In this document: in pieces, positions 1-64,000 of the stretch
How positions within the stretch are numbered: position 1 is the first letter of the stretch
Layout: each line of letters opens with the position of its first letter
NCBI GenBank assembly: GCA_029779535.1
Contig: JAKPAG010000117.1
Location: 1,818-65,817 of the forward strand
DNA length: 64,000 bases
Source: Pseudomonadota bacterium
GTDB taxonomy: Bacteria > Pseudomonadota > Alphaproteobacteria > Sphingomonadales > Sphingomonadaceae
Reading direction: 5' to 3'
Notes under the pieces: generated by a model
Seen by the model: only the letters and a program-made list of their open reading frames with translations
The model's database searches: none
Told to the model about the DNA's origin: nothing
Program-made: the position numbers and the translations under genes

Positions 1-1108
<1,108 letters not shown>

Positions 1109-1109
<1 letters not shown>

Positions 1110-2239
1110 TACAGCTTGGCCCTGATCCAGTCGCCCACCAGGTCCGCCGCATTCTGGCGTTCTTCCAGCGAATCCTCGAAGTAATGCGCGCCCTTGATCA
1201 GTTCGATGCTCTTGTCCTGGCTGCCAAGGAAATCGAAGATCTTGCGCGCATCGCTGGGGAACACGCCGGTATCGGCCATGCCCTGCACCACCAACGCCGG
1301 GGTATCGTGCTTGGCGAGGTGCGGCTGGCCCTGGCAGGGTGAGGTTTCGAGGCTCCACATGTTGAGCCAGGTCTTGAGCGTGTTGGCCCGCCCGATGCTG
1401 GGGGTTCGGTTGGCAATGGCCGGATCGCCGCGATAGCACCAGTTGGGCTTGCGGTCCGACGGGTCGATGGCGGGATCGACGCAGCGGATATCGCCCCAGC
1501 AGCGGAACATCGGGAAGATCCGGTCGGGAATGCCCGCCGCATTGAGCCGGGCGAGTTCCGCCTTGGCCCAATCGGTGATCCGCTGGTTGCGCGCGCGCTG
1601 CGCGGCGCGGTAGCGGGTGATGAAGTCTTCCGAATAGGGCGGGCCGTTGTCGGGATTGAACGGATCGAGCGCGGGATCGGTGGCGACCGGATCGTTCTCG
1701 TCGATCACGGAAGCGTCCATCCAGTCGGTCAGCACTTCGGGGCGGCCCTGGTGGGCGTTGAACGAGATGTAGAGATCGCCCTTCACCAGCTGCGCCAGCG
1801 CGTCCTGGCCCACGCTGGGCAGGCGGTCGGTCAGCGTTGGCTTGATCGCTTCGGCCTGGTAGGCCCCCATCAGCGAGCCGCCGCCCGAATTGCCAAGGAT
1901 CACGATGGCTTCAACCCCGGCCTGCTCCTTCAGCCAGCGCATCCCCACGCCAATGTCGAGCACGGCGTGTTCCAGCAGGAACTGGTCCTCGAACCCGCGA
2001 TAGCGCGTGTTCCAGCCCAGGAACCCTATCCCCTGCCGCGCGAAATAGGGGGCGATGTAGTGCTCCGAAAAGTCGACGTTGTAGTGCGTCGCGATCACCG
2101 CCACCTTGGGCCGCTGCCCGGCCAGTGTCCAGTAGATCCCCTGGCACGGATGCCCGCCCGCCTGGATGCGCGGCGCGGTCGGGCTGGTCAGGCCGATGAA
2201 TTGCGCGTCGAGCCCTTCGATACCATTCGGGTCCATCAT
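1109..2239 (-). CDS. Alpha/beta hydrolase
   Basis: GNSGG nucleophile elbow, candidate catalytic Asp (ADTG) and His (GAHYF). Confidence 0.8.
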
Positions 2240-2252
2240 CTCTCTCCCTGTG

Positions 2253-3887
2253 TCAGTTGTCCGCCGCGAAGGGCAATATGTAGCCGGTCAGCCGCGCGCG
2301 GATCGCCTTCTTGTCGATCTTGCCGGTGGGGCCGAGCGGCACTTCGTCCACGAACAATACGTCGTCCGGCATCCACCAGCGCGAAATCCTGCCGTCCAGC
2401 CAGGCGATGAGGTCCGCCGCCGTGGCCGCCGCGCCGGGCTTCAGCTGGCAGATCAGCACCGGGCGTTCGTCCCACTTGGGATGGGCCACGCCGATCACGG
2501 CTGCCTGGGCCACGGCCGGGTGGCCCAGTGCGATGTTCTCGATCTCGATCGAACTGATCCATTCGCCGCCGCTCTTGATCACGTCCTTGGCGCGGTCGGT
2601 GATCTGCATGTAGCCCTGGGCATCGATGGTCGAAACGTCGCCGGTATCGAAGAAGCCCTGCTCGTCCAGCACTTCGCCGCCTTCGCCGCCGAAATAGCCC
2701 GCCGCGATGGTCGGACCCTTGATCATCAGCCGGCCCGGGGTCTTGCCATCGTGGGGCAGGCGCTGGCCCGCATCGTCAACCAGTTTCATTTCCAGCCCGC
2801 ACAGCAGCCGCCCCTGCTTGAGCTTGTAGGCCATCTGCTCGGCATCATTCATCGCCGCGACCGCCGCATTGGGAACCGAGACCGTGCCCAATGGCGAGGT
2901 TTCGGTCATCCCCCAGCCCTGGATCACGTCCACCCCGTAGGTGTCGCGAAACTTGCGGACGATCGATTCAGGGCAGGCCGAACCGCCGATCGTGACCCGT
3001 TCCAGCGTGGTAAAGCGCTTGCCGCTTTCTTCCAGGTATTGCAGCAGCATCTGCCACACGGTCGGCACGGCGGCGGAATAGGTCACGCCTTCGCTTTCGA
3101 TCAGGTTGTAGATCGATTCGCCGTCCATCCGCTGCCCCGGCAGGACCAGCTTGGCCCCCACGGCGGGCGCGGAGAACACCACGCCCCAGGCGTTGGCATG
3201 GTACATCGGCACCACCAGCAGCACCGTATCGCGCGCCGAAAGGCCCAGCGCATCGCGCTGCAAGGTCATCAGCGCGTGGATATAGTTCGAGCGGTGCGAA
3301 TAGAGCACGCCCTTGGGATTGCCGGTGGTTCCGCTGGTATAGCACAGGCCGCAGGCGGTGTTCTCGTCGAACTGGCCCCAGGCATGTTCGGCCGGGAACG
3401 GCGCGATCCAGTCGTCAAAGGCCAGCGCGGGATAAGCGGTCTCGGGCAGCGAGGCGCCATCGCAGAAGAACACCACCCGTTCGATCGAGGGGACCAGCGC
3501 CAGCAGTTCGCCCACCAGGTCCGCCAGCCCCGGATCGGCAATCAACAGGCGGTCCCCGGCGTGGTTCGCGATATAGGCGATCTGTTCCAGGAACAGCCGG
3601 GGGTTGAGCGTGTGCAGCACCGCCCCCATGCCCGACGTGCCATACCAGGCCGCCAGGTGCCGGGCGCTGTTCCAGCCCATGGTCGCCACGCGGTCCCCCG
3701 GCCTGATCCCGGCGGCGGCCAGGGCGTTCGACACGCGCTTCGCATCGGCGTGGATCCCTGCATAGGTGGCGCGCGTCACCAGCCCATCGGCATCGCGGGA
3801 AACCACTTCGCGGCTGCCGTGCCATGTGGCCGCATGGTCGAAAATCCGGTCCACCGTCAGCGGCACGGCCTGCATCAGCCCCAGCAT
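2253..3887 (-). CDS. Acyl-CoA ligase (long-chain fatty acid/DmdB-like AMP-binding enzyme)
   Basis: YTSGTTGNPKG, QGWGMTET, FDTGD and DRAKDVIKSGGEWISS motifs; GGGAGG RBS upstream. Confidence 0.9.
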   Translation of the reverse strand: MLGLMQAVPLTVDRIFDHAATWHGSREVVSRDADGLVTRATYAGIHADAKRVSNALAAAGIRPGDRVATMGWNSARHLAAWYGTSGMGAVLHTLNPRLFLEQIAYIANHAGDRLLIADPGLADLVGELLALVPSIERVVFFCDGASLPETAYPALAFDDWIAPFPAEHAWGQFDENTACGLCYTSGTTGNPKGVLYSHRSNYIHALMTLQRDALGLSARDTVLLVVPMYHANAWGVVFSAPAVGAKLVLPGQRMDGESIYNLIESEGVTYSAAVPTVWQMLLQYLEESGKRFTTLERVTIGGSACPESIVRKFRDTYGVDVIQGWGMTETSPLGTVSVPNAAVAAMNDAEQMAYKLKQGRLLCGLEMKLVDDAGQRLPHDGKTPGRLMIKGPTIAAGYFGGEGGEVLDEQGFFDTGDVSTIDAQGYMQITDRAKDVIKSGGEWISSIEIENIALGHPAVAQAAVIGVAHPKWDERPVLICQLKPGAAATAADLIAWLDGRISRWWMPDDVLFVDEVPLGPTGKIDKKAIRARLTGYILPFAADN

Positions 3888-3930
3888 CGTCAGCGCCTCT
3901 CCTCCCGGTTGATCCCGCGCTAAAGATAGT

Positions 3931-3943
3931 ATGCTAAGTAATT
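3931..3943. promoter_or_regulatory. Candidate MarR operator half-site upstream of the CoA ligase operon
   Basis: ATGCTAAGTAATT; its reverse complement AATTACTTAGCAT matches AATTACTTCGTAT at 6762-6774 at 11 of 13 positions. Confidence 0.4.
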
Positions 3944-3961
3944 CGCCGTTGCAACGCCGGT

Positions 3962-4468
3962 TCAGGCGCTGGCGTCGGTTTCCGCGGCCAGCTGGGCATT
4001 GGCTTCGGCCAGGTTGTCGATCGCGCGGCGCATCAGCTGCTGGAGCGTCTCGACTTCCTCATCGGTCATGCCGCGGGTCGCCAGCTCGTGGATTTCGGCG
4101 TTGAACGGGGCCAGCTTCAGTTCCAGCTCGCGCCCGCGCTCTGTCAGGTAGATGAAGGTCTTGCGGCGATCGTCCCTGGTCTTCTTGCGGGTGATCAGCC
4201 CGGCCTTCTCCAGCCCCTTGACCGCCACGACGGTGGTCGGCTCGCGCATCGAGACGCGCGCGCTGAGTTCGCGCTGGGTGATCCCGTCGCCGCGCCACAA
4301 CTGGCGCAGGAACCGCCATTGCCCGGCCGAGACTTCGTGAGTCAGCGTGCCCTGTTCGAGCAGGCGCGAGAACGAGCGGAACAGGATCCGGGCGAGATAG
4401 CCGATGCTGTTTTCCGGATCGGTGTAATATTCGGCCGGGTGCCGGTGGTGCTGCTTGGCAGGGTCCAA
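3962..4468 (-). CDS. MarR family transcriptional regulator
   Basis: ITQRELS...LEKAGLI.R...DDRRKT.IYLTERG winged helix; probable TTG start after AGGA. Confidence 0.85.
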   Translation of the reverse strand: MDPAKQHHRHPAEYYTDPENSIGYLARILFRSFSRLLEQGTLTHEVSAGQWRFLRQLWRGDGITQRELSARVSMREPTTVVAVKGLEKAGLITRKKTRDDRRKTFIYLTERGRELELKLAPFNAEIHELATRGMTDEEVETLQQLMRRAIDNLAEANAQLAAETDASA

Positions 4469-4580
4469 GGTGAATGTCCTTCCGTGCCGGGGCCTGGCGC
4501 CAGGCGGCGCGCCCCGGTCTTCCTGGGTGGTAGGGTGCGCCGCGCCCGCCCGCAAGGTGCCGTGCGCGCGGCGGGGCCGG

Positions 4581-5573
4581 TCAGATGCGGAACTGCTCAA
4601 GGCATTCTCCGGCAAACAGTTCTTCCACCGCCAGGCGGCGCGGCGACAGGCCCTGTTCGTGGTGATAGCGCAGGAAGGTGTCCAGCACCGCGCGGTTGCG
4701 GTCCACCCCGTATGGCCACCAGTCCGGCCCGAACAGGTCGACCGCCTGTTCCACCGCTGCGACCTGCCACGGCAGCATGGTCTTGAGCGAGGCGGTGATG
4801 CGCAGTTCCTCGTAAACGCGGGCCTGCGCCTCGGCAAAGGCCTTGAACAAGGACCGCGCGACCCAGCGGTTCGCCTCGTAAACCGCGCGGCGGATCGCCA
4901 CCACGTGCATGATCGGGAACAGGCCGGTGCGGCGGAAATAGTCCTGCTCCACGCTGACGAAATCGGGAAACAGGCGGCGCACCGCATCGGGCCGGGTGTA
5001 GAAGGTGCTGGGAATGCGCGCGGTATAGAGCGCGTCGATCTCGCCATCGGCCAGCATCTGCGAGAGGGTTTGGGTGGGGCCGATCGGATTGACCCGGAAC
5101 CGTTCGGGCAGGTCCAGCTTCAGCTTCTCCTCGCGCCCGGGCTCCTCCTCGCCGCCGGTCAGATAGGTCACGCTGGCCGGATCGACGCCGTATTCATCGG
5201 CCAGCACGCCGCGAATCCAGACCGGCGCGGTCATCTGGTATTCGGGGACGCCGATCCGTTTGCCGACCAGGTCCTGCGCCCGTTCGATCCCGCTGCGCGC
5301 CGACACGAAAATGCAGCCGTGGCGGAACATCCGCGACGGGAACACCGGGATCGCGATAAAGGCCGGATCGGGCCGCGCGAGCGAGACGCAGTAGGACGAG
5401 AGCGACATTTCCGCCGCATCGAATTCGCGGTGGCGCAGCATCCGGAAGAAGGTTTCCTCAACCTCCAGCACCTGCAGGTTGAGGTCGATCCCCTCGGGCC
5501 GCACCGTGCCATCGGCCAGGGCCTGGGTGCGGTCATAGTTCCAGCAGGCAAGCGACAGCGGCAGGCGGGTCAT
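4581..5573 (-). CDS. ophC: 4,5-dihydroxyphthalate decarboxylase family protein (OphC/Pht5-like)
   Basis: LSLACWNYDRT, EETFFRMLRHREFDAAEMSLSSY, PVFPSRMFRH, GVPEYQMTA and FPIMH family motifs; adjacent to the dehydrogenase and Rieske genes. Confidence 0.8.
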   Translation of the reverse strand: MTRLPLSLACWNYDRTQALADGTVRPEGIDLNLQVLEVEETFFRMLRHREFDAAEMSLSSYCVSLARPDPAFIAIPVFPSRMFRHGCIFVSARSGIERAQDLVGKRIGVPEYQMTAPVWIRGVLADEYGVDPASVTYLTGGEEEPGREEKLKLDLPERFRVNPIGPTQTLSQMLADGEIDALYTARIPSTFYTRPDAVRRLFPDFVSVEQDYFRRTGLFPIMHVVAIRRAVYEANRWVARSLFKAFAEAQARVYEELRITASLKTMLPWQVAAVEQAVDLFGPDWWPYGVDRNRAVLDTFLRYHHEQGLSPRRLAVEELFAGECLEQFRI

Positions 5574-6715
5574 GGCAGTCCCTGGATCAGTTCGGCGGGG
5601 TTGATGTCGCGCCCCTCGCGCGCGGAGAGCAGCAGGGCGTGGCACACGGCCAGGCTGTCCAGCCCCCAGCGCCCGTCAAGCAGGGGCGGCTGGCCGGACC
5701 GGACCGCGCGCACGAAGGCATCGGCCACATTGGCGCGCTGCACCGGCGGCAGGGGCACGGGCACGGCGCGCGGGCCGTGATCGCCGTGCACCACCACGCC
5801 CTGCGGGGCCAGTTCCAGATCGGCGCGCTCGCACAGCGCCAGCACGCTGCCAAAGCGTTCGTGCCGCTGCGGCGGCGCGGGCTCGGGCCAGCCCGCGGTA
5901 AAGGTGCGCGCCGCCTTGGCCGCCTGTTCATCCGCCCAGGCCAGCGCGGCGCGGGCGCGGGCGTGGGCCTGCGGGTCCTTCAACCCGCCCAGTTCACCCG
6001 CCCAGCCGGCCAGCGCATCGCTGTCATAGCGGGCATAGCCCGAATAGGTCAGCGTGGCCGCCGCGCCGCTGGCAAAGTGCAACTGCGCGGTAAAGGCACC
6101 CTCGCTGGCGCGCGCGTCCCAGCCGCCGGTCCAACCGCGCACCGCCACCACAGGGCTGGCGGCAAGGCGCCGGACGATGTCGACCTGGTGGGTCGCCTGG
6201 CTCAGCACCACGCCGCCGCCCAGCGCGCTGTCGCATTCGGCCGGGCGGCGCGGGCGGTAAAGGAAATCGGTGAAGTTGCGCGCCTCGATCAGCCGCGCCG
6301 CGCCCACTTCGCCCGCGGCGATCAGTCGGGCGGCCAGTTCCACCGGGGGATCGTAGCCGTGGCTGGGGCCGACCATCAGCACCGTGCCCGCCGCCTCGGC
6401 CGCCGCCACCATCGCCTGCGCTTCGGCCAGGGTCACGGCCATCGGCTTTTCGACCAGCACGTGCTTGCCCGCGCGCGCCGCGGCAATCGCGTGTGCGGCG
6501 TGATATTCGTGGGGTGAGGCGATGTAGAGCGCGTCGAACTCGCCCCAGGCCAGCAGCGCCTCCGCGCTGGCAAAGCCGCGCTTGCCCAGCCCGGCCACGG
6601 CGGCGGGATTGGGATCGCACCCGGCCACCAGGTCGATCCCGTCATGCGCGGCCAGCGCTGGCACGGTCAGCACCGCGCCGCGTCCCAGTCCCAGCACTGC
6701 CAGCCGCAAGGTCAT
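5570..6715 (-). CDS. ophB: Gfo/Idh/MocA oxidoreductase, phthalate cis-4,5-dihydrodiol dehydrogenase-like (OphB/Pht4)
   Basis: GLGRG nucleotide loop, HVLVEKPMA, QATHQVD; genomic context. Confidence 0.75.
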   Translation of the reverse strand: MTLRLAVLGLGRGAVLTVPALAAHDGIDLVAGCDPNPAAVAGLGKRGFASAEALLAWGEFDALYIASPHEYHAAHAIAAARAGKHVLVEKPMAVTLAEAQAMVAAAEAAGTVLMVGPSHGYDPPVELAARLIAAGEVGAARLIEARNFTDFLYRPRRPAECDSALGGGVVLSQATHQVDIVRRLAASPVVAVRGWTGGWDARASEGAFTAQLHFASGAAATLTYSGYARYDSDALAGWAGELGGLKDPQAHARARAALAWADEQAAKAARTFTAGWPEPAPPQRHERFGSVLALCERADLELAPQGVVVHGDHGPRAVPVPLPPVQRANVADAFVRAVRSGQPPLLDGRWGLDSLAVCHALLLSAREGRDINPAELIQGLP

Positions 6716-6764
6716 CGCGCGTCTCCTGCGGGCAATCATAGCGCGCGGCCCTTGAGATGCAAAT

Positions 6765-6782
6765 TACTTCGTATTAGAAGTA
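6765..6782. promoter_or_regulatory. Palindromic operator in the divergent ophB/Rieske promoter
   Basis: TACTTC-GTATTA-GAAGTA, a 6-6-6 inverted repeat in an AT-rich intergenic stretch. Confidence 0.55.
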
Positions 6783-6832
6783 TCCTCCGAAAGGCGCGGG
6801 CTTGCGCCGTTCCGCGCATCAGGAGATCGGCC

Positions 6833-8098
6833 ATGACCCCCCAGCAGAACGACCTGCTTTGCCGTGTCGAGGGCGATGCGCCGATGGGCCGGGTGATGCG
6901 CCGCCACTGGCTGCCCGTCTGCATGAGCGAGGAAGTGGCCGAGCCCGATGGCACCCCGCGCCGCGCCCGGCTGCTGGGGGTGGACCTGGTGGTATTCCGC
7001 GATACGCAGGGCCGGGTGGGCGTGCTGGACGAGCTGTGCCCGCACCGCCGCGCCTCGCTGGTCTATGGCCGGAACGAGGAATGTGGCCTGCGCTGCCTGT
7101 ACCACGGCTGGAAGTTCGATGTGGACGGGCGCGCGGGCGACCTGGCTTCGGAACCGGCGGACGCAAGGCTTCAGCAGACCATGCGCACCCGCGCCTATCC
7201 GGTGCGGGAGGCGGGCGGCTTCGTCTGGGCCTGGCTGGGCGATCCCGCTGCGCCCGCGCCGTTCGATCCGCCGGTCTGGGCCAGGTCCGCCAATCCGCCC
7301 GCGATCATGAAGATCCACGCCGAATGCAACTGGGCCCAGGTGCTGGAAGGCGCGATCGATTCGGCGCACAGCAGCAGCCTGCATTCCACCAACATGCCAA
7401 CCGCGCACGATGTGGCCAGTTCCACCGCGACCGGCACCGCCTGGCTGCGCCCCTCGGCCGACAAGTCGCCCCGGCTGGAAGTGGAGCGCACCCCCTATGG
7501 TTTCCGCTATGCCGCGATCCGCAAGCCGATCCACGATCCCGACAGGCAGGACTATGTCCGCACCACGCTGTTCATCGCGCCGTTTTCGGTGATGATCCCG
7601 CCGACCGACCGTTACCGGCTGAATCAGATGCTGGTCCCGCTCGATGACCTGAACTGCATGTTCTACTGGATCGCCTGGCACGAGGATCCGGCCAAGGGCA
7701 TTTCCACCGCCGACTGGCGCAAGTTCTGCGATGCGACGCCGGGCGTCGACGTTGATCCGGTGACCTTCCGCAAGTTCCGCAACAAGGCGAACGATTACCT
7801 GCAGGACCGCGCCGCAATGAAGGCGGGGGACTTTACCGGGATCATCGGCATTCCAACGCAGGACATGGCGATGTGGGAATCGATGGGGCCGATTGCTGAT
7901 CGCAGCAACGACCGGCTGGGATCGAGCGACCGGGCGATCGTCGAATTCCGCCGGCTGATGCTGGCCCAGGCCCAGGCCGCCGATGCGCCGCCGCCGCCGC
8001 AGGAGTGGCGCAACGCCGACCTGTTCACCTACGAAGGCATGGTCAGCAAGCAGGACGATTGGCGCAAGGCCAGGCCCCACCAGCCAGTGGCGGCCTGA
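6833..8098 (+). CDS. Rieske non-heme iron oxygenase, phthalate 4,5-dioxygenase oxygenase-like (OphA2/Pht3)
   Basis: CPHRRASL...CLYHGWKF Rieske ligands, EGAIDSAHSSSLH mononuclear Fe site, QDMAMWESMG; AGGAG RBS before MTPQQNDLL. Confidence 0.8.
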   Translation: MTPQQNDLLCRVEGDAPMGRVMRRHWLPVCMSEEVAEPDGTPRRARLLGVDLVVFRDTQGRVGVLDELCPHRRASLVYGRNEECGLRCLYHGWKFDVDGRAGDLASEPADARLQQTMRTRAYPVREAGGFVWAWLGDPAAPAPFDPPVWARSANPPAIMKIHAECNWAQVLEGAIDSAHSSSLHSTNMPTAHDVASSTATGTAWLRPSADKSPRLEVERTPYGFRYAAIRKPIHDPDRQDYVRTTLFIAPFSVMIPPTDRYRLNQMLVPLDDLNCMFYWIAWHEDPAKGISTADWRKFCDATPGVDVDPVTFRKFRNKANDYLQDRAAMKAGDFTGIIGIPTQDMAMWESMGPIADRSNDRLGSSDRAIVEFRRLMLAQAQAADAPPPPQEWRNADLFTYEGMVSKQDDWRKARPHQPVAA

Positions 8099-8166
8099 AA
8101 CCAGGTGGCGTAAGATGCAACGCAGGTTGATCAACTCGGCAAGGCTGCGCGCCCTGAGCGGCGGAC

Positions 8167-8203
8167 TGTCAATAATATTGACACAATCGGGTGATTACCC
8201 GAT
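8167..8203. promoter_or_regulatory. Two adjacent palindromes around a TTGACA -35 upstream of the hydrolase/HMG-CoA lyase operon
   Basis: TGTCAATA-A-TATTGACA (8167-8183, perfect 8-1-8) followed by ATCGGGT-GATT-ACCCGAT (8186-8203). Confidence 0.6.
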
Positions 8204-8310
8204 GCGGGGCTGGCGGCAGGCGCGCAAGCTGACAGGCCAGCGCCAAGGCCAGGGAGAACAACCGATGTCCGCAAGCCCTGCCGCGCGCCCGGCCGCCTGA
8301 GGAGACCCCC

Positions 8311-9453
8311 TTGAAGTACGAGCGTATTCCCTACCTGGTGCTGTTCAGCGAACAGAGCGCGTTCAAGGACACCTATGGCGGTGAAATCGGCAAGGTTTCG
8401 GTGGAATGCCACCTGCTGAAGCCCGAGCAGCCATCGGACAGCGTGGTGATCTTTTCGCACCCGATTGGCGGCGGGGCCTATCTGCCGCTGGTCGGCGCGA
8501 TCGCGCGGTTGGGGGTGCACACGATCTATTGCAACCCGCGCTACCGGGGCAACGATACCGCGCTGATCATGGAACGCGCGGTAATGAACCTGGCGGCCTG
8601 CGTGCGCGATGCGAAGGAACGGCTGGGCTACAGGAAGGTTTACCTGGGCGGCTGGTCGGGCGGCGGCTCGCTCTCGATGTTCTACCAGGCCGAAGCGCAG
8701 GACCCGCGCGTCACGCACACTCCGGCAGGCGATCCCTATGACCTGACCGCAGCCGGGTTCATCCCGGCGGACGGGGTCATGCTGCTCGCCGCGCACCTGT
8801 CGCGCAACCTGACACTGACCGAATGGATGGACCCTTCGATCGAGGACGAGGCGCGGCCCTTCGAGCGCAATCCGGCATGGAACATCTATGCCCCCGATGG
8901 CCCCAAACCGCCATTTTCGGCCGAGTTCATCGCTGAATACCGCGCACGCCAGATCGCCCGCAACCGGCGCATCACCGCCTGGGTCAAGGACCAGCTGGCG
9001 CAGCTGAAAGCAGCCGGGCACGAGAACCTGGAGCGCTGCTTCACCGTGCAGGGCACCATGGCCGACCCGCGCTGGGTGGACCCGGCGGTCGATCCGAACG
9101 ACCGCCAGCCCAACCACTGCATGCTGGGCGATCCTTTCGTGGTCAACGACGGGCCGGTGGGGCTGGCGCGGTTCACCACGCTGCGTTCGTGGCTGTCGCA
9201 GTGGTCCTATGACGACAGCCAGGCCGACGGGCTGAAATGCGCTGTGCGGATTGCCTGCCCGATGCTGGTGATCGAAAACAGCGCCGACGATGCCTGCACC
9301 CCCAGCCACGCCGCGCGGCTGATGGCGGCGGCAAGCCGGTGCGAGATCGACCACCACGTGATCCAGGGGGCGAACCACTACTACTTCGGCCAGCCCGAGC
9401 AGCAGGGCCAGGCCGCGCAAGTGGTGCGCGACTGGATCGCGGCGCAAGGATAG
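8311..9453 (+). CDS. Alpha/beta hydrolase, paralog of 1109-2239
   Basis: GWSGG elbow, ADDAC, GANHYY; TTG start after GAGGAG. Confidence 0.8.
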   Translation: MKYERIPYLVLFSEQSAFKDTYGGEIGKVSVECHLLKPEQPSDSVVIFSHPIGGGAYLPLVGAIARLGVHTIYCNPRYRGNDTALIMERAVMNLAACVRDAKERLGYRKVYLGGWSGGGSLSMFYQAEAQDPRVTHTPAGDPYDLTAAGFIPADGVMLLAAHLSRNLTLTEWMDPSIEDEARPFERNPAWNIYAPDGPKPPFSAEFIAEYRARQIARNRRITAWVKDQLAQLKAAGHENLERCFTVQGTMADPRWVDPAVDPNDRQPNHCMLGDPFVVNDGPVGLARFTTLRSWLSQWSYDDSQADGLKCAVRIACPMLVIENSADDACTPSHAARLMAAASRCEIDHHVIQGANHYYFGQPEQQGQAAQVVRDWIAAQG

Positions 9454-9467
9454 GCCAGGGCGGAAAC

Positions 9468-10391
9468 ATGACCCAATCCAGTAAAACCATCGAAATGGTC
9501 GAAGTCGGCCCGCGCGACGGGCTGCAGAACGAAGCCGTGCTGGTGTCCACCGCGCACAAGGTGGAACTGATCCGCCGTGCCATTGCCGCCGGATCGCGCC
9601 GGATCGAGGTGACCAGCTTCGTCAATCCCCGGCGCGTGCCGCAGATGGCCGATGCCGAGGAGGTGGTCGCCCGGCTCGGCGCGCCCGAAGGGGTGACCCG
9701 GATCGGGCTGGTGCTGAACGAGCGCGGCGCCGAACGGGCGCTGGCCTGCGACCTCGACCAGCTGGGCGCGGTGGCAATCGCCTCAGACCCGTTCGGGATC
9801 CGCAACCAGGGCCAGGACAGCGCCCAATCGATCGAAGTGGCCGAGCGGATCGTGGCCATGGGCCGCGCGGCGGGCAAGACCGCGCAGGTGACCATCGCGG
9901 TCGCCTTTGGCTGCCCGTTCGGGGGCGAGGTCGATCCCGCCCACGTGGTGCGCATGGCCGCCCGGCTGGCCGAGGCCGGACCGGTCGAAGTGGCGCTGGC
10001 CGATACCATCGGCGTTGCCGTGCCCGCGCAGGTTTCGCAGCTGGTGCGGGACGTGGCACGCGCCATCGCGCCGCTGCCGGTGCGGGTCCATTTCCACAAC
10101 ACCCGCAACACCGGCGTGGCCAATGTCTGGGCGGCGGTGGAAGCCGGGGCCAGGGTGGTCGATGCCTCGATCGGCGGGCTGGGCGGCTGCCCCTTCGCCC
10201 CGGGCGCGGCGGGCAACGTGGCGAGCGAGGACGTGGCCTATCTGCTGGCGCGCTCGGGCGTGGCCACGGGGCTGGACCTGGGCAAGCTGATCGAAACCGC
10301 GCGGTGGCTGGGCACCGTCATGGACAAGCCGATGCCATCGATGCTGGCCAAGGCCGGCCCTTTTCCGAAAGATGCAAACAATGACGGGTGA
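9468..10391 (+). CDS. Hydroxymethylglutaryl-CoA lyase family protein
   Basis: EVGPRDGLQNE, HFHNTRNTG and GGLGGCPFAPGAAGN motifs. Confidence 0.9.
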   Translation: MTQSSKTIEMVEVGPRDGLQNEAVLVSTAHKVELIRRAIAAGSRRIEVTSFVNPRRVPQMADAEEVVARLGAPEGVTRIGLVLNERGAERALACDLDQLGAVAIASDPFGIRNQGQDSAQSIEVAERIVAMGRAAGKTAQVTIAVAFGCPFGGEVDPAHVVRMAARLAEAGPVEVALADTIGVAVPAQVSQLVRDVARAIAPLPVRVHFHNTRNTGVANVWAAVEAGARVVDASIGGLGGCPFAPGAAGNVASEDVAYLLARSGVATGLDLGKLIETARWLGTVMDKPMPSMLAKAGPFPKDANNDG

Positions 10392-11577
10392 GAATACGGG
10401 CGCGCTCAGCGGCGTGAAGGTGGTGGAACTGGGCCAGCTGATCGCGGGTCCGTTCTGCGGGCAACTGCTCGGCGACATGGGCGCCGACGTGGTCAAGATC
10501 GAGCCGCCCGGTGCCGGCGATCCGATGCGCCAGTGGGGCAATGGCCAGCACAAGGTGTGGTGGCAGGTGATCGGCCGCAACAAGCGTTCGGTCACCGCCA
10601 ACCTGCGCGTGGCGGAAGGGCAGGAACTGGCCCGCCGCCTGCTGGCCGATGCCGACATCATGATCGAGAATTTCAAGCCCGGCACGGTCGAAAAGTGGGG
10701 CCTGGGGCCTGAGGAACTGCACAAGATCAACCCGCGCCTGATCGTGGTGCGGATGTCCGGCTATGGCCAGACCGGCCCCTATTCCACCCGCGCCGGCTTT
10801 GGCGGGATCGGCGAGGCGATGGGCGGCTGGCGCGCCATCGTGGGCGATCCGGACCGTCCGCCCAGCCGGATGGGCGTGTCGATCGGCGATACCCTGGCGG
10901 CAACCTATGGCTGCATGGGCGCGCTGGCCGCGCTGCGCGCGCGCGACGCCACCGGCAAGGGCCAGGTGGTCGATTCCGCGCTGTACGAAGCGGTGCTGCA
11001 GGTGATGGAAAGCCTGGTGCCCGAATATGACGTGATGGGGATCGTCCGGCAGCGCTCCGGCTCGATCCTGCCGGGGATCGCGCCCAGCAACGTCTACCAG
11101 TGCAGCGACGGCGAATACATGATCGGTGGCAACGGCGATGCGATCTTCGCCCGCCTGGCCGAGGCGATGGGCCAGCCCGAGCTCGCCAGCGACCCGCGCT
11201 ATGCCACCCACGTCGCGCGGGGCGAGCGGCAGGCCGAGCTGGACGAGCTGATCAACCGCTGGACCCGGACCCTGACCGTGGACCAGCTGGAGGCGCTGAT
11301 GATCGCCCATTCGGTCCCGGCGGGGAGGATCTACACCGGCAAGGAAATGCTGGAGGACCCCCACTTCGCCGCGCGCGAGGCGCTGGTCGCGGTGGAGCAT
11401 CCCCAGTTCGGCCAGGTCCGGATGCAGGCGCCGATGCCCAAGCTGTCGGACACGCCCAGCAGCGTGCGCCGCCGCGCGCCGCTGCATCCGGGTGAACACA
11501 ACGGCGAAGTCTATGGCGAGCGGCTGGGGCTGGACGCGGCCGCGCTGGCGGACCTGGCGGCGCGCGGGATCGTCTAG
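10372..11577 (+). CDS. CaiB/BaiF class III CoA transferase
   Basis: LGDMGADVVKIEPPGAGD, ENFKPG, SGYGQTGP and catalytic GD(T) motif; start could be 10381. Confidence 0.9.
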   Translation: MQTMTGENTGALSGVKVVELGQLIAGPFCGQLLGDMGADVVKIEPPGAGDPMRQWGNGQHKVWWQVIGRNKRSVTANLRVAEGQELARRLLADADIMIENFKPGTVEKWGLGPEELHKINPRLIVVRMSGYGQTGPYSTRAGFGGIGEAMGGWRAIVGDPDRPPSRMGVSIGDTLAATYGCMGALAALRARDATGKGQVVDSALYEAVLQVMESLVPEYDVMGIVRQRSGSILPGIAPSNVYQCSDGEYMIGGNGDAIFARLAEAMGQPELASDPRYATHVARGERQAELDELINRWTRTLTVDQLEALMIAHSVPAGRIYTGKEMLEDPHFAAREALVAVEHPQFGQVRMQAPMPKLSDTPSSVRRRAPLHPGEHNGEVYGERLGLDAAALADLAARGIV

Positions 11578-11993
11578 TCGGCCTGCGGCACCGCGGCCAG
11601 CACCCGGCGCAGGCCCGCCATGGCCTTGTCGCCGGCGGCCCTGGCCAGTTCCGCCTCAAGGTCGCGCAGCACGCCCGACGCCGCCTCGCGGATCGGGCCG
11701 CCGGCGCTGGCAAAGCCGACCCGCTGGGCGCGGCGATCATCCGGGTCGGGCAGGGTTTCGACGAGGCCAGCCTCGGCCATTTCGCCGAGCAGCTGGCTCA
11801 TCGCCTGGCGCGACACCCCCAGGTTCGCGGCGATGTGCGACGGGCGGACCACGCCATTGGCGATATTCGCCAGGACCAGCGATTGCGAGCGGGTGATCCC
11901 CGGCCAGCCGCGCTGCGCCAGCCGCGCGCGCAGCTGTTCGTCAAACCAGTAGAAGGCGCGCATCAGGTCCAGGATCAGCAGCGGATTGTCCAT
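11574..11993 (-). CDS. MarR family transcriptional regulator
   Basis: SHIAANLGVSRQAMSQLL...DPDDRRAQRV winged helix. Confidence 0.85.
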   Translation of the reverse strand: MDNPLLILDLMRAFYWFDEQLRARLAQRGWPGITRSQSLVLANIANGVVRPSHIAANLGVSRQAMSQLLGEMAEAGLVETLPDPDDRRAQRVGFASAGGPIREAASGVLRDLEAELARAAGDKAMAGLRRVLAAVPQAD

Positions 11994-12056
11994 TGCCGCT
12001 CCTTTCCAGCCCGCCCCGCGCAGCGCAAGCGCGATTATCGCCCACCCCGTCGATAT

Positions 12057-12073
12057 AGTAAATCTACTTGACA
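12057..12073 (-). promoter_or_regulatory. Degenerate copy of the TGTCAA..TGACA operator in the marR/monooxygenase divergent promoter
   Basis: Minus strand TGTCAAGTAGATTTACT matches TGTCAATAATATTGACA at 12 of 17 positions and overlaps TTGACA. Confidence 0.45.
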
Positions 12074-12116
12074 TTTATTGCAGCCCGGAGGCAGACTTTC
12101 CGGCAACTGTACAAGC

Positions 12117-13316
12117 ATGGGAGAGACCGCCTTGGGCGAGACGACACTGCGCACGCATGACGGGCAGGCATGGGCCGACTGGGCCGACGCGATGGCCCTG
12201 CGCCTGGCCGAGCGCGCTCCCGAGGCGGAGCGCCTGCGCGCACTGCACGACGTGACCATGGCCGAAGCGCGCGATGCCGGGTTCTTTGCCCTGCTCGCCC
12301 CGGTCACCGCCGGGGGCCAGGGCGCCAGCTTTGCCGAATTCCTGGATGTGGTGCGCCGCCTGTCGACCGGCTGCGCATCAAGCGGCTGGGTGCTGTCGTT
12401 CCTGTCGCTGCACGCCTGGATGCTGTGCAAGTTCCCGGCCAAGGCCCAGGCCGAATTCTTCCGCGATGGCCAGATGCCGCTGGCCCCCGCCCCGCTGGCA
12501 CCCACCGGCACGGCCGAACGGGTGGACGGCGGCTACCGCGTGTCGGGCCGCTGGGAATGGGCCACGGGGATCAACCATTCCGACTGGGTGCTGGTCAACG
12601 CGATCGACCTGGAGAGCAAGGAACCGCGCTTTTGCGCCATGCGCGTCAGCGAGGTCGAGATCGAGGACGTCTGGCATACCTCGGGCATGGCCTCGACCGG
12701 ATCGAACGCGGTGGTGGTGCGCGGCGTGGTGGTGCCCGATCACATGACCCTGCCCGCGCGGCAGATGGCCGCCGGCGCTTCGCCGGGCGAAGTGCTGCAT
12801 CCGCACTCCACCCTGACCTTTCCCCTGCGCGCCGGGCTGGCGCTGGTTGCCGCAACCCCGGCGGTCGGCGCGGCGGAGGCGGCGCTGGACTGGTTCACCC
12901 GGCGGATGAAGACCAAGCAGCAGGCGTTCAGCGGCGGGGCCAGCCAGGCCGATGTCCAGACCACCCACCTGCGGCTGGGCGAGGCGCTGGCCCAGGTCCG
13001 CGCCCTTCGGCTGGTGTGGGAAGATGCCCGCGCCGCGCTGGAACGCGAAGGGCCGAATGGCGCCTCCGCCTCGATCCCGGCGCAGGTCGCGCTGCGGCTG
13101 GCGGCGGCGCAGGTGGTGCGCCTGGCCAACAGCGCGATCGACACCATGGCCGCCGCGGCCGGGGCCAGCGCCAGCATGTTGAACGCGCCCTTGCAGCGTC
13201 ACCTGCGCGACGTGCAGGTGATCCGCGGCCACGTGATGTACGATTGGGACCGCACCTGCGTGCTGGCCGGCAAGGTCGAACTGGGTTTCGCCACCGGCCC
13301 CGCCGATCTGATCTGA
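12117..13316 (+). CDS. ACAD-fold flavin-dependent monooxygenase, oxygenase subunit (HsaA/HpaH-like)
   Basis: GCASSGW, VSGRWEWATGINHSDW, WHTSGMASTGSN and LQRHLRDV...GH motifs. Confidence 0.8.
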   Translation: MGETALGETTLRTHDGQAWADWADAMALRLAERAPEAERLRALHDVTMAEARDAGFFALLAPVTAGGQGASFAEFLDVVRRLSTGCASSGWVLSFLSLHAWMLCKFPAKAQAEFFRDGQMPLAPAPLAPTGTAERVDGGYRVSGRWEWATGINHSDWVLVNAIDLESKEPRFCAMRVSEVEIEDVWHTSGMASTGSNAVVVRGVVVPDHMTLPARQMAAGASPGEVLHPHSTLTFPLRAGLALVAATPAVGAAEAALDWFTRRMKTKQQAFSGGASQADVQTTHLRLGEALAQVRALRLVWEDARAALEREGPNGASASIPAQVALRLAAAQVVRLANSAIDTMAAAAGASASMLNAPLQRHLRDVQVIRGHVMYDWDRTCVLAGKVELGFATGPADLI

Positions 13317-13341
13317 TCCGGGCGGGGCGCCCGCTGGCCGG

Positions 13342-14493
13342 TCAGACCAGCGGGTTGACCTGCGGCAGGCCCAGGCGCTGCCGCCCGGCGGCTTCGCGGC
13401 TGACATCCCAGTCCCAGAACGCGTGCGAACAGACCGTGTTGAGATCGCGCCAGATCCGCTGCAACGGCTGGTCCAGGTGATAGCTTGACGCCCCGGCGCT
13501 GGCCATCATCGCGTTGACCGTGTCGCGGCACAGCTTGGACACGTAAGCGGTCTTGCCCTTGGCCGCGACGCGGTCATCCAGGGTAAAATCGCGCACGCCC
13601 ATGGTCGCTTCGGCCGCATCGAACACGGTCCGGGCCAGATCGCTGGCGATCCTGCTGGCAATCTCCATTTCGCCCAGGGTGACATGGGCCATCTGCTGGT
13701 CGCGCACCACCGCGCCGCCGAAATTGCGCACCCGCCGCTCCACGCCCTGGCCGAAGGCTTCGAGCGCGCCTTTCAGGCTGCCGGTCAGCACCGGCAGGAT
13801 CGTGCAATAGGCCGAAATCAGGAAGGGAATCGAATAGAGCGGGTTGGGGTGCAGCTTCGACCCTGCGGTGACCCCGGCGTGGAACGCGATGGCATCGACC
13901 GCGTGGCGATCGGGCACGAACACCTTGCGTGCCTGGTAATCGTTGCTGCCGGTCCCGGCCATGCCGGCATAGTGCCAGTTGTCGATCACCTCGACCGCGC
14001 TGACCGGCATCAGGAACGAACGCCGTCCGTCCTCGGCCTGGCCGCTGATCTGCACCCAGTCGGCATGCATGATCCCCGATCCCCAGGCCGCCCGGCCGCT
14101 GACTTCCCAGCCGCCCGGCACCTTGACCGCGTGCATGTCGGCCGCCTGCGCCGCGGGCAGCAGGACATAGCCGCGCGGGCCCAGCAGTTCTTCCTGCGTT
14201 TCTTCGGGAAAGCGCGCCACATAGGTGTTGTGGGCGATGTAGAACGAGGCGATCCACCCGGTGGAGGGGCAGGCCGCGCTGATGATCTCGACCACGTCGA
14301 ACAGGGTCGACAGACTGACTTCGGACCCGCCGAACCGGCGCGGGACCAGCATCTGGATGATCTCCGCCTCGATCAGCTCGCGGATCGAATCGTCGTGCGG
14401 GCGGCGCAGCTCGGAAGTCTCGGCGGCGCGGGCCTTGATCGCGGGGGCGAGCGCGCGGGCGCGTTCGATCAGTTCCTCACGGGTTGCAGGCAT
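13342..14493 (-). CDS. ACAD-fold flavin-dependent monooxygenase, oxygenase subunit (HsaA-like)
   Basis: ACPSTGW, SGRAAWGSGIMHADW, WHYAGMAGTGSN and LQRIWRD...SH motifs. Confidence 0.8.
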   Translation of the reverse strand: MPATREELIERARALAPAIKARAAETSELRRPHDDSIRELIEAEIIQMLVPRRFGGSEVSLSTLFDVVEIISAACPSTGWIASFYIAHNTYVARFPEETQEELLGPRGYVLLPAAQAADMHAVKVPGGWEVSGRAAWGSGIMHADWVQISGQAEDGRRSFLMPVSAVEVIDNWHYAGMAGTGSNDYQARKVFVPDRHAVDAIAFHAGVTAGSKLHPNPLYSIPFLISAYCTILPVLTGSLKGALEAFGQGVERRVRNFGGAVVRDQQMAHVTLGEMEIASRIASDLARTVFDAAEATMGVRDFTLDDRVAAKGKTAYVSKLCRDTVNAMMASAGASSYHLDQPLQRIWRDLNTVCSHAFWDWDVSREAAGRQRLGLPQVNPLV

Positions 14494-14509
14494 GTCGGCT
14501 TTACTCCGC

Positions 14510-14941
14510 TCAGGCCAGGCCAGCCGCGGCCAGCGCGGCCTGGGCGACTTCCATGTCGTGGCTGTAGTGCCCGCCGCTGACCCCGATCCCGCCAACCATC
14601 ACGCCATCGACCTTGACCGGATAGCCGCCGCCGAACACCACCAGCCGGGGCGTGTGGACGATCCCATCGAGCAGCGGCGGATCGTTCTTGATGAAATCGT
14701 GCCATTCGTGCGTCGCCATGCCGAACGAAACGGCGGTATAGGCCTTGTCCTGCGCGATCTGCACCGACAGCAGCGGGGCATGATCCATCCGCCGGAACTG
14801 GACCAGCGTACCTGCCGGATCGCACAGCGCGATGCACATCGGCACCTGCATTTCCGACGCCTTGGCCATCGCCCCGGCCATCAGTTCATCGGCCAGCTCA
14901 TTGGACATGGTCTGCACGGTCAGGGTCTTGGCCACGATCAT
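14510..14941 (-). CDS. GlcG/HbpS-family (heme-binding-like) protein
   Basis: DPAG.LV.F.RMD.A...S...AQDKAYTAV and GGG.P...G...GGIGVSGG...D motifs. Confidence 0.8.
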   Translation of the reverse strand: MIVAKTLTVQTMSNELADELMAGAMAKASEMQVPMCIALCDPAGTLVQFRRMDHAPLLSVQIAQDKAYTAVSFGMATHEWHDFIKNDPPLLDGIVHTPRLVVFGGGYPVKVDGVMVGGIGVSGGHYSHDMEVAQAALAAAGLA

Positions 14942-14958
14942 CTTCCCCCTTGGGCATT

Positions 14959-14975
14959 AGTCAATTTAGGTGACA
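14959..14975. promoter_or_regulatory. Third GTCAA..TGACA operator copy, in the glcG/CoA ligase divergent promoter
   Basis: AGTCAATTTAGGTGACA keeps both palindromic ends (11 of 17 matches to the 8167 site). Confidence 0.5.
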
Positions 14976-15077
14976 ATCACGACAAGCGCCGCACGTGTCA
15001 ATCGTTAGCACGCAAAGCACTTGCCTTGGCGCGCGGCCTGCCCGAACGTGGGCTCGGAACTGGAGAGTGACCCGACC

Positions 15078-16625
15078 GTGAGCGCCATTGATCCCTATGC
15101 CGACAAGGATGTCCCCTGGTTGCTGCGCAGCCATGCCGAAACGCGCGGCGACGCGGTGTTCTTGGCCTGGGAACCGTTCGAGGATGACCCCGGCGAATGG
15201 ACCTACGGCCAGTTCCACGCCGAAGTGCGCGATCTGGCTGCGGCCCTGCGCGCTCGCGGGCTGGCGCGCGGCGACAAGCTGCTGATCCACGCCGGCAACA
15301 GCCCCGAATTCCTGCTGGCCTGGTATGCCTGCGCCATGCTGGGCGTGGTGGCGGTCACCACCAACCCGCGCTGCGCGGCCGCCGAAGTCGCCTATTTCAT
15401 CCAGCATTCCGGGGCGCGCGCGGCAATCGTGGAAAGCACATACCTGGGCCTGATTGCGCAAACCGGCGCGCGGCTGGAATGGATCGCCGCCTTCCCCGCC
15501 GATGGCGACCGCGCAGCCCTGCCCGCCGGGATCGTCCCCTTTGCCAGCCTGCGCGGCGATGGCGCGGCGCTGGTGGCCGAGCCGCTGGAGGCGATGACCC
15601 CTCTGTCGGTGCAATATACCTCGGGCACCACCAGCCGGCCCAAGGGCGTGGTCTGGACCCATGCCAACGCGCTGTGGGCCGGGCAGATCGGCGCGGCGCA
15701 CAACCAGCTGCGCAGCGATGACGTATCGCTGGTGTTCACCCCGCTGTGCCATGCCAACGCGATGAGCTGGGGCCACCTGCCGATGCTGTGGACCGGCGGC
15801 AAGGTAGTGCTGCAACCGCGCTTTTCCGCCAGCCGGTTCTGGCCGGTGGCGCTGAAGCATGGCTGCACCTGGGGCAATGTCATCCCCTTTGCGATCCAGG
15901 CGATCGCCGAGCAGGCGGTGCCGCAGCACAGCTTTCGCCAGTGGGTCGTCGGCGCGGCGGGCCTGGGCGGGCTGGACAAGCACTTCCGCGTCGCCATCCT
16001 GGGCGCCTGGGGGATGACCGAGACGGTCACCCACGGCACTTTCACCCCGCCGCAGTTGCCTGCGCCCGACCGCTCGATCGGCCTGCCCGCCCCCGAATAC
16101 GAAGTGAAGATCGTGGACGAACAGGGCGCGCCGGTGAAGGTGGGCGAGACCGGCCTGCTCAAGATCCGGGGCACGCGCGGACGGGCGCTGTTCCTGGAAT
16201 ACCTCGACGATCCGGCCGCCACCGCCGCCAGTTTCGACATCGATGGCTGGTTCGATACCGGCGACCGGGTCTACCAGGTCGAGCAGGGCCACCTGCGCTT
16301 TGCCGACCGGGCCAAGGACATGCTCAAGATCGGCGCAGAAAACGTCGCCGCATCCGAAATCGAAGCGGTGATCGCCATGGTGCCCGGCGTGCTGGAAGCC
16401 GCCGTGGTCGGCCGTCCGCACCCGATGCTCGACGAGGAGCCGGTTGCCTTTGTCCGCGCCGCCGCCCCCTCGCCTGACTTGGCCGACGCGATCCTGGCGG
16501 CCTGCCGCGCGCAGCTGGCCGGCTTCAAGGTGCCCGCCGCAGTGCGCTTCATGGAGGAATTCCCGCGTTCGGAACTGAACAAGGTATCGAAGAAGGACCT
16601 GCGCGAGCTGGCCCGCGAGGGCTGA
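15078..16625 (+). CDS. AMP-dependent CoA ligase (CaiC-like)
   Basis: YTSGTTSRPKGV, GAWGMTET, WFDTGD and DRAKDMLKIGAENV motifs; probable GTG start at 15078. Confidence 0.85.
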   Translation: MSAIDPYADKDVPWLLRSHAETRGDAVFLAWEPFEDDPGEWTYGQFHAEVRDLAAALRARGLARGDKLLIHAGNSPEFLLAWYACAMLGVVAVTTNPRCAAAEVAYFIQHSGARAAIVESTYLGLIAQTGARLEWIAAFPADGDRAALPAGIVPFASLRGDGAALVAEPLEAMTPLSVQYTSGTTSRPKGVVWTHANALWAGQIGAAHNQLRSDDVSLVFTPLCHANAMSWGHLPMLWTGGKVVLQPRFSASRFWPVALKHGCTWGNVIPFAIQAIAEQAVPQHSFRQWVVGAAGLGGLDKHFRVAILGAWGMTETVTHGTFTPPQLPAPDRSIGLPAPEYEVKIVDEQGAPVKVGETGLLKIRGTRGRALFLEYLDDPAATAASFDIDGWFDTGDRVYQVEQGHLRFADRAKDMLKIGAENVAASEIEAVIAMVPGVLEAAVVGRPHPMLDEEPVAFVRAAAPSPDLADAILAACRAQLAGFKVPAAVRFMEEFPRSELNKVSKKDLRELAREG

Positions 16626-16709
16626 GGCGGCGCAATCCGGCTTTGACAAACGGCCCGCAAGCCAGCAACCGGGTTGCGATACGAAACCGGATTCGCCGGA
16701 CCATAGAGG

Positions 16710-17876
16710 ATGATCATGCGCCAGTTCACCGAAGACCAGATCATGTTCCGCGATGCCTATCGCAAGTTCCTCGACGCGGAGATTGCCCCGCACATGGAAG
16801 CATGGCGCGAAGCCGGGATCGTCGATCGCAGCGCCTTCAGGAAGGCCGGTGACCTTGGCTTCCTGATGATCTGGCCGGACGAGAAGTATGGCGGGATGGG
16901 CGACACCGACTTCCGCTATGAACAGATCATCATCGAGGAAACCTGCCGTGCCGGGGCCAAGCAGTTCTACAACACGCTGCACAGCCGCCTGGTCGGCCCC
17001 TATTTCCAGCGCTTCGGGACCGAGGAACAGCGCATGCGCTTCCTGCCCAAATGCGTTTCGGGCGAGACGATCCTGGCCATCGCGATGACCGAGCCGGGCG
17101 CCGGATCGGACCTGGCGGGGATGCGCACCAATGCCCAGGACATGGGCGATCACTGGCTGCTCAACGGGTCAAAGACCTACATCTCGAACGGGATCAACGC
17201 CGACGTGGTGATCGTCGCCGCCAAGGTGGCCGGCGCGGACAAGAAGCACGCCATGGTGCTGCTGATCGTCGAACGCGGGATGGAAGGGTTCGAACGCGGC
17301 CGCAACCTCAAGAAGATGGGCATGCCCGCGCAGGACACCGCCGAACTGTTCTTCAACAACGTCAAGGTGCCCAAGGCCAACCAGCTTGGCGAGGCCGGCA
17401 AGGGGTTCTACTACCTGATGGAAGGGCTGGCGGAAGAACGGCTGATTTCCGCCGTCGGCTGCGCCGCCAACGCCCGCAAGGCGTTCGACATCACCCGCGA
17501 TTACGTCAGCCAGCGCCAGCTGTTCGGCCAGCCCCTGTCCGAACAGCAGAACACCCAGTTCCGCATGGCCGAAATGGACACCGAGATCGAGCTGGCGCAG
17601 GTCTATATCGACCACTGCGTTACCATGCATAACCAGGGCATGCTGACCAGCAACATGGGCGCCAAGGCCAAGATGGTCGCCAGCGAGGTCGAATGGAAGA
17701 TGCTGGACCTGGGCGTCCAACTGCATGGCGGGGCCGGGTTCATGGACGAATACCCGATCAGCCGGATGTTCAGCGATGCGCGCATCAACCGCATTCTGGC
17801 CGGATCGAGCGAAGTGATGCGCCTGATCATCGGCCGCGACGTGTTCTCGCAGAAGTACCAGAGCCTGTTCGACTAG
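16710..17876 (+). CDS. Acyl-CoA dehydrogenase (LCAD-like)
   Basis: IAMTEPGAGSDL, NGSKTYISNG, QLHGGAGFMDEY and ILAGSSE motifs. Confidence 0.9.
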   Translation: MIMRQFTEDQIMFRDAYRKFLDAEIAPHMEAWREAGIVDRSAFRKAGDLGFLMIWPDEKYGGMGDTDFRYEQIIIEETCRAGAKQFYNTLHSRLVGPYFQRFGTEEQRMRFLPKCVSGETILAIAMTEPGAGSDLAGMRTNAQDMGDHWLLNGSKTYISNGINADVVIVAAKVAGADKKHAMVLLIVERGMEGFERGRNLKKMGMPAQDTAELFFNNVKVPKANQLGEAGKGFYYLMEGLAEERLISAVGCAANARKAFDITRDYVSQRQLFGQPLSEQQNTQFRMAEMDTEIELAQVYIDHCVTMHNQGMLTSNMGAKAKMVASEVEWKMLDLGVQLHGGAGFMDEYPISRMFSDARINRILAGSSEVMRLIIGRDVFSQKYQSLFD

Positions 17877-17958
17877 ATGGCCAATCCATGGTTGGACCAG
17901 CATCGATAGTTAACCTTTCGATCAGTATTTATGGTTAATCGATTGCAAAGAAAAACCA

Positions 17959-17974
17959 TGTGACACGAATCACC
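17959..17974. promoter_or_regulatory. CRP-type binding site upstream of the Crp-cyclase operon
   Basis: TGTGA-CACGAA-TCACC, one mismatch from TGTGA-N6-TCACA, in an AT-rich intergenic region. Confidence 0.6.
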
Positions 17975-18089
17975 GCTTGGCCCTAGAAAAGATTCGAAGG
18001 GCCTGTTCGGGGTGGGCCTGGGTCCAACGGGGGACTTCTAGATGCACGGTTCTGGTTCGCCAGGCACTGGGCAAGGCGCCAGTCGGATC

Positions 18090-18737
18090 ATGCCGCCACG
18101 CTTGCAGGACGCTTTCCTGACCCGTGGGCGCGAGGTTGCCTTCAGCCGCAAGCAGGTGATCATGACCGAAGGTGCCGAGGATACCGACGTCTACCTGCTG
18201 ATCACCGAGCGTCTGCAATTCTCGCTGCTGTCACCCCAGGGGCGCGAAGTGATCCTGCGCGAGATGGGGCCGGGCGAAATGTTCGGCGAATTGTCCGCGA
18301 TCGACGGCCTGCCGCGTTCCACCAATGTCATGGCGCTGGAAGACAGCCGCCTCGCGCAGATGAACGCGGCTGCTTTTGCCGCCATGCTGGGCGAAGTGCC
18401 CGACGCCGGGCTGTGGGTGGCGCGGCAGCTGGTCCAGCGCATCCGCAACCTGACCGACCGCGCATTCGAGCTGGCGACTCTGCCGGTCGCCAGCCGGGTC
18501 CAGGCCGAACTGCTACGGCTGGCACGCGAAGCCGCGGCGCCCGGGGCCGACGCGATCGAAATCCGCCCCATGCCGACCCATGCCGATCTGGCCGCGCGGG
18601 TCGGCACCAGCCGCGAGGCGGTGTCGCGCGAACTGGGCCTGCTGGCGCAGCAAGGGCTGCTGGCGCAAAGCGGCCGGACCCTGCGGATCGGTTCGATCAC
18701 GGCCTTGCGCGCGGTCTATGAACGAATGCTGCGATGA
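18090..18737 (+). CDS. Crp/Fnr family regulator with an intact cNMP-binding cassette
   Basis: FGELSAIDGLPRSTNV phosphate-binding cassette; HTH GTSREAVSR with the CRP R-E-x3-R recognition residues. Confidence 0.9.
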   Translation: MPPRLQDAFLTRGREVAFSRKQVIMTEGAEDTDVYLLITERLQFSLLSPQGREVILREMGPGEMFGELSAIDGLPRSTNVMALEDSRLAQMNAAAFAAMLGEVPDAGLWVARQLVQRIRNLTDRAFELATLPVASRVQAELLRLAREAAAPGADAIEIRPMPTHADLAARVGTSREAVSRELGLLAQQGLLAQSGRTLRIGSITALRAVYERMLR

Positions 18738-21631
18738 GCCTGGTCAACCAACGTCATCACCTTGTCCTGCTGTTCACTGACCTGACCGACTCCACCCGCA
18801 TCACCGCGGACATGGAGCCGGAAGACTATGCCGACCTGCTCAGCCGCCTGCGCGAAATCACCAACCGGATCATCGCCCACCACGGCGGCGAGGTGGTGCG
18901 GATCGACGGCGACGGCGCGCTGTGCATCTTCGGCTATCCCCTGGCCCACGAGGATGCCGGCCGCCGCGCGACCGAAGCGGCGCTGGACCTGCATGCCGCC
19001 ATGGCCGAACTCGACGGGCTTTACGCGCCGGGGCTGAAGCTGCGGCTGCACAGCGGGATCCACGCAGGGGTGGTGCTGCTGCGCAGCGGCGACCTGGTGC
19101 GCGGGCGCTATGAAGTGCTGGGCGATGCCACCAATGTCGCCGCGCGGCTGTGCGATGCCTCCAGCCCGAATGGCCTGCTGGTCAGCGCCGAAACGCTGGG
19201 CGCGGATGCCAATTTCTTCGTCACCGGCCAGCCGCAGGTGCTGGGGCTGGGCGGACGACGCAAATCGGTCCAGGCCTTGCCGGTGCTGGGGCGCAGCGAT
19301 ACCGCCACCCGCTTTGCCGCGCGCACCCGCCAGCGGCAGACCCCGCTGACCGGGCGCGATGGCCAGCGCGCCGCGATTGCAGACTGGCTGAATGGCGGGC
19401 CGGACACGCCCGCCACCCTGTTGCTGCACGGCCCGGCGGGGATCGGCAAGAGCCGCCTGCTGGCGCAGGTCGCCAGCGATGCGCGGGCGCGCGGCTGGCG
19501 GCTGGCGCGCGGCTATTGCGAGGCTTATCTTGCGGCGCGGCCGCTCCAGCCGTTCCTGCAGATCGCGGCCGAACTGTCCGGCGGCGATGCGGCCGACCTG
19601 CCGGCGGTAACCGGCCCGATCGGCGCCGAAGTGGCCCGCGCCGCGCACGGCACCCCGCTGCTGGTCATGATCGACGACTGGCAGTGGGCCGACGATGCCA
19701 GCCGCGACCAATTGGCCGCACTGCTGGCCGCCGCCCCGGCGGGCCGGCTGCGCGTACTGCTCGCCTCGCGCGAGGGCGATGCGGCGCTGCCCGATGGCGC
19801 GGCGCAAATACGGGTCGAACTGCCCCCACTGGACGAGGCCGCCGCCCACGCCGCGATCGCCGCGCTGCTGGGCACGCAGGAACCGGGCGTGATCGCCCGG
19901 ATCGCCGAAGCGGCCGGCGGCAGCCCCCTGCTGCTCGAGGAATTGTGCCTGGCCCAGGCCAGCCGCGCCGCCACGCCCAGCGGCGAAGCGCGCGGCGCAT
20001 GGTTCGACCTGGCGGTGCAGGCGCGCTTTGCCGCCCTGCCCCCGGCCGATGCCGCGATGCTGCGCCAGGCGGCGATCATCGGCCATATCGTGCCGGCCTG
20101 GCTGCTGGCCGCGATCCAGGGCGAAGCAATCGGCGCGGCGATGCTTGACCGGCTGGCCGAAGCCGATTTCCTCTACCCCGGCGAAACCGGCAGCACGCTG
20201 AGCTTCAAGCACGGGCTGACCCGCGACGCGGTCTATGCCGGGATCGACCTGGCGCTGCGGCGCGACCTGCACTGCCGCGTGCTGGACGTGCTGGAAAGCC
20301 GCGCGCAGCAGGTCGGGGAAAGCGGGCTGCTCGATGCGCTGGCCTATCACGGCGCGGCGGCCGGGCAGGCCGACAAGGCGCGCGACTATGCCGTGCGGGC
20401 GGGCGATGCGGCGCTGGCGGCCGGCGCGCTTGACCGCGCCCAGGCGCACTACCGCGCCGCCTTCGACTGGGTCGAGGCCATGCCCGAAGGCGAGCAGCGC
20501 GCCGCGCTGGGCTGGTCGCTGCTCAACAAGTTCGGGCTGGCCAGCATCGTCGATCCGGCGCTGGAACAGCTGCCAGTGCTGGAACGGGCCGCAGCATTGC
20601 TGGCAGGCAGCGGCGATCCTGCGGCGCGGGTGCGCAGCGCCTACTGGCTGGGGGCGATTGCCTATGGCCTGGGGCTGGGCCAGCGCTCGGTCGAGCACCT
20701 GAGCGCCGCGCGGCGTATCGCGCTGGAATCGAATGACGAGCGTTTCATCCACCAGATCGAGGTCAAGCTGGCCCAGTCGCTGACCGCTGTGGGCCGCTAT
20801 GCCGAGGCGGCCGCGCTGTTCGACGAGGTGCTGCCCCGCTTTGACGGTCTGCGCGGGCGCAACAACCAGGAAACGCTGATCTATGCCTTGTGCTGCCGGG
20901 GCTTCATGCTGGGCGACCAGGGCCACATGGCCGCTGCCGAAGCCCTGTACACCCAGGCCGAAACCCGCGATCCCGAAGCGCTGACCACCATGCGCCCGTC
21001 GCTGTTGACGCAGAAGGCGGCGCTGCGGCTGTGGCAGGCCGACTGGGCCGGGGCCGAGGCGCTGGCCCAGGCGGCCTTGCAGGACTGCACCCGCACCCGC
21101 ACCCGCTATCTGGCGATGATGAGCCACGCGCTGGCCGCCTTCGCCCGCTGGCGCAGCGGCGGCGGCGAGGCCGAAATAGCCCGGATGGAAGACACCGCGC
21201 ACTGGTTCAAGAGCCACGGCAACAGCCGCCAGCGCACTTCGCTGGTGTTCGGCTGGCTGACCGAGATGATGGTCGCGCAAGGCGATGCCCCGGCGGCGCG
21301 GCGCTATGCCGGAATGATGGTCCAGCGCATCCGCGAAGGCGGCGACCGGCTGGGCGAGGCGATGGCCTGGCGCGCGTTGGCCCGGCTGGAGCTGCGCCGC
21401 GCCCGGCCCGAACGCGCCGACCACTACCTGCGCCTGGCCGATGCATCGGCCCACTACCGCGCGAGCCCGCGCGAATGGGCGGGCAACCGGCTGTGCGCCG
21501 CGCGGCTGGCCAGCGCCCGGGGCGACGCCCAGCGCGCCGCCAAGGAAGCACGGCAGGCTGCCGACACCTATGCCACGCTGGGCATGGAAGGCTTCAGGCA
21601 GCGGGCGGCGGCACTGGCTCCCAATCGCTGA
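18734..21631 (+). CDS. Class III nucleotidyl cyclase - STAND (AAA_16-like) ATPase - TPR-like protein
   Basis: LFTDLTDST, DGDG and GDATNVAARL cyclase motifs; Walker A GPAGIGKS, Walker B MIDD; helical C-terminus; ATGA overlap with crp. Confidence 0.85.
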   Translation: MSLVNQRHHLVLLFTDLTDSTRITADMEPEDYADLLSRLREITNRIIAHHGGEVVRIDGDGALCIFGYPLAHEDAGRRATEAALDLHAAMAELDGLYAPGLKLRLHSGIHAGVVLLRSGDLVRGRYEVLGDATNVAARLCDASSPNGLLVSAETLGADANFFVTGQPQVLGLGGRRKSVQALPVLGRSDTATRFAARTRQRQTPLTGRDGQRAAIADWLNGGPDTPATLLLHGPAGIGKSRLLAQVASDARARGWRLARGYCEAYLAARPLQPFLQIAAELSGGDAADLPAVTGPIGAEVARAAHGTPLLVMIDDWQWADDASRDQLAALLAAAPAGRLRVLLASREGDAALPDGAAQIRVELPPLDEAAAHAAIAALLGTQEPGVIARIAEAAGGSPLLLEELCLAQASRAATPSGEARGAWFDLAVQARFAALPPADAAMLRQAAIIGHIVPAWLLAAIQGEAIGAAMLDRLAEADFLYPGETGSTLSFKHGLTRDAVYAGIDLALRRDLHCRVLDVLESRAQQVGESGLLDALAYHGAAAGQADKARDYAVRAGDAALAAGALDRAQAHYRAAFDWVEAMPEGEQRAALGWSLLNKFGLASIVDPALEQLPVLERAAALLAGSGDPAARVRSAYWLGAIAYGLGLGQRSVEHLSAARRIALESNDERFIHQIEVKLAQSLTAVGRYAEAAALFDEVLPRFDGLRGRNNQETLIYALCCRGFMLGDQGHMAAAEALYTQAETRDPEALTTMRPSLLTQKAALRLWQADWAGAEALAQAALQDCTRTRTRYLAMMSHALAAFARWRSGGGEAEIARMEDTAHWFKSHGNSRQRTSLVFGWLTEMMVAQGDAPAARRYAGMMVQRIREGGDRLGEAMAWRALARLELRRARPERADHYLRLADASAHYRASPREWAGNRLCAARLASARGDAQRAAKEARQAADTYATLGMEGFRQRAAALAPNR

Positions 21632-24600
21632 GCCGCACGATCAGCGCGGCGGGCATGGCCTGAATCGTCCCGGCATCAAGCAGCGCCGCCATGATCCCCA
21701 TGATCGCGCCGAAGGCCATGTTCTGCGCCGGGCAGGCATGGACCGGATAGGGCGCCGCGCTGTCCACCTGGTCGGCCGCCTGGCGCTTGCCGCCGAACAC
21801 GATCGACACGTCGCCATCGGGCATGTCCGGATCGAACAGCGAGCGCTGCGAGGCCGAGACCTGGCTGACCACTACCAGGTCGCCCTCGCGCACCTGGATA
21901 TCGCGGCGGTGCGGGCAGGCCGGGGTGGGGGGATCGACCGCGATCGTCGCCGCGCGCTGGGCGGTGCGATAGAGCAGGTCGGGCGCGGGGCGCACGCACA
22001 TGGCCTGCGACACCGGGCTTTTCAACGCGCCGATCGCTTCGGCCACGGCCGTGCCCGCTGGCCGCCCGCCGGTGGCCCGCTTCAGCGCGGACTGGTGCCG
22101 CCACAGCGACTTTTCCCCCAGCCATTCGGCCAGGATCCCGCGCAGGTTGCCGTCCATCGGCGGGATCGCGCCAACCATGGTGCCAACCAGGTTGCGGGCC
22201 AGCACTTCATCATCCGCAATCGCGCCGAACATCGCCGCCGCGACCGAACCCTGCGGCACGCTGCCCGCCGCGCGGTGCTCGGCCACGAAAGCGCGCGCCG
22301 CGGCCAGGATCGCCTTGCCGTGGTTGTCGGCAAATTCGGTCACTTCGGGGCTGGGCCGGGGATAGAAGGCATTGCGCGATGGCGAGAGGAAGTCCCCCGG
22401 ACAGTGCGCCTTGTCGCGCCCGGGCGCGGCCGGATCAGCGCCATATGCGCCGTCCCCGTCCAGCCGCACCGGCTGCCATGACCAGCCGCCCAGCGCCATG
22501 TGCAGGTCGTCCGGCAGGCCGTACCACAGCTTGCACAGCACCCCCAGCGCGGGCAGCAGGTACTGGCGGCGCAGTTCCAGCTTGAAGGCCGTGCGCCCCA
22601 GTGCCTGGACCCGCAGCTTCATTTCCTTGAGCACCGCCGATCCCGCCGCGTAACCGGCGCGGAACCCGTCAGCCTCGCCATAGTGCAGCAGGATCGCGTT
22701 GGTCGCGGTGGCATCGCTGCGATAGTTCAGCCCCAGCGCGTTCAGCGCCGGGTTGTTGTAGGCATCGTCCGGCTGCTGGGTGACGAAGATCGGCCCGCTG
22801 TTGGTGTGGATGCGGCGCAGCTGCTCCTCGCTGGAGAAAGTGCGCCAGTCGGCCAGCACGGCGGCAACCTGGTCGCGCCCGGCAACCAGCACCACGTTCT
22901 GGCTGGCCCGGTCGGGATTGGCCCAGTCATAGCCATGCCCGAAGCTGCCCTCGCCCTCGCCGGCCGGTTCATCGCCCGGTTCATCGGTCAGGTTCAGCGC
23001 ATCAGGCACGGCGATCCCGCCCGGCAGCTTCGGTCCCCGCCGCAGGTTGAGCGCGCCGCCATAGAAATAACGGATCGCCGACCACATGTCGGGGGTCACA
23101 TCGCGTTCGGCCGGGTCCTTGGTGACGAAATCCTCGAGCAGCCGCTTCCATTCCTTGGCGGCCTCGGCCGCGGGCAGGGCCTCGACCCGCTCGATCACCG
23201 CGCGGCCGCGCACGTCTTCCAGGAACTTGCGCATCAGCCGGAACCGGCCCTGGATCCGCGCCAGCCGGTCCAGCGCGCGGCGCGACGGCACGAACAGGTA
23301 GAGCCCCCAGTGCAGCGGGGTGAACGGGTGGCGGCCGGGTTCCGATCCGCCGGTCAGCCCCGGCGCGGGCGTGAAGGCCGGCAGCGGCACGCGCACCACC
23401 TGCGGCTGGCCGGCAGCATCGCTGGCGATGAACTGGAACAGGCCCGGCGGATCCTTGGGCAGCACGCCGGTCAGCGGATCGTTGTTGGCGGCGGCCTGGT
23501 CGGTGCTGTTGCCGCCGTTCAGCCAGCGCTGGATCACCTCGTACTGTTCGGCGATGCTGGCGTTGTAGGCCATGAACATCAGACCGGCCTTGTCCGGCCC
23601 GTCCTGGCGGTGGCCGAACAGCATCGCCCGGCGCAGCAGGCGCGGGGTGGGCCGGTCGAATTCGGCGCGGGTCAGCGTCTCGTCCTGGCTGAGCGGGGGC
23701 ACGTTGCCACCCGGCACGATGCGGCGCGGATTGGCGCGGCGGATGTGCGCCGCGAACGGACACTGCCGCCCCGCCCCGTCCTGGCCATAGTCGAAATCGT
23801 TGAGGCCGCCGGCATCGGGCCGGGCCAGCGGGCGCCCCGCCTCGTCGCGCCCCATCACCGCCGCCTTGAGCAGCGCTCGCGCCGCGGCAGCATCGATCCC
23901 CAGCTGCGCCGCGATCGGCGCGGCCGACTGGTCCAGCCAGGCATCGAAGCGCGCCACATCCTCGCCGATCTTGCGCACCACCAGGAAGGTGCCGTTCAGT
24001 TGCAGCTCGCGCGCTTCCTGGCGCGGCCTGCGGCGCCAGTCGTCCAGCGTGACGAATGGCGCGGGCGCGCTGTCGCCGCGGTCGTTGCCATAGCCCAGCA
24101 GCACTTCGCCGGGCCGCACCCGGTCGCGGTCCAGCACGGCAGCGGAATTGTCGCCGATCCCCGGCAGGCGCGGGCGTGGCTGGCTGATCCCGTCGAGATA
24201 GCCGAAGTGATCGCGGAAATAGCCGTCGCCTTCGCCATGCGCGCCGGTCAGCCATTCGACCGCTTCAAGGCTGGCGCCCTGCCCCGCCAGCGTGGCCAGC
24301 CGCCGCGCCTCGACCTCGAGCACGGCGCGCTCGGCCGCACTCGTGCGCAACTGGACGACGATGTCCACCTCGCGCAGTTCGACGCGCGGCAGGCGCGTGC
24401 CAAGCGGCACCGCCCCGGTCAGCGCCGGGCCGTTGCGTTCGGGCAGGATCCAGTTGCGCGGATGGTTCTCGCGCTGGTCGCCCAGGAGCCCGCTGCGCTG
24501 CTCCATCCCCTCGCGGAATTCCTTGGGGAAGCAATCGACCACGTCATAGTCCAGCCCCAGCCGCAGCAGGCCGTCGGGCGTGAAGCCGACCGTGCGATAG

Positions 24601-25760
24601 ATCCCGTCCGCCGGCGTGCTGCCCGGCCCGGCGGCGAAATGCGGATCGAGCGCGGCAATGAAGTCGCGCGCGCGGCCCGCATCGCGGATCGTGAACAGCA
24701 GCAGCGCGCCGTGCTGAACCGGCTGCGCCGCGCTGCCCTGGGCTTTCAGGATCCCGCCCTGCACTTCGCCCAGCTCGAATGGCGGATCGGGCAGGCGGCG
24801 GGCTTCCAGTTCGGCGTCAAGCCGCGCAAGGTAGCGCTTGCCGCTGGTGTACCAGGCCAGCGGTTCGGCATAGACCGCCTGGGCCCGCGTCCACACCTGC
24901 CTGAGCGGGTGCGCTTCCGGCAGGGCCTCGACCCCGGCGATGAAGTGGTCCCAGCCAAGCAGGATGTCGCCTGCCGCGCGGACCAGCCGGTGCCCTTCGT
25001 TAAGCCGCTCGCGCCCGTCGGGATCGGTGCCCGCGGGCCGCCCGGTCAGCCATTCGGGCGGGTAGAAATCGGCCAGCTTGTAGATCACGTTGAGCGCTTC
25101 GAGCCCGAGTTCGAGCGTCTTGGGCGCATGCTGCCGGCGCGTTTCGGTGGCGGCGGGTTCGGGATAGAGCATCCGCGCGCTGGCCAGTTGCAGATCGTCC
25201 GCGCCTTCGCGCTGCAGCCGCTCCAGCCGCGACAGGTACTTCTGGTCCCGCGTCGACAGGCCGGTGGTGTTGTAGAAGATCGCGCTGTCCATCTGGTTGT
25301 CGCGCACCCATTGCAGGTATTCCTCGCAGGAATGCTCGGTCGCGGTGACATAGCCGTCGCAGTTGCAGAACAGGAGGTCGAGGAACGGCCCGAGCGGCTT
25401 CCAGATCAGCCGCATGTAGGGTTCCCACCCGCCCTCGAAAGTGGCGGTGAGATAGAGGTAGCGGCGGCTGCCCAGCGCCAGTTCGCCCGGGGCCAGCCGG
25501 GACAGGCCGAACAGGTCCTTGTCCAGCACCCCCACCCGGAAGTCGAGCAGGTTGAGGATGCGTTCGGTCACGTCGGAATAGGGCACCACCCGCTCGTATT
25601 CGCGCGCCGCAACGCGGATCCGGTTGAGCGCTTCGGCCACCAGCTTCAATCGGCTGGCATAGGTGATGTTCTCGTAAGCCTGGATGAAGCCATCCTTGAT
25701 CGGGGCGATCACCACCAGGTCGGTGATCCCGTCGATATGCTTGGAAGTAACCTCGTCCAT
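21594..25760 (-). CDS. Multidomain heme protein: uncharacterised N-domain + DyP-type peroxidase + atypical cytochrome P450-like domain
   Basis: DyP motifs GYLDG (24189-24203), NGTFLVVRK, CPFAAHIRRANPR (His near 23745) and LLRR; C-terminal VFGG...HACPAQNMA heme-thiolate-like motif (21726-21740). The start at MDEVT is inferred. Confidence 0.75.
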   Translation of the reverse strand: MDEVTSKHIDGITDLVVIAPIKDGFIQAYENITYASRLKLVAEALNRIRVAAREYERVVPYSDVTERILNLLDFRVGVLDKDLFGLSRLAPGELALGSRRYLYLTATFEGGWEPYMRLIWKPLGPFLDLLFCNCDGYVTATEHSCEEYLQWVRDNQMDSAIFYNTTGLSTRDQKYLSRLERLQREGADDLQLASARMLYPEPAATETRRQHAPKTLELGLEALNVIYKLADFYPPEWLTGRPAGTDPDGRERLNEGHRLVRAAGDILLGWDHFIAGVEALPEAHPLRQVWTRAQAVYAEPLAWYTSGKRYLARLDAELEARRLPDPPFELGEVQGGILKAQGSAAQPVQHGALLLFTIRDAGRARDFIAALDPHFAAGPGSTPADGIYRTVGFTPDGLLRLGLDYDVVDCFPKEFREGMEQRSGLLGDQRENHPRNWILPERNGPALTGAVPLGTRLPRVELREVDIVVQLRTSAAERAVLEVEARRLATLAGQGASLEAVEWLTGAHGEGDGYFRDHFGYLDGISQPRPRLPGIGDNSAAVLDRDRVRPGEVLLGYGNDRGDSAPAPFVTLDDWRRRPRQEARELQLNGTFLVVRKIGEDVARFDAWLDQSAAPIAAQLGIDAAAARALLKAAVMGRDEAGRPLARPDAGGLNDFDYGQDGAGRQCPFAAHIRRANPRRIVPGGNVPPLSQDETLTRAEFDRPTPRLLRRAMLFGHRQDGPDKAGLMFMAYNASIAEQYEVIQRWLNGGNSTDQAAANNDPLTGVLPKDPPGLFQFIASDAAGQPQVVRVPLPAFTPAPGLTGGSEPGRHPFTPLHWGLYLFVPSRRALDRLARIQGRFRLMRKFLEDVRGRAVIERVEALPAAEAAKEWKRLLEDFVTKDPAERDVTPDMWSAIRYFYGGALNLRRGPKLPGGIAVPDALNLTDEPGDEPAGEGEGSFGHGYDWANPDRASQNVVLVAGRDQVAAVLADWRTFSSEEQLRRIHTNSGPIFVTQQPDDAYNNPALNALGLNYRSDATATNAILLHYGEADGFRAGYAAGSAVLKEMKLRVQALGRTAFKLELRRQYLLPALGVLCKLWYGLPDDLHMALGGWSWQPVRLDGDGAYGADPAAPGRDKAHCPGDFLSPSRNAFYPRPSPEVTEFADNHGKAILAAARAFVAEHRAAGSVPQGSVAAAMFGAIADDEVLARNLVGTMVGAIPPMDGNLRGILAEWLGEKSLWRHQSALKRATGGRPAGTAVAEAIGALKSPVSQAMCVRPAPDLLYRTAQRAATIAVDPPTPACPHRRDIQVREGDLVVVSQVSASQRSLFDPDMPDGDVSIVFGGKRQAADQVDSAAPYPVHACPAQNMAFGAIMGIMAALLDAGTIQAMPAALIVRLSDWEPVPPPAA

Positions 25761-25841
25761 GATCGTGCCCCTGTGCCCCCTGCGCGATTCGCCGCCGGGA
25801 TGCCTGTTTTGAGCCCTATTGGCAGCGCGGGGTAAGGCGTC

Positions 25842-25857
25842 TGTGCGAAATTCCACA
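25842..25857. promoter_or_regulatory. Second CRP-like site, upstream of the DyP-P450 gene
   Basis: TGTGC-GAAATT-CCACA, within the palindrome CTGTG-N8-CACAG; two mismatches from the CRP consensus. Confidence 0.45.
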
Positions 25858-25887
25858 GTGGCGCCGAATTTTTGTGCTTGCATTATT

Positions 25888-25899
25888 TAAGCGTGCTTA
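25888..25899. promoter_or_regulatory. Candidate MarR operator for the efflux operon
   Basis: TAAGC-GT-GCTTA palindrome just upstream of marR. Confidence 0.5.
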
Positions 25900-25913
25900 T
25901 TATCGGCCAGGCC

Positions 25914-26360
25914 ATGATCCATTCCTACATCTACCAGATGGGTGACAGTTCGCGCCTGCTGCGCCGCGCCTTCGATGCGCGGATGCGGCAGCTGGGCGTT
26001 ACCGGACCGCAGGCGCGCCTGCTGCTGGAACTGTCCAAGGCCGAGGGTGAGAACCAGGGCCACTATGCCGAACGGCTCGAGGTTGAGCCGATCACCCTGT
26101 GCCGCATGGTCGACCGGATGGAGGAATCCGGCCTGCTGGAACGCCGCCGCGATCCGGCTGACCGGCGCGCCTGGCGGGTTCACCTGACGCCGCGCAGCCG
26201 GATCATGATCGACCGCCTGCGCGAAGGCGTGGCCCAGCTGGAACAGGACATGCTGGCCGGGCTGGACGACAGCGCCCGCGAGCAATTCTCGCAAGTGATG
26301 GACATGATCCGCGCCAACCTTGCCCAACCCCTTGATACGGAGCTGGCCGACCATGGCTGA
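25914..26360 (+). CDS. MarR family regulator of the efflux pump
   Basis: TGPQARLL...LEVEPITLCRMVDRMEESGLLERRRDPADRRAWRV. Confidence 0.85.
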   Translation: MIHSYIYQMGDSSRLLRRAFDARMRQLGVTGPQARLLLELSKAEGENQGHYAERLEVEPITLCRMVDRMEESGLLERRRDPADRRAWRVHLTPRSRIMIDRLREGVAQLEQDMLAGLDDSAREQFSQVMDMIRANLAQPLDTELADHG

Positions 26361-27429
26361 GGCCGACCCCACCTTTGCCGACACCCGCGAGGACACCGCC
26401 ACCCCGCCGCCGCCCCACCCGGCCCGGCGACTGGGGCGGCTGGCCGCGATGCTGTCGGTCCCGCTGCTGGTGCTGGTTGCCGGCGCGTTCTACTGGTTCA
26501 GCCTGCAAGGCCAGGTTTCGACCGACAACGCCTATGTCAAGCAGGACAAGGTTTCGGTCAGCGCCGAAATCAGCGGCCGCATCGTCGAAGTGATCGGGCG
26601 CGAAAACATGCAGGTCAAGGCCGGTGACCTGCTGTTCCGGATCGATCCCGAACCCTACCAACTGCAGATCCAGCAAGCCAATGCCGCGATTGCCGCGGCC
26701 CAGGCCAGCCAGGTCGCGCTGGCCAATGCCAGCCCGCTGTCGGGCGCGGACATCTCATCGGCCCAGGAAAGCATCGCCTTTGCCCGGTCAAACCTGGCGC
26801 GGCAGGAAGCGCTGTGGAAGCGCGGCTTTGCCACCAAGGCCGCCTATGACGCCGCCCTGCACGCCGTTTCCCAGGCCGAGGAAGCCCTGCGCCTGGCCGA
26901 AGCCAAGCGCGACGAAGCCGCGGCCAAGCTGGCGACCGGGGCGCAGGTCCCCGGCATGTTCCCCCAGGAAGCCCAGGCCCGCGCCCAGCGCGCCGCCGCC
27001 GAGCTGAACCTGCGCCGCACCGAAGTGCGCGCGCCGATTGCCGGCCGGCTGAGCCAGGCGACCCGCCTGCAGATCGGCCAGGACGCGATCGTCGGCCTGC
27101 CGCTGGTGACGATTGTGGCCACCAGTTCCAGCTATGTCGAAGCGAACTTCAAGGAAACCGACCTCAACCAGATGCAGGTCGGCCAGCCGGCCGAGGTGCG
27201 CTTCGATGCCTATCCCAATCTCAGGCTGAAGGGCCACGTCGCCTCGATCGGTGCGGGCACGGGCAGCGAATTCTCGGTCCTGCCGGCGCAGAACGCCACC
27301 GGCAACTGGGTCAAGGTAACCCAGCGCGTGCCGGTGCGGATCGCGCTGGACGAAGCCAGTCCGCGGGTGCTGATCGCGGGCCTGTCGGCCAAGGTGAAGG
27401 TCTTCACCGCCAACGCCAAGCGCGACTAA
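26353..27429 (+). CDS. HlyD/EmrA-family membrane fusion protein
   Basis: N-terminal TM, STDNAYV, ANFKET and [17 protein letters not shown] motifs. Confidence 0.9.
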
Positions 27430-27436
27430 CGCCGCC

Positions 27437-29035
27437 GTGGCCAGCGTCCCAGCCAATTCTCCGCGCGGCCGCAGCGTGGCGGCCATGCCGCAGCTCGACC
27501 CGGCCGATGTGCCCGCGCTGGCGTGCGACAACTATCGCCTGCTGATCTTCGGGATCATGCTGGCGGCGCTGCTCCAGATCCTCGATTCGACCATCGCCAA
27601 TGTCGCCATCCCGCACATGCAAAGCTCGCTGGGGGCTACGGCGGATACGATCAACTGGGTGCTGACCAGCTATATCGTGGCTTCGGCGGTGGCCATGCCG
27701 ATCACCGGCTGGCTGGCCGAACGGATCGGCGCGCGGCGCCTGTTCATCGGTTCGGTCGCAGCGTTCATCGTCGCCTCGATGCTGTGCGGCGCGGCCCAGA
27801 ATCTGACCCAGATGGTGCTGTTCCGCGCGCTCCAGGGTGTCGCCGGCGCGTTCATCGCCCCCCTCAGCCAGAGCGCGATGATCGACGTCACCCGTCCCAG
27901 CCGCCAGGCGCAGATCATGTCGCTGTGGGGCATGGGGGTGATGATCGGCCCGATCTTCGGCCCGATCCTGGGCGGCTGGCTGACCGAGAACTGGTCGTGG
28001 CGCTGGGTGTTCTACGTCAACCTGCCGCTGGGCATCATCTCCCTGGTCATCATGATGGCGGAGCTGCCCGGGCGCGAGGCCGCCGCGCGCAAGTTCGACC
28101 TGACCGGCTTCTCGCTGGTCGGCATCGCACTCGCCTCGGTCCAGCTGATGCTTGACCGCGGCAACCACGTGGACTGGTTCGATTCGATCGAAACCTGGAT
28201 CTACCTGGGCGTCGCCCTGTCGACCACCTGGATGGCGATCATCCACCTGGCCACGGCCGAACAACCGATCTTCCGCCAGGAACTGATCTACGATCCCAAC
28301 TTCCTGCTGGCACTGGCCTTCATGATCGTGGTCGGCGTGGTGATGATGGCCACCATCGCGCTGCTGCCGCCGATGTTGCAGCACCTGTTCAACTATTCGG
28401 TGATCGACACCGGCATGACGCTGATGCCGCGCGGGGTGGGCACGCTGATCTCGATGCAGCTATCGGGCATCCTGGTGCGGCGCGGGTTCGATGCGCGCGT
28501 GCTGGTGGCCAGCGGCTTTGCCTTCGCGGGCACATCGCTGTGGATGATGTCGGGCTGGTCGCTGGATGTCGATTACTGGAACATCATTGTTTCGGGCTTC
28601 ATCCAGGGTCTGGGCATGGGCATGGTGTTCATCCCGATCAACGCCAGCGCCTTTGCCACGCTGCCGCCGCAGCTGCGCACCGAAGGGGCCAGCCTGCTCA
28701 ACCTGTTCCGTTCGATCGGCGCTTCGGTCGGCATCTCGGTGGTGTCGACCCTGCTGGCGCGCAACATCCAGGTGGCACACCAGGACCTCGCCTCGCACAT
28801 GAATTCGGCCTCGGTCGCGGGGCTGGATTTCAGCACCGCCGACCGCTTCCAGGCGCTGGGCGACGTCGCGATGCGCATGGCCGACGGCGTGGTCAACCGC
28901 GAGGCGGCGATGATCGCCTATGTCGACGATTTCTATGCGATGATGTGGGTAACGCTGGCCGCGATCCCGCTGTGCATCCTGCTGCGCCCGCCGCAGACCA
29001 AGGGGATGCCGCAGCAGCCGGTCAGCGATCACTGA
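27437..29035 (+). CDS. DHA2/EmrB-family 14-TM MFS efflux transporter
   Basis: QILDSTIANVAIP, WVLTSY, RALQG and WRWVFYVNLP motifs. Confidence 0.9.
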   Translation: MASVPANSPRGRSVAAMPQLDPADVPALACDNYRLLIFGIMLAALLQILDSTIANVAIPHMQSSLGATADTINWVLTSYIVASAVAMPITGWLAERIGARRLFIGSVAAFIVASMLCGAAQNLTQMVLFRALQGVAGAFIAPLSQSAMIDVTRPSRQAQIMSLWGMGVMIGPIFGPILGGWLTENWSWRWVFYVNLPLGIISLVIMMAELPGREAAARKFDLTGFSLVGIALASVQLMLDRGNHVDWFDSIETWIYLGVALSTTWMAIIHLATAEQPIFRQELIYDPNFLLALAFMIVVGVVMMATIALLPPMLQHLFNYSVIDTGMTLMPRGVGTLISMQLSGILVRRGFDARVLVASGFAFAGTSLWMMSGWSLDVDYWNIIVSGFIQGLGMGMVFIPINASAFATLPPQLRTEGASLLNLFRSIGASVGISVVSTLLARNIQVAHQDLASHMNSASVAGLDFSTADRFQALGDVAMRMADGVVNREAAMIAYVDDFYAMMWVTLAAIPLCILLRPPQTKGMPQQPVSDH

Positions 29036-29050
29036 CCGGCTGACGCCCGC

Positions 29051-29503
29051 TCAGGCCGGGCGCTTGCGCTGCAACCCGCTGCGCTTGCAACTGGCGACCA
29101 GTTCGCCGCGCTGATTGAAGGCCTGGTGCAGAAACGTGACGATTCCGGCATCGGGGCGCGATTTCGATGCGCGCAGTTCCAGCACCTCGGTCACGATATG
29201 CAGCGTGTCGCCGACGAACACGGGCTTGGGAAAGCGCACCTCGTCCCAGCCCAGGTTGGCCACCGCCGTGCCGAGCGTGGTGTCATTCACGCTGATCCCC
29301 ACCATCAGCCCCAGGGTGAAGCACGAATTGACGATCCGGGTGCCGTATTCGCTCCCGGCCATGTACTCCTCGTCGAGGTGGAGCTGCGCCGGGTTGTGCG
29401 TCATGGTCGTGAACAGGACGTTGTCGGTCTCGGTCACGGTGCGGCGGATCGGGTGTTCAAACCGCTGGCCCACCGCCAATTCATCAAACCACACGCCCGG
29501 CAT
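29051..29503 (-). CDS. MaoC family dehydratase
   Basis: RTVTETDNVLFTTMTHNPAQLHLD hydratase-2 motif; VRFPKPVFVGDTL. Confidence 0.85.
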   Translation of the reverse strand: MPGVWFDELAVGQRFEHPIRRTVTETDNVLFTTMTHNPAQLHLDEEYMAGSEYGTRIVNSCFTLGLMVGISVNDTTLGTAVANLGWDEVRFPKPVFVGDTLHIVTEVLELRASKSRPDAGIVTFLHQAFNQRGELVASCKRSGLQRKRPA

Positions 29504-29579
29504 CGCTTTTTCTCCCTGAACCGACAGGGCCTTCATGGCCCCGCCGACCGGGCAAGATCAAGCCTTGCCTAGGCGAGCG

Positions 29580-30770
29580 CTATTCGTCGCGGCTGAAGAT
29601 GAAGGCGGTGCTCTTGGTCAGGCCGTTGGAAATCGTCGCCACCGCGCGGCGGGCGCCCGGAACCTGCCGTTCGCCGCCGCGGTCGGTCACCTGGATCACG
29701 CTTTCGGCCAGCTGGGTCATGCCGTGCAGCCGCCCTTCGCCCAGCGCGCCGCCGCCGGTGTTGACCGGGAGCTTGCCGGTCAGGCTGCCGTGGCCATCGC
29801 GCAGGAAGGCCAGCCCCTCGCCGCGCGGGACGATCCCCAGCCCTTCAAGCCACAGGTACACGAATGGCGCGAAGCCGTCATAGACCTGGGCGGTGTCGAT
29901 CTCCTCGGGGCGCACGCCGCTCGATTGCCACAGCCGCTGGGCAACCTGTTCGCAGCCGATCCAGATATCGTCCAGCGTCATCGGCAGGCCGGCGGGCGCC
30001 GGGTGCGTGCCGGCGGAAAAGCCGGTCAGCAGCGCCGGCTTGCAGCGCAGGTCGCGGGCGCGTTCGGTGCTGGTCAGCAGCAGCGCGGCGCAACCATCGA
30101 CCGGGATGTCGCAATCGAGGATCGACATCGGATCCGCGATCATCCGCGCGTCCAGATAGTCCTGCCGGGTCAGCGGCTTGTCCCAGAACCCGTTGGGGTT
30201 CTTCAGCGTATTCGCCCGGTTATCGGCGATGTAGCGGGCAAAGTCGGCGCGCGAATAGCCGTAGAGTTCAAAATAGCGCCGCGCCACCGTGCCCGCCCAG
30301 CTGGGCGGAACCGAGAAGCCATAGGGCGCCATGAACTGATCGCCCGCGGCGGCATACTTGCTCTCGTAGTTGACATAGCTGCCCTGCGGCACGTGCAGCG
30401 CGCGGTAGACGATCACCGTGTCGCACACGCCCGAAGCAATCGCCATGGCCGCTTCCTGGAACCCCTGGGTGACCATCGCGTTGGTCGATCCGGTCCAGGC
30501 AAGGTGGCGATGCGTGCCAAGCCGTTCCGACAAGGCCCAGGGGGTGACCACGTCGATCCCGTCGATCGTCCCGCGTGCGCCGCCATAGCGCGGCATTGCC
30601 GGTGAAGTGACCAGCCCGTTCACATCCTTGCGGGTCAGCCCGGCGTCAGCCAGCGCGGCATCGCAGGCTTCCACCGCCAGGCTCATCAAGGGGCGCTGGG
30701 GACGGCGGCTGAGCGCACTGTAGCCAATGCCCGCGACGGCGATCTTGTTGCTGAAGGCCCACATGTTCAC
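29580..30770 (-). CDS. Thiolase-superfamily protein (SCP-x/Ltp2 type, no catalytic Cys)
   Basis: AVAGIG, CDIPVDG, AQVYDGF and NTGGG.L.EG..HG motifs. Confidence 0.85.
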   Translation of the reverse strand: MNMWAFSNKIAVAGIGYSALSRRPQRPLMSLAVEACDAALADAGLTRKDVNGLVTSPAMPRYGGARGTIDGIDVVTPWALSERLGTHRHLAWTGSTNAMVTQGFQEAAMAIASGVCDTVIVYRALHVPQGSYVNYESKYAAAGDQFMAPYGFSVPPSWAGTVARRYFELYGYSRADFARYIADNRANTLKNPNGFWDKPLTRQDYLDARMIADPMSILDCDIPVDGCAALLLTSTERARDLRCKPALLTGFSAGTHPAPAGLPMTLDDIWIGCEQVAQRLWQSSGVRPEEIDTAQVYDGFAPFVYLWLEGLGIVPRGEGLAFLRDGHGSLTGKLPVNTGGGALGEGRLHGMTQLAESVIQVTDRGGERQVPGARRAVATISNGLTKSTAFIFSRDE

Positions 30771-31210
30771 GCATCCCCCGCCGGAACGAACTGCGGCACG
30801 GCATGATCGCTATCCAGCCATTCGAAACAGACCCTGACCGGCATGCCCAGCCGCAACGCGCTCGGCTCGACCTGCAGCAGGTTGGCGCAGAGCAACAGGT
30901 GCGGCTGTTCGGCCAGTTCGACGATCCCCACGATCAGCGGCAGCATGTCGGCAAAGCCGGGTCCGGGGGAATGGTGCAGCACGGTCCAGCTATACAGCGT
31001 GCCGCGGCCCGACACGGGTTCAAACGCCAGTTCCTCGCTGCCGCAGGCCGGGCAGGCCAGCGCCGGGGCATGGATCCAGTGACGGCAAGCGGTGCAGCGC
31101 TGGATGTCGAGTCGGCCCTGGCGCGCAGCCGCCCAGAACGGCGCGCTGACTTCATCCGCAAGGGGCAAGGGGCGCAGCGCTGTCGCTGCCGGGGCCTGTG
31201 TGCTCTCCAC
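30767..31210 (-). CDS. DUF35 Zn-ribbon/OB-fold protein
   Basis: PFW..A..G.L.IQRC..C and CP.C Zn ligands, OB fold; overlaps the thiolase start. The GTG start is inferred. Confidence 0.85.
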   Translation of the reverse strand: MESTQAPAATALRPLPLADEVSAPFWAAARQGRLDIQRCTACRHWIHAPALACPACGSEELAFEPVSGRGTLYSWTVLHHSPGPGFADMLPLIVGIVELAEQPHLLLCANLLQVEPSALRLGMPVRVCFEWLDSDHAVPQFVPAGDA

Positions 31211-31215
31211 CGATC

Positions 31216-31333
31216 TATCACTCCAGTGCAATATTGAATCGAGTTCCTGCCCTTTTTTGGGCGCCATCGCAAGGGGGCGTCGGATCAATGTTGACCTTCG
31301 TCGGCCCGACCTGTATTTTACACTTGAATGCAA
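31216..31333. promoter_or_regulatory. Two YTGCA-N6-TGCAR-type operator copies in the DUF35/P450 divergent promoter
   Basis: TATCA-CTCCAG-TGCAA (31216-31231) and TTACA-CTTGAA-TGCAA (31318-31333, flanked ATTTT..AAAAT). Confidence 0.55.
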
Positions 31334-31356
31334 AATTGATAGAGAGGTTTCAGATC

Positions 31357-32580
31357 ATGGCGACGCTGGCATCAACCCGTCCGGCTCACGTTCCCGAGGA
31401 ACACCTGGGCGACTTCAACCTGATGGATGACCCCAGCATGCTGCCGCGCCCGAATGGCGAGCCGCACGCCGCCATTGCCAAGCTGCTTGATGGCCCGCCG
31501 GTGTTCTATTCGCTCAACAATACCCGCAACGGCGAAGGCGCGTGGTTCGTCATCCGCGCCGAAGACCAGCGCCGCGTGCTGCAGGATGGTGAAACCTTTT
31601 CAAGCAATCGCAACATCTTCGCCTCTGCACTGGGCGAAACCTGGCCGACCATTCCGCTCGAACTCGATCCGCCCGAACACGGCAAGTGGCGCTCGCTGCT
31701 CAACCCGCCGCTTAGCCCGCGGCGGGTGATGAACCTGGAACCCTTTGTGCGGCAGCGCGCGGTGGAACTGATCGACGAAATCAAGGCGCGCGGCAACAGC
31801 TGCGAGGTGATGAGCGAATTCGCCTTCCCGTTTGCCGTGTCGATCTTCCTCCAGTTCCTGGGCATTCCCAATGACCGGCTGATGGAATTCGTCGGCTGGG
31901 CCAACGACCTGCTGCATTCGACCCCCGAAGCGCGCACCAAGGCGGCGCGCACCGTGATCGCCTATCTCGACGATCTGCAGGAACTGCGCCGCCGGGAGCC
32001 GACCGACGATTTCATGTCGTTCGTCACCCAGGCCGAAGTCGATGGCCGCAAGCTGACCCAGCACGAGGTCAAGCAGATGAGCGTGCTGTTGTTCATCGCC
32101 GGGCTGGATACCGTGGCCGCGGCGCTGGGGTTCGATTTTCTCTACCTGGCCCGCAACCTGGATGACCAGGCCTTGCTGCGCGCCGAGCCGCAGCGCCTGA
32201 CGCTCGCCGCCGAAGAACTGATGCGCGCCTTCCCCACGGTTACCCCGGTGCGCCGCGCGACCCGCGATGTCGAACTGCACGGGCGGCTGATCAAGGCGGG
32301 CGACCTGGTGGCCTGCCCGTCGATGACCGCCAACCGCGATCCGGCCGAATTCCCCGAGCCCGAAAAGATCGACCTGGCCCGCGAAGACAACCGCCACGTC
32401 GCTTTCGCCTATGGCCCGCACCGCTGCCTAGGTTCGCACCTGGCCCGGCGCGAAGTGGTGATCGGGCTGGAGGAATTCCTGGCCCGCGTGCCCGAATTCC
32501 GCATCAAGGAAGGGGTCGATCCGATCGTCAACGGCGGCTTCGTGTTCGGCGTCGAAAACCTTGTGCTGACCTGGAACTGA
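31357..32580 (+). CDS. Cytochrome P450 (soluble, bacterial)
   Basis: AGLDT I-helix, EELMR ExxR and FAYGPHRCLG heme motif. Confidence 0.92.
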   Translation: MATLASTRPAHVPEEHLGDFNLMDDPSMLPRPNGEPHAAIAKLLDGPPVFYSLNNTRNGEGAWFVIRAEDQRRVLQDGETFSSNRNIFASALGETWPTIPLELDPPEHGKWRSLLNPPLSPRRVMNLEPFVRQRAVELIDEIKARGNSCEVMSEFAFPFAVSIFLQFLGIPNDRLMEFVGWANDLLHSTPEARTKAARTVIAYLDDLQELRRREPTDDFMSFVTQAEVDGRKLTQHEVKQMSVLLFIAGLDTVAAALGFDFLYLARNLDDQALLRAEPQRLTLAAEELMRAFPTVTPVRRATRDVELHGRLIKAGDLVACPSMTANRDPAEFPEPEKIDLAREDNRHVAFAYGPHRCLGSHLARREVVIGLEEFLARVPEFRIKEGVDPIVNGGFVFGVENLVLTWN

Positions 32581-32591
32581 GGAACCATCCC

Positions 32592-32789
32592 ATGAAGATC
32601 ATCGTCGATGGGGCCAAGTGCCAGGGCAATGCGCGCTGCTGGGCGCAGGACAACGAAATGTTCAATCTGGACGACGAAGGCTACCTGCCCAGCCAGACGA
32701 TCGTGGTGCCGGACACCCCGGAAAAGCAGCTTGCCGCGCGCCGCGCGGTCCGCGCTTGCCCGGAACGCGCACTGGCGCTGGAGGAGTGA
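32592..32789 (+). CDS. Single-cluster ferredoxin (probably 3Fe-4S), P450 partner
   Basis: CQGNARC...CPERAL (C-x2-N-x2-C...CP); GAGGA RBS. Confidence 0.85.
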   Translation: MKIIVDGAKCQGNARCWAQDNEMFNLDDEGYLPSQTIVVPDTPEKQLAARRAVRACPERALALEE

Positions 32790-32820
32790 CCGCCGCCAGG
32801 CGTTGACCAGACGGCAACGA

Positions 32821-33140
32821 GACAAGGCCGGTCGATCCCTGGGTGGATCGGCCGGCCTTCTCTTTTGCGCCCCGTCGGTTCGATCCGCAGTTGGCGGCAC
32901 TGCATGGGAGGCCGGTGCCCTGCGCCGGTGCCGCCCCGGACATATTCCGCCTTGACCTGGACAAGGCACAAGCCGGTCATCCGCCAAGGGATCGACAAAC
33001 CTGCTCGTTTGGTCGGCGCTGGCCCATGCCCGGCAGCTGGACGAGGACTGCCCTGGTGCCTGCGCAGGCGCCCCTGGAGGACAGGCCGCCATGCCCCGAC
33101 AAGCGAAAACCGGCCGATCCCCCCAGGATCGACCGGCTTT
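32821..33140. repeat. Three degenerate ~139-bp units, each starting GACAAG plus a CCGGYCGATCC..GGATCG hairpin
   Basis: GACAAG at 32821, 32960 and 33098; hairpins at 32824-32859, 32970-32996 (degenerate) and 33106-33140. Units 1 and 2 also share GCAGyTGG..ACTGC..GGTGCC.TGCGC..GGACA..CCGCC. Confidence 0.6.
32824..32866 (+). terminator. Intrinsic terminator after P450-ferredoxin
   Basis: 15-bp stem AAGGCCGGTCGATCC/GGATCGGCCGGCCTT (one G-U pair) followed by CTCTTTT. Confidence 0.7.
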
Positions 33141-33171
33141 CTGGTGGCTTTCGCCATCTGCCAAGGTCCGC

Positions 33172-33201
33172 CCCGGCCAAGGGAGGAGGGGTTTGGCCGG
33201 G
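33172..33201 (-). ncRNA. Hairpin with a CCUCCUCCC (cuckoo/anti-SD-like) loop in the TBDR 3' region
   Basis: Minus strand CCCGGCCAA-ACCCCTCCTCCC-TTGGCCGGG, about 10 nt after the TBDR stop. Confidence 0.3.
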
Positions 33202-33211
33202 ACAGTCCAGG

Positions 33212-36136
33212 TCAGAACTTGAAGCGCACACCCGCCGTGTAGGCGCGGCCGACAATGTCGTAGACCGCGATGTTGGTCGGCAGGTTAACCCCCGGCACGG
33301 TGCCCGGGATCAGCGGCGGATTGCGATCAAACAGGTTGTTGACCGTCAGGAACGGCTCGAGCTTGCGGCCTTCCCCGATGTTGATCTTACCGCGCAGCGT
33401 CAGGTCGGTGTAAAACACCTTGCCCACGTTCGGCTGGACGAAGTTGACGCGGGCCCCGTTCGGCAGGGCGCCCGGGATGTCCAGACGCATGGAGCCGATC
33501 ATCTGCTCGCTCAGAGTCACGCCGAACTTGTCGTTTTCATAGTCGACCGTCAGGCTGCCGCGCCAGCGCGGATAGCCCGCCGGGTTGGACCCAACCACGC
33601 TGACGCCGGCATAGTGCAGGGTCGGCGCGCCAGCGAACTGCTGGGTGTCGAACTTGGCCAGGTAGTTGGCATAGAGCCGCAGCGACAGGTTGCCCGAAGC
33701 GCCAACCCGGGTGCGATAGCTGGCGTCGAAGTCGATACCGGCCGTCTTCAGGAAGGCGATATTCGCCGGCGCGATCGTGATCAGCGACGGGAAGGTGGTG
33801 GGGGTCGCACGATTGATCAGCGCGCATTCCGGACCGGTCCCGGCGCTGTTGCCGCAGTTGGTCAGGATCTGCTGGGCCGACAGCTGGTCGATCAGCGAGT
33901 CAACCTTGATCGAGTAATAGTCGATCGCCACGCTGAAGCCGGGCAGGCCGCTGGGGCTGAGCACGCCGCCGATGGTCAGCGTCTTGGCCTTTTCCGGCTT
34001 GAGGTTCGCGTTGCCCTTGGTCACCGACGAAACGTTGACATTCAGGCCCGAACCGATCCCGTTGATGACGGTGTCGTTGACGATCCCGATGCCCGACTGC
34101 GCGCCGCTGTACAGTTCATACAGGTTGGGCGCGCGGATGTCGCGGGAGTAGGCCGCGCGCAGCAGGAAGTCGCTGACCGGCTTCCAGGTGCCGCCGACCT
34201 TCCAGGTCGCCACCGTGCCCGAGCTCGAATAGTCCGTCACGCGGACAGCGCCGTTCAGGCTCAGTTCTTCGAAACCGGGCTTGTCACGCAGCACCGGCAC
34301 CGCGAGTTCGGCAAAGCCTTCCTTCACGTTGTAGTTGCCGTTGGCCTGGCCGACGTTGATCAGCCAGAAGTACAGCGCGCCAGCCGGGACGCCGCGCAGA
34401 CCGGCGAAATAGGAGCTGCGCTTGGCGGCGGTGTCCAGGTTCGCGGGATCGGCGTTGCTGGTCAGCACCAGCGACTGCTTGCGGTATTCCACGCCGGCCG
34501 CGAGATCGACCGGTCCGGCCGGCAGGTCGAACAGGCTGCCCGACAGGCTGGCGGTGATCGCATCCTGCTTGATCGTGGCGTCATAGCCCGAGGTGCCGGT
34601 GGCATAGGCATAGCCGTCCGGCGTGGTCACGGCCGCATTGCCGCGCAGGAAGTTGATCGGCTTGCACCCGGCATACTGGGCGGCAACCGTGGGATCGGTC
34701 AGCACCCGGCAGGTCGGCACGCCGCCCACCAGCACCACATCGGCCGCAGCGAACAGCTTCTTGTTGTCGTACAGCCCCGATGTTTCCATCTTGTGCTTGG
34801 ATTCGCCGTGGCTGTAATTCACCGACCACTTGAAGCCGCCCAGCTTGCCGTCAAGACCGGTGGTCGCCAGCCAGTAATCGGTGCGTTCCTTGGCAAACGG
34901 CTGCGCCTGGCCGGCATCGTACTGACCGACCGTGATGAAGTCGTTCGGCCCGGTCAGGGTCGCCTGCATCGCCGCCGTCAGGTACGGGTTGCCGCTGTAG
35001 ACATTGACACCCTGGCTCGGCGGAACCAGCGCGTTGGTCTGGGTCGGGTAGGCATAGTCGCTGCGGCTGAACAGCCCCTGGACATAGAAGTTGACGTCGT
35101 CGGTCAGGTCATAAGCGATGCGGCCGAAGGTCTGGTAGGTCTTCGCCGGAATGATCGCTGCGTTTTCCTGGGTGATGGCATAGCCATCGCCGCCCGACTG
35201 GAAGCCGGCCGTGCCAACCGCCGTGCCGGCGTTGAAGGCGCGGGTGGTGCCATCGACGTTGATCACCTGACCAACCAGCGGGTTACCCACCACGTTCGAC
35301 GAGGTGATGCGGCCAGTGTTGGCCAGCGCCGAAATGCGCACATCGCTGGCCAGGACATAGGGATTGGTGGCCGTGCCGGGCGTGCCGCCACCAACGACCG
35401 AACCGACGAAGTTGTAGCCCTTGGTCGAGAAGTCGCGCTCGCGGCGCTTCATCCCGTCGTTGTTGTTGTATTCGGCGCTGAACAGGATGTGCCCGCGACC
35501 GCCCGCGAAGTTGGCCCCGGCAGCCGCGCCGATGCGCTGGCTTTCGGCATAGCCGCGTTCGGCGACGCCATACTGGGCCACGCCGGTCACGCCGGTGAAG
35601 TCCTTGTTGAGCACGAAGTTGACGACGCCGGCAACGGCGTCCGAACCCCAGGCAGCCGAAGCACCGCCGGTCACCACGTCGACGCGGCTCATCAGCAGCT
35701 GCGGCAGGACGTTGGTGTCGATCGTGCCGACATATTCGGTCGGCGAGACGCGCTGGCCGTCAAACAGGATCAGCGTGCGCAGCGGACCCTTGGGGTTGTT
35801 GCCGGTGGTGCCCAGGCCGCGCAGGTTGAGGATGTTGCCGTGGATCGGCAGGTTCGAGAAGTTCGACGCGGCCTTCGACGGGCTGAGCGAGTTCGAGAAC
35901 TGCGGCAGCTTGTTCAGCGCGTCAGGCACGCTCGACGGGGTGCCGCGGGCAAGTTCATCGGTGGTGGCAACCGTCACCGGGGTCGGCGCGGTGTAACCGT
36001 CGCGCACGATGCGCGTGCCGGTGACGACAATCTGTTCATCGACGTTTTCATCAACCGCTGCGTCTTGCGCAAAGGCAGGCGTAGCAAGCGACAGCGCGCT
36101 GGAGGCCAGCAGCGCCGCAATGGCGTAATTTCGCAT
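33212..36136 (-). CDS. TonB-dependent receptor
   Basis: Signal peptide, IVVTGTRI TonB-box region, RVDVVTGGASAAWGSDAVAGVVN plug motif, C-terminal Phe (VRFKF). Confidence 0.92.
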   Translation of the reverse strand: MRNYAIAALLASSALSLATPAFAQDAAVDENVDEQIVVTGTRIVRDGYTAPTPVTVATTDELARGTPSSVPDALNKLPQFSNSLSPSKAASNFSNLPIHGNILNLRGLGTTGNNPKGPLRTLILFDGQRVSPTEYVGTIDTNVLPQLLMSRVDVVTGGASAAWGSDAVAGVVNFVLNKDFTGVTGVAQYGVAERGYAESQRIGAAAGANFAGGRGHILFSAEYNNNDGMKRRERDFSTKGYNFVGSVVGGGTPGTATNPYVLASDVRISALANTGRITSSNVVGNPLVGQVINVDGTTRAFNAGTAVGTAGFQSGGDGYAITQENAAIIPAKTYQTFGRIAYDLTDDVNFYVQGLFSRSDYAYPTQTNALVPPSQGVNVYSGNPYLTAAMQATLTGPNDFITVGQYDAGQAQPFAKERTDYWLATTGLDGKLGGFKWSVNYSHGESKHKMETSGLYDNKKLFAAADVVLVGGVPTCRVLTDPTVAAQYAGCKPINFLRGNAAVTTPDGYAYATGTSGYDATIKQDAITASLSGSLFDLPAGPVDLAAGVEYRKQSLVLTSNADPANLDTAAKRSSYFAGLRGVPAGALYFWLINVGQANGNYNVKEGFAELAVPVLRDKPGFEELSLNGAVRVTDYSSSGTVATWKVGGTWKPVSDFLLRAAYSRDIRAPNLYELYSGAQSGIGIVNDTVINGIGSGLNVNVSSVTKGNANLKPEKAKTLTIGGVLSPSGLPGFSVAIDYYSIKVDSLIDQLSAQQILTNCGNSAGTGPECALINRATPTTFPSLITIAPANIAFLKTAGIDFDASYRTRVGASGNLSLRLYANYLAKFDTQQFAGAPTLHYAGVSVVGSNPAGYPRWRGSLTVDYENDKFGVTLSEQMIGSMRLDIPGALPNGARVNFVQPNVGKVFYTDLTLRGKINIGEGRKLEPFLTVNNLFDRNPPLIPGTVPGVNLPTNIAVYDIVGRAYTAGVRFKF

Positions 36137-36187
36137 TTATTACCCTCCCATATGGAAACCGGGCCCAGTGGACACGCGGCGTAGATT

Positions 36188-36239
36188 GTATCCTCGAATG
36201 CAATATTGGTATCTGTTCCAATTTTGCCAGTCAATGCAA
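36188..36239. promoter_or_regulatory. YTGCA-N6-TGCAR-type operator pair upstream of the TBDR
   Basis: TTGCC-AGTCAA-TGCAA (36224-36239) and weaker GTATC-CTCGAA-TGCAA (36188-36203). Confidence 0.55.
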
Positions 36240-36241
36240 AT

Positions 36242-37744
36242 TTAGGGCAGCATCAACGCTCCGTTCGCTTGTGCCCAGCGGTGATGCCAGAAGGCCACAG
36301 CTGCAGGCCTGAGCCAGCTTGCCGTAACGGCAGCATCGTCGATCAACAGCACCCGCTGCGCGCCCGGCATCGCCCCTTCCCAGCGCGGCAGACCCGCCCC
36401 GTTCGGATCGCCATGGCGCAAGAAATTGAGCCAGTAATCGCGCAGCAAGGGGCCGGGCCAGGCCTCGGCGGCCGGGTCCAGGCCGAACAGGTAGGGCATG
36501 TCCGCACAGTGCGGCGCGCCCGCGCTGCCAGAGCGCTGCGCTGGCGGGACATAGTCGAAATGATAAGTCCAGGCCGGAGCGCTGCGCGCCGCCAAGGCCG
36601 ACATGCCCAGCGCCGCCGAAGTGAAGATGAAGTCGGTCTGGACCTTGCGCAGCAGTTGTGCATCGCTAGTCCCGCCATCCGCGCCATAGACCTGACGCAA
36701 TTCGGCGAAGTCGATTCCGAAGCGCTGCTTCAGCACGGTGGCATCGAATCCCATCAGGCCGAACACGCTGGCTTCATCACTGGTCGATCCCGCGATCAGC
36801 GGGACGTGGGCCTGCCGCCCGGCGGCAAAGGCCTGTGAGACAGGTTCGGGCAGCAGCGTGCCATCGACGATCGCGCCGAAATTGGGCGCCCCGGGATCGG
36901 CCGCCAGCACTGCGCCGACCGGCAGGCGGCGGAGCGCCGCCAGCCCCGCCGCGCCGGGCTGCGTCACGCCGGCGCGGGCGGCAAATTCTTCGCCCTCGCG
37001 CTCGGCCTGGGCCAGGGGGCGGGTAGCGTTGAAGAAGCCCCCGCCCGAATGCACGCTCGCCCGCGCGAACAGGCCACGCGCCGCCGGAGCGACCATCAAC
37101 GAATTGACGCTCGACCCGCCGGCCGAACAGCCCAGGATCGTGACGTTGGCAGGATCGCCGCCGAACCGGGCGATGTTGCGCTTGACCCAGTCGAGCGCGA
37201 GCAGCTGATCGCTGAGCCAGAAATTGCCGGTGCCGTGCCCGGCTTCGGCGGTCAGCGCGGGATGGGCCAAGAAGCCGAACCGGCCGACTCGGTAATTGGG
37301 CGAAACCAGGACCACGCCCGCGCGCACCAGCGGCGAAAGCCCGGCTTCGGCGATATAGCGCCCCGAACCGAAGGCATAAGCGCCGCCGTGGATCGAGACC
37401 AGCACCGGCAGCCCCTTGGCCGCGCGATCCGGGGTAATCACGTTCAGCGTCAGGCAGTCTTCGCCCTGCGGATGGGCCCTTTGCCCTTTGCGGGACAGTT
37501 GCGGGCAATCCCGGCCAAAGCCGGTGGCATCGCGGGTGCCGCTCCACGGGCGCACGCGCTGCGCCTCGCGCCAGCGCAAGGGACCGACCGGCGGGGCTGC
37601 AAAGGGAATGCCGCGATAGGCCGCGCCAGCTTCCACCGCTTCGCCCCGCACCGCGCCGGCATCGGTTTGCACCGTCGGCGCACGATTGGCACCAAGCAGC
37701 GCCGCCCCGGCCACAAGCAGGACAAGGCGGCGCTGGCCGATCAC
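36242..37744 (-). CDS. Type-B carboxylesterase (PnbA-like), possible signal peptide
   Basis: YRGIPFAAPPVGPLRW, EDCLTLNV, HGGAYAFGS, GCSAGG nucleophile, GSTSDEA and PHCAD motifs; GTG overlaps the LLM stop. Confidence 0.85.
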   Translation of the reverse strand: MIGQRRLVLLVAGAALLGANRAPTVQTDAGAVRGEAVEAGAAYRGIPFAAPPVGPLRWREAQRVRPWSGTRDATGFGRDCPQLSRKGQRAHPQGEDCLTLNVITPDRAAKGLPVLVSIHGGAYAFGSGRYIAEAGLSPLVRAGVVLVSPNYRVGRFGFLAHPALTAEAGHGTGNFWLSDQLLALDWVKRNIARFGGDPANVTILGCSAGGSSVNSLMVAPAARGLFARASVHSGGGFFNATRPLAQAEREGEEFAARAGVTQPGAAGLAALRRLPVGAVLAADPGAPNFGAIVDGTLLPEPVSQAFAAGRQAHVPLIAGSTSDEASVFGLMGFDATVLKQRFGIDFAELRQVYGADGGTSDAQLLRKVQTDFIFTSAALGMSALAARSAPAWTYHFDYVPPAQRSGSAGAPHCADMPYLFGLDPAAEAWPGPLLRDYWLNFLRHGDPNGAGLPRWEGAMPGAQRVLLIDDAAVTASWLRPAAVAFWHHRWAQANGALMLP

Positions 37745-38742
37745 AGGTTGAGATCCACCAGGTTGGCGTCGACCAGGCGCGGCAGCACTTCCTTTTCGAA
37801 GCGCAGCAGGCTGGCCCACGACAGTTCGGGATCGAGCCCGCCGAGCAGCGCGTGGAAATTGATCCCCGCATTGGTCGGCTGGGTCTTGAGCCAGTCGAAG
37901 CACTGATCGGGCGTCATGACCTTGATGTTGGGCATGGCCTTCAGCGCCTCGACCGTTTCCGCCGCCCGGTAGAGCGTGTCCCCGCCGCCGCGTTCCTTGG
38001 CCCATTCGGCATAGGTGTTGGTGGCATAGGCGACATGCGGGGCGACCCGCGGCCAGTCGCGCTCGGGATCGTCGGTGATGTAGAGGAAGCTGGCGATCGA
38101 CTTGACGATCGGTTCGGGCGGCGGGAAGCCCAGCCTGGCGCGTTCCTCCGCATAGATGTCCCACAGTGCGGGATGGCCCGGAAAATACTGGTATCCGCCC
38201 TTGGCCGCGCGGATCGCCGACTTGTCGGTCGAACCGCCCATGTAGATTTTCGGCCCGCCCGGCTGGACCCCCGGCGGGGTGACCCGCACGGTGCGGCCTT
38301 CGTATTCGAACGGCTGGCCGCCCCACGCCTGCTTCAGCGTGTCGAGCGCCTTGTTCATCAGCCCGAGGCGCTTGGTGATGTCCTTGCCGAACATCTCGAA
38401 TTCGTGCGGGCGATAGCCCATGCCGGCGGTCAGCCAGATCCGCCCGTTCGAAATGTTGTCGAGCACGGCAAGGTCTTCGGCCAGGCGCAGCGGATCGTGC
38501 ATGGTCACGACCAGCGCCGAAAGGTGGACGTAGATCTTCTGCGTGACCGCGAAGATCGACGCCGCCTGGACCATCGAGCTGGGGCAATAGCCATCTTCGG
38601 CCCCATGGTGTTCGGCCAGGAACACCTGGGTGAAGCCCAGCTTGTCAGCCCAGGCGGCCTGTTCGATCGCGGTGCGATAGAGCTCGGGATGCGGTGCCCC
38701 GAAGCTGGGGCTGTTCATGTCGTAACGCAGGTTGAGCTGCAT
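37741..38742 (-). CDS. Luciferase-like monooxygenase (LLM class) oxidoreductase
   Basis: AEHHG..DGYCPS, HDPLRLAEDLAVLD.ISNGR and GMGYRPHEF motifs. Confidence 0.85.
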   Translation of the reverse strand: MQLNLRYDMNSPSFGAPHPELYRTAIEQAAWADKLGFTQVFLAEHHGAEDGYCPSSMVQAASIFAVTQKIYVHLSALVVTMHDPLRLAEDLAVLDNISNGRIWLTAGMGYRPHEFEMFGKDITKRLGLMNKALDTLKQAWGGQPFEYEGRTVRVTPPGVQPGGPKIYMGGSTDKSAIRAAKGGYQYFPGHPALWDIYAEERARLGFPPPEPIVKSIASFLYITDDPERDWPRVAPHVAYATNTYAEWAKERGGGDTLYRAAETVEALKAMPNIKVMTPDQCFDWLKTQPTNAGINFHALLGGLDPELSWASLLRFEKEVLPRLVDANLVDLNL

Positions 38743-38771
38743 GGCATTCGTCCCGTTTCAGGCCCGGTGGT

Positions 38772-41159
38772 TCAGGCGTTGACCTTCGATGCGATCCGGC
38801 CGGTCACGTCGGGCGCCTGGTAGGCCAGCTTGCGCTCGAGCAGCGATGCGATTTCCTCGGCCGAGAAACCGGCTTCGGTCAGGATCTCGACGGTGTGATG
38901 GCCCAGCCGCGGCGCCGAGCCGCTGGCGAGGCCCGGGGTCTTGGACAGCCGGTTGAACAGGCCGAGCATGCGGACGTGGCCATACATCGACTGCTTGTCT
39001 TCGATCACGCGGCCGGTCTGTTCCATCCAGTCGAACAGCAGCGCATCGTCCACCCACATCGATTCGCAGACCACTTCGGCCGGAGCCCCGGCCGCGTCGA
39101 GCGCGGCGAAGGCCTGGTCCTTGGCCTGCGGGGCAAACCAGGCATCCAGTATTGCCTTGAGGTCGGCATCGTTGGCGCTGCGATCACACGGCGTGGCAAA
39201 GCGGGTGTCGGCAGGCAGATCGGGCTGACCAATCGCGCGGGCCAGCGCGGCGAAGCGTTCGTCTGAACGGCACGAGATGCAGACCCATCCGTCGGTGCAG
39301 CGATAGATCCGGTCGAGTGCGTCGAAGCCCTGCTGCTCCTTGTCGAGGCGCAGGCCGTAGACCGGCTTCTTGTCGGCATCGAGGAAGTGTTCCGACGTGG
39401 TCCACAGGCTGGAGTGGAGCTGCGGGCATTCGATGTATTCCGCCCCGCCGCCGCGCTGCGCGCGGTTTTCCAGCGCCATCAGGATGGTCGTCGCGCCGAG
39501 GAAGCCGTTGTTATAGTCCTCGTTGCCGAACACCGAGCGATTGGGCGTGTTGCCCTCGCCGCCGCCTTCATAGAGCAGCCCGGTCCAGCCGCTGACCAGC
39601 GGGGCGAAGCTCTTGAGCAGGCTCTTCGGCCCCTGCGAACCATAGCCGGGCAGATAGACGTAGAGCAGGTTGGGGTTGATCGCCTTGAGCGCTTCGAAGC
39701 CGATGCCCAGCTTGTCGGCCTTGCCGGGGCGCAGGTTGTGGGTGATCACGTCGGCGTCCTTGACCAGCCGCAACGCGGCGGCCAGCGCATCCGGTTGCTT
39801 CAGGTTGAGCACGATGTCGCGCTTGCCGCGCGCGGCTGCATCGAAGCAATCGGGCAGCGGCCGCATCTGGTCCCCGCCCGGGGTTTCGAGCTTGATCACG
39901 TCGGCGCCCAGGTCGTTCAGCAGGCGCCCACCGAAGCCGACCGCGAAGAACGAGGAAAAGTCGATGATCTTGATCCCTTCAAGCGGGCGCTTGATCGGCT
40001 TGACCGGGGCAGCGGGAACGCGCGCCGGGGCGGCCTGGAATTCGGCCAGTCGGGCATTGTCCGCACCCACCGCCGGAGCCGGCGTGGGAGTGGAGCAAGG
40101 CGTGTCGGCCATGCGCGCGGCCGGGGCCGCCTGATAGATCGTGCCGAAATCGGGATCGGGGATGGCGACGCGCATACCGACGAATTCGACCTGCGGATCA
40201 AGCAGGATCTCGCCCGGTTCGAGCACCGGCAGGGCAGCCACGTCGGCGGCCTGGAACAGCTCGATCCATTCATCGCGCGGGCGGGCCTTGAACGCTTCGA
40301 ACACTTCGACGCGGGCGACCTGGTATTCGTCTTCGTTCAGCGGCACGGCCATTTCCGGGCCGTCGACGGCCTGGACCCGGTCCCCGAAGCCGAGGATATC
40401 GAACGCCGGCTTGAACCCGCCCGACCCGGTGTGGAACTGCAGGAACTTGCCATCGGCGCATTCGAACATGCCGGTCACCAGGCGGACGTTGCCAAACCGG
40501 TCCATCGCGCCGGAATCGCCCTTCTTGATGTAGGAAATGCCTTCTTCCTGCCACCAGTGGTTCATCGGGCTCTGCGCCAGGAACGCATCGAGCAGGCTGG
40601 CTTCGACTTCCTGGCCGGTGCCGATCATCCGCCGCGCGCGCACCGCCGCCAACGAGGAAATCACCGCCAGGAAGGCCTGGCCATAGTGCAGCGCCGGATG
40701 GCCCAGATACATCGGCCCGGGGCGGTGCGAACTGCCCTTGTCGACCATCGTGCCCAGCTTCGCCGCCGCCAGCGATTCGCCGTAGGGACGGCCGCTGAAC
40801 GGCGTGTCGCGGCCATAGGCGTTGAGCGTGCAGACAACCAGCGCCGGGAACTCGGCTTCCAGGGTTGCCGCATCCAGCCCGAGGCGCGCGGCTTCGGCAT
40901 CGTCCAGCGAGTGAATGAAGATGTCGGCCCCGGCCAGCAGGCGCTTCACTTCGTCCGTCTGGGTGGCGATATCGAGCTCGACGCTGCGCTTGCCGCGATC
41001 CCAGCCCTTGCGGGTCAGGTCATGGGCAAACCAGTTTCCGCCGACCGGCTCGACCTTGATCACTTCGGCGCCATGATCCGCCAGCAACATACCGGCGATC
41101 GCGCCGGGCATAACGGTGGCAGCCTCAATCACGCGCAAATGGGCAAGCGGTCCGGCCAT
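38772..41159 (-). CDS. Tandem two-domain CaiB/BaiF CoA transferase
   Basis: Two repeats of L.D.GA.VIK.E..GG (LADHGAEVIKVEP, LNDLGADVIKLETPGGD). Confidence 0.85.
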   Translation of the reverse strand: MAGPLAHLRVIEAATVMPGAIAGMLLADHGAEVIKVEPVGGNWFAHDLTRKGWDRGKRSVELDIATQTDEVKRLLAGADIFIHSLDDAEAARLGLDAATLEAEFPALVVCTLNAYGRDTPFSGRPYGESLAAAKLGTMVDKGSSHRPGPMYLGHPALHYGQAFLAVISSLAAVRARRMIGTGQEVEASLLDAFLAQSPMNHWWQEEGISYIKKGDSGAMDRFGNVRLVTGMFECADGKFLQFHTGSGGFKPAFDILGFGDRVQAVDGPEMAVPLNEDEYQVARVEVFEAFKARPRDEWIELFQAADVAALPVLEPGEILLDPQVEFVGMRVAIPDPDFGTIYQAAPAARMADTPCSTPTPAPAVGADNARLAEFQAAPARVPAAPVKPIKRPLEGIKIIDFSSFFAVGFGGRLLNDLGADVIKLETPGGDQMRPLPDCFDAAARGKRDIVLNLKQPDALAAALRLVKDADVITHNLRPGKADKLGIGFEALKAINPNLLYVYLPGYGSQGPKSLLKSFAPLVSGWTGLLYEGGGEGNTPNRSVFGNEDYNNGFLGATTILMALENRAQRGGGAEYIECPQLHSSLWTTSEHFLDADKKPVYGLRLDKEQQGFDALDRIYRCTDGWVCISCRSDERFAALARAIGQPDLPADTRFATPCDRSANDADLKAILDAWFAPQAKDQAFAALDAAGAPAEVVCESMWVDDALLFDWMEQTGRVIEDKQSMYGHVRMLGLFNRLSKTPGLASGSAPRLGHHTVEILTEAGFSAEEIASLLERKLAYQAPDVTGRIASKVNA

Positions 41160-41205
41160 CAATCCTCTCCTTCTCTCGCGACGACTCCTGTCGCTCGCGT
41201 GAAAT

Positions 41206-41221
41206 TTGCACCAAGGTGAAA
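41206..41221. promoter_or_regulatory. YTGCA-N6-TG.AA operator in the caiB/tetR divergent promoter
   Basis: TTGCA-CCAAGG-TGAAA. Confidence 0.45.
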
Positions 41222-41312
41222 TGTTGTGCAACCAATTTCAGACCATGTTCTAAAATTGTTTGTGCCGTCAAGACTTGTGCGGCAGTCAGTATTGTGTTCG
41301 GGGGAGAATCAG

Positions 41313-41993
41313 ATGGCGCGGGGACCTGAAAGCGAGGCCTATGACAGCGAGGCAATGAAGGAGCGCCGGCGGCGTATCCTTGATGAAGCGCGCGAAATGA
41401 TCGCTGAATTCGGGGTTGACGGGCTGACAGTGGCCGCGCTGGGCAAGCGCGCCGGGGTGGCGAAGCAGACGCTGTATTATGCCTTTGGCAGCAAGGATGA
41501 GATCGTCGCGGCGGCGATCCTTGACTATTTCGAGACGTCCGAAGGCAAGATCGATTATCGCGGTGCGCCCGGATCATTGACGCGCCTGATCGAACGGATG
41601 GTCGCCATCGTGACCCGCAACCTGGGTATCCGCAACTATATCGCGGCGCTCATCGCGATCTGGTACGGTCGCTCGCCGGTCCTGTGGAATGCCTTGTTCG
41701 ACACCGCGTCAACCAGCCACCGCAAGGTCATTGCCGCCCTGGTCGAACAAGATGCGCTTCAGCCGTGGGTCGAGCCCGACGAGTTGATCGAGGCCATGGT
41801 CGGACAGACGATCCTGACCACCAATGCCTGGCTGCAAGGCCGCATTGCCGACGAAGACCTGATTGACCGGCAGGTCATGGCCCTGATGCAACTGCTGGCC
41901 GGCGTCACGCGAGAACCGGTGAGCGGCGAGGTGAAACGGATCGCCGCCGCCGTGCGCGAAGGCGGCGCGAAGGCCTACCTCGCCTCGCTCTGA
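41313..41993 (+). CDS. TetR/AcrR family regulator
   Basis: RRRRILDEA...GLTVAALGKRAGVAKQTLYYAFGSKDEI HTH. Confidence 0.9.
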   Translation: MARGPESEAYDSEAMKERRRRILDEAREMIAEFGVDGLTVAALGKRAGVAKQTLYYAFGSKDEIVAAAILDYFETSEGKIDYRGAPGSLTRLIERMVAIVTRNLGIRNYIAALIAIWYGRSPVLWNALFDTASTSHRKVIAALVEQDALQPWVEPDELIEAMVGQTILTTNAWLQGRIADEDLIDRQVMALMQLLAGVTREPVSGEVKRIAAAVREGGAKAYLASL

Positions 41994-43294
41994 CGGGCGG
42001 AGACGGCGGCATTCAGCCGCGGCAGCGCCAGCCGCATCGCCGCCAGCCCCAGCGCCGCGCCGCCGATCACCACCATCGCCAGCGACATGCCGACCTTGGC
42101 CTGGTCCTGGAACAGGAAGTCGGTCAGCGCGCCGACGATCGCCGGCCCCGCGCCAAAGCCCAGCACGTTGAACACGAACATCATCATCCCGAGCAGCTGC
42201 CCGCGCATCGCGCTGGGGGCCAGCAGGGCGAAGATCGCCGAGCCATAGACGATGAACGGCACCGTGATCAGCTGAATCAGTGCATAGCAGGCCAGGAACA
42301 GGTAAGGATTGGACACGAAGAACGCGGCCACGATCGCCGGCGACAACGCCAGGATGGTCCAACTGTAGAACCGCAGGTGCGCATCGCGCATCCCCCGGGT
42401 GTAGAGCCGGTCAACGATCCGCCCGCAGGCGATCAGCGCCAGCGCACCGAAGATGTTCATCGCCGACAGCGCCACGCCGTAACGCGCCGGGTGCCAGCCG
42501 AAATGGCGTTCCATGTAGGTCGGCACCCAGCTGGTCAGCGAATAGCCGACCAGCGCCATGCACGAAAAGGCGAAGGTCATCAGCCCCAGCAGGGCGGCGT
42601 GCTGGCGCACGAAGCCCCACAGCTCCGCCCGGCCCGGCCGCGCCGCCCCCTGCCCGCGCCGGCCCGGATCGGGAAAGCTCAGCGCCAGGAACATCAGCAC
42701 GAAACCCGGCAGCGCGATCAGCGCGAATGTAATCTGCCAGTAGGATGCCGGGCCATGCACCGGCCAGTCGATCCATTCCAGGGATTTGGCAAAGGCAATG
42801 GCAAAGCCGCCCAGCCCGAACGACACCGCCGAACCGGTCTTGCCGGCGGACTGGAATACGCTGGTCGCCACGGTCACCTTGCCGGGGGGAAAGGCATCGC
42901 CGATCAGCGAATAGGCCGAGGGCAGAAGCGCCGCCTCGCCAATGCCGACGAACACGCGCGCCAGGATCAGGCTTTCAAAAGTGGTGGCAAAGCCGCAGGC
43001 GAAAGTCGCCAGCGCCCAGACCAGCACCCCGCCGAAAATCACCCAGCGCCGCGAAAAACGGTCCGCCGCCCAGCCCAGCGGCACGCCGAACACCGCATAG
43101 GCCAACGCGAAGCTGGGGCCGAGCACCAGGCTCATCTGGAAGTCGGTGAGCGCCAACTGGGCCTTGATCGGCGAGACCAGCATCGAGATCGTCAGCCGAT
43201 CGAGCCAGGCCAGGACGTAAAGCATGAACAGCGCGGCGACCATCCACCACGCCCGCCCCAGCGGCACCGGTGCGCGTTCAGCCTGCTGCTCCAT
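41975..43294 (-). CDS. MFS transporter (ACS/Spinster-like)
   Basis: WLDR..ISMLVSPIKAQLALTD, GWAADRFSRR and ARVFVGIGEA motifs. Confidence 0.85.
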   Translation of the reverse strand: MEQQAERAPVPLGRAWWMVAALFMLYVLAWLDRLTISMLVSPIKAQLALTDFQMSLVLGPSFALAYAVFGVPLGWAADRFSRRWVIFGGVLVWALATFACGFATTFESLILARVFVGIGEAALLPSAYSLIGDAFPPGKVTVATSVFQSAGKTGSAVSFGLGGFAIAFAKSLEWIDWPVHGPASYWQITFALIALPGFVLMFLALSFPDPGRRGQGAARPGRAELWGFVRQHAALLGLMTFAFSCMALVGYSLTSWVPTYMERHFGWHPARYGVALSAMNIFGALALIACGRIVDRLYTRGMRDAHLRFYSWTILALSPAIVAAFFVSNPYLFLACYALIQLITVPFIVYGSAIFALLAPSAMRGQLLGMMMFVFNVLGFGAGPAIVGALTDFLFQDQAKVGMSLAMVVIGGAALGLAAMRLALPRLNAAVSARQSEAR

Positions 43295-43322
43295 TGTCGT
43301 TCCTCTCACTGCGTGACATCTC

Positions 43323-43341
43323 TAAATCAATTGGATAATGC
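43323..43341. promoter_or_regulatory. 19-bp operator in the MFS/tetR divergent promoter, repeated at 62167-62185
   Basis: TAAATCAATTGGATAATGC versus TAAATCATTTGGATAATGC (18 of 19 identical); pseudo-palindrome centred on CAATTG. Confidence 0.6.
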
Positions 43342-43372
43342 TTTTGGCCGACACATACCGAGTGGGAGCCCG

Positions 43373-44038
43373 ATGGCAAGACTACATTCCAGCGAAAGTG
43401 ACGGCCCTGCCGCGCCCGAAGGCGCCGAGGCGCTGAAGCGCGCCGCGATCCGCCTGTTCGCCGAACGCGGCATCGACGGGGTAACCGTGCGGCAGATTTG
43501 CCAGGCCGCCGGGCAACGCAACCACGGCGCGGTCGGCTATCATTTCGGGACCAAGGAAGCGCTGGTGCGCGAACTGGTCGCGGACGGGGCGAAAATCATC
43601 GACGAGCGCCGCAATGCCCTGCTCGACCGGCTGGAAGCGGCCGGCGGGCCGGCCAGCGTGCGCGAAGTGATGGATGTGATCATCTTTCCCGCGCTCGACC
43701 TGGACGGCGCCGGGCACGACGATTTCTACCTGCGCTTCACCCATATCCTCAACATGACGCACCGCGAGTTGTTCCTGGATGCGGTGGGCAAGCGCTGGAA
43801 CCGTGGCTACCAGCGCTGCCTGGAGCACCTGCGGCGGCTGATGCCGGAGATGGCGCCGGCCATGGCCAACCAGCGGCTTGGATTTGTCGGCACCTATGTT
43901 GCGCAGGTCCTGGCGCTGCGGCAGGCGACCTTGGCCGATACCAGGCGCCGCCATGCCACCTGGCCGGCCGAACGGACCCTGCGCCATCTTGCCGTGACCG
44001 CGGCCGCGCTGATCATGGCCCCGCCGGGCGAAGACTAG
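43373..44038 (+). CDS. TetR/AcrR family regulator
   Basis: AAIRLFAERGIDGVTVRQICQAAGQRNHGAVGYHFGTKEAL HTH. Confidence 0.9.
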   Translation: MARLHSSESDGPAAPEGAEALKRAAIRLFAERGIDGVTVRQICQAAGQRNHGAVGYHFGTKEALVRELVADGAKIIDERRNALLDRLEAAGGPASVREVMDVIIFPALDLDGAGHDDFYLRFTHILNMTHRELFLDAVGKRWNRGYQRCLEHLRRLMPEMAPAMANQRLGFVGTYVAQVLALRQATLADTRRRHATWPAERTLRHLAVTAAALIMAPPGED

Positions 44039-44080
44039 CGCAGACGCCCGAGGGGCCTGCGCCAGCTTCGGCAGCGGTGT

Positions 44081-44965
44081 TCAGCCTTCTCCGGCCTGGG
44101 CCTTGTTCGCGCTGGCCATTTCCTTGGCGCCCATCCCGGCGGCAAGGCTGCCGGTGGTCAGCTGGTTATGGGCATGGGCCAGGTGGTGCATGTGGAACAC
44201 CCCGTCCATCGCCTGGCGCTTGCCGCGCAGGTCTTCGACGAAATTGATCGACTGCTTGGTCAGCGCCACGCCAAAACGTGGACGCTGGGCCATTTCGACC
44301 GCGATCTTCTCGACTTCCGCTTCCAGCTGGTCGCGCGCCACCAGGCGGTTGACCATGCCGAAGTGATGCGCGCGCGCCGCCGGCATCCGCTCACCCAGCA
44401 GCAGGAATTCGCGGGCAATGCGCGGCGGCAGCTCGAACGCGTGGGCAAAGTATTCGACGCCCGGCACGCCCATGCGCACCACCGGATCCTGAAAGAAGGC
44501 GTCTTCCGAAGCGACGATCATGTCGCAGACCCAGGCCAGCATCAGCCCGCCCGCGACGCAGGCGCCCTGAACCATCGCGATCATCGGCTTGGGCAGTTCC
44601 TGCCAGCGGCGGCAGAAGCCCAGGTAGACGTCCTGTTCCAGGACGTACTGCGATTCGGCACCCGGCAGGTCGCGGTGATCGTACCACAGCAGCTTGCGCT
44701 CGCGCTCGAGGTGCCGGTCCTTCTCCGGCGTGCCAAGGTCATGGCCCGCCGAGAAGTGCTTGCCCTTGCCGCCCAGCACGATGACGCTGACCGCCGGATC
44801 ATCGACCGCGCGCTTGAACGCATCGTCCAACTGGTTGAGCAGGCGGTAGTTCTGCGTGTTCGCATATTCGGCGCGGTCCAGCATCACCCAGGCGACGGCA
44901 TCGCGCACTTCGTAACTGATGAACTGCTTGGCCTGATCGGCCGCTGCTTCCGGGGCAGTCGACAT
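44081..44965 (-). CDS. Enoyl-CoA hydratase/crotonase family protein
   Basis: GKHFSAGHDL, PKPMIAMVQGACVAGG and CDMIVASEDAFF motifs. Confidence 0.88.
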   Translation of the reverse strand: MSTAPEAAADQAKQFISYEVRDAVAWVMLDRAEYANTQNYRLLNQLDDAFKRAVDDPAVSVIVLGGKGKHFSAGHDLGTPEKDRHLERERKLLWYDHRDLPGAESQYVLEQDVYLGFCRRWQELPKPMIAMVQGACVAGGLMLAWVCDMIVASEDAFFQDPVVRMGVPGVEYFAHAFELPPRIAREFLLLGERMPAARAHHFGMVNRLVARDQLEAEVEKIAVEMAQRPRFGVALTKQSINFVEDLRGKRQAMDGVFHMHHLAHAHNQLTTGSLAAGMGAKEMASANKAQAGEG

Positions 44966-45023
44966 GAATGGGCTCTCCACCTTGTCCGCCTCTCGCAGGC
45001 GGCACATTGTTGCCGAGTGGTCC

Positions 45024-45084
45024 TTACACCCGATTGCAGAATTAGACAACGCCCCGCGTAAGCCAAATTTATCCGCTAGTGCAG
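45024..45084. promoter_or_regulatory. Operator pair in the hydratase/ACAD divergent promoter
   Basis: TTACA-CCCGAT-TGCAG (45024-45039) and weaker TTATC-CGCTAG-TGCAG (45069-45084). Confidence 0.5.
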
Positions 45085-45196
45085 AATTGAGGTTGACTCG
45101 ACCCGACCGCGATCTAGAACGGCGCCAATCAGGATGGGGCTTTCTGCCGCTTGGCCGGGTCCCTTTGCGACAACCAGACCCGCCATCGGAGATGCC

Positions 45197-46375
45197 GTGA
45201 ACGCGCCCGCTGCCAATCTAGAAACCCCGGATGCCTTCCGCGCCGACCTGCGCGCGTGGCTGGAGGAACATTTCCCGGCCAGCCTGCGCGGCCATCCGCG
45301 CCTGCTTGGCGGGCACGACGCATTGCACGGCCCGGCCGAAGACCACGCCCGCTGGAAGGCGGCGATGGCCGATGCCGGCTATGGCGCACCGCGCTGGCCG
45401 GTGGCCTATGGCGGCGCGGGCCTGAACGCCCAGCAGGCCGACATCCTGGCCGAGGAACTGGAGCGCATCGGCGCCTTCAGCCCGATTGCCGGGCTGGGGC
45501 TGATGATGCTTGGCCCGACCCTGCTGGAATACGGCACGGAAGAACAGAAGCTCCGGCATCTGCCGCCGATCGCGCGCGGCGAGCTGAGCTGGTGCCAGGG
45601 TTTCTCCGAACCCGGCGCGGGCAGCGACCTTGCTTCGCTTCGGCTGCGCTGCGAGGACGCGGGCGATCACTGGCTGCTCAACGGCCAGAAGATCTGGACC
45701 TCCTACGCGCACCTGGCTGACTGGTGCTTCTGCCTGGTTCGCACCGACACCACCGTGAAGCACCTGGGGATCAGCTTCCTGCTGATCGACATGCGCACCC
45801 CCGGGATCGAGGCGCGCCCGATCAAGCTGATCAACGGGGTTTCGCACTTCTGCGAAACCTTCTTCAACGATGTGCGCGTGCCCAAGGACGGCCTGGTCGG
45901 CGAAGTGAACCACGGCTGGACCATTGCCAAGCGCCTGCTCCAGCACGAACGCTCGGGTCTGTCGGCGCAGCGCGGGGCCAAGGCCAAGACGCACGATCTG
46001 GTCGAACTGGCCGGGCGCTACCTGCCAGCTGACGAAACCGACCTGCGCGGCCGGCTGGCCGATCACCTGCTGCAGGACCATGCCTATCGCCTGACGCTGG
46101 AGCGCCGCGCGGCCGAAGCCGAGGCGGGCATGACGCCCTCCACCCCGCTGTCGGTGCTCAAGAACATCGGTTCGGACGTGGCACAGGCGCGCGCCGAACT
46201 GGCGATGGAACTGACCGGGCTGAACGGCCTGGGCTGGGCGGGCGAGCCCTATTCCCCGCTGGAACTCGAGCTGACCAGCCACTGGCTCTATTCGAAGTGC
46301 TTTTCGATCTACGGCGGCAGCTACGAAGTTCAGAACAACATTACCGCAAGGCGTGAACTGGGGCTGCCGGCATGA
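45197..46375 (+). CDS. Acyl-CoA dehydrogenase (catalytic subunit of a probable heteromeric pair)
   Basis: WCQGFSEPGAGSDLASL, NGQKIWTS and IYGGSYE motifs; GTG start. Confidence 0.88.
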   Translation: MNAPAANLETPDAFRADLRAWLEEHFPASLRGHPRLLGGHDALHGPAEDHARWKAAMADAGYGAPRWPVAYGGAGLNAQQADILAEELERIGAFSPIAGLGLMMLGPTLLEYGTEEQKLRHLPPIARGELSWCQGFSEPGAGSDLASLRLRCEDAGDHWLLNGQKIWTSYAHLADWCFCLVRTDTTVKHLGISFLLIDMRTPGIEARPIKLINGVSHFCETFFNDVRVPKDGLVGEVNHGWTIAKRLLQHERSGLSAQRGAKAKTHDLVELAGRYLPADETDLRGRLADHLLQDHAYRLTLERRAAEAEAGMTPSTPLSVLKNIGSDVAQARAELAMELTGLNGLGWAGEPYSPLELELTSHWLYSKCFSIYGGSYEVQNNITARRELGLPA

Positions 46376-47505
46376 TCCTGACAGAAGAACAACAGATGCT
46401 GCGCGATGCGGCGCAAGGCTGGGTCAGCGAACGCGCGCCCGTGGCAGCGCTGCGCAGCCTGCGCCGCGAACATGCCGCGCTGGGACACGATCCGGCGCTA
46501 TACCGCGAAATGGCCGAAATGGGCTGGACCGGCATCGCCGTGCCCGAAGCTGATGGCGGCTTCGGCTTTGGCCTGGCCGGGGCCGGCGTGGTGGCCGAAC
46601 AACTCGGCCGCAACCTCGTCGGATCGCCGCTGCTGACCACCAGCGTAGTGGTCGCGGGCGCGATCGAACTGGCCGGCAATGCCGCGCAGAAGCAGCAGTG
46701 GCTGCCCGCCATCGTCGCCGGCGAAGCGCGCGCCGCGCTGGCCATCGATGAAGGCAACCGCCACGATCCCGCGGGCATCGCCCTGGCCGCCGCCGCGCAG
46801 GACGGCGCCTGGGTGCTGAGCGGCAGCAAGCAGGCCGTGTTCGAAGGCCCCGCCGCCGACCTGTTCGTGATCGTGGCGCGCGTTGCGGGGCAACCGGGTG
46901 ATGAAACCGGGCTGGCGCTGTTCCTGTGCCCGGCGGACACCCCGGGCCTGACGGTCACGGCGATGGAGCAGATCGACTCGCGCGGCTGTGCTCGCCTTGA
47001 CCTGGCCGAAGTGCGACTGCCCGCCGATGCCCTGCTGGGCGAGGCTGGCAATGCCTGGCCGGTGCTGACCGAAGTGCTGGACCGTGGCCGGGCGGTGCTG
47101 TCCGCCGAAATGCTGGGCAGCGCGCAGCAGGCCTTCGAAACCACGCTCGAATATCTCAGAACCCGCATCCAGTTCGACCAGCCGATCGGCTCGTTCCAGG
47201 CGCTGCAGCACCGCGCCGCCTACCTGATCGGCCAGCTCGAACTGACCCGCTCGGCCGTGATCGGCGCGCTGCGGGCGATGGACCAGGGCGCGGCTGACCG
47301 CGCGCGGCTGGTTTCGCTGGCCAAGGCGATGGCCGGCAAGACCCTGCGCAAGATCGCCCAGGAAACGGTGCAATTGCACGGCGGGATCGGGATGACCGAC
47401 GAACACGACGCCGGGCTGTACCTCAAGCGCGCGCAGGTGGCAGACATGACCTGGGGCAACGAGGCGTTCCACCGCCAGCGCTATGCGCGCCTGGCGGGCC
47501 TCTAG
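46372..47505 (+). CDS. Acyl-CoA dehydrogenase (partner subunit)
   Basis: QFDQPIGSFQALQH and QLHGGIGMTDE motifs; no C-terminal GGxxE; ATGA overlap. Confidence 0.85.
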   Translation: MILTEEQQMLRDAAQGWVSERAPVAALRSLRREHAALGHDPALYREMAEMGWTGIAVPEADGGFGFGLAGAGVVAEQLGRNLVGSPLLTTSVVVAGAIELAGNAAQKQQWLPAIVAGEARAALAIDEGNRHDPAGIALAAAAQDGAWVLSGSKQAVFEGPAADLFVIVARVAGQPGDETGLALFLCPADTPGLTVTAMEQIDSRGCARLDLAEVRLPADALLGEAGNAWPVLTEVLDRGRAVLSAEMLGSAQQAFETTLEYLRTRIQFDQPIGSFQALQHRAAYLIGQLELTRSAVIGALRAMDQGAADRARLVSLAKAMAGKTLRKIAQETVQLHGGIGMTDEHDAGLYLKRAQVADMTWGNEAFHRQRYARLAGL

Positions 47506-47519
47506 CAGCGGGACCAATA

Positions 47520-47535
47520 CCGCAACCGGTTGCAG
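47520..47535. promoter_or_regulatory. YTGCA-N6-TGCAR-type site upstream of tetR
   Basis: CCGCA-ACCGGT-TGCAG followed by TTTTT. Confidence 0.5.
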
Positions 47536-47577
47536 TTTTTGATTGGCGCGCGGCCTTTCGCGTGTCACTTAGGCAAC

Positions 47578-48330
47578 ATGGCCAGCCAAGCGGTGCGCAA
47601 AAGCGTTGAAATAAAAGGAAGCGAACCCGTCCAGACAGGGGCGAAGGGGCGGTCGCTGGGTTATGCCAGCCCGTCGATCCTGGCCCGGCGCAACCGCATC
47701 CTGACCGAAACGCGCAAGATGATTGCCGAAGTCGGGCTGGCCCGGCTGGCAATGGACGATATCGCCCGCCGCGCCAACGTGGCCAAGCGCACGCTTTACA
47801 ACGCTTTCCAGAGCAAGGAGCACCTGGTCGCCACGGCGATCAGCAGGTACTTCGAAGCTTACGAAAGCAAGATCAAGTATACCAACGATGATGCCACCAC
47901 GCTCGACTGGATGGTGGAACGCCTGATCATCGTCGCGCGGCGGAACCTGACGATCCGCAACTACACCCGCGCGCTGATGGACATCTACCATTCGTCCGAT
48001 GTCGATCCGCAGATCCGCCAGGCGATCCATGACATCGCCGCGCGCAGCCATGCGCCGTGGATCCGCAAGCTGGCCTCCAGCCGCCAATTGCAGCCCTGGA
48101 TCAAGCCGGATGCGCTGATCTCGCTGCTGGTGCGCTATCGCTATGCCCTTGCCCAGGCCTGGACCGAAGGCGAGATCGCCGAGGAAGACCTGGTGCTGGA
48201 AGTGCTGCGCGGGTTCTTCACTTACATGGCCGGAGCCACGCGGGGCCGCGCGCGCAAGGAAATCCTCGACCTGCTCGACAACCTTGAGGATCACCCGCTG
48301 ATCAAGCAGGCGACCCTCCCGGCTGCATAA
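47578..48330 (+). CDS. TetR/AcrR family regulator, paralog of 41313-41993
   Basis: IARRANVAKRTLYNAFQSKEHL HTH; shares RNL.IRNY and LQPW with the 41313 protein. Confidence 0.88.
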   Translation: MASQAVRKSVEIKGSEPVQTGAKGRSLGYASPSILARRNRILTETRKMIAEVGLARLAMDDIARRANVAKRTLYNAFQSKEHLVATAISRYFEAYESKIKYTNDDATTLDWMVERLIIVARRNLTIRNYTRALMDIYHSSDVDPQIRQAIHDIAARSHAPWIRKLASSRQLQPWIKPDALISLLVRYRYALAQAWTEGEIAEEDLVLEVLRGFFTYMAGATRGRARKEILDLLDNLEDHPLIKQATLPAA

Positions 48331-48336
48331 CTATCG

Positions 48337-49836
48337 TCAGATGTCGTTGCGGATCCAGACGCTCTTGGTCTGGAGGTAGCTTTCGATGTGCTCGAAACCG
48401 CCCTCGCGCCCGACGCCGCTCAGCTTGTAGCCGCCGAACGGCACCGCCGGGTCCATGGTGTGGTAATGGTTGACCCACAGGGTCCCGGCCTTGATCGCCT
48501 TGACCGCGCGCATCGCCTTGCCGATGTCCTGGGTCCAGACCGCGCCGGCCAGGCCAAAGCGGGTGTCGTTGGCGCGGGCAATCACTTCGTCAAAGCTGTC
48601 GAACGGCATCACGCAGGCGACGGGGCCGAAGATCTCCTCCTTCGCGATCCGCATTCCGTCCTGCACCTGCCCAAAGATCGTCGGCGCGACGTAATAGCCA
48701 TCGGCCATGTAGCCTTCGGTCAGCGGCGCACCGCCAAGGTGGACGCTGGCCCCTTCCCGCGGGCCGAGGTCGAGGTAGGAGCAGACCCGTTCAAACTGGC
48801 GGGCCGAGACGATCGGGCCGATCTGGGTGGCCGGATCGAGCGAGTGGCCAACCACCATGCCCTGCGCGAATTCACGCATCCGGGCGACGAATTCGTCATG
48901 GATCGGGCGTTCGACATAGATTCGCGAGCCAGCCGAGCAGACCTGGCCCGAATTGTTGAAGATCGCCGAAGCCGCCGTCGGCACCGCGACGTCGAGGTTG
49001 GCATCGGCAAAGATGATGTTGGGCGACTTGCCGCCCAGTTCCATCGTCACCTTCTTCACCGTCGGCGCCGCGGCGGCGATGATCTTCTGCCCGGTGGCGG
49101 ACGATCCGGTGAAGGTGATCTTGTCGATGTCCGGGTGGGCCGAAATCGCCGCGCCAACTTCACCGTGGCCGGTCACCACGTTGACCACGCCGGCGGGGAA
49201 GCCCGCTTCCATGCACAGTTCGGCAAAGCGCAGCGGGGTGAGCGAGCCATGCTCGCTGGGCTTGATCACCACGGTGCAGCCGGCGGCCAGCGCGGGCCCG
49301 CATTTCCACGCGGCGCAGAAGATCGGCCCGTTCCACGGCATGATCACGCCGACCACGCCAACCGGTTCGCGCATGACCAGCGCGGTCAGGTCAACCGGCG
49401 AGCTGTTGCCCGGGGTATAGCCGTGGATGGTGGTTGCCAGGCCCGCGTGATGGCGCAGCGCGCGCACGATGATATCGCCCACCATCCGCGACGGGGTGAT
49501 CGGACGGCCCATTTCCATGGTGTCGACCAGCGCGATGTCGGCGAATTCGGCTTCGAGCAGGTCCGCCAGCTTCAGCAGTACGCGCTGGCGCTGGGCCGGG
49601 GTGAACTTGCTCCACGGCCCTTCGAAGGCGGCGCGGGCCGCGGCTACGGCGCGGTCCACGTCGGCGGCGCTGCCTTCCGCGATCTGGGCAAAGGCCTGGC
49701 CGGTCGACGGGTTGATCGCGTCGAACCATTCGCCCGAGGCCGGTTCGACCGCCTGGCCATTGATGAAGTGCACATTGCGCTGCCGATACTGCGGCGGCAG
49801 CACGGCGGGGACAAGGTTGGTGGCGGGGGCATTCAT
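48337..49836 (-). CDS. NAD(P)+-dependent aldehyde dehydrogenase
   Basis: PWNGP, FTGS, MELGGKSP, FNNSGQVCSAGS and EEIFGPV motifs. Confidence 0.92.
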   Translation of the reverse strand: MNAPATNLVPAVLPPQYRQRNVHFINGQAVEPASGEWFDAINPSTGQAFAQIAEGSAADVDRAVAAARAAFEGPWSKFTPAQRQRVLLKLADLLEAEFADIALVDTMEMGRPITPSRMVGDIIVRALRHHAGLATTIHGYTPGNSSPVDLTALVMREPVGVVGVIMPWNGPIFCAAWKCGPALAAGCTVVIKPSEHGSLTPLRFAELCMEAGFPAGVVNVVTGHGEVGAAISAHPDIDKITFTGSSATGQKIIAAAAPTVKKVTMELGGKSPNIIFADANLDVAVPTAASAIFNNSGQVCSAGSRIYVERPIHDEFVARMREFAQGMVVGHSLDPATQIGPIVSARQFERVCSYLDLGPREGASVHLGGAPLTEGYMADGYYVAPTIFGQVQDGMRIAKEEIFGPVACVMPFDSFDEVIARANDTRFGLAGAVWTQDIGKAMRAVKAIKAGTLWVNHYHTMDPAVPFGGYKLSGVGREGGFEHIESYLQTKSVWIRNDI

Positions 49837-49840
49837 GGGT

Positions 49841-51160
49841 TCAGTTCTCCGGTTTGTCGACCAGGCGGCGCATGTCGGCCCGGCCCAGCGCCATCAGGAT
49901 GGCGGAAATGGTAATCACGCTGGCGACAAGCACGATCAGCGAGGTGCCCAGCCGCATCGGATCGCCCAGCACCTTGTCGGTCACGAAACCGACCATCGAG
50001 TTGCCCAGCACCATACCGATCAGCCCGGTTACCAGCACGAAGATGGCCGAAACGCGGCCACGCAGCGCGGGCGGGGTGACGATCTGCGATGCGGCCGGCC
50101 CCATCGACGCGGCCGACATGACCAGCAGCATGTAGCAGCCGAACAGCACCACGGTCAGCCAGGGGCTGGACACCAGGTAGGCGGCGATCGCGAAGGGCGC
50201 GGCCAGCACCATGGTAACCAGGCACCACAGCAGATGGGCATCCTTGCGCCCCTTGCTGAACATCCGGTCCACCATCTTGCCGTGGAACGGCAGGCTGAGC
50301 GCGGGCACCATCTGCGCCACGCCCATCGCCAGGCCGATCTGCGCCGGGGTCCAGCCGTAGATGCGGGTCAGGTAGGCGGGGGTCCACAGCTGGAGGCCGA
50401 TGGTCACCGTATAGACCAGCCCGATTCCCAGGATGATTGCACTGAAGGCGCGCGGGTGCGCCAGGATGAAGCGCAGCGCCTCGCCGTATCCGCCCCCGTC
50501 CCGGGTCGGTGCGGGCGCGCGGTGGCGCTTGGGCTCGGGAAACAGGAACACCAGGAAGGCGGTCAGCACGCCGGGAATGCCGGTGACCAGGAAGGCCTGC
50601 TGCCACGGCGCAAAGCCCGACATGCCGGGCCAGTGCGAGATCGCCCCGTCCAGCACCGCGCCGACCAGCGGTCCGCCCAGCAGGAAGGTGATCCCCGCCC
50701 CCATCACCCCGCCCATGACGAAGATCGACATGGCAAAGGACAATTTGTTCGGCGGGAAGCTGTCGCCAATGATCGAATAGGCCCCGGTGGTGTAACCGGA
50801 TTCCCCGGCGCCAACCAGCGCGCGGGCGGCAATCAGCGCGCCGAAGGTGCCGGCCAGGCCGCAGCCCGCCGCGCCCAGGCTCCACACCACGACGCACAGG
50901 AACAGCACCCAGCGGCGGCTCTTGCGATCAAGCGCCAGCCCCACGGGAATCGCGCAGATCGAATAGAGCACGGCAAAGGCCAGCCCTTGCAGCAGGCTCA
51001 TCTGGAAATCGCTCAGCCCCAGGTCGCGCTTGATCGGTTCGACCATCAGGGCAACCAGATAGCGATCCGCCAGGCTGCGGATGTACAGCAGGAACAGGAT
51101 CGCCACGGTCAGCCAGGCGACCAGCGGGCGGGGATAGGTGTGGGCCGTCGATTGGGTCAT
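49841..51160 (-). CDS. MFS transporter (ACS/Spinster-like)
   Basis: LADR..VALMVEPIKRDLGLSDFQMSLLQG, ALDRKSRR and ARALVGAGES motifs. Confidence 0.85.
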   Translation of the reverse strand: MTQSTAHTYPRPLVAWLTVAILFLLYIRSLADRYLVALMVEPIKRDLGLSDFQMSLLQGLAFAVLYSICAIPVGLALDRKSRRWVLFLCVVVWSLGAAGCGLAGTFGALIAARALVGAGESGYTTGAYSIIGDSFPPNKLSFAMSIFVMGGVMGAGITFLLGGPLVGAVLDGAISHWPGMSGFAPWQQAFLVTGIPGVLTAFLVFLFPEPKRHRAPAPTRDGGGYGEALRFILAHPRAFSAIILGIGLVYTVTIGLQLWTPAYLTRIYGWTPAQIGLAMGVAQMVPALSLPFHGKMVDRMFSKGRKDAHLLWCLVTMVLAAPFAIAAYLVSSPWLTVVLFGCYMLLVMSAASMGPAASQIVTPPALRGRVSAIFVLVTGLIGMVLGNSMVGFVTDKVLGDPMRLGTSLIVLVASVITISAILMALGRADMRRLVDKPEN

Positions 51161-51801
51161 TTGCGGCTAGCCTCCGCGCGTTCGGGATCGAATTTCGGGC
51201 GTTCCAGCGCGAACTGGTCAGTCCCGCGCGCATACCAGCCGGCGCCGTGCGTGCGCCCGACCAGCCCCATTGCCGGGGTGTCGAGATAGAACTTGTCCGG
51301 ATCGGTAACGAACTGGTCCTGGATATGGGTCATCAGCACTTCACCGATCAGCACGGTCTGCAGGCTGCCGATGTCCAGCGCGGTCACCTTGCGGCATTCG
51401 AAGCTGACCGGAGCCGTGGCGATGCGCGGCGGCTGCACCACGCTGCTGGGCGTGGTCTGGATCCCGGCATAGTCGATCTCGCTGACATCGGCCGGGGCAT
51501 CGACGCTCGACAGGTTCATCGCCGGGGCGTCGGCCTCGCTGACCAGGTTGACCACGAATTCGCCGGTTTCGATGATGTTGCGCGCCGTATCCTTGAGCGC
51601 GCGGGTGCGAAAGTCCTTGAGCAGGCCCAGCACCACCAGCGGCGGCTCGATCCCGCAGACGTTGAAGAAGCTGTAGGGCGCGGCATTGACCAGCCCGGTC
51701 CCGTTCACGGTGGTTACCCAGGCGATCGGACGCGGAGTGACCGTGGAATTGAGCAGCTTGTAACGCGCCCCCAGCGGCAGCGCGCGCATATCGAATTGCA
51801 T
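51157..51801 (-). CDS. Flavin reductase (DIM6/NTAB) family protein
   Basis: PRPIAWVTT...VNAAPYSFFN and KDTARNI..TGEFVVN motifs. Confidence 0.85.
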   Translation of the reverse strand: MQFDMRALPLGARYKLLNSTVTPRPIAWVTTVNGTGLVNAAPYSFFNVCGIEPPLVVLGLLKDFRTRALKDTARNIIETGEFVVNLVSEADAPAMNLSSVDAPADVSEIDYAGIQTTPSSVVQPPRIATAPVSFECRKVTALDIGSLQTVLIGEVLMTHIQDQFVTDPDKFYLDTPAMGLVGRTHGAGWYARGTDQFALERPKFDPERAEASRK

Positions 51802-52598
51802 CAGGCCTGGTCCTTTTTGGCGGCGGAGCGGGCGATGAACCCTTCGCGCGCGCGGCGCGCCTCGTCGCCCGATTGCAGCTGGTGGCAGAAGGCCAGTTCA
51901 AGCCCCAGCGCCGTTTCAAGGCTGCCTTCGTCGCTGGCGTGGATCAGCCGCTTGGTCAGCTCGCTGGCGTGGCGGTTGCCGCCGCCGATGCTGCGGGCAA
52001 AGTCCAGCGCGGCGTCGATCACCTCGGCATCGGGCACCAGCTTGCTGACCAGGCCAAGGGCCTGGGCTTCGGCTGCCGGGACCGTGCGGCCGGAATAGAC
52101 GATCTCGGAAGCGCGGCGGCGGCCGATCTGGCGGGTCAGGAACCAGGCCACCCCGCCGTCCGGGGCCAGCCCGAACTTGAGGAACGGCGCGCCAAAGCTG
52201 GCGCCCTCACCCGCGATCAGCACGTCGCAGGCGAGCGCCAGCCCCCACGAGACGCCCCAGGCGCCGCCTTGGACCGCGGCGATGGTCGGCACCGGCAGGG
52301 CGGCCAGGCGGCGGATGCAGCGCTGGCCCAGTTCGAGCCGGGCAGCCAGGTTGAGCGCCCCTTCCCCGCGCGCGGGCGGGTTCTTCACGTCCCCGCCGCT
52401 GGAGAAGTAGCCGCCCGCGCCCCGGATCACCAGGGCACGCGGCGGGGTGCCCGCCTCGACCTCGGTCAGCAGCTGGGCAAAGGCTTCCCACATCCCGAAG
52501 GACACCGTGTTCTTCGCCTGCGGGCGGTTGAGCGTGACGACGACAATATCGCCGTCCAGCCGCTCAACCAGCAGGTCTGCCGTGCTCTCCCCGCTCAT
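51801..52598 (-). CDS. Enoyl-CoA hydratase/isomerase family protein
   Basis: TLNRPQAKN, YFSSGGDV, PTIAAVQGGAWG and GLAPDGG motifs. Confidence 0.85.
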   Translation of the reverse strand: MSGESTADLLVERLDGDIVVVTLNRPQAKNTVSFGMWEAFAQLLTEVEAGTPPRALVIRGAGGYFSSGGDVKNPPARGEGALNLAARLELGQRCIRRLAALPVPTIAAVQGGAWGVSWGLALACDVLIAGEGASFGAPFLKFGLAPDGGVAWFLTRQIGRRRASEIVYSGRTVPAAEAQALGLVSKLVPDAEVIDAALDFARSIGGGNRHASELTKRLIHASDEGSLETALGLELAFCHQLQSGDEARRAREGFIARSAAKKDQA

Positions 52599-52601
52599 GC
52601 C

Positions 52602-54656
52602 TTACTTCTTCGGCATGGTTTCGCGCGCACGCTGGCGGATGTAGTGGCGCAGACCGTCGATTTCGGCGTCGGACAGGTTGTCGAACTTGCCCATGCCGCG
52701 CTCCATCAGCGCGCCGCCGCGGACCACCGCGTTAAACGCGTCGGCATCCAGCGGGATCTGCGACTTGCGCAGGTCCGGCGCCGCACCGCCCGAAATCACG
52801 CCGCCGCCGTGGCAGACCACGCAGGTGGTGCCATAGATGCCCGCACCCAGCGCGACCTTCTGCGCATCGACCGCAAAGGCCGGATCGTCCAGCACCGGTT
52901 CTTCGACGCGGGTGAACTTGGGCAGGCGGGCCTTGCCGCCCAGCATGAAGGTCAGCACGCGGCGCTTCTGCTGGCGGTAGTCCCAGTTGGGCTGGTTGGC
53001 GAAGCTGGCCCGGAAGCTGGCGATCACGGTGACGTATTGCTTGCCGTTCACGGTGTAGCTGATCGGCGCCGAAAGGATCCCGTTCTGCGCGTCAAAGCTC
53101 CACAGCTTGGTCCCGTCCTTGGCGTTGTAGGCGGCAAAATCGCCGGTGTTCACGCCCTGGAACAGCAGGTTCCCGCCGGTTGCCAGCACCCCGCCGTTGA
53201 ACGTGCCGGGCTGCGGGATTTCCCAGACCTTCTTCTGGGTGACCGGATCATAGGCCAGCAGGAAGCTCTTCGAGGGCGGCACCACGATACCCGCCGGGGG
53301 CACGCCCAGCCCGCTGTTGATGAACATCCCGTCGCGCACCTGCCAGGTGTCGATGTTGGCCGGATCGGTGTGGACCCGCCCGCCTTCCATCACCGGGATA
53401 TAGGTCAGCCCGGTCTGTTCGCTATGGGCCATGGCCTGGACCCCGTGCGCCCCGTTCGGGAAGGGATAGAGGACGAACGGCTTGCCCTTGTAGAACGCCT
53501 CGGGGTTGTGGACCGGGCGGCCGGTTTCCTTGTCGATCCGCTCGGCCCAGTTGACCTGGGCGAACTTCTCGGCCGACAGCAGTTTGCCGGTGGCGCGGTC
53601 GATCACATAATAGAAGCCGTTCTTGGGCGCGTGCAGCAGCACGTCGCGCTTCTGGCCGTCGATGGTCAGCTCGGTCAGCTCGATGTCCATCGCATTGTTG
53701 AAGTCCCAGGTGTTCTCCGGGTTGGTCTGGTAATGCCAGGCGCGCTTGCCGGTCTTCATGTCGATCGCGACGACCGACGACAGGTAAAGGTTGTCGCCGC
53801 CGCCGGGCGAACGGATCTTCTGGTTCCAGGGGAAGCCGTTGCCGGTGCCCAGGTAGATCCGGTCATACTTCGCGTCATAGGTCATGGCCTGGTAGACCGC
53901 CCCGCCGCCGCCGAACTTCCACCATTCGCCGGTCCAGGTCTTGGCCGCTTCCAGCGTGGTTTCGTCCTTGTCGACCGCCGGGTTGCCCGGGACCACGTAC
54001 CAGCGCCAGGCGCGCTTGCCGGTCTTGATGTCATAGGCCGTGACGTAGCCGCGCACCTTGGAATAGTCCGCGCCGCCGAAGCCGATCACCACCTTGTCCC
54101 CGGCGACGAACGGCGGGCCAGTGATATAGGCGCCGTGCGAGCCGGGCTCGTCCAGGGTCTTGACGCTCCAGCGCAGCTTGCCGGTCTTGGCGTCAACCGC
54201 GATCAGACGGCCTTCGCGCGTGGCGGTGAACACCATGCCATCGCGGTAGGCGATGCCGCGAATGCCCCAGCCGGCGCGCATCCGCCAGCCGGCTTCGGGC
54301 GCTTCGGCAACCTTGGGATCGTACTGCCACAGCAGCTTGCCGGTGCGCGCGTCGAGCGCGTGGATCACCGAATGGCCGACCGCGAAATAGATCACCCCGT
54401 TCACCGCCAGCGGGGCGGTATAGGCATCGAAGGTGTCGATGTCATAGGCCCAGGCCAGGCCCAGCTGGCTGACGTTGGAATCATTGATCTGCGCCAACGC
54501 GCTATAATGGCCGCCGTTGTCAGTGCCGCCGAAGCTGTACCAGTCACGCCCTTCGACCAGGCCCGCGCCCGGTGCGCCGATCCCCGGCTGAGCCGAACCC
54601 AGCGCCAGCGCGACGATCCCTGCGGCCAGCGCCGCCACTTTCCGATTCTTGCCCAT
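52602..54656 (-). CDS. Quinohemoprotein (PQQ beta-propeller + cytochrome c) dehydrogenase
   Basis: Sec signal, W-motif propeller repeats, WDFN, HAPKNGFYY and CVVCH heme c motif. Confidence 0.88.
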   Translation of the reverse strand: MGKNRKVAALAAGIVALALGSAQPGIGAPGAGLVEGRDWYSFGGTDNGGHYSALAQINDSNVSQLGLAWAYDIDTFDAYTAPLAVNGVIYFAVGHSVIHALDARTGKLLWQYDPKVAEAPEAGWRMRAGWGIRGIAYRDGMVFTATREGRLIAVDAKTGKLRWSVKTLDEPGSHGAYITGPPFVAGDKVVIGFGGADYSKVRGYVTAYDIKTGKRAWRWYVVPGNPAVDKDETTLEAAKTWTGEWWKFGGGGAVYQAMTYDAKYDRIYLGTGNGFPWNQKIRSPGGGDNLYLSSVVAIDMKTGKRAWHYQTNPENTWDFNNAMDIELTELTIDGQKRDVLLHAPKNGFYYVIDRATGKLLSAEKFAQVNWAERIDKETGRPVHNPEAFYKGKPFVLYPFPNGAHGVQAMAHSEQTGLTYIPVMEGGRVHTDPANIDTWQVRDGMFINSGLGVPPAGIVVPPSKSFLLAYDPVTQKKVWEIPQPGTFNGGVLATGGNLLFQGVNTGDFAAYNAKDGTKLWSFDAQNGILSAPISYTVNGKQYVTVIASFRASFANQPNWDYRQQKRRVLTFMLGGKARLPKFTRVEEPVLDDPAFAVDAQKVALGAGIYGTTCVVCHGGGVISGGAAPDLRKSQIPLDADAFNAVVRGGALMERGMGKFDNLSDAEIDGLRHYIRQRARETMPKK

Positions 54657-54706
54657 TCAGCCTGTTCCCAATGGTTGGGCGCCGGATTCGCTCCGCCACC
54701 TGATAG

Positions 54707-54722
54707 TTGCACTTTGTTGCAG
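54707..54722. promoter_or_regulatory. YTGCA-N6-TGCAR operator between PQQ dehydrogenase 1 and the SnoaL gene
   Basis: TTGCA-CTTTGT-TGCAG. Confidence 0.6.
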
Positions 54723-54806
54723 TTTTCGCGTGAAGTCAACGAAGCCGGGTGCTATGTCCGACAGCCTTGCACAAGGACCCGGAAGGGCCACTCGGAAAGG
54801 ATTGCC

Positions 54807-55442
54807 ATGACTGGATTGAACCGCCGCGATGCCTTGACCGCCGCCGCGCTGACGGGCGGGCTTGCCCTGGCCGCCGCGCCTGCCGCCGCCGCGCCGAAAG
54901 CGCGCAAGCCCACCGCCGCGCAGCAGCTCGACATGCTGGTTTCGCGCGCGGAGATCGAGGAAGTGCTTTATGCCTATGCCCGCGGCAACGACCACGGCGA
55001 CGATGCGATGATCCGCGGCTGCTTCTGGCCCGAATCCCAGCACAAGCATGGCCGCTTCGAAGGCTCGTCTAGCGATTTCGTCGGCTTCGCGATGAAAGTC
55101 GGCAACACGCTGAAGTACAGCAAGCACCACATCAGCAACGTGTCGATCCGCATCGACGGCGACCGCGCGTTCAGCGAATGCTATTACAACGCCCACCACC
55201 GCCGCCCCGACAAGGCCGGCACGGGCGAGGAAGACCAGTGGTTCGAAGGCCGCTACATCGACCTGTGGGAACGGCGCGGCGGCACCTGGAAAATCATCTT
55301 CCGGCGCGGCACCACCGATTTCAATGCGCCGGTCACCCCGGCCGAAGCGCCCTATGCCGCGCTTCCCGCCGGCAGCCACGCCGAGCGCAGCAAGGACGAC
55401 GCCTACTACACCATGCTGGCCCGGTTCGAAGCCGGCAAATAG
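54807..55442 (+). CDS. Tat-exported NTF2/SnoaL-like protein
   Basis: MTGLNRRDAL twin-arginine signal; IEEVLYAYARGND..D, KHHISNV and GRYIDLWERRGGTWKI. Hidden at the end of a 1189 aa shadow ORF. Confidence 0.8.
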   Translation: MTGLNRRDALTAAALTGGLALAAAPAAAAPKARKPTAAQQLDMLVSRAEIEEVLYAYARGNDHGDDAMIRGCFWPESQHKHGRFEGSSSDFVGFAMKVGNTLKYSKHHISNVSIRIDGDRAFSECYYNAHHRRPDKAGTGEEDQWFEGRYIDLWERRGGTWKIIFRRGTTDFNAPVTPAEAPYAALPAGSHAERSKDDAYYTMLARFEAGK

Positions 55443-55478
55443 GCTGACGTCAGCCAAGGGCGCGCTGGACGACAAGGG

Positions 55479-57551
55479 CTATTGCCCCTTGTCGTCCACG
55501 GGCACCACGGGCTTGGTCGCAGCCGCCACTTCGCGCGCGCGGCTGCGCAGGTAGTGCGCGATTCCCGCCAGCGTGCGCTCATCCACTTCGCCAAAGGCCG
55601 GCATCCCCCGGCTGAGCAGCGGCCCTTCCTTGACCAGCTGGGTGAAAGTGGGGACATCCAGCGGCACGAGCGAACGCAGCAGGTCCGGCGCGCTGCCGCC
55701 CGATGCGGCATTGGCCCCGTGGCAGCCGGCACAGCGATCGGCGTAAGCCTCGGCCCCCAGCCTGACCAGTGCCGGATCGACCCGGAACTTCGGATCGTCG
55801 GGAATGGTCAGGTCAGGCTTCTGCGCGGGCGGCAACTTGTCGGTCCCGCCCAGGGCAAAGGCCAGCACGCGCCACTGCTGGGTGCGATAATTCCATTCCC
55901 CGCCCGGCAAACCCTGCGCGGTGGCAAAGCGTGATCCGGCGACCACCGCGATATATTGCTTGCCCCCGGCGCGGTAGGTGATCGGCTGGGCCATGACCGC
56001 GGTCTGTGCGTCGAACTGCCACAGCAGCTTGCCGCTGTTCGCGTCGAGCACGGTAAATTCGCCCGAACCCCGCCCTTGCAGCAGCAGGCCTCCGCCGGTC
56101 GTGGCGGTGCCGCCGCCGCCGCGCGGGCCGATCATCGGGATGCGCCAGGCCTCGCTTTGCGTCCTGGGGTTCCAGGCCAGCAGGAACGAAGTGGGCGCGC
56201 GCGGCTTGAGATCGGGCGGGGGCGTTCCCTGCCCGTTCGAGATGCGCTGGCCGTCCTTGTATTTCCAGTCCGACAGCTTGCCGGGCGGATCGACATAGAC
56301 CCGGCCCTGGTCCATCGCCGGGATGTAGACCAGCCCCGAGGCCGGGTTGTAGCTCATAGCCTCGATGTTGTGCGCCCCGAACGGCGAGGGATAGACGATC
56401 GCCGCCTTGCCGCCGGGATAGCGCGCCTCGGGGTTTTCGACCGGGCGGCCGGTCTTGAGGTCGATCGAGCTGGCCCAGGTGGTCGGCACGAACGGCTTGG
56501 CCGAGAGCAGCTTGCCGTCCTTGCGGTCGATCACATAGAAAAAACCGTTCTTCGGCGCGTTCATCAGCACGTCGTGCTTCTGCCCGTTCACGTCGAAGCC
56601 ATCGACCAGTTCGATGTCCATGTCGGCGTTGAAGTCCCAGCTCTCGCCGGGGTTCACCTGGTAGTGCCACAGGTACTTGCCGGTATCGGCATCCAGCGCG
56701 ACGATCGAACAGACGAACAGGTTGTCGCCGCCGCCGGGCGAGCGGATCTTGTGGTTCCACGGGCTGCCGTTGCCGGTGCCGATGTAGAGCCGGTTGTATT
56801 TCGGATCATAGGCCATGGCGTTCCACACCGTGGCCCCGCCACCGAACTTCCACCATTCGCCGGTCCAGGTCTTGGCGGCCATCTTCATGGCCTCGTCCTC
56901 GAACCCTTTCGCCGGATCGCCGGGCGTGGTGTAGAACCGCCACGCCTGCTTGCCACTGGCCTGGTCATAGGCGGTGACATAGCCGCGGACCGGGGCATAG
57001 TCCGCCCCGCCGTGGCCGATCACCACCTTGTCGCCGTAAACCCATGGCGCGCCGGTGATATAGCGCTGGTCACCCGGCGTGGTGGTCTGCGCCGACCAGA
57101 CTTCCTTGCCGCTTTTCGCGTCGATCGCGATCAGCCGCCCATCAAGCGTGCCGGTGAATACCTTGCCGTTCGCATAGGCGATGCCGCGGCTGCCCCAGGC
57201 TCCGCGCAGCGTCACCCCGGCGCGTTCGCGGGTGTGGCTGTCAAAGTCCCACAGTTGCTTGCCGGTGGCGGCGTCGAGCGCGAAGACATGGCTGTCCCCG
57301 GCCGCGTAATAGAGCACCCCGTCCACCGCGACCGGCGCGGTCAGGCTTTGCCCGCCAACGTCGATGTCGTGGTGCCAGGCCAGGCCAAGCTGGCCCGCAT
57401 TGCCGGTGTTGATTTCGGCAAGCGGGCTGAAATGGGTGGTGTCCGGACCGTCATAATCGGGCCAGTCATCATTCTGCGCCCCGCCCTGCCCGCAAGCGGC
57501 CAGGGCCAGCGCCAGGGCACCGATCGCGAAATTCCGCAGCATTCCAGTCAT
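55479..57551 (-). CDS. Quinohemoprotein (PQQ + heme c) dehydrogenase, lipoprotein
   Basis: Lipobox LAAC, WDFN, NAPKNGFFY and CAGCH motifs. Confidence 0.88.
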   Translation of the reverse strand: MTGMLRNFAIGALALALAACGQGGAQNDDWPDYDGPDTTHFSPLAEINTGNAGQLGLAWHHDIDVGGQSLTAPVAVDGVLYYAAGDSHVFALDAATGKQLWDFDSHTRERAGVTLRGAWGSRGIAYANGKVFTGTLDGRLIAIDAKSGKEVWSAQTTTPGDQRYITGAPWVYGDKVVIGHGGADYAPVRGYVTAYDQASGKQAWRFYTTPGDPAKGFEDEAMKMAAKTWTGEWWKFGGGATVWNAMAYDPKYNRLYIGTGNGSPWNHKIRSPGGGDNLFVCSIVALDADTGKYLWHYQVNPGESWDFNADMDIELVDGFDVNGQKHDVLMNAPKNGFFYVIDRKDGKLLSAKPFVPTTWASSIDLKTGRPVENPEARYPGGKAAIVYPSPFGAHNIEAMSYNPASGLVYIPAMDQGRVYVDPPGKLSDWKYKDGQRISNGQGTPPPDLKPRAPTSFLLAWNPRTQSEAWRIPMIGPRGGGGTATTGGGLLLQGRGSGEFTVLDANSGKLLWQFDAQTAVMAQPITYRAGGKQYIAVVAGSRFATAQGLPGGEWNYRTQQWRVLAFALGGTDKLPPAQKPDLTIPDDPKFRVDPALVRLGAEAYADRCAGCHGANAASGGSAPDLLRSLVPLDVPTFTQLVKEGPLLSRGMPAFGEVDERTLAGIAHYLRSRAREVAAATKPVVPVDDKGQ

Positions 57552-57579
57552 CGATGTGCTCTCCCCGGCGCTGTGCGCC

Positions 57580-59115
57580 TTATCCCCCGATCGTGCGGTC
57601 GCTCGGCCAATAGCGCGCGCGCAGGGTCTTCTTGTTGATCTTGCCCATCGCATTGCGGCCGATGTCGTCGACGAAATCGTAGCTGCGCGGGCACTTGAAC
57701 CCGGCCAGGCTGGCGCGGCAGAACGCGTTCAGTTCCTCGGCGCTCGGCGGGTTGGCCGGATCGCGCGGGATCACCAGCGCTTTCACTTCCTCGCCCATTT
57801 CGGCATTCGGCGCGGCCAGCACCGCCACGTCGGCAACGCCGGGATGGCGCAGCAGCACCTGCTCGCTTTCGGCCGGGTAGATGTTCACCCCGCCCGAAAC
57901 AATCATGTCGGACACGCGGTCGGTGATGAACAGGTAGCCGTCTGCATCGACATAGCCAACCTCGCCCAGGGTGAACACGCCCGGCGCGATGTGCGCGGCG
58001 GCGGTCTTTTCCGGATCGCCGGCATAGATGATCCCGCGCCCGGTGCTATCGCGGAAATAGACCTGGCCTTCCTGGTTGGGGCCCAGTTCCTGACCATCGG
58101 GGCCGATGATCACAGTGGTAAAGGGCGGCAGCGCCTTGCCCACCGAGCCCGGCCGTTCCAGCCATTCGGGCGAAGTGATGAAGGTGGCCGATCCCGCCTC
58201 GGTCCCGCCATAGGCTTCGACCAGCACCGGACCGAACCATTCGATCATCGCCTTCTTGACCTCGCGCGGGCAGGCCGCACCAGTGTGGGCAAGCCGCTGC
58301 ATCGAGGAGACGTCGTACCTGGCCCGGACCTCCTCCGGCAGCGACAGGAAGCGCTGGAAGTGGGTCGGGACCATGACCGATCCCTTGACCTGGTACTTTT
58401 CGATCGCCGCCAGCGCGGCTTCGGGATCGAAATGGCCCATCACGACCAGCGCGGTGCCGGCAAACACGTTGCGCGCCATGCCCAGCGGGCCGGTGTGATA
58501 GAGCGGGCCGACCGCCAGCCCCGGCGAGGGGGTCGCCTTGGGGCGGACGATGTCCGCGAATTCGCGGATCGTCGCGGCTTCGGGGAAATATTGCGGCGGG
58601 GTCTCGGTCGCCTTGGGCTTGCCGGTGGTGCCCGAGGTGTAGTGCAGGTGCGGCAGCGGCTTCACATTGGCGTCCGGCTCTGCATCCGAAGCGGTGGCCA
58701 GCCAGTCGTCCCACGCGGTGACGCCCTCGGTCGGCGGGCAGCGCCAGCCGACCACGGTCTTAACCCCCACTTCGCGCGCGGCTTCCAGCCCGGCGGCCAG
58801 CGTTTCCGGGCCGATGAACAGCACCGAAGCGCCCGAATCCTGCAGGATGTAGACCAGTTCGCCTGCGGTCAGGTGATAGCTGACCGGCACGGTCGACACG
58901 CCCGCTTCCAGCCCCGCCAGATAGGCGATCACCGTTTCGGCGGCATTGGGCGCGAAGACGGCGGCGCGGCGCGTGACATCAACCGCCGCGCCAAGGGCAT
59001 TGGCTGCGCGGTTGAGCACCGGATCGAGCTGGTTCCAGCTCAGCTCGATCCGCTCGTCCGCCAGCGCCAGGCTGTCACGCTTGTCAGCCGGAACTGAAAG
59101 CAGCGTCTGGCTCAT
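57580..59115 (-). CDS. Acyl-CoA synthetase (AMP-forming)
   Basis: YTSGTTGKPK, EAYGGTE and DRVSDMIVSGGVNIYPAE motifs. Confidence 0.88.
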   Translation of the reverse strand: MSQTLLSVPADKRDSLALADERIELSWNQLDPVLNRAANALGAAVDVTRRAAVFAPNAAETVIAYLAGLEAGVSTVPVSYHLTAGELVYILQDSGASVLFIGPETLAAGLEAAREVGVKTVVGWRCPPTEGVTAWDDWLATASDAEPDANVKPLPHLHYTSGTTGKPKATETPPQYFPEAATIREFADIVRPKATPSPGLAVGPLYHTGPLGMARNVFAGTALVVMGHFDPEAALAAIEKYQVKGSVMVPTHFQRFLSLPEEVRARYDVSSMQRLAHTGAACPREVKKAMIEWFGPVLVEAYGGTEAGSATFITSPEWLERPGSVGKALPPFTTVIIGPDGQELGPNQEGQVYFRDSTGRGIIYAGDPEKTAAAHIAPGVFTLGEVGYVDADGYLFITDRVSDMIVSGGVNIYPAESEQVLLRHPGVADVAVLAAPNAEMGEEVKALVIPRDPANPPSAEELNAFCRASLAGFKCPRSYDFVDDIGRNAMGKINKKTLRARYWPSDRTIGG

Positions 59116-60341
59116 CAGATCGCCTCCGGAATGCGGGCGGCCGAAACCAGCTTGGCCAGCTGGCTCATGTGCACTTCATCCGGGCCATCGGCCATGCGCA
59201 GGTAGCGCGCGGTACCGAAGATCGTGGCGAGCGGGAAGTCGCGGCTGAAGCCGATCGCGCCGTGGACCTGCATGGCGCGGTCGGCGACGGTCTGGGCCAT
59301 CTGCGGGGCGACGATCTTGATCGCGGCGATCAGGTCCTTGGCCACCTTGTTGCCATAGCGGTCCATCGCGTCGGCCGCCTTGAGCGTGAGCAGGCGGGCC
59401 TGCTCGATCTCGCAGAAGCTCTTGGCGATGTCCTGGCGCACGCTGCCATGATCGAACAGCTTGCGGCCGAAGGCAACGCGCTGGTCCGCGCGCTTGCACA
59501 TCAGGTCAAGCGCGCGCTGCGCCATGCCGACGATGCGCATGCAGTGGTGGATGCGGCCCGGCCCGAGGCGGCCCTGCGCGATCTCGAACCCGCGCCCTTC
59601 GCCCAGCAGCAGGTTTTCCTTGGGCACGCGCACGTTGGTGAACTGGATTTCGCAGTGGCCACCGGGCGAATGCAGCGCTTCCAGCACGTGCAGCGGACGG
59701 ATGATCTCGATCCCCGGCGTGTTCGCGGGAATGATCACCTGGCTGTGCTGCTGGTGCTTCGGCTTGTCCGGATTGGGGGTTCGGCCGAGCAGGATGTAGA
59801 CCTTGCAGCGCGGGTCCATCGCGCTCGAAATCCACCACTTGCGCCCGTTGATGACATAGTCGTCACCGTCCGCCACGATCGAGCATTCGATATTGGTCGC
59901 GTCCGACGAGGCGACGCCGGGTTCGGTCATCACGTAGGCCGAACGGATTTCACCATTGAGCAGCGGCTTCAGCCACTTTTCCTGCTGGTCCGGCGTGCCG
60001 TACTTCGCCAGGATTTCCATGTTGCCGGTGTCGGGCGCCGCGCAGTTGAAATATTCGGACGCGCCCAGCACCCGGCCCATCAGTTCGGCCAGCGGGGCAT
60101 ATTCAAGGTTGGTCAGCCCCGGCGACCATTCGCCGTATTCGTGCGGCAGGAACAGGTTCCACAGGCCCAGTTCGCGGGCCTTTTCCTTGAGCTTCTCGGT
60201 GCCCGGCCAGGGCTGCCACAGGGTGGCGGGATCATGCAGGAAGTGGTCGCGCTCTTCCTCGATCGGGAAGACGTATTCCTTCATGAAGCCGTCGACGCGT
60301 TCGCGCAGGTCCTGAACCTTGGCGCTGTACTGGAAATCCAT
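59115..60341 (-). CDS. Acyl-CoA dehydrogenase, ACAD10/11-LvaC type
   Basis: LWNLFLP, LTNLEYAPLAE, FNCAAPDTGNME, AQGRLGPGRIHHCMR and ADGPDEVH motifs. Confidence 0.88.
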   Translation of the reverse strand: MDFQYSAKVQDLRERVDGFMKEYVFPIEEERDHFLHDPATLWQPWPGTEKLKEKARELGLWNLFLPHEYGEWSPGLTNLEYAPLAELMGRVLGASEYFNCAAPDTGNMEILAKYGTPDQQEKWLKPLLNGEIRSAYVMTEPGVASSDATNIECSIVADGDDYVINGRKWWISSAMDPRCKVYILLGRTPNPDKPKHQQHSQVIIPANTPGIEIIRPLHVLEALHSPGGHCEIQFTNVRVPKENLLLGEGRGFEIAQGRLGPGRIHHCMRIVGMAQRALDLMCKRADQRVAFGRKLFDHGSVRQDIAKSFCEIEQARLLTLKAADAMDRYGNKVAKDLIAAIKIVAPQMAQTVADRAMQVHGAIGFSRDFPLATIFGTARYLRMADGPDEVHMSQLAKLVSAARIPEAI

Positions 60342-60356
60342 GGAAATCTTCTCCTG

Positions 60357-61100
60357 TCAGAGGGTCACGCCGCCATCGACCACAAGGGTCTGGCCGACGA
60401 TGAATGCGGAAAGCGGCGAGGCGAGGAACAGCGCCGCGCCAGCCATGTCTTCGACCGTGCCAAAGCGGCCGAGCGGGATCTTGGCGAGCGAGCGTGCACG
60501 CCGTTCGGCATTGTCCATCGTCACCTTGGTCATCTTGGTATCGACCAGGCTGGGGGCGATGCCATTGACGCGGATGCCCTGCCCGGCCCAGGCCTGGCCC
60601 AGCGTGCGAACCAGCTGCACCGCGCCGGCCTTGGACGCGGCATAGGCCGGATTGCCCATGGTCGAGCGGAACGCCCCGATCGAGCTGATCACGATGATCG
60701 ATCCCTGCACGGCGGCCAGATCGGCGTGGAACCGCTCGGAAATCTGCATCACGCTGGCAAGGTTGACCGCGACGACCTTGGCAAAGCCTTCGGGCGCGAA
60801 TTCCTGGCGCTTGTACAGCACCATGCCCTGCGAATGGACCAGCACGTCCAGACCATCGGCAAAGGGGGCCGGGGCCGCCGCGATCGATTCCGGATTGCCG
60901 CAATCAACCTGGGTGTAACCGATGCCGGTCAGGTCCGAACCTTCTTCGGCGGAATAGTCCGCCGCGCTGGCGCGGGTGCCCCAGACATGGACCTGCGCGC
61001 CGCGCACGCGGAACGCATGGGCGATGCCATTGCCGATCCCGCTCGATCCGCCGACGACAAGCACGCGCTTGCCGGTGAAATCCAATTCGTTTCCGTTCAC
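60357..61100 (-). CDS. Short-chain dehydrogenase/reductase
   Basis: GGSSGIG, YAASK and IRVNGIAPS motifs; GTG overlaps the APH stop. Confidence 0.88.
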   Translation of the reverse strand: MNGNELDFTGKRVLVVGGSSGIGNGIAHAFRVRGAQVHVWGTRASAADYSAEEGSDLTGIGYTQVDCGNPESIAAAPAPFADGLDVLVHSQGMVLYKRQEFAPEGFAKVVAVNLASVMQISERFHADLAAVQGSIIVISSIGAFRSTMGNPAYAASKAGAVQLVRTLGQAWAGQGIRVNGIAPSLVDTKMTKVTMDNAERRARSLAKIPLGRFGTVEDMAGAALFLASPLSAFIVGQTLVVDGGVTL

Positions 61101-62143
61101 AAAACCCCCTCTGCAATCCATTTGCGCGCGCGCTCCAGCAGCCAGACGGCCCGGGCGTGCAGCTTGTCTCCGGTTTCCTTGGGCGCCTTGCCGGCACAGG
61201 CCCGCGCGTGGGTGCCTTCCAGCAGGATGCCCAGCTTGTAGCAGGCGAACACCCCGTACCAGCCGACCGCGTCCAGCGAGCGGGCGGAGCGCGCCGCATA
61301 GTGCGCGACCAGTTCCGCCGCGCTGGGAAAGCCGATCCACGGCGTGACCGACGTGATCGAACTGTCCGAACCGTCGGGCCAGGTTGCCAGCAGCCAGCCC
61401 AGGTCAACCAGCGGATCGCCCAGCGTTGCCAGTTCCCAATCGACGATCGCGGCCAGTTCGGGCGCATCGCTGCGAAACATCACATTGGCGAGGTGATAGT
61501 CGCCGTGCAGGATGCCCGGCACGAACGACGCGGGGCGATTGGCATCAAGCCATTGCCCTACCGCGCGCACATCGCCCAGCTCGCCGGGTCCCGGCCAGCC
61601 GACCAGTTCAGCATAGGAATCGAGCTGCGCCTGCCAGCGGCCAACCTGCCGTTCAAGAAAGCCTTCGACCTTGCCGAACCCGTCCAGCCCCAGCGCGAAC
61701 GGATCGAGCGCGTGCAGCGCGGCCAGTCCTTCGACCATCGACAGGCCCATGCGGTGCTGCGCCTGGGCCGTGCAATGCGAATCGGGCAGGCCCGAAGTGG
61801 CGTTGAACCCCTCGATCGGCTCCATCAGGTAGAAGGCCGCGCCCAGCACGTCCTCTGCCCCGCAGGCCGCGATCAGCGCGGGGTGCGGCACGGCGCTGCC
61901 GGCCAGCGCGCCCAGCAGCCGCGCTTCGCGCCGCATCGTTTCGTTGCTGCCAGCACGCAGGTGCGGCGGCGGGCGGCGCAGGACATAGTCGCGCCCCGCG
62001 CGGGTAAAGCGCAGCAGCACGTTCTGCGTGCCGCCAGCCAGCTCGCGCACCTGTTCGATCGGCCCCGAACCCAGCCCCTGGCCGTCCATCCAGCCGGCCA
62101 GTACTACCAGGTCGACGCCTGCCACTTGCACACTCTCACCCAT
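61097..62143 (-). CDS. APH-family phosphotransferase, ACAD10/11 kinase-LvaA type
   Basis: GGTQN, YVLRRPP, LHGDYHLAN and DWELATLGDPLVDLG motifs. Confidence 0.85.
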   Translation of the reverse strand: MGESVQVAGVDLVVLAGWMDGQGLGSGPIEQVRELAGGTQNVLLRFTRAGRDYVLRRPPPHLRAGSNETMRREARLLGALAGSAVPHPALIAACGAEDVLGAAFYLMEPIEGFNATSGLPDSHCTAQAQHRMGLSMVEGLAALHALDPFALGLDGFGKVEGFLERQVGRWQAQLDSYAELVGWPGPGELGDVRAVGQWLDANRPASFVPGILHGDYHLANVMFRSDAPELAAIVDWELATLGDPLVDLGWLLATWPDGSDSSITSVTPWIGFPSAAELVAHYAARSARSLDAVGWYGVFACYKLGILLEGTHARACAGKAPKETGDKLHARAVWLLERARKWIAEGVL

Positions 62144-62166
62144 GAATCAGGAGCATCCTGCATTTT

Positions 62167-62212
62167 TAAATCATTTGGATAATGCACTTGACGATACTGC
62201 ATTGCAATGCAA
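62167..62212. promoter_or_regulatory. Dual operator region between the APH operon and fbiC
   Basis: TAAATCATTTGGATAATGC (62167-62185), TTGAC (62188-62192) and CTGCA-TTGCAA-TGCAA (62197-62212, containing the perfect palindrome TGCATTGCAATGCA). Confidence 0.6.
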
Positions 62213-62285
62213 TTTTTACAGGAACAATAAGTGCCATCGCCCGGCTCTTGCCGGGCCCTTGGAGAGGCTGGCAAAAGACCCGCGA

Positions 62286-64000
62286 ATGATTGCGAATCCG
62301 CCCCCCTTGCCCGCCCCCGAGGCGCATGCGCTGGTCGATGCACCGCTGCCCGGGCTGCTGACGCGTGCCGCAGCCGTGCGCGACAGCGCGTTCGGCGTGA
62401 ATCAGACCTGGTCGCCCAAGGTCTTCCTGCCGCTGACCCAGCTGTGCCGCGACCTGTGCCACTACTGCACCTTCTCGCGCCCGCGCCCCGGCCAGCGCGC
62501 CTACATGACGCCTGACGAGGTGCTGGAAGTGGCCCGCGCCGGCGCCGCCGCCGGCTGCACCGAAGCGCTGTTCACCCTGGGCGACAAGCCGGAACTGCGC
62601 TTTGCCCAGGCCCGGCGCGAGCTGGCCGAACTGGGCCATGCCACGACGCTCGACTATCTCGAGGCTATGTGCCGGCTGGTAATCAAGGAAACCGGCCTGA
62701 TCCCCCACGTCAACGCCGGGGTAATGGACGCGGCCGACATCGCCCGGCTGCGCCGGGTTTCAGCCTCGCAGGGGCTGATGCTGGAAACGGTGGCTGACCG
62801 GCTGGGGGAAAAAGGCGGAGCGCATTACCGCTCGCCCGACAAGGTGCCAGCCGTGCGGCTGGCCACGATCCGCGCGGCTGGTGAACTTAAAGTGCCTTTC
62901 ACCACCGGCATCCTGATCGGCATCGGCGAAACCCGCGCCGAACGGATCGATGCGCTGCTGGCAATCCGCGAGCTGCACGCCGAATACGGCCACATTGCCG
63001 AAGTGATCGTCCAGAACTTCCGCGCCAAGTCGCGCACGCCGATGGCCGATGCGGACGAACCGGACATGGACGACCTACTGTGGACCATCGCCGCGGCGCG
63101 CCTGATCCTGCCGCCGGATGTCACCGTGCAGGCCCCGCCGAACCTGGCCGACGCGATGTTCCCGCGCCTGATGGACGCCGGGATCAACGACTGGGGCGGG
63201 ATCAGTCCGGTCACCCCCGATCACGTCAATCCCGAACGCCCCTGGCCCGCCGTGGACAAGCTGCGCGCCGCGACCGAGGCCGCCGGCCGCCGGCTGGTGG
63301 CGCGCCTGCCGGTCTATCCCGGCTGGACCGGCCCGGACTGGCAGGACGCCGCGATCCTGCCGCTGATTGCCGCCAGCAGCGACGCCGAACACTATGCCCG
63401 CGCCGATGCCTGGTCCCCCGGCCTGCCGCTGCCGCCCCAGCCGGAACCGTCACGCGGCGCCTGTTCGCCCCACATCGCCCGCCTGATCGAACGCGCGCAG
63501 GCCGGCGAAGCGCTGGACGAGGATGACATCGTCGCCCTGTTCGCGGCGCGCGGACCGGACGTCGAACACGTCTGCGCCGGGGCCGACGCGCTGCGCCGCG
63601 CCACCCGGGGCGACGAAGTGACTTTCGTCGTCAACCGCAACATCAACTATACCAACATCTGCGCCCACGCCTGCGGGTTCTGCGCCTTTTCCAAGGGGCG
63701 CGGGGCCGACAACCTGCGCGGCAAGCCCTATGACCTCGACCTGTCCGAAGTCGCCCGCCGCGCCCACGAGGCCGTGGCCCGGGGCGGGACCGAAGTGTGC
63801 ATGCAGGGCGGGATCCATCCGGCCTACACCGGCGAAACTTACCTCAAGCTGCTCGGCGCGGTGAAGGCGGCGGAGCCGGGCCTCCACATCCATGCCTTCA
63901 GCCCGCTGGAAGTGCGGCACGGCGCCGAAACGCTCGGCCTTAGCCTCGCAGATTACCTGACCCGGCTCAAGGCGGCGGGGCTGGGCTCGCTGCCCGGCAC
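62286..64000 (+). CDS. fbiC: Bifunctional FO synthase (CofG-CofH fusion), runs off the window end
   Basis: Own translation: SPKVFLPLTQLCRDLCHYC (CofG radical SAM), LFTLGDKPE, DAGINDWGGISPVTPDHVNPE, then in the same frame VNRNINYTNICAHACGFCAFSKG (CofH). Absent from the track because no stop codon lies inside the window. Confidence 0.9.
   Translation, partial: MIANPPPLPAPEAHALVDAPLPGLLTRAAAVRDSAFGVNQTWSPKVFLPLTQLCRDLCHYCTFSRPRPGQRAYMTPDEVLEVARAGAAAGCTEALFTLGDKPELRFAQARRELAELGHATTLDYLEAMCRLVIKETGLIPHVNAGVMDAADIARLRRVSASQGLMLETVADRLGEKGGAHYRSPDKVPAVRLATIRAAGELKVPFTTGILIGIGETRAERIDALLAIRELHAEYGHIAEVIVQNFRAKSRTPMADADEPDMDDLLWTIAAARLILPPDVTVQAPPNLADAMFPRLMDAGINDWGGISPVTPDHVNPERPWPAVDKLRAATEAAGRRLVARLPVYPGWTGPDWQDAAILPLIAASSDAEHYARADAWSPGLPLPPQPEPSRGACSPHIARLIERAQAGEALDEDDIVALFAARGPDVEHVCAGADALRRATRGDEVTFVVNRNINYTNICAHACGFCAFSKGRGADNLRGKPYDLDLSEVARRAHEAVARGGTEVCMQGGIHPAYTGETYLKLLGAVKAAEPGLHIHAFSPLEVRHGAETLGLSLADYLTRLKAAGLGSLPG

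Follow-up and report, generated by a model that had tools for sequence, protein, structure and literature searches.

The usual non-actinobacterial F420 operon is given, in the part of PMC8498797 that reports Ney et al. (2017), as fno-cofE-cofD-cofC-fbiC and variants. The same source, in the portion that draws on Heiss et al. (2002), describes the npd picrate/dinitrophenol cluster of Rhodococcus and Nocardioides, with Fno (NpdG) and F420H2-dependent luciferase-like hydride transferases. Paraburkholderia (Mycetohabitans) rhizoxinica carries a 3PG-F420 cluster, and production was found to be raised in symbiosis (Braga et al. 2019, bioRxiv 10.1101/670455; PMC8498797). According to a 2021 review, none of the F420-dependent enzymes outside Actinobacteria had been studied experimentally in bacteria, and the two Alphaproteobacteria examined contained only trace F420, suggesting a niche-specific role (PMC8498797). 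The literature that we consulted, which was not covered exhaustively, held nothing specific on F420 in sphingomonads, nor on F420 genes under a catabolic repressor there.

We analysed a stretch of 64,000 nucleotides from a member of the Sphingomonadaceae (the window; G000:C79:1818-65817), at the end of which the FO synthase gene fbiC begins (table 1). Our main reading, to which we assign a probability of roughly 0.6, is that the F420 operon starting with this gene is co-repressed, together with a divergent kinase operon and a transporter gene, by a TetR-family regulator, and that it would feed luciferase-like oxidoreductases (LLMs).

Table 1. Features of the fbiC region and of the linked loci. 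Positions refer to the window unless L001 is named; window position = L001 position + 60182.
Feature	Position	Strand	Basis or remark
fbiC, fused CofG-CofH FO synthase	62286..64000	+	first 571 of 793 codons; NF006687
Radical-SAM motif 1, CRDLCHYC, CofG half, aa 54-61	62445..62468	+	CxxxCxxC; PF04055 match
Radical-SAM motif 2, CAHACGFC, CofH half, aa 459-466	63660..63683	+	CxxxCxxC
fno/npdG	L001 4475-5149	+	231.9 bits, cut-off 149.8
cofE, probable GTG start at 5152	L001 5152-5931	+	259.3 bits, cut-off 180.65
cofD	L001 5928-6860	+	288 bits, cut-off 257.45
cofC	L001 6857-7432	+	156.1 bits, cut-off 105
Putative 19-nt TetR-type operator, TAAATCATTTGGATAATGC	62167..62185	.	2 genome copies; conserved in relatives
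Second 19-mer copy, 18/19 identical (1 mismatch)	43323..43341	.	between MFS and TetR genes, 19 kb away
TTGACG, presumed fbiC -35 box	62188..62193	+	CTTGAC(G/T) invariant in seven aligned promoter regions
AATTTT, -10-like hexamer	62211..62216	+	17-nt spacer after TTGACG
Putative operator 2, perfect 14-bp palindrome TGCATTGCAATGCA	62198..62211	.	within promoter spacer; unique in window
APH-family kinase, first gene of divergent operon	61097..62143	-	PF01636, 146 bits
SDR reductase, probable GTG start at 61100 overlapping kinase stop (GTGA)	60357..61100	-	family profiles
Acyl-CoA dehydrogenase (ACAD) family protein	59115..60341	-	family profiles
Acyl-CoA ligase	57580..59115	-	family profiles
PQQ-type quinohemoprotein dehydrogenase	55479..57653	-	family profiles
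TetR-family regulator, best match in genome (57% identity) to relatives' fbiC-kinase TetR	43373..44032	+	matches solved TetR-family repressors
MFS transporter, 60% identical to MFS inside relatives' kinase operon	41981..43294	-	comparison with relatives
Luciferase-like oxidoreductase (window LLM), candidate F420 user	37741..38742	-	fbiC co-occurrence
Double family-III CoA-transferase gene, upstream of window LLM	38772..41231		neighbour of LLM
Different TetR gene, divergent from window LLM	41313..41993		neighbour of LLM
Flavin reductase gene	51157..51801		counts against F420 use by window LLM

A complete F420 operon begins with fbiC

The fbiC reading frame opens with ATG at 62286 and the window ends before its stop codon; the full protein of 793 aa (L001:2104-4485) was read from the remaining contig. 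It scored 1098.4 bits against the bifunctional CofGH model NF006687 (cut-off 1018); the fragment within the window, taken alone, scored 771.8 bits. Its CofG half matched TIGR03550 (499.5 bits, cut-off 213.35) and its CofH half TIGR03551 (540.3 bits, cut-off 374.1), both models being covered end to end. The CofG-CofH fusion with two CxxxCxxC motifs, which had been proposed in the sequence-only reading, was thus borne out, and the product is, in its predicted activity, a genuine fused FO synthase.

Past the end of the window, fno, cofE, cofD and cofC follow in this order on the same strand, called by curated NCBIfam equivalog cut-offs. The genes are tightly packed: fbiC and fno overlap by 11 nt, fno and cofE are separated by 2 nt, and the cofE/cofD and cofD/cofC junctions are 4-nt overlaps. 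A convergent CaiB-type CoA-transferase gene closes the operon, and the whole genome contains one copy each of fno and fbiC. The sequence-only reading had pointed downstream for these four genes and had allowed that a genome without cofC, cofD and cofE would make FO only. All four were found within the operon, with cofC, cofD and cofE adjoining fno. Since they stand above their cut-offs in the same operon, the locus represents the full F420 route and not FO alone. By its predicted functions the five-gene operon encodes FO synthesis, F420 completion and NADPH-dependent recharge: its products would make FO, convert FO to F420 and reduce F420 with NADPH. The genome does encode one photolyase (contig C96), for which FO could serve as antenna chromophore, but an FO-only product is ruled out by the presence of fno, cofE, cofD and cofC, each above cut-off, beside fbiC, and we regard this explanation of the locus as extremely improbable.

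The divergent kinase operon and the putative operators

As had been claimed from the letters of the window, fbiC is divergent from an operon resembling the lva operon: the APH-family kinase gene (61097-62143, minus strand) lies across a 142-nt spacer. It is followed by genes for an SDR reductase, an ACAD-family protein and an acyl-CoA ligase, and the quinohemoprotein gene comes after the ligase gene both here and in L100, L110, L111, L130 and L131. None of the known F420 enzyme families was found among the kinase, SDR, ACAD, ligase and quinohemoprotein genes.

Within the spacer, 23 nt separate the 19-mer TAAATCATTTGGATAATGC from the start codon of the kinase gene, and 2 nt separate it from the -35 box of fbiC. 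Only two copies of it occur in the whole 3.36-Mb genome at up to 4 mismatches, and none of 100 shuffles of the window matched it at up to 3 mismatches; its dyad symmetry is weak. In the aligned promoters of relatives the parts follow the same order, namely the 19-mer, CTTGAC(G/T), approximately 10 nt, (C)ATTGCAATG or TTGGCAATG, and a GATTTT-like hexamer. A consensus sigma-70 scan called no promoter in the fbiC-kinase region, so that the presumed fbiC promoter is assigned from this alignment. An Rfam search of 61900-62500 for an RNA element or riboswitch in the 5' UTR (E up to 1) gave zero matches, and the fold of the fbiC leader was not unusual (z = -1.5).

Relatives keep the palindrome core CATTGCAATG at the corresponding place in the promoter. 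Because the palindrome is missing from the TetR/MFS site, we count it as an element of its own, distinct from the 19-mer. The two operators that had been described upstream of fbiC are both present as sequences, and the 19-mer is highly specific, but the palindrome is weak as a regulon-wide motif. The strict form YTGCA-N6-TGCAR has 2 sites in the window where 0.43 are expected, a number equalled by 8 of 100 shuffles, and we dropped it as a regulon-wide operator; the remaining eight TGCA-motif copies listed earlier are degenerate, and their common part is a loose TGCAR-wwTT tail. Accordingly, the 30-gene TGCA regulon of the sequence-only reading has no statistical support.

The second 19-mer draws attention to the TetR and MFS genes on either side of it. 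The MFS gene has its counterpart inside the kinase operon in relatives, and the TetR proteins of four related loci (L002, L104, L105, L110) are 52-58% identical to the window TetR. The orthologue in L104, which matches PF00440 and TetR_C_30, is 57% identical to it. Among solved TetR relatives, none was near enough to the window TetR to give a hint of the ligand. In our main reading, the fbiC promoter would stand back to back with the promoter of the kinase-SDR-ACAD-ligase-quinohemoprotein operon, and both the fbiC-kinase 19-mer and the promoter of the TetR gene at 43373-44032 are most likely bound by the product of that gene. The transporter, the kinase operon and F420 synthesis would be shut off jointly as long as this repressor stays on the DNA, and a pathway substrate or intermediate would release it. 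TetR binding, induction and the F420H2-using reaction are in this respect predictions from gene arrangement.

Distribution and conservation of the arrangement

The closest relatives of FbiC were found in sphingomonads (approximately 70% identity), and those in other Alphaproteobacteria and Chloroflexota were 56-66% identical. In the family sample, fbiC was present in 54 of 400 genomes and 27 of 112 genera, and in one of the six congeners searched; F420 is thus an accessory trait. Orthologues of the kinase operon were found in 32 genomes, of which 17 do not carry fbiC, although kin genomes are not independent samples and such counts carry no probability. Since the TetR gene divergent from kinase-SDR-ACAD also occurs without F420 genes, the pathway needs no F420 in general. 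The earlier proposal that cofactor synthesis here is inducible and dedicated to this pathway rather than housekeeping was upheld only in part: the accessory distribution and the specific operator agree with it, but the 17 kinase operons without fbiC speak against dedication. From its architecture, the F420 operon may well be inducible, and a placement of F420 supply under the putative repressor of the kinase operon is better supported than dedication to the pathway.

Seven other loci showed the kinase operon diverging from fbiC-fno (L002, L100, L104, L105, L109, L110 and L111). These represent five genera of the family sample and a Sphingobium MAG (L002); L100 belongs to G050, and L104 and L105 come from one genus. 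The linked pairing is kept at 64-80% protein identity. Around the constant kinase/fbiC-fno pair, the positions of TetR and MFS, the presence of cofEDC and the flanking and downstream genes all vary, which argues for selection. In G272, G242 and G333 the linked unit consists of fbiC-fno only, with a single cofD and cofE elsewhere, and in G242 and G333 the kinase-linked fbiC is a second copy. That an extra FO synthase and reductase should be kept beside the kinase operon in these two genomes appears hard to explain by accident.

In five related loci (L002, L102, L104, L105 and L110), the gene immediately upstream of fbiC encodes the orthologous TetR. Within the fetched stretch, L102 contains no kinase operon; in the other four, TetR is encoded on the same strand as fbiC, with the kinase gene on its other side, and faces the kinase operon across the 19-mer. 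In L104 a single nucleotide separates the tetR stop from the fbiC ATG, suggesting that the two genes are transcribed as a unit. L104, L105 and L110 have the 19-mer, with 1 mismatch, precisely in the gap between tetR and the kinase gene, and in L110 a second 19-mer was found upstream of an F420-class LLM gene; altogether it is conserved in L104, L105, L110 (two copies), L111, L002, L126, L130 and L131. In the fbiC-less genomes G003, G287, G001, G376 and G198, TetR is still divergent from kinase-SDR-ACAD, and in G376 the 19-mer is recognisable. Our reading of these arrangements is that the kinase operon has TetR with the 19-mer as its native regulatory system, and that the F420 genes were probably placed in the tetR transcription unit in one sphingomonad FbiC clade. 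In the genome analysed here and in the sister species G050, tetR and MFS would then have moved 19 kb off, leaving fbiC directly behind the operator.

On the FbiC tree, the eight linked proteins fall in a single sphingomonad clade (support 100/99), where they are distributed over the deep branches among ten unlinked proteins; at least three changes between the linked and unlinked states are required. The simplest reading would be one old origin of the kinase-fbiC pairing followed by later losses. A single origin is also what one would expect if this were an ordinary proteobacterial F420 operon, its adjacency to the kinase module inherited with a shared island, its clients unrelated and co-regulation not meaningful. 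The same FbiC clade includes F420 operons without the kinase module (L101, L103, L106, L108 and L112-L119), fbiC is missing from about half of the genomes with a kinase operon, and outside sphingomonads the pairing was seen at none of the other best fbiC loci, 78 in number, all of which would fit such an origin. Yet the operator directly adjoins the -35 box of fbiC and has its only other copy at the TetR locus, the pairing has survived the changes in its surroundings across five genera and the Sphingobium MAG, and the linked copy is the second fbiC-fno copy in some genomes. We therefore consider mere inherited adjacency doubtful, though deserving of some weight, and retain co-repression by TetR as the main reading.

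Candidate F420 users and comparison with known systems

If the F420 operon is switched on with the kinase operon, F420H2 would be expected to feed enzymes encoded elsewhere. Six LLMs were inventoried in the genome. The FDOR families PF04075 and PF12900 had zero matches in the genome, a weak negative in the case of PF04075, which was also empty in 14 of 14 control genomes; PF01243 had one match (contig C58). The strongest candidate by family score is an LLM on contig C56 (L120:13998-14930), which reached 210 bits against TIGR03619, the Rv2161c class (cut-off 166.9), and whose solved relatives include Mer, Fgd and hydroxymycolate dehydrogenase. Its gene follows a family-III CoA-transferase gene on this other contig, behind a different TetR gene, and its orthologue lies within the fbiC cluster of L104, L105 and L110. 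The LLMs c11 and c12 of relatives scored 201-223 bits against TIGR03619. Homologues of the C56 LLM occurred in 9 genomes of the family, all 9 of them fbiC-positive and 8 of the 9 kinase-positive.

The window LLM is a different case. It fails every F420-LLM cut-off, its TIGR03619 score (91.3 bits) being level with that of an FMN-type model (91.9), and its nearest solved relatives in the PDB are FMN enzymes. FMN-binding and F420-binding TIM barrels are not separable by fold similarity. All 13 family genomes with homologues of the window LLM were fbiC-positive. In G104, its orthologue and a CoA-transferase gene are divergent from fbiC-fno, the FbiC there being 58% identical to that of the window, below all linked FbiCs, and G349 has a 41% homologue immediately after fbiC-fno. 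The window LLM, which we do not assign to an F420-LLM family, is a candidate F420 user through its co-occurrence with fbiC. Taken together, the likely F420 users would be LLMs outside the kinase operon, both types examined being confined to fbiC-positive genomes; the F420H2 made upon induction would feed the TIGR03619-class enzyme of C56 and possibly the product of 37741-38742. Since each of the two LLMs has a family-III CoA-transferase as its partner, CoA thioesters may be what they act on.

A protective role would also fit an operator common to the F420 and kinase operons and presumed F420 users outside the kinase operon: the co-induced F420 operon would then serve F420H2-dependent reductases that detoxify reactive aldehydes, enals or quinones accompanying the substrate, as promiscuous detoxifying F420H2-dependent reductases are known in Actinobacteria (PMC8498797). 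However, in Actinobacteria detoxification is done by FDORs, and the genome has, apart from the one PF01243 match, no counterpart in the PF04075 and PF12900 families. The candidate LLMs, moreover, stand in operons with CoA-transferases, suggesting defined CoA-ester substrates. We hold this role to be rather unlikely.

Under the main reading of joint repression by TetR, a more specific picture can be tentatively drawn, which is possible rather than probable: F420 in sphingomonads may be substrate-induced, with the TetR sensor of a 4-oxo/4-hydroxy-acid type pathway turning on the genes for FO synthase, for Fno and for the tail enzymes, and with F420H2-driven LLMs acting on CoA thioesters supplied by the adjoining CoA-transferases. 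If true, F420 would for the first time have a defined physiological role and a defined regulator in Alphaproteobacteria, possibly along with a new class of F420-dependent acyl-CoA reaction, and the picture could explain why other Alphaproteobacteria show mere traces of F420 in laboratory cultures. The locus offers a testable reason why some Proteobacteria make F420, and it provides handles in a short putative operator, an identifiable repressor, a partner operon with guessable chemistry and two small LLM families confined to fbiC-carrying sphingomonads. Since sphingomonads can be cultured, and many of them are open to genetic work, the role and timing of F420 in Proteobacteria become directly testable. 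A cheap inducer, if found, might be a way to raise F420 yield in a Gram-negative host.

Compared with described systems, the divergent operon shares its kinase, ACAD-family, SDR and CoA-ligase parts with the lva operon of Pseudomonas putida and with mammalian ACAD10/11 (PMC12440821). What differs here from the 4-hydroxyacyl-CoA kinase/ACAD modules is a regulatory or positional link to F420 genes, as seen from the genes alone. We know of no described 4-hydroxyacyl-CoA kinase/ACAD module linked to deazaflavin synthesis. The F420 operon itself is like other non-actinobacterial F420 operons in its five genes, its fused FbiC, its single-domain CofE and in Fno as the sole recognisable F420 reductase. 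It differs from them in that fbiC comes first and not last, and in its place behind a putative TetR operator, divergent from a catabolic operon, the tetR of relatives lying directly upstream. The nearest functional analogue is the npd cluster, which likewise combines Fno and F420-type LLMs in a catabolic setting. The npd cluster is substrate-regulated. Genes for cofactor biosynthesis are missing from it, and it occurs in Actinobacteria, among which F420 production is widespread, whereas here the biosynthesis genes are within the predicted regulated unit and the F420-type LLMs are outside the operon. Finally, the cluster of P. rhizoxinica is likewise a proteobacterial F420 cluster, and its output is condition-dependent; symbiosis acts as the trigger in that case, without known F420 enzymes being encoded, whereas the sphingomonad locus combines a putative repressor site with several candidate LLMs.

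Possible coupling of F420 supply to catabolic genes in the family

We found that in one Sphingomonadaceae relative (genome G104, L128:3976-10553) a pair of fbiC and fno genes is divergent from orthologues of the window's luciferase-like oxidoreductase (LLM) and double CoA-transferase. F420 supply thereby appears to be linked to a catabolic operon for a second time, and the FbiC of this arrangement is only 58% identical to that of the window. Among the 400 genomes of the family sample, the FbiC matches fell into two bands of identity to the query (about 66–70% and 57–62%), and several genomes, e.g., G333, G242, G299, G349, and G262, contained one FbiC from each band.

A paralogous cluster was located on another contig of the window's own genome. 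Its double CoA-transferase, TetR, and MFS genes were 64%, 51%, and 34% identical, respectively, to their window counterparts, and the putative TetR-type operator of 19 nt had no copy in this cluster. Farther along the same locus, a CoA-transferase gene was followed by an F420-type LLM of the TIGR03619 class.

Features in the window and in the paralogous locus L120
Feature	Position	Strand	Location or context
Inverted repeat TTGCAC-N14-GTGCAA	41206-41231		Between double CoA-transferase gene (-) and TetR gene 41313-41993 (+)
Flavin_Reduct family gene	51157-51801	-	Within catabolic cluster
SnoaL_4 domain	about 54900-55442	+	C-terminal end of long spurious ORF 51873-55442
Perfect 7-bp stem, 4-nt loop (GCCCGGC-TCTT-GCCGGGC)	62239-62256		fbiC leader
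Paralogous cluster	L120 (G000:C56:10000-29999), about 1400-6260 and 12765-14930		Counterpart of window 37-44 kb

Putative regulatory elements

The inverted repeat, a separate element that differs from the 19-mer, is likely the own operator of the adjacent TetR gene. The stem-loop in the fbiC leader may be a remnant of tetR excision; no T run follows it, and the fold of the whole leader was not significant.

Flavin reductase and probable SnoaL-like gene

The flavin reductase competes with F420 as an account of the window LLM, and its partner could be a two-component monooxygenase that depends on FMN. The spurious ORF (+) is antisense to a PQQ dehydrogenase gene, and the domain at its end probably marks a small genuine gene of the SnoaL-like type, flanked by the two quinohemoprotein genes. 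The F420 clusters at two loci of family relatives (L104 and L109) are likewise accompanied by SnoaL genes.
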